A stretch of DNA of 32,000 nucleotides from Propionibacteriaceae bacterium (GTDB lineage: Bacteria; Actinomycetota; Actinomycetes; Propionibacteriales; Propionibacteriaceae): assembly GCA_031256725.1 (NCBI GenBank), contig JAIRQE010000016.1, forward strand, positions 1 through 32,000. Direction: 5' to 3'. Below the pieces are notes generated by a model. That model had not been told where the DNA came from. It searched no databases and worked only from the letters and a program-made list of their open reading frames with translations. The position numbers were made by a program, and so were the translations under genes. This document shows positions 1 through 32,000 of this stretch, piece after piece (position 1 is the stretch's first letter; each line of letters opens with the position of its first letter).

Positions 1-137
1 CTTCATCGACAAACCACTCTTCACACTCCAACAGTCTTCCGCGCCCCATGGTTTCGCGGGCAAAAACATGTGATACACGGGCACCCACTACGCGGGCACA
101 TAATGTGATTGTCGTCGTCGTGTGTCCGCCAATGTGA

Positions 138-1777
<1,640 letters not shown>

Positions 1778-1835
1778 ACTTCACAAGTGTGGTCGCAACC
1801 TGATTCAGAACCGAACCTAGGGTAGATTTGCACGA

Positions 1836-2690
1836 GTGACTGAGATGTTGAAGATTGCTGTGCCCAATAAGGGTTCACTGGCCGAGGATGCTGCTGGGAT
1901 GCTTCGGGCGGCTGGGTACCACCAACGCTGGGACCCCAAAGACCTAGTGTTGACCGATGAAGCCAATGGGATTGAGTTCTACTACTTGCGTCCTCGTGAC
2001 ATCGCGACCTATGTGGGGGAGGGTACCCTTGATCTGGGGATCACTGGGCGAGACATGCTCCTCGAATCCTCAGCTCAGGCGCGCGAAATCCTTCCCCTAG
2101 GTTTTGGGGGTACGCGCTTCCGCTTTGCGCGACCAGTCGGCTCCGCTATTGATCCCGAAAACCTGAATGGGACCCGGATCGCCACATCCTATCCGGGCCT
2201 CGTGAAAAGGTACCTCGACTCCAAAGGGTGTGATGCTCGACTGATCAGCTTGGATGGTGCCGTTGAGTCGGCTATTCGACTTGGTGTGGCAGACATGATT
2301 GCTGATGTTGTACAAACCGGTTCGACCCTCAAAAAGGCGAGCCTGGAGGTTTTCGGGGAGGTACTCCTAGCATCTGAGGCTATCCTGATCGAAGGGCAAA
2401 ACCACGAATCCACTCCAGGCATGGAGCAACTCATTGCGCGTCTGTCCGGTGTCATCGTGGCTCGAGATTATGTCATGGTGGACTTCGACGTACCCCAAGA
2501 TTGTCTGGAGGCAACCACTGCGCTGGCTCCCGGGCTTGAAGGCCCCACAGTCTCACCCTTGGCGAAACAGGGGTGGTGTGCGGTTCGTACCCTTGTACCG
2601 AAGAAGGGGCATCAGGCGTTGATGGACTCCCTGTGGGCGGCTGGTGCACGGGCAATACTGGTGACACAGGTCTCGGCTGCACGTCTATAG
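1836..2690 (+). CDS. hisG: ATP phosphoribosyltransferase, long form
   Basis: 284-aa ORF with (M)LKIAVPNKGSL... at the N-terminus and a C-terminal regulatory domain. The true start may be ATG 1845 rather than GTG 1836. Confidence 0.9.
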   Translation: MTEMLKIAVPNKGSLAEDAAGMLRAAGYHQRWDPKDLVLTDEANGIEFYYLRPRDIATYVGEGTLDLGITGRDMLLESSAQAREILPLGFGGTRFRFARPVGSAIDPENLNGTRIATSYPGLVKRYLDSKGCDARLISLDGAVESAIRLGVADMIADVVQTGSTLKKASLEVFGEVLLASEAILIEGQNHESTPGMEQLIARLSGVIVARDYVMVDFDVPQDCLEATTALAPGLEGPTVSPLAKQGWCAVRTLVPKKGHQALMDSLWAAGARAILVTQVSAARL

Positions 2691-2765
2691 TTTCAAAAGG
2701 TGGATACGCAGCTTGTGTGAAGAGGCCTCGATTGTGTATCGTAGATTCCCGCACCTAGTGTGCGT

Positions 2766-2838
2766 GCGGACGTGGCTCAGCTGGTAGAGCATCACCTTGC
2801 CAAGGTGAGGGTCGCGGGTTCGAACCCCGTCGTCCGCT
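2766..2838 (+). tRNA. tRNA-Gly (anticodon GCC)
   Basis: Hand-folded cloverleaf: acceptor GCGGACG/CGTCCGC, D stem GCTC/GAGC, anticodon stem TCACC/GGTGA with loop TTGCCAA, T arm GCGGG-TTCGAAC-CCCGT. No encoded CCA. Confidence 0.93.
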
Positions 2839-2869
2839 CGGAGAGATCCCTGAGGGGATCGCCGTTAGC

Positions 2870-2940
2870 GGTGGAGTGGCCGAGAGGCGAGGCAGCGGCC
2901 TGCAAAGCCGTGTACACGGGTTCAAATCCCGTCTCCACCT
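2870..2940 (+). tRNA. tRNA-Cys (anticodon GCA)
   Basis: Acceptor GGTGGAG/CTCCACC, anticodon stem GCGGC/GCCGT with loop CTGCAAA, T arm ACGGG-TTCAAAT-CCCGT. 71 nt. Confidence 0.9.
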
Positions 2941-2951
2941 CGAAACAGCCC

Positions 2952-3023
2952 GGGCGGCTGGCGCAGCGGTAGCGCGCTTCCCTGACACGGAAGAGGTCAC
3001 TGGTTCGATCCCAGTGTCGCCCA
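2952..3023 (+). tRNA. tRNA-Val (anticodon GAC)
   Basis: Acceptor GGGCGGC/GTCGCCC, anticodon stem CTTCC/GGAAG with loop CTGACAC, T arm CACTGG-TTCGATC-CCAGTG region. 72 nt. Confidence 0.92.
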
Positions 3024-3031
3024 CGATTGAG

Positions 3032-3057
3032 GTGAATGAGTGCTTGCACTCATTCAC
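3032..3057 (+). other. perfect 12-2-12 inverted repeat (GTGAATGAGTGC tt GCACTCATTCAC) in the spacer between the two tRNA-Val genes
   Basis: Read directly from the sequence. No U-tract follows, so it is not a canonical terminator. It may be a processing or structural hairpin. Confidence 0.6.
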
Positions 3058-3068
3058 GAGGCTTGTGA

Positions 3069-3140
3069 GGGCGTATGGCGCAGCGGTAGCGCGCTTCGTT
3101 CACACCGAAGAGGTCACTGGTTCAAACCCAGTTACGCCCA
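3069..3140 (+). tRNA. tRNA-Val (anticodon CAC)
   Basis: Acceptor GGGCGTA/TACGCCC, anticodon stem CTTCG/CGAAG with loop TTCACAC, T arm with TTCAAAC loop. It is a near-duplicate of the Val-GAC gene. Confidence 0.92.
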
Positions 3141-3148
3141 CAAAGCCC

Positions 3149-3179
3149 AAAAGCCGACCACAAGGTCGGCTTTTGGTTT
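3149..3179. terminator. bidirectional intrinsic terminator (AAAAGCCGACC-acaa-GGTCGGCTTTT)
   Basis: An 11-bp stem (7-bp GC-rich core GCCGACC) is flanked by an A-run upstream and a T-run downstream, so it reads as hairpin plus U-tract on both strands. It lies between the end of the tRNA cluster (+) and the end of metB (-). Confidence 0.7.
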
Positions 3180-3284
3180 CTGTACGAAGACGACTCCCCA
3201 CAAAGCCTAAAAGCTGGCTGCTTGGACGAGCACCGATCAGATACATCAAAGATCATAGTGATATATAAATGTAATGTACCAACT

Positions 3285-4469
3285 TTATCTGTACGCCTTC
3301 TCTACTGCTTGGATGATGTCGGCAATGAGATCCTCGGGATCTTCTAGGCCGATAGCTAGGCGTACAAGCTTGTCAGGGGCAGGATTAGTCGTGGAAGCCA
3401 TGGAGGCGTGGGTCATCGCGTAGGGGTACTCAATCAGTGACTCTGCGGCGCCGAGGGATGCTGCCAGTCTCAAGAGTTGGGTGCTTTCGGAGACCTTGCG
3501 GGCGAGTTCGGGGGAGTCCAACTCGAAGGAGATGACCCCACCAAATCCGCTCATCTGTCGGGCGGCAATGTCGTGCCCGGGGTGGGTGGGCAAACCTGGG
3601 TACCAAACCTGTGAGATCTGCGGTACCTCGGTGAGGGCTTCGGCGACTCTCTGGGCGGTAGCTGCGGATCTTTGTACCCGGACAACAAGGGTACGAAGGC
3701 CCCGATGAGCCAGCCAAGAATCGAAGGCTCCTGGTACTGAGCCAATTGCGTTCTGCCACCAACGGACCTCGTGGAGGACATCATCAGAGCCACTGAGGCC
3801 ATCATCGGGAAGGTGGAGGTCTGGTGCGAAGATGGCAGCACCTCCAACGTGATCAGAGTGGCCACCGATGTACTTTGTCGTCGAATGGATGACAATATCA
3901 GCACCCAATTCGATGGGCCGTTGGAAGACGGGGGTTGCGAAGGTGTTGTCAACGACAACCCATGCTCCGTACTCGTGGGCGACTGTGGAGAGGGCCTCGA
4001 TATCTGATAATTCTAGGAGGGGGTTGGAGGGGGTTTCGAGCCAGAGGACGCGAGCGTGGGTCTCCTCGAAGGCGGTGCGTACCTCATCCAAGTTCGCCAT
4101 GGAAACCCGATGGGTAGACCTACCTTCTCTCGGCAAAATCCAAGTAAACATCCGCCCTGTACCAGCGTACACATCATGCCCGCAAAGAATCGTGTCCCCA
4201 GGGCGGGTGAGGACGCGCACTAGGGTGTCCTCGGCATTTAGCCCTGAGGGAAAGGCGACGGCTCCAGCCCCAGATTCGAGGCTAGCTAAGGCTTCCTGGT
4301 AGCGGTCCCTCGTCGGATTTCCTGAGCGGGAGTAGTTGTACCGATCTGGTGCTCCTTCAATACCGTCGAGTTGAAAGGTTGATGCAAGAACAATGGGTGG
4401 TACAACGGCCCCGGTGAGGGGATCACTGGCTTGGCCGACTTGCACGGCTCGTGTCGAAAATCCTGGCAT
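3285..4469 (-). CDS. metB: PLP-dependent cystathionine gamma-synthase / gamma-lyase family enzyme (Cys/Met metabolism)
   Basis: 394-aa ORF with the Cys/Met-metabolism PLP family pattern, including the PLP-lysine block HSTTKYIGGHSD. Sequence alone cannot separate gamma-synthase from gamma-lyase activity. Confidence 0.88.
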   Translation of the reverse strand: MPGFSTRAVQVGQASDPLTGAVVPPIVLASTFQLDGIEGAPDRYNYSRSGNPTRDRYQEALASLESGAGAVAFPSGLNAEDTLVRVLTRPGDTILCGHDVYAGTGRMFTWILPREGRSTHRVSMANLDEVRTAFEETHARVLWLETPSNPLLELSDIEALSTVAHEYGAWVVVDNTFATPVFQRPIELGADIVIHSTTKYIGGHSDHVGGAAIFAPDLHLPDDGLSGSDDVLHEVRWWQNAIGSVPGAFDSWLAHRGLRTLVVRVQRSAATAQRVAEALTEVPQISQVWYPGLPTHPGHDIAARQMSGFGGVISFELDSPELARKVSESTQLLRLAASLGAAESLIEYPYAMTHASMASTTNPAPDKLVRLAIGLEDPEDLIADIIQAVEKAYR

Positions 4470-4532
4470 GAATCTCTTTCGTGTTCGGTGGGCGCACAGA
4501 TACGCCTAAAAGGTGTGGGGAGGGGTGTACAC

Positions 4533-4578
4533 GCGCAGGCCAGCAGATGGCAGAGATGCTTTGGTTAGCGGCCCGCGC
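4533..4578 (-). promoter_or_regulatory. RNA stem (4570-4578 pairs with 4533-4541; 9 bp including one G-U) whose 5' arm is the last four codons of the minus-strand mini-ORF
   Basis: Minus-strand GCGCGGGCC ... GGCCTGCGC, with a nested AGCA/TGCT helix in the 28-nt loop. It sits in the metB leader and is followed by the C-rich, G-free tract ACACCCCTCCCCACACC (plus coordinates 4512-4528). Confidence 0.4.
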
Positions 4579-4639
4579 ACAGCATTCGACCACAGCACAT
4601 GGCGGAACACATCGCCATTGGGATCTGGGTCGTACACAT
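4565..4639 (-). CDS. candidate Cys/Met-rich leader peptide MCTTQIPMAMCSAMCCGRMLCAGR upstream of metB
   Basis: 24 codons plus TAA, containing 5 Cys and 5 Met. In-frame alternative ATGs occur at 4618, 4612 and 4600. There is no SD, but a TANNNT hexamer (TAGCTT, plus coordinates 4647-4652) ends 7 nt before the ATG, which fits a leaderless start. The stop lies 95 nt upstream of the metB ATG. Confidence 0.45.
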   Translation of the reverse strand: MCTTQIPMAMCSAMCCGRMLCAGR

Positions 4640-4679
4640 GGGAAAGAAGCTACAGTTCCTTACCTAAGAAACCTAATTA

Positions 4680-4696
4680 GTCTCAATAATTGAGAC
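4680..4696. promoter_or_regulatory. 17-bp perfect palindrome GTCTCAAT-A-ATTGAGAC, candidate shared operator
   Basis: Read directly. It is centred in the AT-rich core between the two divergent mini-ORFs and sits just upstream of a possible plus-strand promoter (TAGACT 4700-4705, 18-nt spacer, TAATGT 4724-4729). Confidence 0.4.
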
Positions 4697-4778
4697 AAAT
4701 AGACTTTTTTGGTGAACTATGAGTAATGTAATGCCCCAGCTGGGAAAGCCAGTTGTTTCGCAATAGCTAGGAGGAGTC

Positions 4779-4826
4779 ATGGCCACAACCATGGTGAACA
4801 CCTTCTGCTGTTGTATGTGTATGTGA
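4779..4826 (+). CDS. candidate Cys/Met-rich leader peptide MATTMVNTFCCCMCM
   Basis: 15 codons plus TGA, preceded by AGGAGGAG (4769-4776). The last six codons are C C C M C M. It lies 145 nt upstream of the first gene of the methyltransferase/ABC operon. Confidence 0.6.
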   Translation: MATTMVNTFCCCMCM

Positions 4827-4900
4827 CGCGCTAGCTATTCAGAGCTAGGGGATGGTCCGATTCTGGGCTGTCTTGGTGAATGAGCCCGCGTCATTTTCTG
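4823..4900 (+). terminator. candidate attenuator: alternative pairings ending in a T-rich tract
   Basis: TGACGCG (4824-4830, containing the mini-ORF stop codon) is complementary to CGCGTCA (4887-4893). The same 3' segment can instead form the local hairpin AATGA-gcccgcg-TCATT (4879-4895). Both are followed by TTTTCTGTTG. A nested hairpin CTAGCT-attcag-AGCTAG sits at 4831-4848. Confidence 0.4.
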
Positions 4901-4971
4901 TTGTCATCCAACACATCCTCCCCGTTATTCTCGGGGAAAATATCACAATCATACAACAATAGGAGTTTATT

Positions 4972-5994
4972 ATGTCCACACGTCTGGAAACCTTCCAGAA
5001 CATCATCAACGGCCAAGGCGAAGGGTACCTCACCGCTGCCTGGAAGCATTTCGTTGGCGAGGAGTACGACCGTGCCCGCTTCGTCAAAGCACATGTCGAC
5101 TTCGTCCAGCAATGGGATTGGGACTGGGTCAAGATCAACCCACGAGCCAATTATTATGCAGAAACATGGGGTGCAAGTTACGACCCCACCAACTATGACA
5201 TCATGGTCCCAACCCTCGTTGAGGCTGCGATCACGAAGCCAAGCGATCTGTCCAAGATCGTCCCACTCAAGGCTCAGGACAACCCGATTCTTCGTGAAGA
5301 AATCGCCAGAGCCCGAGAAATCAAGCAGGCTTTCCCCGATCGTGCAGTGATCCAATCGGTCTTCTCGCCACTGGGTGTACTGCTCTTCTTGGCAGACATC
5401 CATCCCTTCCCGCCAGGTCCAGGTAGGGAAGCCAACGGCCCAGTCTCACTGACAGACCTGTTGGACACTGATCGAGCATTGACCCTCAAGGCTCTCGAAG
5501 CCATCACCGAGACCCTCAAGGACTATGTCATCGAACTATTGAAGCCAGTCGAAGAAGGTGGAGCCGGTCTCGACGGGATCTTCTATGCCGTCCTCGGATT
5601 ACCGTCAAAGAGCTTCATCCCCAAGGACAAGTTCGACCAGTTGTCCACCCCATTCGACTTGGGTGTCCTTGAAGCCGCCAAGGGTTCAGCTGTGGTCTTC
5701 CACACATGTTCAATGGACTCTCATCCTGATTGGTTCACTCAGTGGCCATTGAGTGCATTGCAATGGGATCAATTCCTTGACGGAAACCCCGATATTACAA
5801 CCGATCTGGGTGTGATCCCGGTGGGTGGACCCGAGGCTCGCCTGTTTGAAGAAGGGCAAGACCTTGACCTTCTCCAAGAGCAGTTGGCCCGTACCCTCGA
5901 ACAGCGTCAGGGCAAGCCGTTCCTGCTCGCTTCAAGCTGCTCTTTGCCGCTGCATACATCCGATGAAGCCCTCGAGATCCTCAGCAAAGCCTGA
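4972..5994 (+). CDS. uroporphyrinogen-decarboxylase-fold (MtaA/MtbA/CmuA-like) putative zinc-dependent thiol methyltransferase
   Basis: 340-aa ORF with AGGAG 6-7 nt upstream. The overall length and pattern fit the URO-D family. It carries His244-x-Cys246-x76-Cys323 (FHTCS ... ASSCSLP), the H-x-C-xn-C zinc-thiolate signature of corrinoid:thiol methyltransferases and MetE-like enzymes. Confidence 0.55.
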   Translation: MSTRLETFQNIINGQGEGYLTAAWKHFVGEEYDRARFVKAHVDFVQQWDWDWVKINPRANYYAETWGASYDPTNYDIMVPTLVEAAITKPSDLSKIVPLKAQDNPILREEIARAREIKQAFPDRAVIQSVFSPLGVLLFLADIHPFPPGPGREANGPVSLTDLLDTDRALTLKALEAITETLKDYVIELLKPVEEGGAGLDGIFYAVLGLPSKSFIPKDKFDQLSTPFDLGVLEAAKGSAVVFHTCSMDSHPDWFTQWPLSALQWDQFLDGNPDITTDLGVIPVGGPEARLFEEGQDLDLLQEQLARTLEQRQGKPFLLASSCSLPLHTSDEALEILSKA

Positions 5995-6014
5995 AACACA
6001 GAAAAGAGAAGAAA

Positions 6015-7166
6015 ATGAAAAAGAAAACACTCGCATCCCTTGTTATAGGTTTGGCCTTTGCTCTGAGCGCCTGCGCAGGACAGGGCGATCAGACGCAGAC
6101 AACTGACCAGGCCCAAGACTCTCCAGTGACCTTTGGGGTGATCTATCCTAAGACTGGTTCCTATGCAGAATATGGCCGTCTGTTCGAACAGGGTCTAGAA
6201 CTCGCAGTGGAGAAGGTGAACACTGATGGTGGAATCCATGGTCGCGACCTGAAACTGAAGTACTTTGATACTCAGTCCGATCCGAAGCAAGCAGCAGCGG
6301 TCGCGCCCAAACTCGTTGTTGATCCAGAGATTATCGTCGTCCTTGGTGACTATTCTTCTTCCTCATCGAAGGCGGCCTCACCAGCATTCCAGCAGGCGGG
6401 TTTGGTTCACTACGGATTCAACAACTCGGCCACAGACTTCCCGTCAACTGGTGACCATGTGTGGTCCCCGAGTTTTGGTACAGACTCCCTGATGCCAGTA
6501 TGGGCAGACGCTATCGCTGATACTGGCGCGAAGACAGTTTCGGTGATCTATATCGAAAATGACTGGGGTTTGCAGGCCTACGATTATTTCGCAGACCACA
6601 TCAAGACTCTTGGAGTCGAGATCGTCTACACCTCAGCCTACCCTGCGACACCAACTGATGATTATTCACCCATCCTCATCAAGGCTCGCGATGCCAAGGC
6701 GGATGCGATCGTACAGATTGGTTATGCCGAAGGTGCTCAGATTGTCAACACCCTTCGTGACACTCTCGGCTATAAAGGTCCCTTCTATGGTGGTCAGAGG
6801 ACTCCAGAGTTCTTGGATATCGCAGGCAAGAATGCTGAAGGATCGATCCTGAATGGACACTTCTCGAACGAAACAACTGTGCCTAGGGTTCAGGAGTTCT
6901 TGGCTGACTTCCGTGCAGCTTATGGAGTGGATCCGGGTGACTTCAATCTTTCTGCTTACCAGGCGGTGATTGACCTTGCCTATGGGATCAATAAGACTTC
7001 TCCCACTCGTGAGGGAGTGCAAGAAGCCCTACAAACAGTGACCGATTTTCCTGCCTATATTGGTCAGGCCGACACCTTCGCTTTCGATCAGGAAACCCGT
7101 CGACTCCTTGATCCGAAGCCCGGGCTTGTCATCGTTGAAGATGGCGAATTCAAACCATACAACTGA
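6015..7166 (+). CDS. ABC transporter substrate-binding lipoprotein, LivK/branched-chain-amino-acid (Peripla_BP_6) family
   Basis: 383 aa. The signal peptide has the lipobox LSAC (MKKKTLASLVIGLAFALSAC). The type I periplasmic-binding-protein pattern is present (FGVIYPKTGSYAEYG..., GDYSSSSS). Confidence 0.85.
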   Translation: MKKKTLASLVIGLAFALSACAGQGDQTQTTDQAQDSPVTFGVIYPKTGSYAEYGRLFEQGLELAVEKVNTDGGIHGRDLKLKYFDTQSDPKQAAAVAPKLVVDPEIIVVLGDYSSSSSKAASPAFQQAGLVHYGFNNSATDFPSTGDHVWSPSFGTDSLMPVWADAIADTGAKTVSVIYIENDWGLQAYDYFADHIKTLGVEIVYTSAYPATPTDDYSPILIKARDAKADAIVQIGYAEGAQIVNTLRDTLGYKGPFYGGQRTPEFLDIAGKNAEGSILNGHFSNETTVPRVQEFLADFRAAYGVDPGDFNLSAYQAVIDLAYGINKTSPTREGVQEALQTVTDFPAYIGQADTFAFDQETRRLLDPKPGLVIVEDGEFKPYN

Positions 7167-7174
7167 TGATCGTG

Positions 7175-7200
7175 TGGAGGGCCTCACAGGGGGCCCTCCA
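7175..7200 (+). promoter_or_regulatory. intercistronic GC-rich stem-loop (TGGAGGGCC-tcacaggg-GGCCCTCCA) after the SBP gene
   Basis: Perfect 9-bp stem with an 8-nt loop, 9 nt after the SBP stop. No U-tract follows. It lies within a 102-nt gap before the permease gene. Confidence 0.55.
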
Positions 7201-7268
7201 CGCTCCGTCAAGTCATCCCGCGTACTGCAATTGCATGCAGGACAGGATCCAGACCGAAAGACCACACC

Positions 7269-9125
7269 ATGATTGACACACTTATTGCCGGACTCCTTCA
7301 CGGAAACATCTACGCTCTCATCGCCGTGGGGATGTCCCTGATTTTCGGCGTGACACACGTCGCCAACTTTGCTCATGGGTCCATCTTCGCCATTGGTACC
7401 ATGCTGGGTTGGTTCCTGGGAGCCCAATTGGGATGGGGGATCATCCCAACTCTTGCAGCTGTCATCGTCATCACATCACTGCTTGGCTGGATCATTTCTG
7501 TACTCGTCGTAGGCCCCCTCGCACAGGGTCCACCGATCGCTGCCCTTCTAGCCACGATAGCTGTGGCGATGATCCTCGACGCACTCTCCCAGGTGATTTT
7601 CACTCCCGTGACACGCAAATTCCCCGAATTGCTTCCCACTCACAATCTTCAACTCGGTGGAGTCCACTTTGGTACTTCCTCTGTCGTCATGCTCATCGTC
7701 ACAATAGTCTCCATGGCTGCCCTGTGGGCCTTCCTTCGTTTCGGGAAGCTAGGTCAGGCTATTCGTGCAACGGCCCAAGACTCGGATTCGGCCAAGCAGG
7801 TCGGGATTCCGGTCGAAAGGATTCGCCACCTCTCCTTCATCATCGCTTCCGGCCTTGGGGGTATGGCTGGGATCTTCATGGGATTGTTCAACTCAACGAT
7901 CAATCCTTCCACTGGTGCCATCGCTGGCCTGACCGCATTCGTGGCAGCAACAATTGGTGGATTGGGATCCATGCCCGGTGCTGTCCTTGGTGGGCTCCTT
8001 CTTGGAGTAACGGAAGCCTTTGGTGTGTACTTCCTAGGCGGCTCCTATCGTGACATCATCATCTTTGGTGCTCTGGTTCTCATCCTCCTTCTGCGTCCAG
8101 CCGGGTTGGTTGGCAAGAAACTGGCAATTGAAACAGAGCCTATGACTCGTACCTTCCTTGGAGGTACACGCCCAATCCAGTTGCCATGGTTCGGCAACCT
8201 GGCTCTCATCGCTGGCCTAGCATTCATCCCGATCCTCTTTGGCCCTCAAATGGGCTCAGTTATCGCTGGTGTTGGTACCCAGGTTTTCGCGTACGCCATC
8301 GCAGCAATCGGGTTAACCATCATTGCTGGAGGTACAGGCCAGATTATTCTCGGCCAAGCTGGTGCAGTGGCTATGGGCGCCTATGGTTCAGCACTCCTAT
8401 CGGTTCACTATGGGTGGCCCTTCCTTGTCACCATCATTGCTGGGGCACTGATCGCTGCTGTGATCTGTTCGATTTTGATCTTCCCAGCATGGAAACTTTC
8501 AGGTCATTACGTGGCTATTGCCACGATTGGTGTGGGTTTCATCACAGTGGCCTTACTCAAGGTTTTAGAGCCCATCACCCGTGGTGTCAACGGAGTCTAT
8601 GGGATTCCTTATCCGGCAATCTTCGGTCTGCAGATCACCGATATTCGGGGGATCTACTGGGTGAATCTGGTTCTGATGGGGATTACCCTATTGCTCGTCA
8701 CAAAGATCATGGCCTCCCATCTCGGGAAGACTATTTCATCGATTGGTGCCGATCCGGTTGCGGCTGCATCCTTGGGTATCCGTGTCACTGGGTACAAGGG
8801 GTTGGCTTATGCCATCTCCGCATTCTTTGCAGGTCTTGCGGGGGCTCTGCTAGCCCATCAGTACACCTACATTGAGCCAGGTCAGTTCGATTTGAATATG
8901 TCAACAGTACTTCTGGCGATCATCGTGTTGGGTGGATTGCGTTCACCATTGGGTGCTGTCCTGGGGGCGATCATACTTCTGGGGGTACCAGAATTACTGA
9001 GAACCATCTTTGAAGACATCACCTGGTTTGTCTCCATCTTCCCCCATGCGCGCATCATCGTCTATGGACTGACCCTTATCCTCATCATCCGCTTCCGCCC
9101 GCAGGGCCTCTTCCAAAGGAGCTAG
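7269..9125 (+). CDS. fused LivH-LivM type ABC permease (branched-chain amino acid transporter family)
   Basis: 618-aa polytopic membrane ORF. The first ~290 aa are LivH-like and the remainder is LivM-like, in a single continuous frame. Confidence 0.85.
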   Translation: MIDTLIAGLLHGNIYALIAVGMSLIFGVTHVANFAHGSIFAIGTMLGWFLGAQLGWGIIPTLAAVIVITSLLGWIISVLVVGPLAQGPPIAALLATIAVAMILDALSQVIFTPVTRKFPELLPTHNLQLGGVHFGTSSVVMLIVTIVSMAALWAFLRFGKLGQAIRATAQDSDSAKQVGIPVERIRHLSFIIASGLGGMAGIFMGLFNSTINPSTGAIAGLTAFVAATIGGLGSMPGAVLGGLLLGVTEAFGVYFLGGSYRDIIIFGALVLILLLRPAGLVGKKLAIETEPMTRTFLGGTRPIQLPWFGNLALIAGLAFIPILFGPQMGSVIAGVGTQVFAYAIAAIGLTIIAGGTGQIILGQAGAVAMGAYGSALLSVHYGWPFLVTIIAGALIAAVICSILIFPAWKLSGHYVAIATIGVGFITVALLKVLEPITRGVNGVYGIPYPAIFGLQITDIRGIYWVNLVLMGITLLLVTKIMASHLGKTISSIGADPVAAASLGIRVTGYKGLAYAISAFFAGLAGALLAHQYTYIEPGQFDLNMSTVLLAIIVLGGLRSPLGAVLGAIILLGVPELLRTIFEDITWFVSIFPHARIIVYGLTLILIIRFRPQGLFQRS

Positions 9126-9127
9126 TC

Positions 9128-10744
9128 ATGACCATGAACCAATACGAAGTATCTGCTCTGACAGTCACCCAACTCAGCAAGAGTTTCGGGTCCCTGAAAG
9201 CTGTTGACGACGTTTCTTTTGTGATCCAACCCGGTGAGGTGGTCTCCATCATCGGTCCTAATGGATCAGGGAAAACCACTCTCATCAACCTCATCTCAGG
9301 GCTTCTGCAACCCGATTCGGGAGCCATTGTCTTTGCAGGTCAGGATCTCACACGAGCCAATCAGGTGGGTGTGTGTGAAGCGGGCATAGGTCGTACCTTC
9401 CAAAATGGACGAGTCTTTGCAAGCATGACTGTCGATGACAACGTCGAACTTGGGCTACACAGCAAGCTGACAGCGAACCGTCCGGGTAAAAGGTTCTCCA
9501 GATTCCCTGTAGGTAACTGGGTCAACCTTCTCGCCGAGGCGGCTGTGTCCTTGATTCCCTCACCTCAAGCGAAGAAGGAGTTGGCCAAAGCTCAGGGCAA
9601 GATTGACGAGCAAATTGCCCGATTCAAGACTCGTCTCGAACCTCGACGCAACCACCTTGCGTATACACTCTCCTATGCGAACAGGCGACGTACGGAAATT
9701 GCGCGAGCCCTCGTCGCCCAGCCCAAGCTTCTCCTTCTTGATGAGCCCACCGCTGGGATGAATCAGGCCGAAACCAAGGAGGTGTTACGCCAGCTTCTCG
9801 AACTGAAGCAAGAAGGACAGTCCATGCTCCTGGTTGAGCATAAGATCGATTTGGTGTTGACCCTCTCCGATCGGGTGATCGTCATGGACTCTGGCAAGAA
9901 GATCGCTGAAGGCAAGCCCGATAGCTTGCATGAAAATCCGGTCGTCATGGAAGCCTACCTGGGTACGCGCCGTGAGGCGATCACTGTACGACCACCGCGT
10001 CCCGCTAGTGATGAACCGCTCCTTGAACTGGACAATGTCAACATCTTTTATGGGCTAGTACAAGCCCTCACCGATGTGTCGCTTACAGTAGGCAAGGGAG
10101 AAATTGTCTCCCTTCTTGGAGGAAATGCTTCAGGAAAGTCGACAACCATGAAGACAATTCTTGGTTTGCTTGAGCCCAAGACTGGCACAGTCACATTCCA
10201 GGGGAATAATCTCACGACCGCGAGTACAGCCGCCCGGGTTCGAGCGGGGATGGCATCTGTACCCGAGGCTCGACGGATCTTCCCAGAGATGACTGTTTAC
10301 GAGAACCTCATGTCGGGGGCCTATACCCGCATGGATCGACAAGGTATTCGTGAGGATCTCGACAGGGTCTTCGAGTATTTCCCCCGCCTGTGGGAGAGGA
10401 AAAACCAGGATGCTGGAACCCTCTCAGGAGGGGAACAGCAGATGCTGGCCTTTGGTCGAGCCCTGATGACGAACCCCGTACTCATCTGCATGGATGAACC
10501 CACAATGGGTTTGGCCCCCAAACTCGTCGAACAGGTACTAGAGCAGATAGCCCACCTGAGAAATGAACTTGGTGTCTCAGTTCTCATGGTTGAGCAACAA
10601 GCAGAGTTGGCGCTGTCCATCGCCGACCGTGGCTATGTTCTCAACCAAGGGGAGATCACCCTTCAAGGATCTGCCCAGACACTCCTGGATGATCCCGGAC
10701 TTAAGGAGGCTTACTTTGGTCGCCAACCCGAGTACAACATCTAG
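9128..10744 (+). CDS. fused LivG-LivF type ABC ATPase (two nucleotide-binding domains)
   Basis: 538 aa. NBD1 has Walker A GPNGSGKTT, signature LSYANRRR and Walker B LLLLDEP. NBD2 has GGNASGKST, LSGGEQQML and LICMDEP. Confidence 0.9.
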   Translation: MTMNQYEVSALTVTQLSKSFGSLKAVDDVSFVIQPGEVVSIIGPNGSGKTTLINLISGLLQPDSGAIVFAGQDLTRANQVGVCEAGIGRTFQNGRVFASMTVDDNVELGLHSKLTANRPGKRFSRFPVGNWVNLLAEAAVSLIPSPQAKKELAKAQGKIDEQIARFKTRLEPRRNHLAYTLSYANRRRTEIARALVAQPKLLLLDEPTAGMNQAETKEVLRQLLELKQEGQSMLLVEHKIDLVLTLSDRVIVMDSGKKIAEGKPDSLHENPVVMEAYLGTRREAITVRPPRPASDEPLLELDNVNIFYGLVQALTDVSLTVGKGEIVSLLGGNASGKSTTMKTILGLLEPKTGTVTFQGNNLTTASTAARVRAGMASVPEARRIFPEMTVYENLMSGAYTRMDRQGIREDLDRVFEYFPRLWERKNQDAGTLSGGEQQMLAFGRALMTNPVLICMDEPTMGLAPKLVEQVLEQIAHLRNELGVSVLMVEQQAELALSIADRGYVLNQGEITLQGSAQTLLDDPGLKEAYFGRQPEYNI

Positions 10745-10774
10745 GTTTCCTGGGGCCAAGCGGAGTACTGCTAG

Positions 10775-10870
10775 CTTGTCAACGGTGGAATTCGGGTACC
10801 TGATACCCCAGGTCTCGGAGTTGAGCTTAACGAAGATATGATCGAGAGGTACCGGGTCAACCTGGAATAG
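10775..10870 (+). pseudogene. 31-codon C-terminal relic of an enolase-superfamily (mandelate racemase/muconate lactonizing enzyme) gene
   Basis: The frame opens after an in-frame TAG (10772-10774) and reads LVNGGIRVPDTPGLGVELNEDMIERYRVNLE*. PGLG[VI]E[LV][ND]E near the C-terminus is characteristic of MR/MLE enzymes. No start codon or N-terminal body remains. Confidence 0.45.
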
Positions 10871-10953
10871 ACACAGGTCCAGTGGCGTGCACTGTCAGAC
10901 GAATCACAACGAAAATCAGTCACTTCTCGGAGATGCTAGACTGAGACTTTAAG

Positions 10954-10969
10954 TCGAACATATGTTCGA
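10954..10969. promoter_or_regulatory. LexA (SOS) box TCGAACATATGTTCGA
   Basis: Perfect match to the actinobacterial SOS box TCGAAC-N4-GTTCGA. It overlaps a candidate -10 (TATGTT 10961-10966), with a candidate -35 TAGACT at 10937-10942 (18-nt spacer). It lies 21 nt upstream of the small ORF start. Confidence 0.85.
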
Positions 10970-10990
10970 TTCTGGTGTTCCGAGGTTGCG

Positions 10991-11266
10991 ATGGAGACTG
11001 GTGATTTGGTTGCAGTGTGGGCCACTGAGACTGGTGTGCCCCAGAAGTTTGAGTGGCGTGGACACTCTTATGTGGTCTGTGGTCATCCTGTGCCATGGGT
11101 GGATCGCCTGCCGTGGTGGAGCCTTGGACAGGAGGGACCGCTGAATGCATTGGAGCAGCAGATGTGGAGGGTCTCGGGGGTGAATCCCGATACTGGTCAT
11201 GTCACCTGTGTGGATTTGGCTGTGGAAGAGCCCTCATGGTGGCGGCTGGCGAGTATTCACGAGTGA
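10991..11266 (+). CDS. small Trp-rich hypothetical protein, SOS-box controlled and coupled to dnaE2
   Basis: 91-aa ORF with GAGG 5 nt upstream of the ATG. Its TGA stop is separated by 1 nt from the dnaE2 ATG. Nine Trp in 91 residues. I recognise no family with confidence. Confidence 0.6.
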   Translation: METGDLVAVWATETGVPQKFEWRGHSYVVCGHPVPWVDRLPWWSLGQEGPLNALEQQMWRVSGVNPDTGHVTCVDLAVEEPSWWRLASIHE

Positions 11267-11267
11267 C

Positions 11268-14200
11268 ATGTCGACAGGGTTTGTGCATTTGCATGTGGCG
11301 AGTTGTTTCTCGACACATTTTGGTACTGCGTGGCCTGAGGATTTTGTCCTGGCTCAGAGCTTATCCCCGGCGGCAGCATTAACGGATCGCGATGGATTTT
11401 ATGGGGTGGTTCGCCATGTACGAACCTGTCTTGAAGTGGGGATCTCGCCCATCGTGGGGGTAGACCTATGCGTGGGTTCTCATGATCGTGTGAGGCTGGA
11501 CAGTACCCGTGGAACCCGTGCTCATAACACCTATGACGGTGGAATAGTTGGTGGCCAGATTACGGTCCTGGCCCATGGGCATGATCATGGTGTGGGGTGG
11601 GCGAGTGTTTCTCGTCTTATTTCTGCTGCCCATCATGATGGGGTCAAGAATGGGCCAGGGACGATTAACCGAGCGGCGATGGTTACCCCGGATCGAATCC
11701 CATCCCTTCTTTGTGGGGATGATGGACCCTGTGCGACCATTCTTCTTGGTCCGGAGTCTGATCTAGGACAGGCCGTCTTGGCTTCAGATGTACCACGGGC
11801 GAAAACCCTTCTCAGGGCTTGGAAATCCGCATTTCCGAATATCGTGATCGAGATCTCAAGTCATTACACGCAACCAGGGATGAGTGGGTCGATACCCCAT
11901 GCGGCCGGGATGTTTGAGATGGCTTTAGCGAGTGGTACTCCGTTTGTACTCACGAATGCTGTGCGCTATCTCCACCGCGATGATGCGATCACTGGGGATC
12001 TTCTCGATTCAGCTGGACGCCTGCAACCAATGGGGAGTTTTGATCCGCAGCCGAATGCCCAAGCCTGGCTCAAGGATGCGAAATCTATGCGACAGGTGGC
12101 TGAGGATGTGGCCAGATATGCCGGGGAGCCTGGGTTGGCGACGAGGCTTTATGAATCACCACTGCCCTTGGTGGAGCGCTGTGTTGTGGATCCGCATGAG
12201 GATTTGGGGTGGCAGCGAGCCAAGGTGCCAGAACTGGAGGTGATAGGCCTGTCAGGGGACCCTCAAAAGATCTTGGATGAGCGATGTCGAGGAGGGTTGG
12301 TACATCGGTGGCCACGTCCTAATCAGGATCTTCTGAATCAGATCACAGATCGGTTAAACACTGAACTTCGGATCATCGAGTCCTTCGGTTTCGCAACCTA
12401 TTTTCTCATGGTGGCAGATGTCGTTGATCTGATTAAAGGTCTCAAAATTAGGGTACAAGCGCGCGGTTCGGGAGCAGGGTCGCTGGTCAATTATTGCTTG
12501 GGAGTCTCGAACGTGGATCCGGTGGAGAATGATCTACTTTTCGAGCGTTTCCTTGGGCTCAAGAGGGAGACCTTGCCCGACATCGACATTGATGTGGAAT
12601 CTGCCAGGCGCCACGACGTGTACTACGCAGTCACGCGTAGGTATGGGTCCCATCGGGTGGCTCTGCTGTCGATGCAAAACCAGTACAAGACTCGTGGTGC
12701 TCTCAGGGATACTGGCCTGGCTCTGGGGTTGCCGAACGAGAAGATTGACCGTACCGCCAAATCCTTATGGAGACTCAATGTATCCGAGATATCTGAGGCA
12801 CTGAAATCTCGACCCGAGTTGGCGGAACTCGCCCGTGAAGTCGACGCTGATCCACGATTGCGGGTACTTCTCAACCAGAGTAAGCGGCTGTATCGCTTGC
12901 CGCGCTATATTGCTATGCACCCGTGTGGGGTGATCCTTTCAGACCAGCATCTGCTCAGTCTGACGCCGACCCAGCCTTCTGGGCTGGGGATTCCAATGAG
13001 CCAATTTGATAAGGATGATATTGACGACATGGGATTACTAAAGCTAGATATTTTGGGGGTACGGATGCAATCCACGATTGCCTACACCCTCGACGAGATT
13101 GAACGCCGTCACGGGGACAGGGTTGATGTGGAGACCATCGCCTTCGATGATGAACCCACTTTCGACCAGATTCGTAGTACCCACAACCTGGGGGTGTTTC
13201 AGATCGAATCCCGTGGTCAGCGTGAACTTGTCGGCACAATGCAGCCGGATTCTTTCGCTGATCTGGTGGCTGACATCTCGCTGTATCGCCCAGGGCCGAT
13301 GAAAAGCAATATGATTACTCCCTTTGTGGAGGCGAAACTGGGATTTCGTTCACCCCAATGCCTGCATCCGCGTTTTCGTCAGACTCTGGGGGACTCCTAT
13401 GGTGTGGTGATCTATCACGAACATGTGATTCGGATCCTCGCTGACTGTATGGGGATCACCTTGGGGGAAGCTGATGGGGTGCGCCGACGACTGGGGAAGC
13501 ACCACGACGATGTTGAAGTGGAGTTCCGGACTCGAGCTGCGCAACGCAGTGATGAGCATGGGCGGCGACTGTTCACTGATGCCTATATTGATCGAATCTG
13601 GGAAACCATGAAGAGTTTTGGTAGCTTCGGATTCTGTAAGGCTCATGCAGCGGCTGTTGCGGTGACCACCTATCAGTCGGCCTGGTTGAAGACCCATTAT
13701 CCGGTCGAGTTCATGGCTGGGATCATGGAACATGGTCCAGGGATGTACCCCAAGAGACTCCTACTCACCGAAGCTAAACGCATGGGGATTCCCATCTACG
13801 GGATCGACGTGAACACCTCGACTGACCATTATCGGGTTGACGAGGGGGCCCAGGGTGCGGGGATTCGGATGCCCTTCATCGAGATCAAAGGGATCTCTGG
13901 GACAGAGGTACGTCGCTTGATCGAGGGGCAACCCTATTCCTCTGTTCTTGATGTGATCCAACGTGGAAGGGTTTCGCGTGTCACGATGCAGCGGTTGGCT
14001 GGGATTGGTGGCCTCGATTCTGTGTCACGCGGCTCCTCTAGGGGTACAATCCTCGCGCAGGTACGCCATCTCACAGCTCGACCAATCGCGACACCCTGTG
14101 AAGATCAGGAGGCACTCGTGGATGAGGATGGGGTCTCAACTATCGTCTTTCCTGAGGTACCCGACGTGGATCCCCTTTCTGCAGAACTCGACATTCTCGG

Positions 14201-14579
14201 TATTGATGTCAGTGGCCATGCCCTTGATCCGTGGAGGGGACTCTTGGATGAGATTGGTGTCACCCCTGTTGATCAGCTCTTGAATCTGCGCAACAACTCT
14301 CGAGTAGTTGTCGCTGGAATCCGAGTTTCCGCCATGACCTCACCCAGCAAATCCAAGAAGCGTGTGGTCTTCATCTCCCTCGACGATGGTACAGGTGTGG
14401 CTGACTGTGCTTTCTTTGATGATGCTCAACATCGTGTTGGTCCCGACCTGTTTCGTACCCGGTTGCTCGCCGTCAAAGGGATCACCAGACGTACAGGGGC
14501 TAAGGGGATCAGCATCAATGCTACTGAAGCCTGGGATTTCACCCGTGCGGTGTCACAAGATACATCTCATGATATCTGA
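11268..14579 (+). CDS. dnaE2: error-prone DNA polymerase III alpha-type subunit DnaE2
   Basis: The ~1103-aa product starts MSTGFVHLHVASCFS (PHP domain) and has pol III alpha core blocks. Its size is typical of DnaE2, and a LexA box lies upstream. The ORF-track start at 11199 overlaps the small ORF and is rejected. Confidence 0.88.
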   Translation: MSTGFVHLHVASCFSTHFGTAWPEDFVLAQSLSPAAALTDRDGFYGVVRHVRTCLEVGISPIVGVDLCVGSHDRVRLDSTRGTRAHNTYDGGIVGGQITVLAHGHDHGVGWASVSRLISAAHHDGVKNGPGTINRAAMVTPDRIPSLLCGDDGPCATILLGPESDLGQAVLASDVPRAKTLLRAWKSAFPNIVIEISSHYTQPGMSGSIPHAAGMFEMALASGTPFVLTNAVRYLHRDDAITGDLLDSAGRLQPMGSFDPQPNAQAWLKDAKSMRQVAEDVARYAGEPGLATRLYESPLPLVERCVVDPHEDLGWQRAKVPELEVIGLSGDPQKILDERCRGGLVHRWPRPNQDLLNQITDRLNTELRIIESFGFATYFLMVADVVDLIKGLKIRVQARGSGAGSLVNYCLGVSNVDPVENDLLFERFLGLKRETLPDIDIDVESARRHDVYYAVTRRYGSHRVALLSMQNQYKTRGALRDTGLALGLPNEKIDRTAKSLWRLNVSEISEALKSRPELAELAREVDADPRLRVLLNQSKRLYRLPRYIAMHPCGVILSDQHLLSLTPTQPSGLGIPMSQFDKDDIDDMGLLKLDILGVRMQSTIAYTLDEIERRHGDRVDVETIAFDDEPTFDQIRSTHNLGVFQIESRGQRELVGTMQPDSFADLVADISLYRPGPMKSNMITPFVEAKLGFRSPQCLHPRFRQTLGDSYGVVIYHEHVIRILADCMGITLGEADGVRRRLGKHHDDVEVEFRTRAAQRSDEHGRRLFTDAYIDRIWETMKSFGSFGFCKAHAAAVAVTTYQSAWLKTHYPVEFMAGIMEHGPGMYPKRLLLTEAKRMGIPIYGIDVNTSTDHYRVDEGAQGAGIRMPFIEIKGISGTEVRRLIEGQPYSSVLDVIQRGRVSRVTMQRLAGIGGLDSVSRGSSRGTILAQVRHLTARPIATPCEDQEALVDEDGVSTIVFPEVPDVDPLSAELDILGIDVSGHALDPWRGLLDEIGVTPVDQLLNLRNNSRVVVAGIRVSAMTSPSKSKKRVVFISLDDGTGVADCAFFDDAQHRVGPDLFRTRLLAVKGITRRTGAKGISINATEAWDFTRAVSQDTSHDI

Positions 14580-14580
14580 A

Positions 14581-15936
14581 TCATGTCTGGGGTTGAACAA
14601 TGAGGGGAGTCTCATTATTGAGGAGATCCTGGACATCGCTGTTGTCGAGGTGGGGGAGGTAGGGAGCAATGGGGCCCTGAGTGGAGTAGAGGACCACTGA
14701 GGCTAGTTCGCGTCGGCGCTGAAGAAGGCCAGCGCTCACATTGATTCCCTGGATCCTATTGTGGGGAACGATGGTGACTCGTCGGGTGAAGCGGCCATTG
14801 CGAATAATGAGCGCGTAGGGGGTTGATGTGTATCCCTGGTGCTGCCAGGCCACAGGGTCAAAGAGCCGGGCTTTGGGGGAGGATTTGACGAACCCGGGAC
14901 CCGAGATCGCACCATGCATGACAGCATCAATGACCTCCCAGACCTCAGGTTTCGTGGCCTCGGGCATGATGGATGCTACAGCAAGGGACGCCATAGTTGG
15001 GTCGGCAACAGGAACAAGGAGTGTACGGGTCTCCGCTTGGAGTCCGTACCCAGCCACATTCAAGTCGATTCTCCACCAATTGGGTTTGCGCCACCACAGG
15101 CGTTGGCGTAGGCGTACCGCTTGAATTCGGTTGGCGGGAATGGATTGGTTAACCCGAGTGAGCAAGCCATGAGTGAGATGTACTCCGTCTGGATGTACGT
15201 AGCCAGTGAATCCCATCTCGGTGATGACATGCTTCCAGAACACACGGACGAGCCCATAGAAGAAGGGCAGGAGTCCAATCAACCCAGTCCAGGTTTCAAA
15301 GTAGAGCGAGAAGGCGATAGTGGCAATGATTGCTGCCAGTGTGAACCAAGGTTCCCAGGTACGAAGATAGGACTGGATCGTCCAAGAGGGTGGTACCTGA
15401 AAAAGATGGGCATTCTCGGTTGGATCCTGGTGTGCAGGAGTGGAACTGATGGTCTTACGTGAGAGGATCTCCGCCCGTACTGCTTCAGCATGGGTTGCCG
15501 TTAAATAGGCTAGTGAAAGATGGGAATCGAGACCCCCAGCGGATTCCAACTTGAGTTCTGCGAGACCGAAGATACGTGCGACAACCGGGCGTACGATGTC
15601 GATGGCTTCGAGTTGGTCAAGCCTGAGACTGCGGTGACGTCGAGAGATGATTCCAGTGTTGAGTTCCACTGATTCGCTGCCCACACGGAAACGGGCCATA
15701 CGCCACCAAATGAAGTTGTACGTCGTTGCGATGGCGACGATACCGAGGACAGCCAAGACGATGGCCCATATTCCGGTTGCTCTCCCAAATTCGAGGGCTT
15801 CACGGAAATTGTCGCGCATAGAGTTGATCATGAATCCGATAATGGCCACGATCACCAGCCAGCCGCGCAACCATGGGGTCAAGGGATGAAGGCGCTGCCA
15901 GTCACGGTCAGCGGCGAGAGGTTCTTGAGGGATCAT
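14581..15936 (-). CDS. membrane protein with repeated bacterial PH (bPH_2/YdbT-like) domains
   Basis: 451 aa with TM hairpins alternating with bPH_2-like segments (RFRVGSESVELNTGIISRRHRSLRLDQLEAIDIVRPVVARIFGLAELKLESAG). Its start overlaps the upstream gene stop (ATGA). Confidence 0.75.
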   Translation of the reverse strand: MIPQEPLAADRDWQRLHPLTPWLRGWLVIVAIIGFMINSMRDNFREALEFGRATGIWAIVLAVLGIVAIATTYNFIWWRMARFRVGSESVELNTGIISRRHRSLRLDQLEAIDIVRPVVARIFGLAELKLESAGGLDSHLSLAYLTATHAEAVRAEILSRKTISSTPAHQDPTENAHLFQVPPSWTIQSYLRTWEPWFTLAAIIATIAFSLYFETWTGLIGLLPFFYGLVRVFWKHVITEMGFTGYVHPDGVHLTHGLLTRVNQSIPANRIQAVRLRQRLWWRKPNWWRIDLNVAGYGLQAETRTLLVPVADPTMASLAVASIMPEATKPEVWEVIDAVMHGAISGPGFVKSSPKARLFDPVAWQHQGYTSTPYALIIRNGRFTRRVTIVPHNRIQGINVSAGLLQRRRELASVVLYSTQGPIAPYLPHLDNSDVQDLLNNETPLIVQPQT

Positions 15937-16880
15937 TGGGTCGCCTCAGGGGTCTGGGGTTGCGGTTTGTCCCCAATGGACGATTCTGGGTTGGGAGTCC
16001 CCTCGTCATTGTGCGCACTGCGACTTTGCGCATAGGCTTCGTCGTAGAATCCAAGATTGTACCCAGGGTTCGGGTGCTGAAATCCTGGGTCTGCAGGTGG
16101 ATAATTCCCTTGCACGGGTTGCCCCATGGGTGGTGGATAGCTTGGTTGCATGGGTTGGATCATCTGGGGCTGAGCCATCTGTGGGTACCCCTGTGGCGGG
16201 CCTGGTTGAACTGGGAAACCGGGGTACTGTGGAGTAGGGGAATGGTGTCCCATGGGTGGGAACATCGAAGGTACTGCCCCTGCAAAACCGGATGGTGCTG
16301 GAGGGGGCTGACCAATGTTCGGATTAATCTGGGGATCATCAAGGGTGGCTTTATCGACTGGGTGTCCAGTGAGGTTCTCCCGATCTGTGAGGATCTCCCT
16401 CATCTGAGCGGCAATATCGGGAGTTAGCCCCGCAATTGTGGCTGCCAAAGAGGGAGAGGCCGTACTCACGGAAACACTGGCAAGGCCAAAGGCTCGTTCC
16501 AGCGGACCGACATTAATGTCAACGTACTGGATGCGAACATAGGGAATGATGGTGAGGTTGCGGTTCAAGATTCCGGAACGATAGAAGAGGTCGCGGTTGC
16601 GTAGGGCATAGGCCATGGCCTTGACTCGACGTGGAATGAGGACCGCAGTCCAACCAAAGAAAGCAGCAATGATTCCTGTTATAAGGTAGGCCCAAATGGT
16701 CGACCACAGAAGGCAGGTGACGGCGCAAATGATCGCCATGGGGATTGCAGCGATGGCCAGGCTCACCAGCCGTACAGTCGCGAGTTGGGGTTGCACCTTA
16801 TTCCACTGCACATCTGGTGGATCAAAGGGGTTTGCGGGAGCACTCGTGGTTAGAGATTCAACATCAGCCATAGATCCCAT
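15933..16880 (-). CDS. YdbS-like bPH_2 domain membrane protein with a long P/Q/G/M-rich C-terminal tail
   Basis: 315 aa. The N-terminal half has two TM segments plus a bPH_2 pattern (YRSGILNRNLTIIPYVRIQYVDINVGPLERAFGLASVSVSTAS). The C-terminal ~150 aa are low complexity. The start may instead be ATG 16871. Confidence 0.72.
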   Translation of the reverse strand: MGSMADVESLTTSAPANPFDPPDVQWNKVQPQLATVRLVSLAIAAIPMAIICAVTCLLWSTIWAYLITGIIAAFFGWTAVLIPRRVKAMAYALRNRDLFYRSGILNRNLTIIPYVRIQYVDINVGPLERAFGLASVSVSTASPSLAATIAGLTPDIAAQMREILTDRENLTGHPVDKATLDDPQINPNIGQPPPAPSGFAGAVPSMFPPMGHHSPTPQYPGFPVQPGPPQGYPQMAQPQMIQPMQPSYPPPMGQPVQGNYPPADPGFQHPNPGYNLGFYDEAYAQSRSAHNDEGTPNPESSIGDKPQPQTPEATQ

Positions 16881-16934
16881 TGTTGCATAGGTCGTGGATG
16901 GGTGATCAAGTACCAGAGATTAAGGGGTGATAAA

Positions 16935-16961
16935 CTGGCACTCCCGTAGGGTGAGTGCTAG
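16935..16961. promoter_or_regulatory. CIRCE operator (HrcA binding site) CTGGCACTC-N9-GAGTGCTAG
   Basis: Inverted repeat matching the CIRCE consensus TTAGCACTC-N9-GAGTGCTAA at 15 of 18 arm positions. It ends 8 nt upstream of the hrcA ATG. Confidence 0.85.
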
Positions 16962-16969
16962 GAGGTGTG

Positions 16970-17977
16970 ATGCTCGACGACCGGAAACTGGCTGTACTGC
17001 GAGCCATCGTCACCGACTATGTGCAGTCTCATGAGCCTGTGGGGTCTCGCGCGATAGTGGAGAGACACAACCTTGATGTGAGTTCGGCGACTGTACGCAA
17101 TGACATGGCTGCCCTAGAGGAAGAGGGGTACATCACCCATCCCCATACCTCTGCTGGTCGAATTCCGACTGACAAGGGGTATCGCCTCTTCGTGGATCGC
17201 TTGGCGGCCATGAAACCGTTGACGAATGCTGAGAAGAAGGCCATCACCCATTTCTTGAGTGGGGCGGCTGATATCGATGACATCGTGACCAGAACAGTAC
17301 GACTCCTTGCTCAGGTAACTCAACAGGTTGCGATCATGCAGTACCCAACCATGGGTGCCGCAGTGGTACGCCGAGTCGATCTCATATCCCTCCATGATTC
17401 TCGGGGGCTGCTCATTGTGGTCAACTCCTTGGGGAAGGTGGCCCAGCGTTCTATTGATTTCGGATCGATGGATGAGGAGTCTTTGACCCAACTCAGGGAT
17501 CGACTCAATGATGCTCTTGCGGGGCTGGGGCCAAGCCGTGCTGCCCAGGTTCTCGCGGATTTTTCCTCTACCGTTTCCCCGGAAGTACGCCCGATCATCC
17601 ATGGGATTGTTGCTGGTGTACTCGATATCCTGGCTACAGATCAACCAACAAGAATTGTCGTTGCTGGGATCAATCATGTCTCCCAGTTTTCTGATGAGTT
17701 TGAGACCTCGATCCGACCCGTACTCGACACCTTGGAGGAGCAGATGGTACTCCTCAAACTCTTGGGGGAGGCCTCAGCTGAGGTGACTGTACGCATCGGT
17801 CAAGAAAATGAGCATGCGAATCTGTCCACGGCATCCGTGGTCGCCTCTGGCTATGGTGTCGATGATGCCTGGGCAGGGCTTGGAATCGTCGGGCCGACCC
17901 GCATGGACTACCCCTCAACGATGGCATCCGTACGCGCCGTCGCCCGTTATGTGAGCCGGATACTGGCTGAAGGATAA
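16970..17977 (+). CDS. hrcA: heat-inducible transcriptional repressor HrcA
   Basis: N-terminus [30 protein letters not shown] is a typical HrcA winged helix. AGGAGG sits at 16960-16965. The GTG at 16955 offered by the ORF track lies inside CIRCE and is less likely. Confidence 0.9.
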
Positions 17978-17978
17978 A

Positions 17979-19127
17979 ATGACAACTGATTATTACTCTC
18001 TCCTTGGCGTGCCCAGGGATGCCTCCGACGAGGAGATCAAGAAGGCCTACCGCAAGCTCGCCATGAAGTACCATCCCGACGTTGCGAGCGAAGAGGGTGC
18101 AGCCGAGAAGTTTAAGGAGATTGGCGAAGCCTATGAGGTCTTGTCCGATCCCCAGAAGAAGAGCGTGTACGACCGTGGTGGAGATCCCTGGGGTGGCGGT
18201 GGTCCCGGCTTCTCAGGCTTCGGAGGTACCTTCGATTTCTCGACGATCATGGACGCGATGTTCGGTGGTGGAATGGGATCCAGAGGGCCACGATCTAGGG
18301 TTGCTCGCGGACAGGATCGCCTTGAGCGGATGTCGTTGCCCCTTGTGGATGCCTCTTTCGGTGTGATACGCGAGATTACTATCGAGTCTCTGGTTCTCTG
18401 TGGATCCTGTACAGGCTCAGGTGCTGCGGATTCCTCTAAGCCAGTGAGCTGTCGTATATGTCAAGGCCGTGGCGAGGTCACCCAGGTTCAACGCTCCTTC
18501 ATCGGCGATATCCGTACCTCCTCCCCATGCCCCCAGTGTCGAGGATTCGGATCAATTATCGAAAACCCCTGCCCGGAATGCTATGGCGACGGGCGGGTCA
18601 AGATGAAGCGCAACCTCTCGGTCAAGGTTCCAGCAGGTGTAACAACTGGTAATAGAATCCGTCTTGAATCCCAAGGCGATGTGGGTTCCGGTGGTGGCCC
18701 TGCTGGTGATCTTTATGTTGAGTTGGTTGTCTCCGAACATGAGATGTTTACCCGCGCAGGGGACAACCTTGAGACCACTCTCAAGATTCCGATGACTGCT
18801 GCTGCCCTCGGGGCGGAACTCCATCTGGCAACTATTGATGCCGAACGTGAAGGCTGTGAACCTGGTGACGCCATCGCTATGGTGACGATCACAGCGGGTA
18901 CCCAGACCGGTTCCAAGTTGGTGGTCAAAGGTCGTGGCGTACCAAAGCTTCGTGGGCGTGGCCGTGGAGACATGATCATCCATGTTGTCGTCAGCACACC
19001 AACCAACCTTGATGATTCCCAGCGCGAATTGCTTGGGCAATTAGCAGGACTCCGTGGTGAGGATGGGCCCATCAAACCTCGTGCTGACAAGGGATTCTTC
19101 GACAAACTACGCGAGGCATTTTCGTGA
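17979..19127 (+). CDS. dnaJ: molecular chaperone DnaJ
   Basis: 382 aa with a J domain (HPD), a G/F-rich linker and four CxxCxGxG zinc-finger repeats. Confidence 0.95.
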
Positions 19128-19906
19128 GCGACGGGTTCTTCGTCGGATATATTCCTGAGGATTCATCCCCTGGGAGTCAGGTTTTTCTCGAGGGTTCTGA
19201 GGCTCACCATGCTGCAGTGGTACGGCGGTTAGCCGTGGGTGAGTCGGTCGTGATCGCCGATGGATTGGGTCGAGGGGTTGTGGGGGTTGTTGACTCTGTA
19301 TCAAAGACCCGAGTATGTGTTGAGGTTGAGTCTGTGGTGGATGCTCCCGAATCCCCACTGAGGATCACCGTGGCCCAGGCTTTCCCGAAGACCGATCGCG
19401 CTGAACTGGCGGTGGATCTGATGACCGAGGTTGGAGTCGATGAGATCCTGGGTTGGGCTGGGGCTAGATCCCAGGTTCGCTGGACGGGGGAGCGTGGTGA
19501 GAAGGCTCACAGTAAGTGGGTGAATGCTGCACGAGAGTCCTCAAAACAGTCTCGACGTTTGAGGTTCCCAATGGTCGGACCCTGGGTTTCTGCCACTGAG
19601 GTTGCTCGCAGGATCGCTGAATCCGAATACGGGATCATCATGCATGAGAAGGCCACTCGCTCGATTGTTGACTGTGTACTTCCAAGCCAGGGTGATGTTG
19701 TGATTGTCATTGGCCCCGAGGGTGGCCTAAGTGATGATGAGGTTCGTACCTTTGAGGATGCCGGTGGTCAGACCTATTCCATGGGGGAGACTGTGTTGCG
19801 TACCTCGACTGCTGGCGCGGTCGCTGTCACACAAGTCCGCCTGTTGTCTCAGCGGGGCCGGTTCGTTTCTGACACATTTTCGTGTCAGAGGGGACAGGTC
19901 ATCTGA
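19124..19906 (+). CDS. rsmE: 16S rRNA (uracil1498-N3)-methyltransferase RsmE family
   Basis: 260 aa. An N-terminal PUA-like segment ([17 protein letters not shown]) is followed by a SPOUT C-terminal domain ([15 protein letters not shown]...LRTSTA). The GTGA overlaps the dnaJ stop. Confidence 0.85.
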
Positions 19907-19928
19907 CGTGAAGGGAATAAGGTAATCA

Positions 19929-21197
19929 ATGATGGATGATTCGCGCTTGGTGAGTTCTGGATCCCGCGACGAAGTCGACACTTTCTCATTCACTCCAGGT
20001 ACTTCCATCCCGGGTCGACTTGGTCGTACCGGGGTCATCCACACCCCGCACGGGGATATTCGTACCCCTGCTTTCATTGTTGTTGGTACGGCTGCAACCG
20101 TGAAGGGGGTACTTCCTCGAGACATTAAAGACCTGGGAGCTCAGGCCGTACTTGCGAATGCTTACCATCTGTACCTCCAACCAGGCTCTGATATCGTCGA
20201 CGAAGCTGGAGGAGTGGGGTCCTTTATGGGATGGGATGGGCCAACTTTTACTGACTCGGGGGGGTTCCAGGTCCTGAGCCAGGGGGCAGGATTCAAGAAA
20301 GTGTTGGCTATGTCAACAGCGGGCCTGGCAAGCGATGATGTGATCGCCAAGGGCAAGGATCGACTGGCTGTGGTTGATGATGATGGGGTGAATTTCCGCT
20401 CCTATCGTGACGGATCCAAACACCGCTTCACCCCTGAGGTTTCGATGGGAATCCAGCATCAACTCGGTGCGGACATCATGTTTGCCTTCGATGAATGTAC
20501 GACGTTAATGAACACCCGTGGGTACCAAGAAAGTTCCCTGGATCGTACCTATGCCTGGGCTTTGCGCTGTCTCGCGGAACATCGTCGGTTGACTGTGGAG
20601 AGGGTAGGGAAGCCCTATCAGGCGCTCTTTGGGGTTGTCCAAGGAGCTCAATTTGAGGACCTCCGACGTAAGGCTGCGCGAGATCTGGCTGAGGCTGAGG
20701 TCGATGGACAGATCTTCGACGGCTTCGGTATCGGTGGGGCCCTAGAGAAGGAGAACCTGGGTACGATTTGCCGCTGGGTGAACGAGGAACTCCCAGTTGA
20801 CAAGCCGAGACACCTGCTGGGCATCTCTGAGCCAGAGGATCTGTTTGCTGCTATTGAGCAGGGTGCGGATACCTTCGATTGTGTGAACCCTTCAAGGACA
20901 GCACGCAATGGGCGGGCCTACACCCACGAGGGTTGGTACAACGTGGACACCCTCCCCTCAAAGCGTAGTTTCACCCCTATCGAGGAGGGCTGCGATTGCT
21001 ACACCTGCGCCCACTACACCCGCGCCTACCTCCATCATCTTGCCCGCTCCAAGGAACTTGTTCTCTATACCCTGATGACAATCCACAATGAACGTTTCCA
21101 TGTACACCTAGTCGACCAAATCCGAAAATCCATCGACGGTGGCTACTTTGATGACTACAGAACCGACTTCCTTGGAAGGTACCGCCGTCCAGCCTAA
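19929..21197 (+). CDS. tgt: tRNA-guanine(34) transglycosylase (queuine/preQ tRNA-ribosyltransferase)
   Basis: 422 aa with the TDSGGFQV and FDEC catalytic blocks and zinc site CDCYTC...H. It starts 22 nt after rsmE. Confidence 0.9.
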   Translation: MMDDSRLVSSGSRDEVDTFSFTPGTSIPGRLGRTGVIHTPHGDIRTPAFIVVGTAATVKGVLPRDIKDLGAQAVLANAYHLYLQPGSDIVDEAGGVGSFMGWDGPTFTDSGGFQVLSQGAGFKKVLAMSTAGLASDDVIAKGKDRLAVVDDDGVNFRSYRDGSKHRFTPEVSMGIQHQLGADIMFAFDECTTLMNTRGYQESSLDRTYAWALRCLAEHRRLTVERVGKPYQALFGVVQGAQFEDLRRKAARDLAEAEVDGQIFDGFGIGGALEKENLGTICRWVNEELPVDKPRHLLGISEPEDLFAAIEQGADTFDCVNPSRTARNGRAYTHEGWYNVDTLPSKRSFTPIEEGCDCYTCAHYTRAYLHHLARSKELVLYTLMTIHNERFHVHLVDQIRKSIDGGYFDDYRTDFLGRYRRPA

Positions 21198-21251
21198 CTC
21201 CGGCCAAAGATTAACGTCTGTACGCCATGGAAGCTCCAAAAGTGGTCGACT

Positions 21252-23351
21252 TCACCTGTCCGCGAGGCTGGCTTCTAGGGCTTCGCTGATGATGGGTTCC
21301 AGGAAGGGCGCAAGAGACAGGGCAAAGGTTTTGGTCATATGCTGGTCATCCCAGGTCCATAACAACCCGCCCACAACACTGCGGCAGGTACTCTCGTCAC
21401 ACATGGCATCATTGAGGTCGACTGCTGTGATGGCTGGGCTCGTACTGTTAACGGCTGCTTCATAGAGATGATCCTCGTACACAACACTGTCTCGGGGATA
21501 ATCACAGGCACTGTAATCGGATTCATGACTAGAGACGCAATCCGGCGCACGTTCGTGAAGTACAGGTGCATGTCGGATGACGAGAACATGGAATCCTCGG
21601 GAAGTCAGGTCATCAAGAATGTCGACGAACATCTGTCGGTGTACCTCTGCCTGGTCCTGTTCAGGTACACCAACGAGACTGGTTTGGAGAGTACGGGAGA
21701 CCATGACGATGAGATCCACATCTCGGTTGGTGAGTTCATCAATGGTGTAGTTTGTCCATCCGAGACATCCTGGGCGAGTCCTATCAGATCCAACTAGTTC
21801 CATGGTTGCCGGATAACAGGCGCCAGCAAGGTGGGAGGAAAGCTTCCAGTTGTTCTGATCGGCTAGGACTATAAGCGGATCAAGATAGGGGATTGCGTGG
21901 GAATTGCCCCACAGTGCCACTGAGGGAGCATCAGCATTCTTGGCCCCAAACTCGCAGACGGGATAATGAGTGGGATAGTCGACGGTCCAGCGGCAATCCG
22001 TTTTGTAGGTGATGCTCAGATCCTTGATTGTTTGGGTGGGTGTGAAGTACAGGGTCTCACCATGGGGATCGCGGCCCTCACAGGCTGGATCAAGTGTCAT
22101 CGCAGCACCCACACAGGTTTCACTCGCAGGAATGGTTGGCAGCTTCGTATTTCCTAGAACATAGGTAACAACTGCACCTGGTGCTACCGCGAGAGCCATT
22201 CCCACTACTAGGAATATGAAGGTACGTCTCAGGGGTACTCCCAAAGGATGGAGTCCACGGAATTTATCCTCAATGAAGGTTTTGGTACACGCGGACAGAA
22301 CCAGAGTTAATGCAATTGCCGCGAGTTTGATGGGCCAAGTCATCTCGCGTCCCACAGCATGAGGTGTCAAGACCACGAAGGGCCAATGCCACAGATAGAT
22401 GGAATAGGACCAATCCCCAATAAGTTGAACGGGTTTCCAGCGAAGTACCGTGTCGAAACTGATGGAATGCTCACCAGGGCCACCACCAATGACAAGAACA
22501 GCGCCGAGAACGGGAATCGCAGCGATCCAGCCAGGGAAGTTCTCTCCAGTCACGAAGAACCCTGACCATATCATCATCGACAAACCTGCTGCGACAAGGC
22601 CAAGCTTGATCCAAGGATGTTTCGACAGCCGAGTCGCAAGCCACGGGTACACCACTGCAAGGAGGCCACCTAGACCTAGTTCCCACATTCGTGTGGTGGT
22701 TACAAAATAGGCCTTCGGTGGGTACACGGCGGTGTAGTATACCGACCAGGTGAAGGAGGTTAGGACGACTGCTGCAATGCCGATCCCTACTCCTCGACGA
22801 AACCGGCGACCTGTGATCAGGGCGATGGCTGCGATAAGAATCGGCCACACGAGATAGAACTGTTCCTCAACTGATAAGGACCAATAGTGCTGGAGTACTG
22901 TCGGTGGTGATCCTATGGCGAGGTAGTCAACCGAGCGTGCAGCAAGATGCCAGTTCTCGACGTAGAGTGCTGCCATGATACCTGAGAGTCCATTGGGATC
23001 CCGCTGGGTTCTTGGGACGAGGAAAACCATTGCTGCTGTGGCCACGATGATGACCAGGAAGGCGACAGGTAAGAGTCGACGTACTCTGCGTCCCCAAAAT
23101 TCGACGACATCCATGAATCGCTTGGGTGGTTTATTCACCAGATGAGAGGTGATGAGGAAGCCTGAGATGACGAAGAAAACATCTACGCCGACAAAGCCGC
23201 CTTGAACACGGTGTGGCCAAAAGTGGTAGGCCAGAACAAGTCCGACCGCCAGAGCACGCATCCACTGAATGTCGATTCGGACACCATGGTGACTGTGGGT
23301 ACTATCTCCAACTTTCGCCTCAGGGGCGTCGTTGTTGATGGTCCTCGTCAT
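21252..23351 (-). CDS. acyltransferase family 3 membrane O-acyltransferase with C-terminal SGNH-like extracytoplasmic domain
   Basis: The N-terminus carries the acyltransferase_3 signature (MRALAVGLVLAYHFWPH...GGFVGVDVFFVISGFLIT) and ~10 TM segments, followed by a ~300-aa soluble C-terminal domain. The start is placed at ATG 23351 (MTRTINN...). The ORF-track start at 23372 is a TTG. Confidence 0.82.
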   Translation of the reverse strand: MTRTINNDAPEAKVGDSTHSHHGVRIDIQWMRALAVGLVLAYHFWPHRVQGGFVGVDVFFVISGFLITSHLVNKPPKRFMDVVEFWGRRVRRLLPVAFLVIIVATAAMVFLVPRTQRDPNGLSGIMAALYVENWHLAARSVDYLAIGSPPTVLQHYWSLSVEEQFYLVWPILIAAIALITGRRFRRGVGIGIAAVVLTSFTWSVYYTAVYPPKAYFVTTTRMWELGLGGLLAVVYPWLATRLSKHPWIKLGLVAAGLSMMIWSGFFVTGENFPGWIAAIPVLGAVLVIGGGPGEHSISFDTVLRWKPVQLIGDWSYSIYLWHWPFVVLTPHAVGREMTWPIKLAAIALTLVLSACTKTFIEDKFRGLHPLGVPLRRTFIFLVVGMALAVAPGAVVTYVLGNTKLPTIPASETCVGAAMTLDPACEGRDPHGETLYFTPTQTIKDLSITYKTDCRWTVDYPTHYPVCEFGAKNADAPSVALWGNSHAIPYLDPLIVLADQNNWKLSSHLAGACYPATMELVGSDRTRPGCLGWTNYTIDELTNRDVDLIVMVSRTLQTSLVGVPEQDQAEVHRQMFVDILDDLTSRGFHVLVIRHAPVLHERAPDCVSSHESDYSACDYPRDSVVYEDHLYEAAVNSTSPAITAVDLNDAMCDESTCRSVVGGLLWTWDDQHMTKTFALSLAPFLEPIISEALEASLADR

Positions 23352-23373
23352 GGGATGAATACTATGGCACAAC

Positions 23374-23407
23374 CCATGTGAGGTGGAAGTCCATGTGAGG
23401 TGGAAGT
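23374..23407. repeat. perfect 17-nt tandem duplication (CCATGTGAGGTGGAAGT x2)
   Basis: Read directly. It lies between the pnkp stop and the acyltransferase start. Confidence 0.9.
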
Positions 23408-23452
23408 CGAGTTAATCTGCTTGTCTGGAAAACTCGCAGAAAAAGTTTCTCG

Positions 23453-26038
23453 TCATAATCTGGGATCCACTGGTTCGCTTTCTAGGGCTAGGACACCGAA
23501 GATGCATTCGTGTACTCGATGAAGGGGGTCGCCGTTGACGAAACGATCCAGGGATTCCATGCCGAGTGCGAACTCTTGAAGTGCAAGTCGACGCTTTGTG
23601 GACAGGGAGCGTTTCTTCAAGCGGGGGAGGTTTTCCTTGAGAAGGTACTCTGGGCCGTAGATAATGCGCAGGTATTCCCGGCCTCGGCATTTAACTGCGG
23701 GCTGGATGGGTGCTGAATCGCCATGACCAATAAAGTCGAGGGGTTTGACCACCATCCCCTCACCACCGGAAGCAGTGAGATCCTGCCACCACTGGATTGC
23801 GGTCATCGTACTCTTCTCATCTGAAAGGTCCACAAGAAGGTGGTCAGTCGCCATGAAGATGGGGTCGATGCCAGTCATGTGTTTGGCAATGGTTTCCATG
23901 TGCCACAGATGGTTTCGATCCGAGTACACATGCCCCTCGGTTGCAAGAATATGGAAGGGAGCGATGCGATAATCCTCGATGCTTGTGACCTCCCAGCAGT
24001 ACCTCCGATAGGCTTCAGCATAGTGGTCTAGGGCCTCGGCGCGAGCCTGATACCTCTCGGCTAGAGCCGCAAGATCAAGGGTCTTCTTTTCTTGGTTTGG
24101 CCGTGCCAACGTGTCGTCCAGACAAGCGGATTCAAGCTTGTCCGTGAGTACAGCACAAGCACTTGTGATCGCAGCAACCCCAGCAGCTAAACCTACACTC
24201 CCAGCGCGACTCACGGGAGCGAATTGTTCGCGGAGAAGACCCTGAGCCTTGGCTGACCAGGGCATGAGTTCTGCATCCAAACAAACCCAATCTGTGGAGT
24301 ACTCATCCCAGAATCCTGTTCTGGTGAGGACATCATCAAGGCTTGTCAACAGGGTTGTCTCAGTATCATCCTCAAAGAAACGCCGACCTGTGCGTGTGTA
24401 GATGATTCCACGGGTACCATCAGCAATCCTGAATCGACGTTGAGCCACACTCTCATCTCGACACAGGATGATCACAGCACGTGACCCCATGTGTTTGCGC
24501 TCACAAACAACCTGGGTCACACCACGCTTGCGGTAGTACTCGAAGGCTTGCGAGGGATCTTCCAAATAATCATCAAGGGTACTCGTCTCGCAGGGGGACA
24601 TCGTTGGTGGCAGATAGATCAACCATCTGGGATCTGCAGCAAAACGACTCATAACCTCAAGGGCAGCAGCTGAGTTCTCTGCGTTGATCTTGATGGATTT
24701 GCGTAGGGTCGTTGACAGGAATCTCTGCCCCAAAACATCATCCACATTCAATAGATCCCCGCTGGTCGTGGGTGGATGCAGTGGTTTGATGAGTGTGTAA
24801 TACTCCCGAGCCGCCTCAATCTGTACGACTTCTTTTTCAGGGTAACGAAACCCTGTCAGCTTTCCACCAAAGACGCAACCGGTATCAATGCAGACAGTAT
24901 TGTTGATCATTTCGATCTCGGGGGTGGGCACATGCCCATAGACGACGAGGGCTGAACCACGGTAATCATTCGCCCAAGGCAGACGTACAGGCAGGCCATA
25001 CTCATCAGTCTCACCAGTGGTGTCTCCGTACAAACAGAAACTGCGAACTCGCCCAGAACTGCGCCCGTGGTACTTCTCAATCAGCCCAGCATGGGCGACA
25101 ACCAACCTGCCACCGTCGAAGACGTAATGACTGATCAAACCATCCAGGAAACTCTCGACCTCTGTACGAAATTGGCTGGTTTCCGCATCCAACTGAGCCA
25201 TGGTGATGTCGATCCCATGGGTCATGTTTGTGAGTCCGCGACGCAAGATCCGAACGAGTTTCGCATCATGATTGCCAGCCACACAGTACGCTGCACCCGA
25301 GTTGACCATGGACATCACAAGACGCAGGACATCGGTGTTCTTGGGACCGCGATCACAGAGGTCACCAACGAAGATCGCTCGCCGCCCCGATGGGGGAGTA
25401 GCCTGATGATTCTCCTTGTCAACCGCATATCCCATGGTGTCCAAGAGTGAGCACAACTCATCGTAGCAACCGTGTACGTCTCCGATGATGTCGAAGGGTC
25501 CAGTCTCATCTTTCTTGTCATTCCACAGCCGAGTACGATGGATCTCCACGTGAGCGATCTCATCCTCACTGTTCAGAACATGAACATAGCGAAACCCCTC
25601 CTTCTTCAAGGTTTTGAGGGTATGACGCAACTGCTCCATCTGACGGTGGATCACCTTCGCAGGGAAACTCCGATCGCTACGCTGGGCATGGCGCTCCACG
25701 CAGGTGGCTTCCGGCAGGTTGAGTACGATGGCGACCGCGTGAACATTCTGCTCCTTGGCGAGATTGAGCACAGCTGCCCGAGCATCCTTGTGGATATTTG
25801 TGGCATCGATCACAGTCAACAGCCCCAGATCCAGTCGCTTATTGGCGACGTAATACAGGGTGTCGAAGGCTTGGCGGGTCACCTTCTCGTTGTTCTCATC
25901 ATCAGAAACCATGGCTCTAAAGAAATCCGAAGAGAGGATTTCAGTTGGTTTGAAGTGGCGCTGAGCGAAGGTAGATTTCCCCGAGGATGACACTCCAACC
26001 ACGGCAACGACTGCGAGTTCAGGAATCTCTATGCGCAT
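23453..26038 (-). CDS. pnkp: polynucleotide kinase-phosphatase with ligase-like domain (bacterial RNA repair Pnkp)
   Basis: 861 aa in three modules. The N-terminal kinase has P-loop GVSSSGKST. The metallophosphatase has GDVHGC, GDLCDRGP and GNHD. The C-terminal nucleotidyltransferase has the ERKHMGSRAV lysine motif. GGAGG lies 4 nt before the ATG. The start overlaps the hen1 stop by 10 nt. Confidence 0.92.
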   Translation of the reverse strand: MRIEIPELAVVAVVGVSSSGKSTFAQRHFKPTEILSSDFFRAMVSDDENNEKVTRQAFDTLYYVANKRLDLGLLTVIDATNIHKDARAAVLNLAKEQNVHAVAIVLNLPEATCVERHAQRSDRSFPAKVIHRQMEQLRHTLKTLKKEGFRYVHVLNSEDEIAHVEIHRTRLWNDKKDETGPFDIIGDVHGCYDELCSLLDTMGYAVDKENHQATPPSGRRAIFVGDLCDRGPKNTDVLRLVMSMVNSGAAYCVAGNHDAKLVRILRRGLTNMTHGIDITMAQLDAETSQFRTEVESFLDGLISHYVFDGGRLVVAHAGLIEKYHGRSSGRVRSFCLYGDTTGETDEYGLPVRLPWANDYRGSALVVYGHVPTPEIEMINNTVCIDTGCVFGGKLTGFRYPEKEVVQIEAAREYYTLIKPLHPPTTSGDLLNVDDVLGQRFLSTTLRKSIKINAENSAAALEVMSRFAADPRWLIYLPPTMSPCETSTLDDYLEDPSQAFEYYRKRGVTQVVCERKHMGSRAVIILCRDESVAQRRFRIADGTRGIIYTRTGRRFFEDDTETTLLTSLDDVLTRTGFWDEYSTDWVCLDAELMPWSAKAQGLLREQFAPVSRAGSVGLAAGVAAITSACAVLTDKLESACLDDTLARPNQEKKTLDLAALAERYQARAEALDHYAEAYRRYCWEVTSIEDYRIAPFHILATEGHVYSDRNHLWHMETIAKHMTGIDPIFMATDHLLVDLSDEKSTMTAIQWWQDLTASGGEGMVVKPLDFIGHGDSAPIQPAVKCRGREYLRIIYGPEYLLKENLPRLKKRSLSTKRRLALQEFALGMESLDRFVNGDPLHRVHECIFGVLALESEPVDPRL

Positions 26039-27405
26039 GTCACCTCCAGGTTCCCATCACTGGTGAAAACCCCCATCTGTGTGGGGGTACCACAGGTTTC
26101 GTCCTCATCCCCAACACCAAGGAATGCCACTGTGTACCCATAGCGCTGGGCAGTTGTATGAGCCCATTCTTGGAACTCTGCGCGGGTCCACTCGAAACGA
26201 TGGTCCTCATGTCGATGCCCCGATTCGACTCCATAGATTTCGTTGTATTCACTATTGGGGGTTGTCACCACGATAGTGCGCGGCCTCGCGTATTCAAAGA
26301 GTACCCGTTCGAAGGCTGCCAAACGACCCAGATCAAGATGCTCAATGACTTCAACAACACATGCAGTGTCGTACCCAGAAAAGCGCGCATCCCTATAGGT
26401 GAGGGATCCTTGGATGAGGGTGATTCGGGACTGCATTGATTCGCTGGCATCGGTGAGCATTAGACGCTCAGAGCTTTTTTCGAGGGCATGGTGTGCTACA
26501 TCAACCCCAGTGATCTTCGTGAACTGACTATCTTTGACAAGGAGTTTTAGGAGGTTTCCTTCGCCACAACCTAGATCAATCACAGTGGAGGCACCACTAG
26601 CTTTGACCTGGTTGAGTACTGCTTGGAGTCGTACTTCGTTGAGACGGGGAGGCTTTTCGGGTGCCTCAGTGGGGATGAGATCCCCATCGTTTGCACTCAT
26701 GGCAGCCAGTTGCTCGAACGCCTGGTTGACAAGTCGTCGCTGACGTTTGAGATAGCGATCTGTGATGTACTGTTTCATCGGATGGTCAGCCAGCCAGCCC
26801 TCACCCATTCTCAACAGTTTGTCGACCTCTTCAGAATCCACCCAATAGTGTTTGTGGGCATCAAAGACCGGCATCAAAACATAGAGATGCTTGAGGAGGT
26901 CTCGCAGGCGTACCTCTCCTGTGATGGTGAGGTTAACATATGAAGCCTGCCCCCATTGGTGGAATTGATCATCAAGGGTGAAACTCTCCCATTCGACCTC
27001 ATAACCCAAGGGTTCGAAGACTGCTGACAGATTCTGGTGGTTTCCCCGACAGGGAAGCATCGTGACCGTGGCGGAAAGGTTCAACCTAGAATCGGCCAAC
27101 TCCTGATGGAAGTCGCCTCGACCGGTCATGGCTGTACCAAAGGCTTTCGTGAGCGCTGTACTCATGAGGGAGGAAGAAACATAGGGGCGGTCGTTGACAT
27201 AGTCGTAGCCTGATCTCTTGGAGAGTCCGATAGGGTCAACATCCAGCAGTAGTGCCACTGTGGTACGTTCACGCGAGACCTCAGGATAGAAGACATAGGC
27301 TTTCCCAAAACTGAGTTCCACCACCTGAGGGCGTGCCGGATTCTTAAACAGGAGGTACCCAAGTTCGGTCGTATTCTGTCCCAGATAGGTGATGGTCAAC
27401 AGCAC
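26029..27405 (-). CDS. hen1: 3'-terminal RNA ribose 2'-O-methyltransferase Hen1 (bacterial RNA repair partner of Pnkp)
   Basis: 458 aa. The N-terminus MLLTITYLGQNTTELGYLLFKNP is the characteristic bacterial Hen1 N-domain. The C-terminal SAM methyltransferase has VIDLGCGEGNLL. GTG start. No SD is present, but TAAGCT (plus coordinates 27412-27417) lies 6 nt upstream. Confidence 0.9.
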   Translation of the reverse strand: MLLTITYLGQNTTELGYLLFKNPARPQVVELSFGKAYVFYPEVSRERTTVALLLDVDPIGLSKRSGYDYVNDRPYVSSSLMSTALTKAFGTAMTGRGDFHQELADSRLNLSATVTMLPCRGNHQNLSAVFEPLGYEVEWESFTLDDQFHQWGQASYVNLTITGEVRLRDLLKHLYVLMPVFDAHKHYWVDSEEVDKLLRMGEGWLADHPMKQYITDRYLKRQRRLVNQAFEQLAAMSANDGDLIPTEAPEKPPRLNEVRLQAVLNQVKASGASTVIDLGCGEGNLLKLLVKDSQFTKITGVDVAHHALEKSSERLMLTDASESMQSRITLIQGSLTYRDARFSGYDTACVVEVIEHLDLGRLAAFERVLFEYARPRTIVVTTPNSEYNEIYGVESGHRHEDHRFEWTRAEFQEWAHTTAQRYGYTVAFLGVGDEDETCGTPTQMGVFTSDGNLEVTCA

Positions 27406-27429
27406 GAAACTAGCTTATATGTACGATCC

Positions 27430-28146
27430 TTATTGAAGAACTCGAACTTCACGGCGTTTTAGCCAGGGGATGATCAGTAGTGTTAAGGGGAGTAGGAGTA
27501 CTTCCAACCCGACTTTGTAGAGATAGCCGACAACAATGTAGTTGCCTAAGGTGCCCCAGTCGACGATGAAGGCCCAGGCAATGGTACAAAACAGGATGGT
27601 GTCTGCGGCTTCGCCAACAACTGTTGAACTGATGAGGCGGAACCACAGGGATCCGGGTTTTGCGCGATCACGGAGTTTCACCAGGATCTTAGCGTTGAGG
27701 AGTTGACCCACAAGATAGCCGACGAGGGAACCGATGACGATCCGAAGTACCACACCCATCACCGAGATCCAGGCTTCCTGATTCCCCCAACTCGGGTCGG
27801 GGGGGAGTACCCCTACGATGAAGAAAACTAGAGCCGCGACCGCAGAGACCACGAAACCCATGAAGATTGCTCGGCGGGCCTTTTTGAAACCATAGACCTC
27901 GGCCAAGCAGTCACCCAGGATATAGGTCAAGGGGAAGGTCAGGGCCCCACCGTCGAAGACGAGCGGAAAGACATGGATGCCCAAGGGAGTCCATGTGGGG
28001 CCAAGCGCAATGAGTTTCGAGGCTGCCACATTGGCGATCAGCAGGAGGGCGCAAAACCCTGCCACCACGAGGTCATAAACCCCAGTGGGAGTCTCACGAA
28101 GGGCTGCTCGTGAAGTTTCATTCTGCTCATTCACAGGTAGCATCAT
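27430..28146 (-). CDS. yhhQ: queuosine precursor transporter family (YhhQ/DUF165, VUT) membrane protein
   Basis: 238-aa polytopic ORF with the family block LTFPLTYILGDCLAEVYGFKKARRAIF. Its stop is 24 nt upstream of the hen1 start on the same strand. Confidence 0.85.
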   Translation of the reverse strand: MMLPVNEQNETSRAALRETPTGVYDLVVAGFCALLLIANVAASKLIALGPTWTPLGIHVFPLVFDGGALTFPLTYILGDCLAEVYGFKKARRAIFMGFVVSAVAALVFFIVGVLPPDPSWGNQEAWISVMGVVLRIVIGSLVGYLVGQLLNAKILVKLRDRAKPGSLWFRLISSTVVGEAADTILFCTIAWAFIVDWGTLGNYIVVGYLYKVGLEVLLLPLTLLIIPWLKRREVRVLQ

Positions 28147-28196
28147 ACTGGTTGGAGAATCAGCGCTAGAATGGGTACCACATCATTACAGGGAGG

Positions 28197-29231
28197 TTGT
28201 CCATTACGTCGTCTGACACTGAGACTCGTTTAGACTCTCGGCGCGTTGTTGTGCCCACCTCCATACCGATGGTGGCTGTTCTTGGCCCCTCCGATGAGTT
28301 TCTGCGCCTCCTCGAGAAGACTCTGAAGGCCGACATCTATGTCCGTGGTAATGAGATTACGTTGAGTGGATCTCGTGAGGCTATGAACCATGCCGAGGAT
28401 GTACTTACCCAAATGGTGACCATTGTGCGTACCGGGCAGGGATTGAGCTTGGCAGATGTGTCCAGGATTGCCGAGATGGTAGGTACGGAAACCCTTGAAG
28501 CAGCAGAGGTTCTCACCCAGTCGATCCTCTCCCATAGGGGGCGTACCATCCGGCCCAAGACTGCGAACCAGAAGAGGTATGTGGATGCCATCGACTCCAA
28601 TACCATCGTCTTCGGTATCGGCCCAGCCGGAACGGGGAAAACCTATCTGGCCGTGGCAAAGGCTGTACAAGCCCTCCAGGCCAAGCAGGTTTCCCGGATC
28701 ATTTTGACTCGTCCAGCGATTGAGGCAGGGGAGAGGTTGGGATTCCTTCCGGGGACGCTCTCCGAGAAGATTGACCCCTATCTTCGTCCCCTCTATGACG
28801 CCCTTCATGACATGCTTGATCCTGCATCTGTACCGCGGCTGTTGACGGCTGGCACGATTGAGATCGCGCCACTGGCGTACATGAGGGGTCGTACGCTCAA
28901 CGACGCATTCATCATCCTTGATGAGGCCCAAAATACTTCGATGGAGCAGATGAAGATGTTCCTGACCCGACTGGGATTCGGATCAACCATGGTTGTCACA
29001 GGGGACATCACCCAGATCGATCTGCCTGGTGCGACGAAGTCGGGTCTCAAAGAGGTCACCGGAATCCTGGATGGAGTCAGGGACATCAGCTTCTGCCGGT
29101 TGACGAATCAGGACGTGGTACGTCACCCGCTCGTTGGGCATATCGCAGCAGCCTATGACACCTATGAGGCAAGGCGAGTCACACATGAAGAACCCAGAAA
29201 AGGGCAGAGGTCCCGGAAGGTAGTTGAATGA
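28197..29231 (+). CDS. phoH: PhoH-like ATPase (YbeZ family)
   Basis: 344 aa with Walker A GPAGTGKTYLAV, Walker B FIILDEAQN and the TGDITQIDL block. The start is uncertain: the TTG at 28197 directly abuts GGGAGG. Confidence 0.9.
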   Translation: MSITSSDTETRLDSRRVVVPTSIPMVAVLGPSDEFLRLLEKTLKADIYVRGNEITLSGSREAMNHAEDVLTQMVTIVRTGQGLSLADVSRIAEMVGTETLEAAEVLTQSILSHRGRTIRPKTANQKRYVDAIDSNTIVFGIGPAGTGKTYLAVAKAVQALQAKQVSRIILTRPAIEAGERLGFLPGTLSEKIDPYLRPLYDALHDMLDPASVPRLLTAGTIEIAPLAYMRGRTLNDAFIILDEAQNTSMEQMKMFLTRLGFGSTMVVTGDITQIDLPGATKSGLKEVTGILDGVRDISFCRLTNQDVVRHPLVGHIAAAYDTYEARRVTHEEPRKGQRSRKVVE

Positions 29232-29692
29232 TAGACATCAATAATGAATCCGGAAGAATGGCTGACGAAAAAGGCCTCGTCAGGTTGGCTCGATTTGCTC
29301 TAGACATCCTCCATATTCATCCTGAGGCAGAGTTGTCGATCCAGTTGGTTGATGAGGCAACCATGTCGGCTTATCACGAGAAGTTCATGGGGGAGCCCGG
29401 GCCGACCGATGTTTTGAGTTTCCCGATGGATGAACTACGTCCAGGCAAACCCAATGGCGAGGAACCGCTTGGGGTCCTCGGTGATGTTGTACTCTGCCCT
29501 GAGGTGACCGAGCGTCAGGCAGCTGACACGGGGCGCACCCCCCGACAGGAGGCTGAGTACCTTCTCATCCACGGAATCCTTCACCTTCTGGGTTTCGATC
29601 ATGGTGAGCCTCAGGAAAAGGCTGTGATGTTTGGGTTGAATGACCAGATCATTGAGGCATGGACGAAGGAATCTAGGAGTGCGAATGCCTGA
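29228..29692 (+). CDS. ybeY: rRNA maturation endoribonuclease YbeY
   Basis: 154 aa with the HGILHLLGFDH metal-binding motif. ATGA overlaps the phoH stop. Confidence 0.93.
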   Translation: MIDINNESGRMADEKGLVRLARFALDILHIHPEAELSIQLVDEATMSAYHEKFMGEPGPTDVLSFPMDELRPGKPNGEEPLGVLGDVVLCPEVTERQAADTGRTPRQEAEYLLIHGILHLLGFDHGEPQEKAVMFGLNDQIIEAWTKESRSANA

Positions 29693-29716
29693 TCCTGTTC
29701 AACCTGGGAGTCCGCG

Positions 29717-31018
29717 ATGACCCTTGCAGTACAAATAATCCTGCTCGTGGTCTTCCTGGTGATCGCGGGGTTCTTCATGGCGATCCAGGAGGGTTTCTCC
29801 ACCCTGTCCAAGGGGCAAGCTCGCAAGCTCGTTGACGATGAGGTGAAGAAGGCCGACAGGGTTGCCCAGATCGCAGCTGATCCCGCGCCAACAGTCTCCA
29901 CGGCCCTATTTCTGAGGCTTGTCGGTGAGGTTGGTTTCGCTGTTGTTGTCGTGAACCTCTTTATGACTAGGGTTAATGCGAGCCCAATCTGGTCTCTCTT
30001 GGGCGCAGGAACAGTAGTTCTCATCACTTTGTTTGTGATTGTTCATGTGTCTGCTTGCACCCTTGGCCGCCAGAAGGTGGTCGCTGTGACTCTCAGCACA
30101 TGTACCCTCATGAAGCTGCTCACCTCTGTCTTTTTCGTTATCCCGCAGTTGATGATCCTGGTTTCCAACATCATCACCCCAGGTCGGGGATTTCCTGACG
30201 GACCCTTTGCCTCTGAAGATGAGCTCCTAGAGTTCGTGGACAGGGCTGAGGCCTCCAACCAGATTGAGGCCGATGAACGCAAGATGATCTACTCGGTCTT
30301 CGATCTGGGTGACACCCTCGTTCGTGAGGTGATGGTACCTAGACCCGACGTGGTCTATATCGAGGAGGGGAAGACCCTCAGGCAGGCCTTAGCGCTCACC
30401 CTGCGTTCAGGTTTCTCCCGTATCCCTGTGACTGGAGCCAAGGGCCTTGACGATGTGATCGGTATCCTCTACCTAAAAGACATTGTCAAGCGTGTTTTCG
30501 ACAAGTCGGATGCCCAATCTTCGGAACTCGTTTCCTCTTTGGTACGGCCTGTCACATGGTGTCCTGACTCGAAACCGGCAGATGATCTCCTGCGTGAGAT
30601 GCAGGCGGCACATATACACATGGTTGTTGTGGTTGATGAGTTCGGTGGTACAGCTGGAATCGTTACCATTGAAGACCTCTTGGAAGAGATCGTTGGAGAG
30701 ATCCAAGACGAGTTTGACCAGGAGATTGACCCTGTGACCCAGATCTCTGAGGGTGTCTACCGGGTTTCATCACGACTGTCGCTGGCAGACTTGGGGGATC
30801 TGTTTGAGATGGAACTTGACGACGAGGACGTGGATTCTATTGGTGGGATCCTCGCCAAGAAACTCAACCAGGTTCCCATCCCAGGCTCAACACTGACATG
30901 GGAGGGCCTGGAGATGACTGCCGATCAGTACGCAGGTCGCCGCCACCAAATAGCAACCATCATTGTTCACCGAGCAGTCGAAGGCGATGAAGGTACTGAT
31001 GAAGGGATCACACGGTGA
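29717..31018 (+). CDS. hemolysin-family / CorC-type membrane protein (DUF21 + CBS pair + CorC_HlyC)
   Basis: 433 aa with an N-terminal 4-TM DUF21, a CBS pair ([11 protein letters not shown]..., [33 protein letters not shown]) and a C-terminal transporter-associated domain. Confidence 0.88.
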
Positions 31019-31944
31019 TCGAGACAACCCAACCCATCCACCACTCTGGTTTCGCCTGCTTTGTTGGGCGACCCAATGCTGGAAAGTCAACTCTGACGAA
31101 TGCCCTTGTAGGTACGAAGGTAGCCATCGCCTCAGATAAGCCACAGACCACCCGCCACATCATTAAAGGGATTGTGACAAGGGATGATGGTCAACTCGTG
31201 ATCCTGGACACTCCTGGGATTCACCGACCAAGGACACTGCTTGGTGAACGTCTCAATCAGTTGGTCTATGACACCTGGTCCGAGGTGGATGTGATCGGTG
31301 TATGTCTGCCTTGCCCGGAGAAGATCGGGCCAGGGGATCGTCACCTCATCACCGAGATTGCCAACCTCAAGAATCGACCAACCCTGATGGGGCTCGCCAC
31401 AAAGGTTGATCTCGCTGGGAAACCACGGATTCGGGAGCACCTGATCGACATTCAAAAACTTGAATCCGAGTTGGGTATCGAGTGGGCGCAGATCGTACCC
31501 GTCTCGGCAAAGACTGGAGAGAATATCGACCTTGTTCGGGATCTCTTGGTGGGTACATTGCCTGAGGGGCCGCGGTACTATCCAGACGGAGAGGTGACCG
31601 ACGAACCGACGGAAACCCTTGTGACAGAGCTGATCCGAGAGGTTGCCCTAGGGCTTGTTCATGAGGAACTCCCGCATTCGATCACTGTCACCATTGAAGA
31701 AATGGGGTTGAGGCCAGAACGCGATAAGCCCCTGCTCGACATCTTTGCCAACCTCATTGTTGAAAGAGATTCTCAGAAACCTATCATCTTGGGGAAAAAG
31801 GCTGAGCGTCTCAAGCAAATTGGTACCGAGGCTCGCCAAAGGATCTCACGCCTAGTGGGAACGCCTGTTTACCTGGATCTGAAGGTCAAGGTGATGAAGG
31901 AATGGCAGCGTGATCCGAAGGCCCTCAACCGCTTGGGATTCTAA
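31015..31944 (+). CDS. era: GTPase Era
   Basis: 309 aa with G1 GRPNAGKST, G3 DTPG, G4 TKVD and a C-terminal KH domain. The GTGA start overlaps the upstream stop. Confidence 0.93.
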   Translation: MIETTQPIHHSGFACFVGRPNAGKSTLTNALVGTKVAIASDKPQTTRHIIKGIVTRDDGQLVILDTPGIHRPRTLLGERLNQLVYDTWSEVDVIGVCLPCPEKIGPGDRHLITEIANLKNRPTLMGLATKVDLAGKPRIREHLIDIQKLESELGIEWAQIVPVSAKTGENIDLVRDLLVGTLPEGPRYYPDGEVTDEPTETLVTELIREVALGLVHEELPHSITVTIEEMGLRPERDKPLLDIFANLIVERDSQKPIILGKKAERLKQIGTEARQRISRLVGTPVYLDLKVKVMKEWQRDPKALNRLGF

Positions 31945-32000
31945 GAGTCATGCGCCACACGGTGAAAACCCTTATCCATCTTTGTCCAGGTGGGGTATCC

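Follow-up and report, generated by a model that had tools for sequence, protein, structure and literature searches.

In 2005, Seliverstov et al. predicted leader peptides that lack terminators and carry Cys-codon runs close to the stop codon, in Mycobacterium, in P. acnes and at cbs of B. longum; for these actinobacterial leaders, Rho-dependent termination at pyrimidine-rich sites was proposed (PMC1262725). Canestrari et al. (2020; 10.1101/834739) found in M. smegmatis that polycysteine leaderless small ORFs (sORFs) attenuate downstream genes by a response to cysteine; one of these loci, Ms5788A, works by pairing with the Shine-Dalgarno (SD) sequence, and the mechanism of the other loci was left open (10.1101/834739). 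Here, we analyze a Cys- and Met-rich mini-ORF upstream of a metB-like gene in an uncultured Propionibacteriaceae bacterium. Comparison with homologous leaders indicates that it is a real, conserved, probably leaderless and structured leader ORF of a transsulfuration gene. By analogy, it is best read as belonging to the Cys-leader class of Actinobacteria, which was predicted in 2005 and for which mycobacteria provided validation in 2020.

The DNA analyzed, hereafter the window, is a stretch of 32,000 nucleotides (GCA_031256725.1, JAIRQE010000016.1:1-32000) with a G+C content of about 54%. The product of its metB-like gene (Table 1) matches Pfam PF01053 (E = 3e-122), and the NCBIfam model that scores best is PRK07811 (cystathionine gamma-synthase), although its 474 bits fall short of the cut-off of 513. 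The gene diverges from a plus-strand operon that encodes a URO-D-like protein (4972-5994), a Liv-type substrate-binding protein (6015-7166) and a fused permease (7269-9125). Two mini-ORFs are contained in the 502-bp intergenic region (4470-4971), the one studied here and mini-ORF1, the leader of the divergent operon. The palindrome listed in Table 1 is a candidate transcription-factor operator.

Table 1. Features of the metB-like gene, its leader and the adjoining intergenic region, in window coordinates
Feature	Position	Strand	Remarks
metB-like gene	3285..4469	-	Cys/Met-metabolism PLP enzyme, cystathionine gamma-synthase/lyase family, 394 aa; putative regulated gene
SD-like GAAAGAGA	4473..4480	-	5' of the metB-like ATG (4469)
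C-rich, G-free tract ACACCCCTCCCCACACC / ACACCCCUCCCCACACC	4512..4528	-	possible Rho loading site, on composition only
Hairpin B	4533..4578	-	5' arm 4568-4578, 3' arm 4533-4544; about -22 kcal/mol
Mini-ORF MCTTQIPMAMCSAMCCGRMLCAGR, then stop	4565..4639	-	24 codons plus stop; ATG at 4639; putatively leaderless
Core GUCGAAUGC	4582..4590	-	contains in-frame CGA-AUG (Arg18-Met19)
P1 helix, 3' arm CUG-U-GGUCG	4587..4595	-	nt 45-53; overlaps Cys15, Cys16, Gly17 and Arg18
P2 hairpin (hairpin A) AUGGCG/CGCCAU	4599..4618	-	predicted; nested within P1
P1 helix, 5' arm CGACCCAG	4625..4632	-	transcript nt 8-15, codons 3-5; MFE and RNAalifold
-10-like hexamer TAGCTT (TANNNT)	4647..4652	-	followed by 7 nt (ctttccc) to the mini-ORF ATG
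Perfect 17-bp palindrome GTCTCAAT-T-ATTGAGAC	4680..4696	.	divergent promoter region; center about 49 nt 5' of the mini-ORF ATG
Mini-ORF1 MATTMVNTFCCCMCM, then stop	4779..4826	+	SD-led (AGGAGG); leader of the divergent URO-D-like/Liv-type ABC operon

A first-pass annotation of the window had singled out the mini-ORF, and its description proved accurate in every coordinate: the ORF runs from 4639 to 4565 on the minus strand, contains 5 Cys and 5 Met in 24 codons, and ends 95 nt before the metB ATG. This composition is above chance. When all 282 ATG-initiated ORFs of 12-60 codons in the six frames of the whole window are ranked, the mini-ORF comes second and mini-ORF1 first, both for Cys fraction and for Cys+Met fraction; only one further Cys-rich intergenic ORF is found in the window, at its left edge. 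The Met-Cys hexamer ATGTGY is present in three in-frame copies within 45 nt of the mini-ORF, compared with 30 copies in 64 kb (both strands). The sequence 5' of the ATG at 4639, when inspected, contained no SD, and the TANNNT hexamer ends 7 nt upstream of this codon, a geometry that the first-pass annotation had taken as leaderless and that recurs in four relatives. From this spacing, we infer a transcript start on the A of the mini-ORF ATG or immediately beside it. In Actinobacteria, translation of a 5'-terminal RUG is to be expected (10.1101/834739).

The metB orthologues recovered from a large protein collection are 63-72% identical to the window protein. Among the contigs of the eight metB orthologues and three URO-D-like orthologues that were examined, five further metagenome lineages of Propionibacteriaceae proved to have homologous leaders, which precede either metB-like genes or a PALP-metB operon. 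The comparison therefore comprises six leaders, one of them (L030) cut at the contig end and another (L010) apparently decaying. L030 is the closest relative, with a URO-D-like protein 72% identical to that of the window and the same divergent layout, and its leader reads MLTTQMFVAPCSAVSCGRM up to the contig end. The L009 leader, MSMTGRFFMASSNSAISGRMLCADR followed by a stop, lies at the same position relative to metB and is matched to the window leader by blastn at 36/45 nt (E = 1e-4). In L017, the leader MFSTATATMMRGQFVLSACRMR, likewise closed by a stop, precedes a PALP (CysK/CBS-like)-metB operon. The L033/L034 leader ends in MAPPGAAMSCCRML and a stop, and the L010/L011 leader reads MFSTDSMTTICRCRMPSA before its stop, a TGA in place of the TGT of L017.

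The leader is absent 5' of the metB orthologues in L007, L012, L014, L015 and L016; in L007, which is sister to L009, a 10-codon leaderless ORF, MIIERDLQAS, follows the same promoter, has no Cys codon and overlaps the metB ATG with its TGA. In species-representative genomes queried with the metB protein, all relatives were at or below 51% identity and none had the leader. A degenerate pattern, GGNCGNATGCTNTGYGCNGNNCGNTRA, gave 12 matches in the metagenome collection, all by chance and inside unrelated sequence, and a descriptor search of the window plus 34 loci returned no additional copy. Broad and narrow Rfam scans gave no relevant match at E <= 10 (window 3000-6500 and 4440-4700; L033 100-460), and the leader matches none of SAM-I, -II, -III, -IV, -VI, SAM/SAH, T-box or the other Rfam families.

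Conservation among the six leaders starts at the promoter. A TANNNT hexamer followed by exactly 7 nt and an ATG or GTG is found in five of them (four of the five relatives): TAGCTT in the window and L030, TAATTT in L009, and TATACT in L017 and L010, the L010 site being recovered by a promoter scan as well. In the leaders that have this geometry, the P1 helix begins at nt 8 counted from the ATG/GTG codon. The RNA of the ORF is predicted, with support from the comparison, to fold such that P1 encloses P2 and is followed by the core GUCGAAUGC and then by hairpin B. For P1, 31 of 32 pairs are standard across the window, L030, L009 and L017, compared with 7-17 of 32 in registers slid by 1-3 nt; its positions 12-15 covary from C-G/C-G/A-U/G-C to U.G/G-C/G-C/A-U and to A-U/G-C/C-G/U-A, and RNAalifold also recovers the helix from an unguided MAFFT alignment. 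P2 is identical in L009 and the window, is kept through wobbles in L030 (GUGGCG/CGCCGU), and shows a compensatory change in L033 (AUGGCC/GGCCAU). The core is present in all six leaders, as GACGAAUGC in L010, and its CGA-AUG is in frame in every one of them, with a Cys codon one or two codons ahead in four.

The stem that the first-pass annotation had placed at the last codons is hairpin B, which is found in both the MFE and the centroid structures and has 11 bp, of which one is G.U, and a single bulge, GCGCGGGCC(GC) at 4578-4568 pairing with (GC-U-)GGCCUGCGC at 4544-4533. Its 5' arm coincides with codons 21-24 and directly precedes the UAA stop (4565-4567), and no U-tract follows it. The hairpin is kept in three leaders, as GCGGG..CCUGC in the window and GCGGA..UCCGC in L009 and L033, where the stop also lies in or near it; relative to the window, these two show compensatory change from G-C to A-U and from G.U to G-C. 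The G-free, C-rich tract that had been noted further downstream is indeed present at 4528-4512, beginning 36 nt past the mini-ORF stop codon and outside the ribosome footprint. The spacer has a C/G ratio of 1.89 in the window, where its best 40-nt segment falls at the 99.3rd percentile of the strand, and C exceeds G in the spacers to the downstream gene of all five complete leaders (C/G 1.2-2.2). The folding energy of the whole leader is unexceptional (z = -1.5), so the case for structure rests on the relatives and not on energy.

The Cys codons themselves are not conserved, which in part goes against the first-pass annotation, where such a lack had been named as grounds for refutation. The window leader has five, L030 two (in its first 18 codons), L009 and L017 one each, and L033 and L010 two each. 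At least two consecutive Cys codons are found in the window (Cys15-Cys16) and L033 (CC) and are missing from L030, L009, L017 and L010; by this comparison, consecutive Cys codons are lineage-specific within the leader family. Cys15 and Cys16 sit in the 3' arm of P1, and in L009 these columns encode Ser while the 5' arm has changed to compensate. The arms of P2 account for two of the window Met codons, each of which is GUG in L030. Wherever the window and L030 differ at a Cys or Met codon, the change creates AUGUGY, and mini-ORF1 of the window genome ends in AUGUGUAUGUGA, which together suggest directional enrichment of Met-Cys codons in the window lineage. As judged from these alignments, the heavy Cys/Met loading of the mini-ORF, with its three in-frame AUGUGY, is lineage-specific and parallels the conserved Cys run of mini-ORF1. 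The latter is kept as MAHTVTRTSWRCLCLCL, MNHTMMPTSCCCICL and MMNLMTPTSCCCMCL upstream of orthologous operons, with a Cys run in all four lineages (..FCCCMCM, ..SWRCLCLCL, ..SCCCICL and ..SCCCMCL), which makes Cys-codon sensing in the source organism plausible. The M-x-T-T start common to the two mini-ORFs, to which the first-pass annotation had pointed, is not a common peptide motif: in the leader family studied here it comes from the (A/U)CGAC of the P1 5' arm, and the mini-ORF1 family, with starts MATT, MAHT, MNHT and MMNL, has no conserved M-x-T-T.

Other properties of the reading frame were also compared. A test of reading-frame openness did not single out frame 1. The L010 leader has three broken P1 pairs and an in-frame TGA ahead of the core and looks like a decaying copy. 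Antisense ORFs on the plus strand over the leader were rejected: between the window and L030, by eye, they are conserved only as nucleotides are and show no coding signature. Derivation of the ORF from a duplicated 5' end of metB was likewise set aside; of the five leaders tested, L009 alone showed a significant resemblance (p = 0.003).

A ribosome was modeled at Cys2, Cys11, Cys15, Cys16, Cys21 and the stop codon of the window leader; in five leaders, it was also placed on the core AUG (Met19) and two codons upstream of it. With its A site at codons 17-25, a ribosome would cover the 5' arm of hairpin B, and this is the sole clear structural effect of slow translation in the models. The accessibility of the region from SD to AUG (about 0.5-0.63 in the window) showed no consistent shift with modeled ribosome position in the five leaders; an SD-masking switch of the Ms5788A type was thus not supported by constrained folding in these five and was rejected. 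In the window, the Cys codons pair within P1. A candidate 2:3 pairing of GUGGUC with GGGCCGC, present in L009 too, has 6 bp with two wobbles; it never displaces hairpin B in constrained folds and is too weak to be claimed as an antiterminator, whereas P1 and hairpin B, which would correspond to 1:2 and 3:4, have the support of covariation. Scans for an intrinsic terminator returned none on the minus strand between 4300 and 5100 and none in L009, L010, L017 and L033; in L017, a branched stem of -15 kcal/mol is followed by UUUUUCUCUC. The C-rich tract is predicted to be single-stranded at most modeled ribosome positions, so a switch there is not evident.

By analogy, the leader is most likely a ribosome-based sensor of the kind already known from mycobacteria. 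In its specific form, our best explanation, to which we give about half of our confidence, is that the mini-ORF encodes the leader peptide of an attenuator that acts through the ribosome, responds to Cys and Met, and controls a cystathionine gamma-synthase/lyase-type gene. Transcription would start at or beside the ATG, and the mRNA would be translated without an SD, like actinobacterial 5'-AUG/GUG transcripts. With Cys-tRNA and Met-tRNA plentiful, the ribosome would run through and leave, and P1 and hairpin B would form. If they were scarce, it would linger at Cys15, Cys16, Met19 and Cys21, that is, on the P1 3' arm, the core and the hairpin B 5' arm; the lingering ribosome would prevent hairpin B and so alter the fate of the downstream RNA. 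Once B forms, the output would most likely be premature, terminator-independent (Rho-type) termination, or the loss of the untranslated C-rich spacer.

Several observations favor this attenuator. The composition is extreme in both mini-ORFs of the intergenic region (ranks 2 and 1 of 282); homologous leaders precede metB-like genes or a PALP-metB operon in five lineages; the TANNNT-7 nt-ATG/GTG arrangement recurs in five of six leaders, with P1 starting from nt 8; in P1, all but one of 32 pairs are standard, four positions covary and RNAalifold finds the helix independently, and P2 and B show compensatory changes; CGA-AUG is in frame in six leaders, with a nearby Cys codon in four; the Cys/Met-affecting changes between the window and L030 all create AUGUGY; and the C-over-G spacers of the five complete leaders are joined by published precedents for Cys leaders (PMC1262725, 10.1101/834739). 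Other observations speak against it. The number and position of Cys codons vary (one to five), and Cys15-Cys16 are missing from L009 and L017; Cys and Met codons lie partly in helix arms and could be by-products of UG-rich pairing; L010 has its in-frame TGA ahead of the core, and the frame test does not discriminate; there is no intrinsic terminator in the window, SD accessibility is constant in the models, and the 2:3 pairing is weak; and the comparison includes only six sequences, one cut at the contig end and one apparently decaying. The earlier proposal of cysteine-sensing attenuation of metB holds in part: the idea of a Cys leader without a terminator, possibly dependent on Rho, matches the published actinobacterial cases, whereas a reading as a cysteine-only sensor that would act through Rho is weakened because the Cys codons are not conserved.

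Covariation backs RNA helices and not peptide conservation; the core nucleotides are kept even past a stop codon in L010, and in L033 conservation extends beyond the stop. Cys15 and Cys16 are helix nucleotides that are swapped with compensation in L009, the two Met codons that form the P2 arms are GUG in L030, and the frame test is undiscriminating. These features would suit a structured cis-regulatory RNA of transsulfuration genes, built of P1, P2, the core and hairpin B and either riboswitch-like or protein-binding, in which the ORF and its Cys and Met codons would be incidental to UG-rich helices. We regard this as the main rival to the attenuator and as rather improbable: there is no Rfam match, permissive narrow scans included, none of the helices is long, and the leader as a whole folds with no unusual stability (z = -1.5). 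Structure alone would also hardly explain the lineage-specific build-up of AUGUGY in both leaders, and a 5'-terminal RUG stands at a fixed distance from the -10 element in five of six leaders, where translation is expected in Actinobacteria (10.1101/834739). It is also conceivable, though unlikely in our estimate, that the mini-ORF is a translated leaderless upstream ORF without amino-acid sensing, a remnant of promoter-proximal sequence that sets the basal level of metB, for instance by mRNA protection, ribosome delivery or reinitiation, or polarity. By a published proposal, leader genes boost translation in Actinobacteria; this fits the account, as do the L007 promoter, which drives the Cys-free MIIERDLQAS overlapping the metB ATG, the wide variation of Cys and Met content across the leader family, and the resemblance of the 5' part of the L009 ORF to its own metB 5' end (p = 0.003). 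It leaves unexplained the conserved architecture of P1, P2 and B, the universal CGA-AUG, and the fact that the two ORFs ranking first and second in Cys/Met loading stand beside Cys/Met genes.

An arrest peptide of the TnaC/SpeFL type, whose C-terminal ..C-(G)-R-M-L.. would sense a small molecule, for instance Met, SAM, homocysteine or Cys, and whose stalling near the stop would shield the RNA from Rho, seems to us very unlikely. The mini-ORF does have 24 codons, the same as TnaC; R-M is invariant near the C-terminus, with the Arg codon always CGA; and the stop codon is embedded in a hairpin that is followed by a C-rich spacer. However, peptide conservation is limited to two or three residues (R-M, joined in four of six leaders by a Cys close by), the codons on either side of R-M covary at the RNA level, the C-terminal tails differ (LCAGR, L or R before the stop) and L010 ends ahead of the motif; the C-rich tract, at 36 nt past the stop, is outside the ribosome footprint. 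The Rho mechanism of the actinobacterial Cys leaders was itself proposed by analogy with tna (PMC1262725), which speaks for an arrest peptide. A version based on 'S-A..C-R-M' was dropped, S-A not being positionally homologous between subfamilies and the flanking codons covarying as RNA. Least probable of all, to a degree that we consider nearly negligible, is a functionless chance ORF. Short ORFs are common, with 282 of 12-60 codons in the window, and the folding z-score is modest; against this, position and sequence are conserved in five other lineages, the helices covary, the promoter geometry is conserved, and the extreme composition is common to the mini-ORF and the conserved mini-ORF1.

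A more speculative reading, which we think rather doubtful, is that the leader is a two-input device or a new class of structured RNA, in which P1, P2, the GUCGAAUGC core and hairpin B would make up a conserved regulatory fold of transsulfuration genes. In one version, it would read Met early and Cys late, with opposite or combined responses to shortage; Met codons lie in or near P1 and P2, and Cys codons in the 3' arm of P1 and the 5' arm of B. Such logic, if true, would be apt for an enzyme that makes Met at the expense of Cys, and to our knowledge, from literature searches included, no methionine-codon leader peptide is known in bacteria. In the other version, a ligand or factor would be bound by the fold itself, the ORF only tuning the response.

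If the Cys/Met-responsive attenuator proposed here is correct, ribosome-based cysteine sensing (the 'Cys ribulon') would extend from mycobacteria to uncultured, probably gut-associated Propionibacteriaceae and would reach the branch point between Cys and Met. One intergenic region would then combine, back to back, two Cys leaders of different construction, of which one has an SD and the other is leaderless. The leader also offers a small RNA architecture, supported by covariation, that could show whether terminator-less actinobacterial leaders use Rho, a question since the 2005 prediction.

Compared with known systems, the leader shares features with several classes. Control by tnaC and speFL relies on residues conserved in the peptide and on a rut site directly beside the stop codon. 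Like them, the mini-ORF is a short leader ORF without an intrinsic terminator and with C-rich RNA after it; unlike them, its peptide is poorly conserved and its C-rich tract lies 36 nt downstream. As in trpL, hisL and ilvB, the putative regulatory codons are in a first helix (P1, comparable to 1:2) that is followed by a second hairpin, whose formation would depend on ribosome position; in contrast to these, the window has neither a U-tract terminator after B nor a convincing antiterminator, the stop codon lies inside the second hairpin, and the ORF is putatively leaderless. The leaders predicted in P. acnes (cys) and at cbs of B. longum are also comparable, P. acnes belonging to the same bacterial family and the cbs operon to the same pathway neighborhood; they too have runs of Cys codons close to the stop, no terminator hairpin and pyrimidine-rich spacers proposed as Rho sites, the model that the first-pass annotation adopted, whereas the covarying intra-ORF helix and the invariant CGA-AUG core of our leaders have no counterpart in their description (PMC1262725). 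From the mycobacterial polycysteine sORFs (Ms5788A, Rv2334A; 'Cys ribulon'), the mini-ORF differs in having no sequence homology, a Cys run that varies where the mycobacterial run is conserved, co-enriched Met codons and a transsulfuration enzyme as its target; and, unlike Ms5788A, its putative regulatory codons lie in a covarying intra-ORF helix, with no SD-masking duplex predicted. It resembles them in being an unannotated short actinobacterial ORF at the putative 5' end of the transcript without an SD, in placing consecutive Cys codons (Cys15-Cys16, with three more) near its 3' end, in lying 5' of and in the same orientation as a sulfur amino-acid gene, and in having a second Cys-leader locus nearby, such that several loci may respond together.

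The SD-led leader of the divergent operon, mini-ORF1, is kept in four lineages (the window and loci L030, L031 and L032, each with an orthologue of the URO-D-like gene), each time 5' of a URO-D-like/Liv-type ABC transporter operon. Its Cys runs read ..FCCCMCM, ..SWRCLCLCL, ..SCCCICL and ..SCCCMCL, and a conserved UGACGCGCUAGC..GCUAGG follows 3' of the ORF in every case. In the window, AAUAGCUAG, which lies upstream and adjoins the SD, is exactly complementary to CUAGCUAUU directly past the stop codon.

Features of the leaders and their surroundings, with locus, position and strand
Feature	Locus	Position	Strand	Description
mini-ORF1 and downstream conserved region	window	4779-4826, on to 4971	+	SD-led Cys-run leader peptide
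mini-ORF1 homologue	L030	197-250
mini-ORF1 homologue	L031	about 2792-2840
mini-ORF1 homologue	L032	about 2220-2268
URO-D-like gene	window	4972-5994	+	first in Cys-leader operon; weak URO-D family match (Pfam E = 6e-4)
Palindrome GTCTCAAT-T-ATTGAGAC	window	4680-4696		perfect, 17 bp; between divergent leaders, about 49 nt 5' of mini-ORF2 ATG
Third Cys-rich small ORF MCPRSGCPCITCFCPRNHGARKTVGV	window	21-101	-	5 Cys in 26 codons
metB leader copy	L010 (L011 too)	2796-2864
ORF MIIERDLQAS	L007	2950-3003		10 codons, leaderless; driven by TACTTT + 7 nt + ATG

The URO-D-like gene is without any NCBIfam match, and orthologues of its product are found in Propionibacteriaceae, Bifidobacterium, Alloscardovia and Raineyella. 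Because the gene is linked to a Liv-type transporter as well as to a Cys leader, its product is suggested to play an unrecognised part in sulfur amino-acid metabolism. The palindrome between the mini-ORF1 leader and mini-ORF2, the Cys/Met-rich mini-ORF in the metB leader, is a candidate operator for a transcription factor common to both; in L030, the closest relative of the window, GTCTCA alone is retained. The third Cys-rich small ORF is divergent from argG and heads off the left edge, with its downstream gene beyond the window; neither an SD nor the TANNNT + 7 nt geometry is present.

Orthologues of metB often adjoin cysteine or sulfur genes, which at loci L012, L015, L016 and L017 encode PALP (CysK/CBS-like), Hexapep (CysE-like), and ThiF/rhodanese proteins with SrpI-like and cysteine desulfurase-like ones; in L010 the orthologue is convergent with a MetX-like hydrolase gene. 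Given these neighbours, it is uncertain whether 'metB' acts as a gamma-synthase or a gamma-lyase. About 145 nt past the 3' end of the window's metB-like gene, on the opposite strand, lies a tRNA gene (3069-3140, +; Rfam 69.9 bits).

The metB leader itself varies among lineages. The L010 copy, identical in two independent samples (L010 and L011), has TGA in place of the L017 TGT immediately 5' of the conserved in-frame CGA-AUG, three broken pairs in P1 (the covarying helix inside the leader ORF), and a new C-R-M (UGU CGC AUG) five codons further 5'. L007 and L009 are sister lineages, and the short L007 ORF has the same promoter as the L009 leader. Since its TGA overlaps the metB ATG (ATGA), translational coupling to metB is suggested to replace the long leader there. 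In the leader ORF of L009, codons 3-12 (ATGACTGGAAGATTCTTCATGGCGAGC, 2822-2852) are similar to the opening codons of the L009 metB gene (ATGACTGGTTTCTCCACCCGAGCC, 3001-3027; p = 0.003, shuffle), a likeness that was not found in the other four leaders and that hints at a local duplication.

Follow-up and report, generated by a model that had tools for sequence, protein, structure and literature searches.

The leader of an uncharacterised operon in an uncultured member of the Propionibacteriaceae carries a conserved short open reading frame (sORF) whose last codons are crowded with cysteine. We regard it as an even call that this leader ORF reports the supply of cysteinyl-tRNA by where the ribosome stands on it and thereby switches the operon downstream. 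The window considered here is the whole analysed stretch of 32,000 nucleotides of contig JAIRQE010000016.1; its source is a metagenome-assembled genome of an uncultured organism, and the function of the leader is predicted here from sequence alone. Most likely, the leader is a variant of the known actinobacterial polycysteine leader ORFs rather than a new principle. The elements at its 5' side are the following:

4724-4729, + strand: -10-like hexamer TAATGT, a putative promoter recognized by sequence inspection
4737-4755, + strand: 5' hairpin P0 (CAGCUGG/CCAGUUG), from folds, which probably opens the transcript
4769-4776, + strand: Shine-Dalgarno (SD) sequence of the leader sORF, AGGAGGAG
4779-4826, + strand: leader sORF MATTMVNTFCCCMCM, 15 codons from the ATG at 4779 plus UGA (4824-4826), with orthologous sORFs in relatives
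4806-4814 (TGC TGT TGT) and 4818-4820 (TGT), + strand: regulatory Cys codons, with a Met codon (4815-4817) in between

An initial annotation of this stretch had proposed a 15-codon ORF behind an SD, and every coordinate that it gave for them is right. The sORF lies in the 5' leader of the operon, its end 146 nt ahead of the first gene. Cys accounts for four of the six final codons, with CCCMC at codons 10-14 furnishing a run of at least two consecutive Cys codons near the C-terminus. The sORF has a strong SD (all six leaders compared, namely the window and five relatives, show GAAGGAGG or GGAGGA at the matching place), is situated about 40 nt inside the transcript and is preceded by a hairpin; hence, it is not leaderless. 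Hairpins of different sequence occupy the place of P0 in the other five leaders, and the relatives display TAGAGT or TAGGGT about 7 nt ahead of it. A scan with the sigma-70 consensus did not call the TAATGT hexamer at 4724-4729.

Being both rare in the window and kept in orthologous leaders, the sORF is not a chance occurrence. Among sORFs of at most 60 codons on either strand of the 32-kb window, it alone packs 4 or more Cys into 6 codons, as compared to a mean of 0.09 in shuffled windows. Relaxed to 4 or more Cys and a C+M content of at least 35%, the criterion retrieves two sORFs, which lie on opposite strands in the same intergenic region, and no such pair was seen in 200 shuffles. The orthologous sORFs in loci L065-L069 (MAHTVTRTSWRCLCLCL, MNHTMMPTSCCCICL, MAQSMTTTSYCCICL, MTTVMTTTSYCCMCS and MMNLMTPTSCCCMCL) show that the mini-ORF is present in all five relatives with its Cys codons kept. 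The peptide ends in (C/Y)CCxCx-stop in five of the six leaders (the window and four relatives) and in CxCxCx-stop in L065; codon -2 relative to the stop is TGT in all of them, and codons -6 to -4 show synonymous TGC/TGT variation, or TAC at -6. Such a conserved cluster of cognate codons is expected of a leader-peptide attenuator. Of the two residues in the first reading of the peptide as a mixed Cys/Met sensor, conservation supports Cys, but not Met, whose positions vary (M/I/L and M/L/S across the five closest leaders).

Cys-rich leaders also extend beyond these close relatives. Sense-strand sORFs with at least 4 Cys in 6 codons are found upstream of 10 of 68 orthologous genes, as compared to none on the antisense strand. 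Other Cys-rich leader ORFs precede more distant Propionibacteriales and Alloscardovia orthologues; across the leader types the length and N-terminal sequence of the peptide are wholly different, and Cys-richness alone recurs. In the distant 'type B' leaders, too, a closing helix of long range takes the ORF end and the stop codon into its 5' strand; RNAalifold returns this helix along with a probably spurious pairing of a CCAUGG palindrome. The tails of these leaders are C-rich, not U-rich, and Rho is therefore a better match to them than intrinsic termination. In the Alloscardovia criceti leader (L019), the Cys-rich ORF stops within the 5' arm of a canonical hairpin that is followed by UUUUUU, and the sORFs of two further loci (L073 and L076) appear to be leaderless, with TANNNT 6-7 nt ahead of the start codon.

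In the window and the five relatives, the stop codon of the sORF is held in the closing helix of a four-way RNA junction, which is followed by a U-rich tract and a spacer:

4823-4894, + strand: four-way junction with no unpaired junction bases, from folds, covariation and a covariance model
4823-4830/4887-4894, + strand: P1, the closing helix, which contains the UGA stop
4831-4836/4843-4848, + strand: P2, a junction arm
4849-4859/4864-4874, + strand: P3, a junction arm
4875-4877/4884-4886, + strand: P4, a junction arm with AAUGA as its variable loop
4895-4903, + strand: U-rich tract UUUCUGUUG, directly 3' of the P1 3' strand
4895-4949, + strand: rut-like spacer, poor in G and with C exceeding G, in which 4917-4933 forms a local hairpin

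The pairing of TGACGCG (4824-4830) with CGCGTCA (4887-4893), which had been noticed at the outset, is indeed an exact reverse complement. Six such pairs of 7-nt inverted repeats occur in 506 nt, making the match unremarkable alone; what sets this one apart is its presence in all six orthologous leaders and the covariation behind the structure that it closes. Single-sequence folds recover the same junction in each of the six (-32 to -39 kcal/mol, z -3.4 to -5.2). Across the leaders, 95.7% of the cells are paired and eight pairs are changed on both sides, which none of 500 shuffles matched, and slid controls reach 38-44% paired. MAFFT misaligned P3 and P4 for two of the junction sequences, and we therefore used single-sequence folds and a model-based alignment instead, the latter of which leans towards its model. 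The covariation backs P2, P3 and P4. P1 is kept but invariant, showing no compensatory changes among the six leaders, and covariation thus lends this helix itself no support. When trained on four of the sequences, a covariance model recovers the two held-out leaders with E of about 1e-12; it found no further copy of the junction in 608 kb of related loci, the extra match having an E of 0.15 and lying on the wrong strand. An exact-pattern scan of the JGI metagenomes (GTGACGCGCTAGC..TAGGRRATG) retrieved one contig only, identical to L068.

We folded the leaders with modelled ribosomes at successive codons. In five of the six, P1 forms with a probability of 0.91-0.98 both in the free RNA and with the ribosome at codons -6 to -4; in L065 the values are 0.49 in the free RNA, 0.38 at codon -6 and 0.95-0.96 at -5 and -4. 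With codon -2 or the stop codon in the A site, the probability falls to at most 0.02 in all six. The G+C-rich P1 (6-8 bp) adjoins the U-rich tract in every leader: the 12 nt after CGYGTC hold 6-9 T and 9-11 pyrimidines, in loci with 17-24% T, two relatives having just 6-7 U in this tail. The sole clear canonical terminator of the window (3147-3176) has a similar tail, TTTCTGTACG. The spacer that follows has 9-21% G versus 26-29% in the loci, and its sequence is itself poorly conserved. A terminator scan did not call P1 or the junction; the stem closes a four-way junction instead of a simple hairpin, and the structure is not a standard intrinsic terminator. The related leader L019 does have a canonical hairpin plus U6 at the matching position.

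Folds with modelled ribosomes revealed no conserved alternative pairing in the six leaders that could serve as a mutually exclusive antiterminator. In the window, AATAGCTAG (4762-4770) and CTAGCTATT (4831-4839) can form a perfect 9-bp helix, but this pairing is absent in the five relatives, and modelled stalled ribosomes did not cause the loss of P1 that it would entail as an antiterminator. A switch set by ribosome position, as suggested in the initial annotation, remains the most sensible reading of the leader; however, the roles assigned there to the two pairings are probably reversed because the TGACGCG/CGCGTCA helix adjoins the U-rich tract and closes the conserved junction.

The genes and elements around the leader provide its functional context:

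3285-4469, - strand: divergent Cys/Met-metabolism PLP enzyme, metB-like (cystathionine gamma-synthase/lyase family), from family matches
4565-4639, - strand: MCTTQIPMAMCSAMCCGRMLCAGR, the second Cys/Met-rich sORF, which precedes the divergent metB-like gene and looks leaderless
4676-4700, no strand: palindrome ATTAGTCTCAAT.ATTGAGACAAAT, an inverted repeat between the two divergent leaders and a candidate operator
4972-5994, + strand: first operon gene, URO-D-fold, MtaA-like, from a sub-cut-off, weak Pfam URO-D match and a fold match
6015-10744, + strand: HAAT (Liv-type) ABC importer of the amino-acid type, from family matches and the same gene order in relatives
6015-7166, + strand: binding protein of the importer, with generic HAAT-family matches only, which do not indicate the ligand
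7269-9125, + strand: fused permease of the importer
9128-10744, + strand: fused ATPase of the importer

The first operon protein has no NCBIfam match and no PDB sequence match, and these searches yielded no characterised homologue. Its AlphaFold model (pLDDT 94.5) finds the Methanosarcina mazei methyltransferase 4ay7 as the best PDB fold match, followed by UroD and MetE, and with the invariant residues H244, C246 and C323 it is probably a zinc enzyme. Cys/Met PLP enzymes adjoin the URO-D-like gene in many Bifidobacterium loci. The operon is linked to cysteine by neighbourhood and fold only; a literature search returned no paper linking a URO-D-family gene and an ABC transporter to cysteine in Bifidobacterium or Propionibacteria. 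The second sORF has a TANNNT 6-7 nt ahead of its start codon, as would suit a leaderless transcript; about 25 nt past its stop lies a segment that pairs with its 3' end, and it is partly conserved at the end of contig L065. A TCTCAyAT-type motif is found in L065-L069 at the place matching the palindrome.

In the mechanism that we infer, a ribosome amply supplied with Cys-tRNA would complete the 15 codons and depart before the polymerase makes the 3' strand of P1. The junction would then close, and either P1 with the U tract would end transcription or the naked G-poor spacer would be left for Rho, keeping the operon low. Under scarcity of Cys-tRNA, the ribosome would be delayed on the four Cys codons and, with the invariant UGU of codon -2 or the stop in its A site, would cover the 5' strand of P1; with P1 blocked, the polymerase would read through into the genes for the MtaA-like enzyme and the ABC importer. 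The ribosome itself would thus act as the antiterminator, and an antiterminator hairpin would be unnecessary. We likewise infer the relative timing of ribosome and polymerase in this scheme. As P1 stays intact with a ribosome at any of the first three Cys codons, severe starvation is predicted to result in termination unless the polymerase is slow or paused. In the window only, a second layer is likely, in which a stall anywhere on the Cys codons would unmask the SD of the first gene, as in the mycobacterial leader Ms5788A.

This last element might also be the principal one. Accordingly, a possible, if doubtful, alternative to the ribosome as antiterminator is a Cys-sensing sORF with a mainly translational output, in which the Cys tract pairs with the first-gene SD and a stall frees it, the junction just brings the partners close, and any loss of transcript is secondary Rho-dependent polarity on the untranslated G-poor leader. 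Three features are pertinent to it:

4760-4814, + strand: hairpin in which codons 8-12 (anti-SD CCUUCU and the initial Cys codons) pair with the sORF SD/start region, from MFE folds
4950-4965, + strand: first-gene SD region CAUACAACAAUAGGAG, complementary to the Cys-codon tract 4802-4817
4953-4983, + strand: block around the translation start of the first gene, A-AACAATAGGAGTTTAYYATGTCCAC-CGT, from nucleotide conservation in the six leaders

In the window, 15 of the 16 positions of the Cys-codon tract and the SD region can pair (G-U allowed), yielding a duplex of -17.7 kcal/mol versus -7.4 +/- 2.4 for shuffles, none of 500 of which was as good. This pairing has direct experimental precedent in Actinobacteria, and a stall at any of the four Cys codons would cover the tract, so that the logic holds in severe starvation too. 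The G-poor spacer fits the proposed polarity, and the initiation block is near-identical in the six leaders though the proteins are just 55-72% identical, its SD-proximal part, AACAAUAGGAGU, being conserved at the nucleotide level. The pairing itself does not carry over: in the five relatives the duplex is no better than shuffles (p 0.09-0.55), the probability of SD-to-tract pairing is at most 0.15 with every 3' boundary tried, and modelled stalling leaves the accessibility of the SD unchanged within about 0.1 either way. Even in the window, its ensemble probability ranges from 0.00 to 0.90 depending on the chosen 3' boundary, the SD being 71-90% paired to the tract with some of these. The Cys tract of the window also pairs with the sORF's own SD region in the 4760-4814 hairpin, which competes with the long-range pairing to 4950-4965; an equivalent ACGAAG/CUUCGU pairing is found in L066-L069, with UAC/GUA in L068 versus CAC/GUG in L069. 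Moreover, a translational output does not account for the location of the stop codon within P1, the invariance of codon -2 or the U-rich tract at P1.

The ribosome might, conversely, favor expression when it moves fast. The E. coli pyrBI and pyrE attenuators provide a model for a translating ribosome blocking a terminator hairpin with no antiterminator RNA; these sense UTP through polymerase speed, unlike the leader considered here, in which the variable would be ribosome speed at Cys codons. UGA-C, the stop context of all six leaders, is a slow termination context in E. coli. We consider it quite unlikely that a fast ribosome reaching UGA-C blocks P1 and allows read-through, and that one slowed at the CCC codons permits termination, so that the operon is ON with plentiful cysteine, for example to pass sulfur to methionine, or, alternatively, that termination on the spacer is Rho-dependent. 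The modelled ribosomes agree with such logic, leaving P1 intact at codons -6 to -4 and abolishing it at -2 or the stop, and the divergent neighbor is a transsulfuration-type enzyme. The low G content of the spacer, its excess of C over G and the C-rich type B tails are in keeping with Rho, already suggested in 2005 as acting at Cys leaders of Actinobacteria (PMC1262725). Against this, every tested polycysteine sORF induces on cysteine limitation, the ribosome must remain on the stop codon during the transcription of 70 nt, and the poorly conserved spacer presents no evidence of a defined rut site. It is likewise unlikely that the junction is more than a large terminator stem, its invariant junction-proximal pairs being a recognition site for a protein, tRNA or small molecule that adds a second input, or else that the logic is inverted in the manner of pyrBI. 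If the inverted logic were true, the operon would gate the flow of sulfur from cysteine towards methionine.

A function independent of Cys sensing appears very unlikely, be it an sORF encoding a Cys-rich micropeptide (metal-binding or the precursor of a modified peptide) or a junction acting as a riboswitch or a protein- or tRNA-binding element irrespective of sORF translation. The conserved CCCxC pattern and the probable zinc enzyme downstream are compatible with the former, and the junction-proximal base pairs, which are invariant in sequence as the loops vary, hint at sequence-specific recognition. However, the differing lengths and N-termini of the peptides argue against a conserved peptide product, as does the different Cys-rich sORF ahead of the divergent gene, and the operon, encoding the MtaA-like enzyme and the importer, has no peptide-modifying genes of the kind expected next to a RiPP precursor. 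For its part, the junction offers neither unpaired bases nor conserved loops for a pocket; Rfam searches at E up to 10 (positions 3000-7000) gave just a tRNA and a chance lncRNA match, and gathering-score scans of 19 related loci matched no family.

The least probable of the readings is the layout of the initial annotation, in which TGACGCG/CGCGTCA is the antiterminator and AATGA-gcccgcg-TCATT plus TTTTCTGTTG a terminator formed when a ribosome at the stop masks TGACGCG: its elements are in place (AATGA 4879-4883, TCATT 4891-4895, TTTTCTGTTG 4894-4903), stalls at the CCC codons would leave P1 free in a logic like that of the trp attenuator, and the window and L065, its closest relative, fold a weak GAAUGA/UCAUUU hairpin once the P1 5' strand is masked, but at -4.5 kcal/mol (z -0.44) that hairpin is equalled by 58 of 200 shuffles, is confined to these two leaders (L066, L068 and L069 have P4 there and L067 a 4-bp stem only) and draws its AAUGA from what is, in the conserved junction, the variable P4 loop, and an 'antiterminator' directly abutting a U tract would behave as a terminator.

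Returning to the Cys-codon leader as a ribosome-position switch, the closest known counterparts are the leaderless polycysteine sORF attenuators of mycobacteria, Ms5788A and the 'Cys ribulon'; attenuation is relieved in Mycobacterium smegmatis when ribosomes stall on such sORFs (Canestrari et al. 2020, bioRxiv 10.1101/834739 / Mol Microbiol 114:93). These and the present leader are actinobacterial, with a C-terminal cluster of Cys codons in a short ORF upstream of an operon that is linked to sulfur there and probably so here; the sensor there is a ribosome stalled on Cys codons, as we propose here, and the Cys tract is complementary to a downstream SD, as in the window (15/16 positions). The several independent Cys sORFs per genome of the Cys ribulon are mirrored by the two divergent ones in a single intergenic region. 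They differ in that the + strand sORF is SD-led and not leaderless, that conservation centres on a four-way junction, with the stop codon inside it and a U-rich tract behind it, and that the pairing with the SD is not conserved in relatives; further, the MtaA-like enzyme and the HAAT ABC importer are absent from the mycobacterial gene list consulted. Cys leader peptides had earlier been predicted for the cys operons of Mycobacterium and Propionibacterium acnes and for Bifidobacterium longum cbs (Seliverstov et al., PMC1262725). These come from the same phylum and partly the same families, and share a short upstream ORF with Cys codons in runs close to its stop and a downstream pyrimidine-rich region, for which Rho was suggested; however, they precede cys and cbs genes and no conserved hairpin or terminator was found for them, in contrast to the covarying structure, U tract and different operon seen here. 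The contention that the present leader is not a described case therefore needs qualification: Cys-run leaders were predicted in 2005 and shown in mycobacteria in 2020, but neither this operon nor the SD-led form nor the junction architecture figures in those described cases. Naville and Gautheret (2010) has no Cys leader.

The classical attenuators trpL, hisL and leuL and the M. tuberculosis ilvB1 uORF (PMC13236596) likewise combine clustered regulatory codons in a uORF with a following structure and U tract, and ribosome position decides the outcome, as proposed here. Unlike these, the present leader shows no mutually exclusive antiterminator, offers a branched junction of some 70 nt as its candidate terminator, and carries its stop codon inside the closing helix, with the last regulatory codon alone within reach. 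A stop codon in the closing helix of a junction would be a compact design, with the ribosome serving as the antiterminator.

At the level of the family, the leader would extend cysteine-sensing leader ORFs, shown so far in mycobacteria only, to the Propionibacteriales and some Bifidobacteriaceae. It also suggests that one operon can bear SD-led, leaderless, simple-hairpin and four-way-junction versions of one idea. Finally, it offers the first hint at the role of an uncharacterised operon that is widespread among gut and environmental Actinobacteria, namely a probable tie to the supply of cysteine or sulfur amino acids.

The 502-nt intergenic region between a metB-like gene and a divergent four-gene operon downstream on the plus strand contains a short Cys-rich ORF (sORF) preceded by its own Shine-Dalgarno (SD) site:

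3285-4469, minus strand: cystathionine gamma-synthase/lyase-family PLP enzyme (metB-like), divergent from the operon
4470-4971: 502-nt intergenic region containing the leader sORF
4565-4639, minus strand: second Cys/Met-rich sORF, MCTTQIPMAMCSAMCCGRMLCAGR, with 5 Cys and 5 Met
4769-4776, plus strand: SD of the leader sORF, AGGAGGAG
ATG 4779 to TGA 4824-4826, plus strand: leader sORF, MATTMVNTFCCCMCM
4972-5994, plus strand: URO-D-fold protein, 340 aa, first operon gene
6015-7166, plus strand: Liv/HAAT-type substrate-binding protein
7269-9125, plus strand: fused permease
9128-10744, plus strand: fused ATPase

The features described by the initial annotation, including an AATGA/TCATT hairpin and a T-rich run, are all where it placed them, and TGACGCG at 4824-4830 is complementary to CGCGTCA at 4887-4893. 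Among the sORFs of up to 60 codons on both strands of the window, the leader is the only one with at least four Cys in six codons (0.09 in shuffled windows), and only it and the minus-strand sORF combine at least four Cys with a Cys plus Met content of at least 35%. The region has no Rfam match at E up to 10.

Our comparison covered 64 reference-genome loci encoding orthologues of the first operon gene, together with the closest metagenomic relatives obtained by exact-protein look-up. One leader type, type A, is common to the window and five distinct relatives (L065-L069; 55-72% protein identity), whose sORFs are MAHTVTRTSWRCLCLCL, MNHTMMPTSCCCICL, MAQSMTTTSYCCICL, MTTVMTTTSYCCMCS and MMNLMTPTSCCCMCL, each preceded by a GAAGGAGG-like site. 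Aligning these orthologous leaders, as the initial annotation had proposed, shows that the Cys codons are kept: numbering backward from the stop, all six have TGT at codon -2, and codons -6 to -4 read (C/Y)CC in five and CLC in L065, with synonymous TGC/TGT swaps. The window's two Met positions vary (M/I/L and M/L/S). Judged on these codons, the conserved feature of the type A sORFs is Cys; the Cys-sensing part of the original proposal stands, and the suggested sensing of Met falls away. An upstream sORF with at least four Cys in six codons accompanies 10 of 68 orthologues in the sense orientation versus 0 of 68 in antisense, and we conclude with high confidence that the sORF is a conserved regulatory leader ORF based on Cys codons.

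The stop codon of this ORF lies in GTGACGCGCTAGC, which is invariant in all six type A leaders. Folded singly, each yields the same perfectly paired four-way junction (-32 to -39 kcal/mol; z -3.4 to -5.2), of which helix P1 (GACGCG/CGCGTC, 6-8 bp) contains the UGA and P2, P3 and P4 are the other helices. Compensatory changes are present in P2 (UA to CG), P3 (GC to AU, twice) and P4 (varied inner pairs) and absent from P1, whose sequence is invariant. Trained on four of the sequences, a covariance model recovers the other two (E about 1e-12) and finds no further junction copies in 608 kb. In the model-based alignment 95.7% of cells are paired and eight pairs are changed on both sides, with 0 of 500 shuffles as good and 38-44% pairing in slid-register controls. 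Directly 3' of P1, all type A leaders carry a pyrimidine tract rich in U (6-9 T per 12 nt), followed by a G-poor spacer (9-21% G); the window's sole clear canonical terminator, after a tRNA cluster, has a similar tail.

Distant orthologues carry different Cys-rich leader ORFs. In high-G+C Propionibacteriales (L002, L004, L005, L007, L012, L017, L018 and L057), a well-conserved 33-codon ORF, MSRSxSG.SHRxMRA...RCCPCQRCMSSVN, precedes the gene by about 350-450 nt. In these type B leaders, a stretch about 100 nt downstream, GUUCGCGCUC, pairs with the final codons and UGA (GAGCGYGAAC-UGA); a C-rich tail comes next, then another 250-300 nt of leader. Alloscardovia leader ORFs end in MCCRMCCCMCR, RCCMCCCLAR or SCLCCCMSR; that of Alloscardovia criceti (L019, 3690-3760; LRSCLCCCMSR) has its end within the 5' arm of a hairpin of 13 bp with UUUUUU behind it, which makes a textbook terminator that overlaps the stop codon. 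The ORFs of L073/L074 and L076, VSETMIMQTTRPTGAGCSCCLASRCLRCC and VSTTMNAQSMPLTGVGRSCCLCSCCCQWR, lie about 290 nt upstream of the gene and look leaderless, since their GTG starts 6 nt past TACACT or TAACAT; in L076 a long-range helix that closes a branched domain has the first Cys codons as its 5' strand. In two other loci, L009 and L010, the Cys codons look complementary to a segment past the stop (9 bp in L009); minimum-free-energy folds of both lack this helix.

The modelled ribosome covered positions -12 to +13 relative to the first P-site base. In five of six type A leaders P1 has a probability of 0.91-0.98 in free RNA or with the A site at codons -6, -5 or -4, and L065 gives 0.49 in free RNA, 0.38 at -6 and 0.95-0.96 at -5 and -4; modelled stalls at the first three Cys codons leave P1 untouched. 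Placing the invariant Cys codon -2 or the stop in the A site lowers P1 to 0.02 or less in all six leaders. With P1 masked, no conserved alternative hairpin was found in the type A leaders. Given this modelled loss of P1 near the ORF end, and the recurrence of ORF ends within helices in type B leaders and Alloscardovia criceti, we favor a model in which a ribosome near the ORF end would itself act as the antiterminator. The early stalls that spare P1 are a weak point of this model, which would require, as we infer, a kinetic match between the ribosome's delay and the transit of polymerase through the 70-nt junction. We regard it as an even call that the output is occlusion of a junction-type terminator.

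The main rival is a translational output through pairing of the Cys tract with the first gene's SD, the mechanism shown for Ms5788A, a polycysteine sORF of M. smegmatis (bioRxiv 10.1101/834739). In the window, 15 of the 16 positions of tract 4802-4817 (CUUCUGCUGUUGUAUG) can pair with 4950-4965, a segment that includes the AGGAG, and the duplex (-17.7 kcal/mol versus -7.4 +/- 2.4) is matched by none of 500 shuffled tracts. It lacks significance in the five relatives, and its share of the window's ensemble ranges between 0.00 and 0.90 depending on the 3' end chosen, since the tract's own SD region is a pairing partner as well; hence we consider it likely a lineage-specific reinforcement. The terminator/antiterminator roles assigned by the initial annotation fare worse: the AATGA/TCATT hairpin (-4.5 kcal/mol) is at shuffle level (58 of 200 fold as well) and confined to the window and its nearest relative, AAUGA being simply the variable loop of P4, so that the TGACGCG/CGCGTCA helix is better read as a terminator-like element than as an antiterminator.

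The second sORF, in the same intergenic region, precedes the metB-like gene by about 95 nt. Lacking an SD and with TAGCTT 7 nt ahead of the ATG, it resembles the mycobacterial sORFs in looking leaderless. About 25 nt past the stop is a segment that pairs with its last codons, and the sORF is partly conserved in L065 (MLTTQMFVAPCSAVSCGR...), at a contig end.

Cys-run leader peptides were predicted in 2005 for cys operons of Mycobacterium and P. acnes and cbs of B. longum, where terminators were not found and Rho was suggested (PMC1262725). Mycobacterial polycysteine leaderless sORFs were shown in 2020 to be cysteine-responsive translational attenuators (bioRxiv 10.1101/834739), and M. tuberculosis ilvB1 is a recently demonstrated case of classical terminator/antiterminator attenuation (PMC13236596). 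The window leader belongs among these leader-ORF attenuators, differing from them in being SD-led, in its conserved four-way junction holding the stop codon, in lacking an antiterminator and in the operon it precedes. Our literature search found no description of an SD-led, junction-bearing Cys leader for a URO-D-fold operon.

Between the two divergent leaders, a near-perfect palindrome at 4676-4700 (ATTAGTCTCAAT.ATTGAGACAAAT), with a TCTCAyAT-type motif at the matching position in L065-L069, is a candidate shared transcription-factor operator. At 4953-4983 (AACAATAGGAGTTTAYYATGTCCAC-CGT), where the URO-D-like gene has its ribosome-binding region and first codons, six leaders whose proteins share only 55-72% identity are near-identical, which suggests constraint beyond coding. 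Elsewhere, 2766-3176 holds the tRNA cluster Gly(GCC)-Cys(GCA)-Val(GAC)-Val(CAC) with a strong canonical terminator (3147-3176) after it; the tRNA-Cys gene and the Cys-sensing leaders are only about 1.9 kb apart, probably by coincidence. Directly after the ABC operon is a 1126-aa DNA polymerase III alpha-type protein (11199-14579; PHP, pol3 alpha, finger, HhH and OB domains). The minus strand at 23453-27405 encodes a bacterial RNA-repair pair, a 458-aa Hen1 methyltransferase preceding an 861-aa Pnkp (kinase, phosphatase and ligase domains) in overlapping genes.

In many Bifidobacterium genomes (L037, L046, L041, L063, L015, L055 and L054) the URO-D-like gene sits beside one or two PLP enzymes of Cys/Met metabolism. 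Most of these loci have no Cys-rich leader ORF, and regulation there must therefore differ. The nearest fold match of the confidently modelled first-gene protein (pLDDT 94.5) is 4ay7, an MtaA-type methyltransferase of M. mazei, with UroD and MetE following. H244, C246 and C323 are invariant in its family, an arrangement that would match His-x-Cys...Cys, the zinc site of the thiol-alkylating enzymes of this fold. These residues, the MtaA-like fold, the PLP neighbors and the second Cys/Met sORF are context in favor of a possible sulfur amino-acid role for the operon.

Follow-up and report, generated by a model that had tools for sequence, protein, structure and literature searches.

A candidate sulfur amino acid acquisition module combining an MtaA-like enzyme, a Liv-type importer and a Cys/Met-rich leader in a Propionibacteriaceae bacterium

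Introduction

Does a short Cys/Met-rich open reading frame placed ahead of a methyltransferase-like gene and the genes of a complete amino acid ABC importer mark a single regulated unit and, if so, what does this unit acquire? The question is raised by the first 32,000 nucleotides of a Propionibacteriaceae contig (GenBank assembly GCA_031256725.1, JAIRQE010000016.1), hereafter the window. The reading that we favor, with a probability of about 0.6, is that positions 4724–10744 constitute a single operon which acquires a sulfur amino acid or a close relative and is switched by the Cys/Met-rich leader.

Results

Layout of the locus

All the features named by the first-pass annotation were recovered (Table 1), and the same gaps of 20, 102 and 2 nt were obtained between the successive genes of the unit. 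Of the checks which that annotation suggested, each one open to computation turned out in its favor. Downstream, the boundary of the predicted operon is marked by a LexA-box-like site and a separate dnaE2-like gene. The product of the divergent metB-like gene is closest to the cystathionine gamma-synthase model PRK07811, yet scores below its cut-off; the leader ORF of this gene is partly conserved in a related locus (L080). The palindrome in the divergent promoter region is possibly a regulator binding site, and a TCTCA motif recurs in relatives. The intercistronic hairpin might function as an mRNA stabilizer or a partial terminator.

Table 1 Features of the locus (window coordinates)
Feature	Position	Strand	Remarks
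metB-like gene	3285..4469	-	Cys/Met-metabolism PLP enzyme; divergent from the operon
Second Cys/Met-rich leader ORF	4565..4639	-	MCTTQIPMAMCSAMCCGRMLCAGR-stop; ends 95 nt upstream of the metB-like start codon
Perfect palindrome	4680..4696	.	GTCTCAATAATTGAGAC; divergent promoter region; read from sequence
Putative -10 box	4724..4729	+	TAATGT; aligned with the invariant TAGAGT of close relatives
5' hairpin (helix 1)	4737..4755	+	CAGCUGG/CCAGUUG; near the putative transcript start; 97% paired, 2 compensatory pairs
Leader Shine-Dalgarno region	4760..4776	+	AGGAGGAG at 4769-4776, strong
Helix A	4760-4776 with 4801-4814	+	Shine-Dalgarno region with Cys-codon tract; predicted by folding of the window
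Leader ORF	4779..4826	+	MATTMVNTFCCCMCM-stop; Cys codons 4806-4814, 4818-4820; Met codons 4791, 4815, 4821
Three-way junction, conserved	4823..4894	+	-33 kcal/mol, z = -2.5; closing stem 4823-4830/4887-4894; P1 4831-4848, P2 4849-4874, P3 4875-4886
U/pyrimidine-rich tail	4895..4906	+	UUUCUGUUGUCA; directly 3' of the closing stem
Ribosome-binding and start region of the enzyme gene	4953..4984	+	AACAAUAGGAGUUUAYYAUGUCCAC, nearly invariant in nucleotides
UroD-superfamily, MtaA-like enzyme gene	4972..5994	+	340 aa; invariant His244-x-Cys246 and Cys323
Lipoprotein substrate-binding protein	6015..7166	+	Peripla_BP_6, Liv/HAAT type; lipobox LSAC; altered invariant pocket signature
GC-rich intercistronic hairpin	7174..7201	+	GUGGAGGGCC/GGCCCUCCAC; no U tail; read from sequence
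Fused LivH and LivM permease	7269..9125	+	Two BPD_transp_2 matches
Fused LivG and LivF ATPase	9128..10744	+	Two ABC_tran matches; BCA_ABC_TP_C on the LivG part

Recurrence and genomic context

About 50 actinobacterial loci show the same enzyme-importer gene order, and metB-, metY- or MGL-like genes lie nearby in 30 of the 53 actinobacterial loci. In Firmicutes (27 loci), the enzyme gene adjoins genes of a MetNIQ-type transporter, in the order MetN-MetI-enzyme-MetQ, and a SAM riboswitch precedes it in the two detected cases (L055:7802-7911 and L069:4184-4291). Together with the second Cys/Met-rich leader on the metB-like gene, these contexts provide independent support for the link to sulfur amino acids that had been drawn from the leader peptide of the window. 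Genes for ProC-like, Glyoxalase_3-like and M20 proteins accompany the enzyme gene in 22 Firmicutes and 9 Bifidobacterium loci.

The enzyme

The product of the first gene had been called URO-D-like, a label that holds for the superfamily but not for the Pfam score of the window protein itself, which reaches 19.4 bits against a cut-off of 23.9. The placement in the UroD superfamily follows from homologues that do exceed this cut-off, from a structure model (pLDDT 95) with the (beta-alpha)8 UroD fold, whose top Foldseek match is MtaA (PDB 4ay7/4ay8, TM 0.77), and from a match of the family profile to 4ay7 at E = 2e-22; a profile restricted to Actinobacteria gave no match to 4ay7. The description as a zinc methyltransferase-like enzyme is backed by the invariant His244, Cys246 and Cys323, which align with the HxC and C motifs of MtaA ('LHICG', 'APGCG'), that is, with the type of motif that binds zinc and activates a thiol in the MT2 enzymes MtaA, MtbA and MtsA. 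Such His-Cys-Cys zinc sites are typical of S/Se-methyltransferases within the superfamily (PMC10418091).

The family is nevertheless remote from these MT2 enzymes: identity is only about 15%, no NCBIfam MtaA/MtbA model is matched above its cut-off, the WDWDW and KINPRA motifs are specific to the present family, and its genes reside in non-methanogenic Actinobacteria and Firmicutes, next to amino acid importers rather than to a corrinoid protein or an activase. Neither a corrinoid protein nor a RamA-type activase was found in the window, and the conserved neighbours at 79 loci likewise include none.

The importer and its binding protein

The transporter parts find their best NCBIfam and PDB matches among Liv proteins. 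Both the four domain types and the binding-protein fold are those of LivJ/LivK-LivHMGF (HAAT family), but here the two permeases are fused, as are the two ATPases. Mapped onto what we take to be the LivJ sequence and residue roles, the binding protein keeps the carboxylate contacts and the equivalents of Tyr18, Ser79, Tyr202 and Phe276. However, its pocket differs invariantly from that of LivJ (L77Y, A100N, A101N, T102S, Y150W, and deletion of the Glu226 position) and is more aromatic and polar, which, at the level of sequence, suggests a ligand other than a plain branched-chain amino acid and favors the first-pass interpretation.

The leader peptide and its RNA

Short ORFs with Cys clusters occur 5' of the enzyme gene at 19 of the 24 loci scanned (Propionibacteriales, Alloscardovia and related), compared with 0.8 expected from shuffled sequences and 3 on the reverse complement; most Bifidobacterium loci have no such leader upstream, which counts against the favored reading. 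The Cys/Met-rich leader noted at first recurs in three classes whose sequences are unrelated to each other. Cysteine makes up 18.8% of the leaders but 1.0% of the window proteins (19-fold enrichment) and internal methionine 12.2% versus 2.1% (6-fold), and the leader Cys codons differ synonymously (TGC/TGT) between aligned close relatives. The leader is predicted to be mainly a cysteine sensor.

Leader-type sensing of cysteine is already known from mycobacteria, where polycysteine short ORFs act as Cys-responsive attenuators (Canestrari et al. 2020, 10.1101/834739). As in this 'Cys ribulon', a short actinobacterial ORF with consecutive Cys codons precedes cysteine-related operons, the amino acid would be sensed through ribosome stalling, and a genome can carry several such leaders, here one on the metB-like gene and one on the importer operon. 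Unlike the leaderless mycobacterial ORFs, the present one possesses a Shine-Dalgarno sequence and a 5' hairpin, is additionally enriched in Met codons, has its stop codon within the 5' arm of a terminator-like helix, and precedes different genes.

The pairing of the Shine-Dalgarno region with the Cys-codon tract is likewise predicted in class 2 leaders; in the alignment of close relatives, the test covered the 7-bp SD:anti-SD part of this pairing (helix 2). In the same alignment, the junction helices are 100% paired, with compensatory changes in P1-P3. For the class 1 structure as a whole, 96% of the alignment cells are paired, with 10 compensatory pairs compared with 4.6+/-1.3 in shuffles (0 of 500 shuffles reach 10, and slid controls yield 0-3). 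The near invariance of the ribosome-binding and start region of the enzyme gene is seen among relatives whose proteins share just 54-72% identity. In class 2, an analogous helix without a U tail (13 pairs, 92% paired, 2 compensatory) joins the 3' end of the leader with a site about 95 nt downstream, and Alloscardovia (L016) has a canonical terminator with a U6 tail that overlaps the last leader codons and the stop codon.

In the window, the closing stem of the junction overlaps the leader stop codon, and we infer that the junction and the U-rich tail form an attenuator terminator. In the proposed switch, the trigger would be a scarcity of charged tRNA-Cys (and tRNA-Met) during leader translation. 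When cysteine is plentiful, the ribosome would complete the leader and depart, so that the 5' arm of a long helix (the one that closes the junction in the window), made up of the final leader codons and the stop, could pair and terminate transcription; when it runs short, a ribosome halted on the Cys codons would cover this arm and RNA polymerase would read into the operon. Stalling at the last Cys codon, 4 nt before the arm, would matter most. A ribosome halted at the first Cys codons would fall short of the arm, which counts against this model, and a three-way junction is an unusual shape for a terminator, which counts against the attenuator reading, as does the lack of a U tail in class 2; the junction in the window was not called by a simple or consensus terminator scan.

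The trp, his and leu attenuators likewise combine a leader ORF rich in regulatory codons with structured RNA and a U-rich tail ahead of the operon, but here the terminator would be a three-way junction and no alternative antiterminator hairpin of the 2:3 type was found. The position of the stop codon within the terminator 5' arm suggests direct occlusion by the ribosome, nearer to pyrBI-type coupling. Masking of the Shine-Dalgarno sequence as in mycobacteria is not supported, because the accessibility of that of the enzyme gene did not change consistently when the RNA was folded at equilibrium with ribosome footprints as constraints.

Discussion

Proposed function and alternatives

In the operon as we picture it, the Liv-type ABC system would import an amino-acid-like compound other than a plain branched-chain amino acid, and the MtaA-like enzyme would, through its His-Cys-Cys zinc site, activate a thiol for transfer of an alkyl (methyl) group, with no corrinoid protein dedicated to it. 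To our knowledge, the characterized close structural relatives MtaA, MtbA and MtsA all act with corrinoid proteins, which counts against the corrinoid-free aspect. Our best guess for the chemistry is that a methyl group is transferred by way of a zinc thiolate, with an imported sulfur amino acid or methyl donor as the substrate. With low confidence, we prefer the conversion of homocysteine to methionine by an imported activated donor such as S-methylmethionine, from which cysteine could then be made via the neighbouring transsulfuration-type PLP enzymes. The working analogy is MmuP/MmuM of Escherichia coli, an S-methylmethionine permease and a homocysteine S-methyltransferase, likewise an importer and a zinc-dependent thiol methyltransferase that supply the methionine pool; however, MmuM comes from another family (PF02574), MmuP is not an ABC transporter but a secondary permease, and S-methylmethionine as the substrate here is a guess. 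Two observations count against this reaction: use of S-methylmethionine leaves the accompanying ProC-like, Glyoxalase_3-like and M20 genes unexplained, and a Cys-sensing leader better matches a product that yields cysteine than one that yields methionine.

A possible alternative, to which we give distinctly less credence than to the preferred reading, is that the importer brings in a thiol or thioether amino acid such as homocysteine or methionine and the enzyme is a methionine synthase that works alone, analogous to MetE or to the 'core-MetE' Mes families and supplied by an endogenous donor (methyl-folate, SAM or free methylcobalamin). The zinc-thiolate site agrees with this, as do the S-box control resembling that of metE, the YxjG-like core-MetE gene in the same S-box operon as the enzyme gene (L069), and the metY-like homocysteine synthase gene directly downstream in bee-gut Bifidobacterium. 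MetE is also the next structural relative found by Foldseek after MtaA and UROD, but the enzyme is devoid of the folate-binding second barrel. Moreover, this alternative leaves the methyl donor unspecified and the near-constant adjacency of the enzyme gene to a binding-protein gene, across two transporter families, unexplained.

Somewhat more doubtful is a version in which the same regulated operon takes up an aldehyde adduct or S-conjugate, from which the enzyme frees cysteine (or homocysteine). Candidate compounds are thiazolidine-4-carboxylate (thioproline), 2-substituted thiazolidines and djenkolate; the zinc site would then hold the departing thiolate instead of catalyzing methyl transfer. 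A cysteine-yielding product suits the predominantly cysteine-sensing leader, PDB relatives indicate that a Liv-type binding protein can take proline-like ligands, and the enzyme accompanies a ProC equivalog, a Glyoxalase_3 protein and an M20 amidohydrolase in two phyla. P5C reductase can oxidize thioproline to N-formylcysteine, which an amidohydrolase could deformylate. However, none of these three genes is present in the window, the Firmicutes unit is under a SAM riboswitch rather than a cysteine-type control, and we know of no adduct-releasing activity of this kind in the UroD superfamily.

It appears unlikely that the enzyme demethylates an imported methylthio or methylseleno compound in a corrinoid-dependent system, like the mlp clusters or MtsA, with the corrinoid protein encoded elsewhere. 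The closest characterized relatives are indeed corrinoid:thiol methyltransferases, and Propionibacteriaceae are commonly B12 producers; conversely, the carriers Bifidobacterium and Alloscardovia generally lack B12 synthesis, the conserved neighbours at the 79 loci include no corrinoid partner or activase, and the family is remote from the characterized MT2 enzymes, its Actinobacteria-only profile missing 4ay7. The Type 1 mlp clusters of non-methanogens also encode MtaA-like proteins with the His-Cys-Cys site common to Mlp proteins, in a context of methyl-sulfur or methyl-selenium metabolism and at times with methionine transporters, but they always include a corrinoid protein, a RamA-type activase and several Mlp paralogues, none of which occur here, and, unlike the present module, are carried by strict anaerobes (Kountz and Balskus, PMC10418091).

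Finally, an ordinary branched-chain amino acid importer lying by chance beside a UroD-family gene and a chance ORF, which the Liv-type best matches and the sub-threshold Pfam score of the enzyme might suggest, is highly improbable and already contradicted by the comparative data, namely synteny over about 50 loci, leader recurrence far beyond chance, RNA covariation, an invariant pocket unlike that of LivJ, and the S-box and MetNIQ context in Firmicutes.

Implications

A literature search found no paper on the enzyme-importer module, in line with the first-pass annotation, which knew of no characterized system with this gene combination. Given that about 50 actinobacterial genomes carry the pairing, and about 27 Firmicutes a version of it with another importer and, in two detected cases, a SAM riboswitch, the module probably represents an undescribed route for the acquisition of sulfur amino acids.

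Organization of the gene cluster

The window comes from a Propionibacteriaceae metagenome-assembled genome, and ORF calls agreed exactly with the first-pass description of a leader ORF, four genes for an enzyme, a solute-binding protein (SBP), a permease and an ATPase, and a divergent metB-like gene (see the table); the gaps between the four genes are 20, 102 and 2 nt. The claim that the last three of these genes encode a complete Liv-type importer, with a lipoprotein SBP, a fused permease and a fused ATPase, agrees with the Pfam and NCBIfam domains, which make up a full HAAT set: a Peripla_BP_6 SBP, two BPD_transp_2 domains, and LivG-type and LivF-type ATPase domains. The hairpin in the gap between the SBP and permease genes may set the ratio of the two proteins. 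Downstream of the ATPase gene, the motif TCGAACATATGTTCGA, which we take to match the actinobacterial LexA SOS box, lies ahead of a dnaE2-like gene and marks a separate unit.

Features of the window and of comparison loci (L-numbers) from other genomes that carry homologs of the enzyme
Feature	Position	Strand	Remarks
Cys-rich short ORF MCPRSGCPCITCFCPRNHGARKTVGV	101-21	-	window edge, directed at a gene outside the window
tRNA-Cys(GCA)	2870-2941	+	in a Gly-Cys-Val-Val tRNA cluster, adjoins the metB-like gene; <2 kb from both Cys leaders
metB-like gene	3285-4469	-	Cys/Met-metabolism PLP enzyme, divergent
Second leader, MCTTQIPMAMCSAMCCGRMLCAGR and stop	4639-4565	-	95 nt upstream of the metB-like gene
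Perfect palindrome GTCTCAATAATTGAGAC	4680-4696		inside AGTCT...AGACT, between the two leaders
AGGAGGAG	4769-4776		3 nt before the leader ATG
Leader ORF	4779-4826	+	15 codons, MATTMVNTFCCCMCM and stop
Class 1 three-way junction, closing stem	4823-4830/4887-4894		8 bp, then a U/pyrimidine-rich tail
Junction hairpins	4831-4848, 4849-4874, 4875-4886		
Near-invariant block	4953-4984		RBS and first enzyme codons
Enzyme gene	4972-5994	+	340 aa
SBP gene	6015-7166	+	383-aa lipoprotein, signal MKKKTLASLVIGLAFALSAC; Peripla_BP_6
GC-rich hairpin	7174-7201		10 bp, without U tail; in the 102-nt SBP-permease gap
Permease gene	7269-9125	+	618 aa; LivH+LivM fusion
ATPase gene	9128-10744	+	538 aa; LivG+LivF fusion
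TCGAACATATGTTCGA	10954-10969		in a 455-nt spacer
dnaE2-like gene	11199-14579		
TGT-family tRNA-guanine transglycosylase	19929-21197	+	
Pnkp-Hen1 RNA repair cassette	23453-27405	-	PNKP ligase, kinase and phosphatase domains; Hen1_L with methyltransferase domain
Vut_1 (YhhQ-like) transporter	27430-28146	-	vitamin/queuosine precursor; same window as TGT
SAM riboswitch, Bacillus canaveralius	L055:7802-7911		directly upstream
SAM riboswitch, Amphibacillus	L069:4184-4291		operon head
Amphibacillus operon	L069:4184-5875		SAM riboswitch, YxjG/YxjH-like 'core MetE' gene, then MetN-MetI-enzyme-MetQ
ProC/Glyoxalase_3/M20 set, Firmicutes	among L053-L079, e.g. L071:3133-11456		
ProC/Glyoxalase_3/M20 set, Bifidobacterium	L026, L032, L035-L037, L040, L041, L043, L048, around 6000-7650		
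LysR-type regulator and class I/II aminotransferase	L197/L003/L007, 5652-7922		one Bifidobacterium group, directly upstream of the enzyme
Duplicate enzyme-SBP pairs or extra enzyme paralogs	L036, 8001-10401 and 12885-17013; L032, 1113-2048; L047, 9321-10385		

A zinc thiol-methyltransferase-like enzyme without a nearby corrinoid partner

The enzyme is identical (100%) to the NCBI protein LBG99_05335 and belongs to a family of 563 representatives (exhaustive search, E <= 0.001), whose homologs in Propionibacteriaceae, Propionicimonas, Raineyella, Bifidobacterium and Alloscardovia carry a single label, 'uroporphyrinogen decarboxylase family protein'. Homologs pass the Pfam URO-D model at 86-98 bits and stay far under the NCBIfam MtaA cut-offs; the window enzyme itself reaches only 19.4 bits on URO-D, under the 23.9 cut-off, and has no NCBIfam match, so that independent support was needed for its assignment to this superfamily. 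An AlphaFold (AF2) model made from 53 sequences (pLDDT 95) has the UroD-type (beta-alpha)8 barrel, and Foldseek retrieved first the methanogen methylcobalamin:CoM methyltransferase MtaA (4ay8/4ay7, TM 0.77), then true UroD enzymes and then MetE. In PDB searches, the single window sequence matched unrelated proteins at no better than chance level (E 0.15 or weaker), an Actinobacteria-only profile gave one match of this chance level, and a Paenibacillus homolog gave none; a profile including remote homologs matched 4ay7 at E = 2.4e-22, with UroD far behind at 3e-10. In the profile alignment, His244-x-Cys246 and Cys323 of the enzyme stand opposite the 'LHICG' and 'APGCG' motifs of MtaA; even when 62 remote homologs are included, H244 and C323 never vary and C246 reaches at least 90% conservation. 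In S-methyltransferases of the UroD superfamily the zinc sphere is His-Cys-Cys, and the cysteines are replaced in O-methyltransferases (PMC10418091). The fold and the aligned motif thus uphold the first-pass description of a zinc methyltransferase-like enzyme, and a zinc-thiolate type of active site is well supported as a prediction from sequence.

Whereas MtaA systems and the mlp corrinoid clusters of Kountz/Balskus encode a corrinoid protein or its reductive activase, we found neither in the window nor among the conserved neighbors of the enzyme in 79 loci.

Recurrence and exchange of partners across phyla

A scan with one genome per species yielded these 79 loci. The first-pass proposal that the gene combination should be sought in other neighborhoods proved productive: about 50 actinobacterial loci, from Propionibacteriales, Bifidobacterium, Alloscardovia, Galliscardovia and one Intrasporangiaceae MAG, share the order enzyme, SBP, LivHM permease and LivG/F ATPase(s), as do close metagenomic relatives; one of these relatives (L084) is an exception in that the genes downstream of the enzyme have no family annotation, leaving the order there unconfirmed. 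Of 53 actinobacterial loci, 30 have a Cys_Met_Meta_PP gene no more than 8 kb away, and the ATPase gene of bee-gut Bifidobacterium is followed on the same strand by a metY-like O-acetylhomoserine sulfhydrylase gene. Some Bifidobacterium genomes carry two enzyme-SBP pairs or an additional enzyme paralog, and in two loci (L038 and L047) the enzyme occurs without a transporter.

In Firmicutes (27 loci from Paenibacillus and Bacillaceae) the enzyme is present, the Liv system is absent, and the enzyme gene is flanked by the MetI and MetQ genes of a MetNIQ-type importer and frequently accompanied by an MGL-like PLP enzyme, an M20 amidohydrolase, a ProC equivalog and a Glyoxalase_3 protein. SAM riboswitches precede the genes in Bacillus canaveralius and Amphibacillus. 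The Amphibacillus operon also encodes a core-MetE protein, bringing together two different zinc-thiol-methyltransferase-like barrels. The ProC equivalog, Glyoxalase_3 and M20 set accompanies the enzyme in 22 Firmicutes loci and 9 Bifidobacterium loci; in the latter, M20 genes are present and the ProC-like and Glyoxalase_3 homologs (45-48% and 30-36% identity) lie divergently beside the enzyme. This set hints at a longer pathway, possibly one acting on thiazolidine-type or N-acylated substrates. One Bifidobacterium group has a LysR-type regulator and an aminotransferase in the position that the Cys leader takes in other lineages.

Because the enzyme occurs in both phyla with importer and regulator swapped, it is the constant core of the module. 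Regulation of the importer-enzyme module by sulfur amino acids is well supported, and judging from these gene neighborhoods the module appears to stay under such control while its importer family and regulator change.

Cargo and reaction

The SBP is nearest to amino-acid-binding HAAT proteins. When mapped onto what we take to be the sequence and residue roles of LivJ, the E. coli branched-chain amino acid binder, all 52 enzyme-linked SBPs keep Tyr18, Ser79, Tyr202 and Phe276 (LivJ numbering) but share the changes L77Y, A100N, A101N, T102S and Y150W and a deletion at the position of Glu226, so that relative to this presumed reference the LivJ/LivK branched-chain pocket is absent. From the kept and altered residues, the ligand is probably a carboxylate or amino-acid-like compound, not a plain branched-chain amino acid; we speculate that the greater aromaticity of the pocket would favor a thioether or a sulfonium.

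Our preferred guess for the reaction, made by analogy with MmuP/MmuM, is that the enzyme would methylate homocysteine with an imported activated methyl donor, for example S-methylmethionine. The likeness is functional only, because MmuM belongs to PF02574 and the only family that the enzyme matches is URO-D. The guess is favored by zinc-thiolate chemistry in the absence of a corrinoid, by S-box control, by adjacency to metY and by the plant- or gut-associated habits of the hosts; however, it leaves the ProC-like, Glyoxalase_3 and M20 partners unexplained and fits a cysteine sensor less well. On these two points a rival, in which the enzyme frees cysteine from thiazolidine-type adducts, has its appeal. 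In another rival the enzyme would be a stand-alone methionine synthase with imported homocysteine as its substrate, a reading to which the structural match to MetE is relevant, although MtaA ranks higher. The enzyme might also be a corrinoid-dependent demethylase, as its kinship with MtaA would allow, but its partner would then have to be encoded elsewhere, a nearby one being rejected on the survey of the window and conserved neighbors. Chance adjacency to a plain branched-chain transporter is ruled out by the synteny, the recurrence of the leaders and the altered SBP pocket.

Cys/Met leaders

The first-pass annotation had also described a Cys/Met-rich leader, and this claim held up: its consecutive Cys codons are conserved, and 19 of 24 non-Bifidobacterium loci have, upstream of the enzyme, a short ORF with three or more Cys within a stretch of 6 codons, against 0.8 expected from shuffles and 3 on the reverse complement. 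Cys leaders were not found in Bifidobacterium proper except in B. mongoliense. The leaders contain 18.8% Cys and 12.2% internal Met, compared with 1.0% and 2.1% in the window proteins, and their Cys codons vary synonymously among relatives, as expected if translation matters. They fall into three classes of unrelated sequence: class 1, ..T(S/F)(C/Y)CC(M/I)C(L/M/S) followed by the stop codon, in the window and its relatives; class 2, MSRSMSG.SHR.MRA...CRCCxCxxCMSSxN, of the Propionicimonas type; and class 3 in Alloscardovia, for example ..MMRCEMCCRMCCCMCR. A metagenome scan with TGTNNGTGACGCGCTAGC for a larger class 1 alignment gave 110 matches, of which one is a true leader (L128, matching L085) and the others are due to chance. 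Collectively, leader-based sensing has good support in some lineages.

The intergenic regions of the 32 kb contain only three Cys-cluster short ORFs. Besides the leader of the predicted operon, these are the one ahead of the metB-like gene, which has no obvious Shine-Dalgarno sequence and is partly conserved in a relative (L080), and the one at the window edge, which could represent a third Cys leader. Sulfur-amino-acid leaders are therefore present on both arms of the region between the metB-like gene and the predicted operon. The palindrome between them, at whose place relatives have a TCTCA motif, may be a regulator-binding site.

RNA structure and a proposed attenuation switch

In class 1 an invariant UGACGCGCUAGC runs across the stop codon, which is part of the closing stem of a three-way junction. 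Over six sequences 96% of cells are paired, with 10 compensatory pairs compared with 4.6+/-1.3 after shuffling (0 of 500 reach 10) and 0-3 for slid partners; the folding energy of the junction element by itself is -33 kcal/mol (z = -2.5), and the entire leader region has a z of -3.3. In class 2 the final leader codons and stop (GAGCGCGAACUGAC) pair with GUC..GUUCGCGCUC, which lies some 95 nt farther downstream, forming a helix of 13 pairs (92% paired, 2 compensatory) without a U tail, and in Alloscardovia criceti (L016) the last two leader codons and the stop form the 5' arm of a canonical hairpin followed by U6. In classes 1 and 2 and in L016 of class 3, for which the helix could be delimited, 3-7 nt separate the last Cys codon from the 5' arm. 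Pairing of the Cys tract with the Shine-Dalgarno region of its own leader is predicted for classes 1 and 2, and with an ACAACA segment within the leader ORF for Alloscardovia.

We infer that the leader is an attenuator acting by direct ribosome occlusion. A ribosome stalled at the last Cys (or Met) codons would cover the 5' arm of the putative terminator, whereas one that completes the leader would depart in time for the helix to form, the hairpins inserted in the junction perhaps supplying the time for its departure. Against occlusion, the arm would stay uncovered if the ribosome were held as early as the first Cys codons, the U tract is missing from class 2, and neither MFE nor consensus folds contain the mutually exclusive antiterminator of classical attenuators. 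A consensus promoter/terminator scan gave counts at shuffle level and no terminator for the leader.

The mycobacterial polycysteine leader acts by unmasking a downstream ribosome-binding site (10.1101/834739). For our loci such masking, whether by the Cys tract or by the pyrimidine-rich tail, was not adopted: a hand-drawn pairing that masks the enzyme RBS reaches 12 of 13 pairs in the window but is not conserved, and constrained partition-function folding of 14 leaders, which models equilibrium only, gave no consistent change in accessibility of the enzyme Shine-Dalgarno sequence. The mycobacterial transcript is moreover leaderless, whereas here a Shine-Dalgarno sequence, a conserved 5' hairpin and a putative -10 box lie upstream of the leader, so that the transcript, with its start placed from sequence, would not be leaderless. 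The 30-nt block around the enzyme start (AACAAUAGGAGUUUAYYAUGUCCAC) is near-invariant although the proteins of these relatives are 54-72% identical; no pairing partner was established for it. A riboswitch was rejected because Rfam matched nothing in window positions 4350-5100, a class 2 locus (L011) and eight Bifidobacterium loci.

Novelty and implications

Taken singly, none of the three components (Cys-sensing leaders, Liv-type importers and MtaA-like enzymes) is of a new kind. What is new is their combination, an MtaA-like enzyme without a nearby corrinoid partner, a module that spans phyla and can exchange its importer and its sulfur sensor, and a leader with its stop codon within the putative terminator arm. 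The first-pass annotation knew of no characterized system with this gene combination, and our full-text search of the literature open without subscription likewise found no description of it, nor of the enzyme family in a sulfur-amino-acid or Bifidobacterium context. Taken jointly, the data might reflect a new corrinoid-independent branch of the MtaA/MetE type, an undescribed salvage step, a cross-phylum module and a single-helix leader, a reading to which we assign a probability of roughly one third. Under it, the zinc-thiolate enzyme would act directly on the compound delivered by its partner ABC importer; the ProC-like, Glyoxalase_3-like, M20 and PLP enzymes would belong to the cross-phylum module; Cys/Met leader peptides, SAM riboswitches and LysR- or GntR-type regulators would be three sulfur-sensing controls; and a stalled ribosome would block a terminator containing the leader's own stop codon. 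That the enzyme represents new chemistry is, by itself, a tentative proposal that we consider less probable than its opposite, at about one third as well.

Many bifidobacteria and gut Actinobacteria need external cysteine or methionine, a dependence that restricts their cultivation and influences their ecology; their acquisition routes for these amino acids are only partly known. The module is widespread, in Bifidobacterium, Alloscardovia, Propionibacteriales, Paenibacillus and Bacillaceae, and closely tied to sulfur-amino-acid sensing. With these leaders, cysteine-sensing short ORFs, described in mycobacteria, would be present in other Actinobacteria too, and the compact arrangement, with the stop codon inside the putative terminator arm, lends itself to testing. 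If the enzyme is corrinoid-independent, MtaA-type chemistry reaches beyond corrinoid systems. The identity of the cargo would give models of gut and plant-associated bacteria another nutrient route and would assign a function to many 'uroporphyrinogen decarboxylase family' proteins.

Follow-up and report, generated by a model that had tools for sequence, protein, structure and literature searches.

A predicted URO-D-fold protein with a putative zinc-thiolate site is encoded with an amino-acid importer behind a Cys/Met-rich leader ORF in a Propionibacteriaceae bacterium

The 32-kb stretch of Propionibacteriaceae DNA analysed here (the window) contains an operon whose first gene (4972..5994, + strand) translates into a protein of 340 residues, as the initial annotation had stated. 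The product, referred to below as the URO-D-like protein, is a predicted cytoplasmic protein with a URO-D fold, which sequence comparisons assign to the MtaA-like lineage of zinc methyltransferases. Only 21 nt past its end begins the gene for the lipoprotein substrate-binding protein of a LIV/HAAT-type ABC importer (6015..7166, +; Peripla_BP_6, E 4e-51), which has the lipobox LSAC at residues 17-20 and whose nearest solved relatives are amino-acid-binding HAAT proteins. It is followed by a fused LivH-LivM-type permease of 618 residues (7269..9125, +; BPD_transp_2 in two stretches, E 3e-73, with LivH- and LivM-like halves in NCBIfam) and a fused LivG-LivF-type double ATPase of 538 residues (9128..10744, +; two ABC_tran domains and BCA_ABC_TP_C, LivF- and LivG-like in NCBIfam), with which the operon ends. 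A complete HAAT importer set is hence contained in one operon, the permease pair and the ATPase pair each being fused in a single gene. Divergently transcribed from the operon is a metB-like gene for a PLP enzyme of the cystathionine gamma-synthase/lyase family (3285..4469, -; Cys_Met_Meta_PP, E 3e-122), whose product has its best NCBIfam match in PRK07811 cystathionine gamma-synthase (474 bits, below the cut-off of 513) and which gives the locus a sulfur amino-acid context.

The operon had been described as lying behind a Cys/Met leader, and a 15-codon ORF, MATTMVNTFCCCMCM, is indeed found upstream of the URO-D-like gene (4779..4826, +), with an AGGAGG Shine-Dalgarno sequence, four Cys codons and three internal Met codons. 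The structured spacer that separates it from the first gene (4827..4971, +) is a candidate attenuator: the region 4750-4975 folds with a predicted energy of -75.5 kcal/mol (z = -3.5 against shuffled sequences), and a long-range stem is predicted in which UGACGCG, at the leader stop codon, pairs with CGCGUCA, beyond which the U-rich UUUUCUGUUG follows. A consensus scan around the leader found no canonical terminator or promoter. Regulation by a known RNA family was rejected, since Rfam at gathering thresholds returned no riboswitch or T-box, its only hits being tRNAs, in the window and in two of the eleven related loci scanned. Similar Cys/Met-rich ORFs occupy the equivalent place in at least 14 related loci of three lineages, among them Raineyella, Propionicimonas, several Propionibacteriales MAGs, four Alloscardovia loci and B. 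mongoliense; most Bifidobacterium loci have no leader ORF, and the hairpins past the leader stop codon vary in sequence among relatives. The leader is presumed to encode a Cys/Met-sensing attenuator peptide. Polycysteine leader ORFs of mycobacteria have been described as cysteine-responsive attenuators (bioRxiv 10.1101/834739); like the present leader, they are short ORFs with consecutive Cys codons, placed upstream of sulfur-metabolism genes in Actinobacteria. The leader of the window differs from them in that Met codons are mixed among the Cys codons, in having a Shine-Dalgarno sequence rather than being leaderless, and in preceding an operon for an importer and a URO-D-like enzyme. The leaders contain more Cys than Met codons, a composition that would suit the production of cysteine no less than the synthesis of methionine.

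The assignment of the first gene product to the URO-D fold, made in the initial annotation, stands on the structural model and on relatives but not on the protein's own Pfam match. PF01208 scores it at 19.4 bits (E 5.8e-4), under the gathering score of 23.9 bits; homologues at 22-36% identity to it score 56-139 bits, and its membership of PF01208, judged by these scores, holds only transitively, through them. The AlphaFold2 model (pLDDT 95, pTM 0.93) predicts a full-length TIM barrel of the URO-D type. With this model as the query, the top Foldseek matches were the MtaA structures 4AY8 and 4AY7 (E 1.5e-12, TM 0.77), followed by HemE structures at TM 0.66-0.76, E-values to both groups lying between 1e-12 and 1e-8. 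No NCBIfam model matches the protein, and no domain fusions were found in longer homologues.

MtaA is the methylcobalamin:coenzyme M methyltransferase (MT2-A) of Methanosarcina. Profile searches, too, set the protein apart from true decarboxylases, as had been anticipated: a broad family profile (A2) favours MtaA (4AY7, E 1.7e-23) over the best HemE (7e-12) by eleven orders of magnitude. The bridge to MtaA was reached by this broad profile only, single-sequence phmmer and a narrow orthologue profile (A1) giving no matches among PDB sequences, and pairwise identity to MtaA is 15-16%. Against MetE structures the broad profile reached E 0.19 or worse; with no match to PF01717 and a TM of about 0.5, membership of the MetE family was rejected. 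MetE and core-MetE (PF01717) are nonetheless built on a related barrel, whose zinc site of the form His-x-Cys...carboxylate...Cys activates homocysteine (PMC539065); the URO-D-like protein differs from them in being a single barrel, without the folate-binding N-terminal barrel, and in having Asp instead of Glu as the candidate fourth ligand. Core-MetE uses methylcobalamin (PMC7005905). Judged by profile and predicted fold, the URO-D-like protein is an uncharacterised protein distantly related to the zinc-dependent enzymes with which methanogens methylate thiols.

The kinship with MtaA extends to the putative metal site. The protein carries the H-x-C-x76-C motif that had been read from its sequence (His244, Cys246 and Cys323, with 76 residues between the cysteines), and its only two cysteines both lie within it. 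These positions align onto LHICGN and APGCGI of MtaA with an identical spacing of 76 residues, while HemE, which had been said to lack the motif, has ILYASG and LGHGI in the same places. In the AlphaFold2 model all candidate ligands come directly after predicted beta-strands: the His244-Thr245-Cys246 codons (5701..5709, +; His244 at 5701-5703, Cys246 at 5707-5709), which encode the first two putative zinc ligands, correspond to the C-terminal end of predicted strand 240-245, Asp266 (5767..5769, +) lies just past predicted strand 262-264, and Cys323 (5938..5940, +), the putative third ligand, just past predicted strand 317-320. Asp266 aligns with a Glu of MtaA (Glu269 in the chain numbering of 4AY7), so placing a carboxylate about 20 residues past the first Cys in both proteins, and is probably a fourth, exchangeable ligand. 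Like MtaA (4AY7/4AY8, with its relatives MtbA, MtsA and MtpA), with which it shares fold and length (TM 0.77), the URO-D-like protein presumably follows the principle of a Zn2+ ion that activates the substrate sulfur for methyl transfer.

Conservation of the ligands among orthologues, on which the zinc-site proposal had been made to depend, is complete in the close clade, HxC..D..C being kept in 120/120 close homologues, Asp266 included. Among 146 representatives of the wider family, His244 and Cys323 are kept in 142, position 246 is Cys in 125 and His in 18, and Asp occurs at position 266 in 63. In 15 of these 146 sequences Cys246 and Asp266 are both replaced by His (HxH..H..C), a correlated swap that, as a sequence pattern, is typical of a remodelled metal site. 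We infer that His244, Cys246 and Cys323 bind zinc. In the UroD superfamily, a His-Cys-Cys sphere is that of the S- and Se-methyltransferases, O-methyltransferases using carboxylates instead (PMC10418091), and the ligand set of MT2-A is also that of MetE, in which it activates homocysteine (PMC539065).

In agreement with the initial annotation, Pfam scans of all large ORFs found no protein with a B12-binding domain in the 32-kb window. Neither did precomputed Pfam annotation show a corrinoid protein in the related loci for which it was available, and no corrinoid reductive activase was found beside the family members examined. MtaA, by comparison, is strictly corrinoid-dependent, and no characterised MtaA-like enzyme of the URO-D superfamily is known to us to work without a corrinoid protein. 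Bifidobacteriaceae are the group in which the URO-D-like family is most widespread, and as far as we know they have neither cobamide synthesis nor known cobamide enzymes; in Propionibacteriaceae, however, cobamide production is common, and a corrinoid protein could be encoded elsewhere in the metagenome-assembled genome. The gene content of the loci suggests that the URO-D-like enzyme may work independently of a corrinoid. It would differ from MtaA in further respects: its gene, with no co-encoded corrinoid protein or activase, is partnered by an amino-acid ABC importer, its operon sits behind a Cys/Met leader as the presumed regulator, its hosts are non-methanogenic, largely fermentative Actinobacteria, and its thiol is unlikely to be coenzyme M. 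Bacterial MtaA-like proteins with a His-Cys-Cys zinc sphere have been described in the type 1 mlp clusters (Kountz and Balskus 2023; PMC10418091); these Mlps often adjoin methionine or cysteine genes, and a role in methyl-sulfur or methyl-selenium salvage has been proposed for them (PMC10418091). Corrinoid-protein and Ram/RACE activase genes are the core of such MtaA-like clusters, and Mlps are defined by these core genes together with >25% identity to a characterised CoM methyltransferase (PMC10418091); the URO-D-like family falls outside this definition on both counts, at 15-16% identity and with no corrinoid or activase genes beside the members examined.

The proposal that the protein acts on an imported substrate finds stronger support than had been claimed, the gene being tied to ABC importers of four different families. 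A LIV/HAAT binding-protein gene lies directly after the URO-D-like gene, at a distance of up to 700 nt, in 57 of 68 related genes; a Bacillaceae member (36% identical) lies within metN-metI-X-metQ, a Bifidobacterium paralogue is the last gene of a polar-amino-acid ABC operon, and members of the wider family are located in Opp-type or MFS clusters. MetY-like, CGL/CGS-like or PatB-like genes, neighbours that make or consume homocysteine, occur within 9 kb in 41 of 66 loci, and in bee-gut bifidobacteria a MetY-like gene stands directly downstream of the ATPase gene. In the wider family the neighbours are different, comprising Amidohydro_1/2, M20 peptidase, hydantoinase A/B, serine dehydratase and LLM monooxygenases with AhpD/CMD proteins, some members being translationally coupled to LLM monooxygenases. 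These contexts do not obviously suggest methyl transfer, and by this measure the chemistry of the family may be broader.

The predicted fold, the conservation of the motif, the alignment of the ligand positions with MtaA, the importer synteny, the leader ORFs and the lack of neighbouring corrinoid genes together point to a zinc-thiolate S-alkyl transferase that serves importer-coupled salvage of sulfur amino acids without a dedicated corrinoid protein, a reading to which we assign a probability of roughly 0.55. The protein would belong to the MtaA-like branch of the URO-D superfamily and act as a zinc enzyme in the cytoplasm. His244, Cys246 and Cys323, probably with Asp266, lie where three adjacent strands of the predicted barrel reach their C-terminal ends, and would hold a Zn2+ ion that binds the substrate sulfur and activates it for S-methyl (or other S-alkyl) transfer. 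As the operon begins behind a leader of Cys and Met codons, a shortage of charged tRNA-Cys or tRNA-Met is expected to turn it on. The LIV-type importer would then take up a sulfur or methyl compound resembling an amino acid, for the enzyme to turn into a usable sulfur amino acid. Methyl transfer itself, and the identity of its thiol and donor, can be suggested from sequence and context: in the likeliest specific reaction, which we put forward tentatively, a homocysteine thiolate would attack the methyl group of a chemically activated (onium) compound brought in by the importer, for instance S-methylmethionine, and yield methionine, a chemistry that would need neither corrinoid nor folate. Its closest counterparts are MmuM/YagD and BHMT (PF02574): there, too, neither corrinoid nor folate takes part when a homocysteine zinc-thiolate attacks an onium methyl donor, and MmuM also has an importer, MmuP, as its partner. 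The analogy is a mechanistic one only, these enzymes having a Cys3 zinc site and belonging to an unrelated sequence family, of which a Pfam scan found no match (PF02574) in the URO-D-like protein.

The excess of Cys over Met codons in the leaders suggests that the product should relieve a shortage of cysteine, as it would if the enzyme were a thioether demethylase or S-dealkylase that releases cysteine or homocysteine from imported S-methylcysteine or methionine with the sulfur leaving group bound to zinc, the methyl group passing to a second thiol (so that, for example, S-methylcysteine and homocysteine become cysteine and methionine) or to some other acceptor. Such a role would suit the operon-carrying bifidobacteria, which have been described as lacking sulfate assimilation and cysE (PMC7817509), and it is in line with the position of one relative inside a methionine-type metNIQ operon. 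Neighbouring genes of the PatB-like C-S lyase, M20 amidohydrolase and CGL-like types also speak for it, a combination that we take to resemble the S-alkylcysteine salvage gene sets of Bacillus, as does the translational coupling of other relatives to LLM monooxygenases, a class common in organosulfur salvage. The difficulty lies in the chemistry: without the help of a Co(I) supernucleophile, the methyl group of an unactivated thioether would pass only slowly to a thiolate, and we know of no enzymatic precedent for this; conversion of methionine into homocysteine with folate as the acceptor would be thermodynamically uphill, and a gene for handling the acceptor is not apparent in the operon. 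We consider demethylation unlikely.

A conventional MT2-type methylcobamide:thiol methyltransferase, which would receive its methyl group from a corrinoid protein encoded elsewhere in the genome or from a free methylcobamide, would account most directly for the fact that the best profile and structural match is the corrinoid-dependent MtaA, which can use free methylcobalamin. D51, K54 and E64, which vary little or not at all in the family, align with the chemically similar Glu, Arg and Glu of MtaA, and Propionibacteriaceae are typical cobamide producers. This option is nevertheless improbable given an identity to MtaA of only 15-16%, the absence of B12-binding proteins and corrinoid reductive activases beside any family member examined, and the prevalence of the family in Bifidobacteriaceae, a group that, to our knowledge, lacks cobamide synthesis and has no known cobamide enzymes. 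The wider-family neighbours (Amidohydro_1/2, M20, hydantoinase A/B, serine dehydratase, and LLM monooxygenase with AhpD/CMD) would instead be compatible with a zinc or other metal enzyme of URO-D fold that carries out decarboxylation, hydrolysis or another thiol alkylation on an imported amino-acid derivative, rather than methyl transfer. The superfamily includes chemistry of this kind, as in the decarboxylation by HemE and in epoxyalkane:CoM transferase, and Foldseek also matched acetophenone carboxylase subunit epsilon, at low TM. Such a reaction has a small chance of being the correct one: the context of the close clade is sulfur amino-acid metabolism throughout, and the soft His-Cys-Cys sphere goes with sulfur or selenium alkyl transfer in the superfamily (PMC10418091). 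As for a genuine uroporphyrinogen decarboxylase, HemE/UROD shares the superfamily fold (TM 0.66-0.76), is the source of the database name, and has been described as metal-free (PMC539065). HemE has no counterparts of the three conserved ligands, the Pfam score is sub-threshold and no NCBIfam HemE model matches, the profile prefers MtaA by the margin given above, and the gene shares its operon with a transporter and lies behind a Cys/Met leader, with no haem genes found in the 32-kb window by Pfam scans of its large ORFs; this identity was rejected as having next to no probability.

The zinc-thiolate reading could extend to a new class of corrinoid- and folate-independent thiol S-methyltransferases on the MtaA/URO-D scaffold, either fed by an importer (with S-methylmethionine, for example) or moving the methyl group of S-methylcysteine to homocysteine, a speculative step that we hold with considerable doubt. 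If correct, it would mean a further unrecognised type of methionine-forming enzyme, an addition to the few routes to methionine or cysteine that do without B12, and a new mode of thiol methyl transfer, in which the zinc site is kept and the corrinoid partner has been replaced by an amino-acid importer. Were the S-methylcysteine shuttle to operate, one imported molecule would yield both cysteine and methionine. The question bears on how bifidobacteria and related gut actinobacteria obtain their sulfur amino acids, and the proposed activity would explain how cysteine-auxotrophic bifidobacteria and actinobacteria of termite and bee guts live on plant-derived organosulfur compounds.

Literature searches on the family, its hosts and the relatives of MtaA found no published study of the family, which amounts to about 1,300 clusters at 50% identity. 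Its members are uniformly mis-annotated, public databases naming homologues 'uroporphyrinogen decarboxylase (family protein)' even in organisms without a haem pathway, and with a defined function many genome annotations and metabolic models could be put right. Carriers with complete genomes include Alloscardovia omnicolens (CP159991.1), B. asteroides (NZ_CP181447.1) and Raineyella (CP137079.1).

The ORF at 4972–5994 (+) is confirmed; its 340-residue product is the same, residue for residue, as a hypothetical protein from a Propionibacteriaceae metagenome-assembled genome (MAG). Its Pfam URO-D (PF01208) score is sub-threshold (19.4 bits against 23.9, E 5.8e-4), no NCBIfam model matches it, and neither the single sequence nor a narrow profile found a match among PDB sequences. 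The URO-D fold is nevertheless a secure assignment at the level of the predicted structure: the AlphaFold2 model, built with 24 orthologues as input, reached a pLDDT of 95 and a pTM of 0.93; its top PDB matches in Foldseek are the Methanosarcina mazei methylcobalamin:CoM methyltransferase MtaA (4AY8/4AY7, E 1.5e-12, TM 0.77, 15–16% identity), followed by structures of the decarboxylase HemE (TM 0.66–0.76) and, much lower, MetE (TM about 0.5); and relatives at 22–36% identity score 56–139 bits against PF01208. The protein has no signal peptide and is thus taken to be cytoplasmic. When a broad profile of 30 diverse family members was searched against PDB sequences, it preferred MtaA (E 1.7e-23, 86 bits) over the best HemE (7e-12) and MetE (about 0.2–0.4), while CdmB, a zinc-free chloromethane methyltransferase, was a far weaker match (5e-3). 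These comparisons support placement within the MtaA-like lineage, albeit very distant from MtaA: at 15–16% identity the protein lies below the >25% identity criterion for "MtaA-like proteins".

Orthologues (40–72% identity), all named "uroporphyrinogen decarboxylase (family protein)" by their sources, fall into two groups: Propionibacteriales (Raineyella, Propionicimonas and many MAGs) and Bifidobacteriaceae (Bifidobacterium from bee, rodent, primate and kefir sources, Alloscardovia, Galliscardovia and Pseudoscardovia). Searching 1.84 billion cluster representatives exhaustively with a profile retrieved 1,318 clusters at E ≤ 1e-3, 135 of them at E ≤ 1e-30, indicating that the actinobacterial clade belongs to a larger family, as yet without a name, whose proteins are about 330 aa long. 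Whole Bifidobacterium-like operons also occur on contigs binned as Senegalimassilia, Dysosmobacter, Acidaminococcaceae and "bacterium" (loci L035, L041, L042 and L062), which are probably mis-binned contigs rather than cases of horizontal transfer.

The initial annotation had read an H-x-C-x76-C arrangement as a zinc-thiolate motif, and the residues are indeed present: His244 (CAC, 5701–5703), Cys246 (TGT, 5707–5709) and Cys323 (TGC, 5938–5940), all read in the ORF on the + strand, the two cysteines being the only ones in the protein and separated by 76 residues. All three are invariant in the 24 orthologues, together with W24, H26, the WDWDWVKINPRA block, E64, D229, W265-D266 and others. A family-HMM alignment of 266 homologues, each of at least 300 aa (120 close and 146 wider representatives), shows HxC..D..C in every close homologue (120/120); among the 146 wider representatives, 142 retain His244 and Cys323, and residue 246 is Cys in 125 and His in 18. 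Fifteen of the latter also carry His at 266, giving HxH..H..C (wider-family sequences within P0121–P0269), a joint change of the kind expected of a remodelled metal site; this subgroup (15/146) suggests a harder metal site, perhaps for another substrate atom or metal. In the AlphaFold2 model His244, Cys246, Asp266 and Cys323 all lie just after predicted β-strands (240–245, 262–264 and 317–320), the location of active sites in TIM barrels, and we infer that together they form one site.

In the profile alignment the family "lHvCg" falls on "LHICGN" of MtaA and "lapgCvi" on "LAPGCGI", so that the MtaA equivalents, counted from the alignment in 4AY7 chain numbering, are His246, Cys248 and Cys325 with the same 76-residue spacing, and a glutamate is aligned with family Asp266. 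HemE, in contrast, has ILYASG and LGHGI at the motif positions; on these residues, and on the profile's preference for MtaA, the possibility that the protein is a true HemE is rejected. Within the UroD superfamily, a His-Cys-Cys zinc sphere characterizes the S- (or Se-) methyltransferases, the O-methyltransferases having carboxylates in place of Cys (Kountz and Balskus, PMC10418091); MT2-A (MtaA) and MetE share the same ligand set, the MetE zinc activating homocysteine, and UROD is a structural relative without metal (Pejchal and Ludwig, PMC539065). Together, alignment and published zinc spheres support an MtaA-type zinc-thiolate site.

The gene is tightly coupled to importers. A LIV-type binding protein (6015–7166; Peripla_BP_6/LIV family, a lipoprotein with lipobox LSAC) begins 21 nt downstream, followed by a fused LivH–LivM permease (7269–9125) and a fused LivG–LivF ATPase (9128–10744), each a single ORF on the + strand. 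The LivH–LivM fusion is kept in nearly all related loci; the ATPase genes are fused in the window and Bifidobacteriaceae and split in other Propionibacteriales (Raineyella, Propionicimonas, MAGs). Of the 68 URO-D-like genes in 66 related loci, 57 have a LIV-type binding protein gene within 700 nt downstream; for one more, the contig stops before this can be judged. Elsewhere the importer differs: in a Bacillaceae MAG the member (36% identity) is embedded in metN(NIL)-metI-X-metQ(NlpA) (L071, 5295–8861; metN and metI look frameshifted or fragmented in this assembly), and a B. aquikefiri paralogue is the last gene of an SBP_bac_3/BPD_transp_1/ABC_tran (polar-amino-acid) operon (L033, 6423–12610), with LysR and then a PatB-like C-S lyase gene on its 3' side. 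Second paralogues away from the LIV-type importer are found in several Bifidobacterium genomes (L033, L013, L022, L023, L043, L050, L060, L066 and L067). More distant members occur in clusters of Opp/Dpp or MFS type, accompanied by amidohydrolases, an M20 peptidase, hydantoinase A/B, or an LLM monooxygenase plus AhpD/CMD proteins. That ABC importers from four families unrelated to one another (HAAT, MetNIQ, polar-amino-acid and Opp/Dpp types), and among distant members also MFS clusters, accompany this one enzyme family argues that the enzyme acts on an imported compound. The closest solved relatives of the binding protein are amino-acid-binding HAAT proteins; in a BLASTP comparison with an E. 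coli LivJ sequence, the residues that bind the ligand's α-groups (Tyr18, Ser79, Thr102, here Ser, and Tyr202) are conserved, a lead only.

Two independent lines, leader regulation and neighbouring genes, support a link of the operon to sulfur amino acids. The Cys/Met-rich leader ORF MATTMVNTFCCCMCM (4779–4826, +; 15 codons) is matched by leaders at the equivalent place in Raineyella (...AAMPRCCCRCRHCMPSVS), Propionicimonas and Propionibacteriales MAGs (...MSRRCCPCQRCMSSVN, ...CRCCACRCCMSSAI, ...MCRCCRCQRCMSSAN), Alloscardovia (...SMMMRAFVCCCQSR, ...MMRCEMCCRMCCCMCR, ...QMMRCCMCCCLAR) and B. mongoliense. It is the best-conserved intergenic DNA in seven Propionibacteriales loci, with hairpins of differing sequence 3' of the stop. 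A leader of this kind is kept across Propionibacteriales and Alloscardovia (window 4779–4971; L004 7644–7741; L006 7630–7710; L009 355–456; L012 8489–8584; L024 2382–2486; L025 2396–2497), and in Propionibacteriales the conservation extends beyond the Cys/Met codons to the entire peptide (MSRSxSGxSHRTMRA...CRCCxCxxCMxSxN) and its DNA. In the window this region has a stable predicted fold (z = −3.5), in which a stem closes over the stop codon and a U-rich tail follows; neither a canonical terminator nor an Rfam element was detected in it. The mixed Cys and Met regulatory codons look like a dual-signal attenuator. As for the neighbours, a cystathionine γ-synthase-family (metB-like) gene is transcribed divergently from the window operon, and 41 of 66 loci have, no more than 9 kb away, a gene for a MetY-like O-acetylhomoserine sulfhydrylase, a CGL/CGS-like enzyme or a PatB-like C-S lyase, enzymes that make or consume homocysteine and cysteine. 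The ATPase gene is directly followed by a MetY-like gene in bee-gut bifidobacteria, and the B. tibiigranuli group has the order LysR, PatB-like, URO-D-like, importer. According to published work (PMC7817509), bifidobacteria have neither sulfate assimilation nor cysE and rely on reduced organic sulfur. A four-tRNA cluster (2766–3140) lies between hisG and the metB-like gene.

No B12-binding domain was detected in a Pfam scan of every large ORF in the 32-kb window, bearing out the earlier remark that a corrinoid partner is missing; beside the operon there are only housekeeping genes (argG, hisE/hisG, metB-like, dnaE, hrcA, dnaJ, rsmE, tgt, phoH, ybeY, era and others, including a bacterial Pnkp-Hen1 RNA repair pair at 23453–27405 (−), a polynucleotide kinase-phosphatase/ligase plus Hen1 methyltransferase). 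Nor does the domain appear in the related loci with domain annotation (Bifidobacterium, Raineyella, Alloscardovia, a Bacillaceae MAG, a Cellulomonas MAG and several unassigned contigs). In this the loci differ from mlp (MtaA-like) clusters, which have genes for a corrinoid protein and an activase at their core (PMC10418091). That the protein is a conventional corrinoid-dependent MT2 with partners encoded elsewhere in the genome seems improbable to us.

The protein is therefore a cytoplasmic MtaA-like barrel with a conserved His-Cys-Cys(-Asp) set and no corrinoid genes at its locus, and its gene is co-transcribed with an amino-acid-type importer, behind a Cys/Met leader and among homocysteine- and cysteine-handling genes. 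We put at roughly 0.55 the probability that it is a zinc-thiolate S-alkyl transferase for importer-coupled sulfur amino-acid salvage, working without a dedicated corrinoid protein. Zn2+ held by His244, Cys246 and Cys323 (probably with Asp266) would activate the substrate sulfur for S-methyl transfer; Cys/Met shortage would induce the operon, which would supply a sulfur amino acid from the imported compound. As to the reaction, we tentatively favour methylation of homocysteine by an imported onium donor such as S-methylmethionine: by analogy with MmuM/BHMT-type chemistry it would need neither corrinoid nor folate, homocysteine would be supplied by the neighbours, a methionine-like cationic amino acid would suit MetQ-, polar- and LIV-type binding proteins and, circumstantially, the hosts live on plant-derived material. 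Ranked next, and rather unlikely, is cleavage of an imported S-methyl thioether to release cysteine or homocysteine; Cys codons outnumber Met codons in the leaders, which speaks for such a reaction, but we know of no precedent for thioether-to-thiol methyl transfer without cob(I)alamin. Below it, with the corrinoid-dependent MT2, we place a different chemistry altogether, to which we give little weight; a hint of it comes from distant members that lie among amidohydrolase or monooxygenase genes.

Full-text literature searches aimed at this family found no paper, the nearest published concept being the corrinoid-dependent mlp clusters (PMC10418091). What is new is that a predicted zinc-thiolate methyltransferase scaffold has an ABC importer, and no corrinoid protein, as its partner and is regulated in a novel way. 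Should its corrinoid independence and its reaction be shown, the family would form a new class of enzymes making methionine or cysteine, and a widespread mis-annotation as uroporphyrinogen decarboxylase would be corrected.

Among the distant members, one directly follows hydantoinase A/B genes (L075/L076, 1949–7035), and the window model has a weak match to subunit epsilon of acetophenone carboxylase (Foldseek 9fou_B, TM 0.54–0.59), an enzyme whose core subunits belong to the hydantoinase family, possibly a hint of partnerships between some URO-D-like proteins and ATP-dependent hydantoinase/carboxylase enzymes. Relatives are also linked to an uncharacterised NCBIfam neighbourhood of TIGR04027 (LLM monooxygenase) and TIGR04028 (binding protein) (L085 372–5767, L086 1–7017, L087 6001–13020). 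The LLM gene overlaps the URO-D-like gene in L085 and L086, where the two are probably translationally coupled; in L087 (Cellulomonas) the LLM gene, TIGR04029 (CMD) and TIGR04030 (AhpD-like) are convergent towards it.
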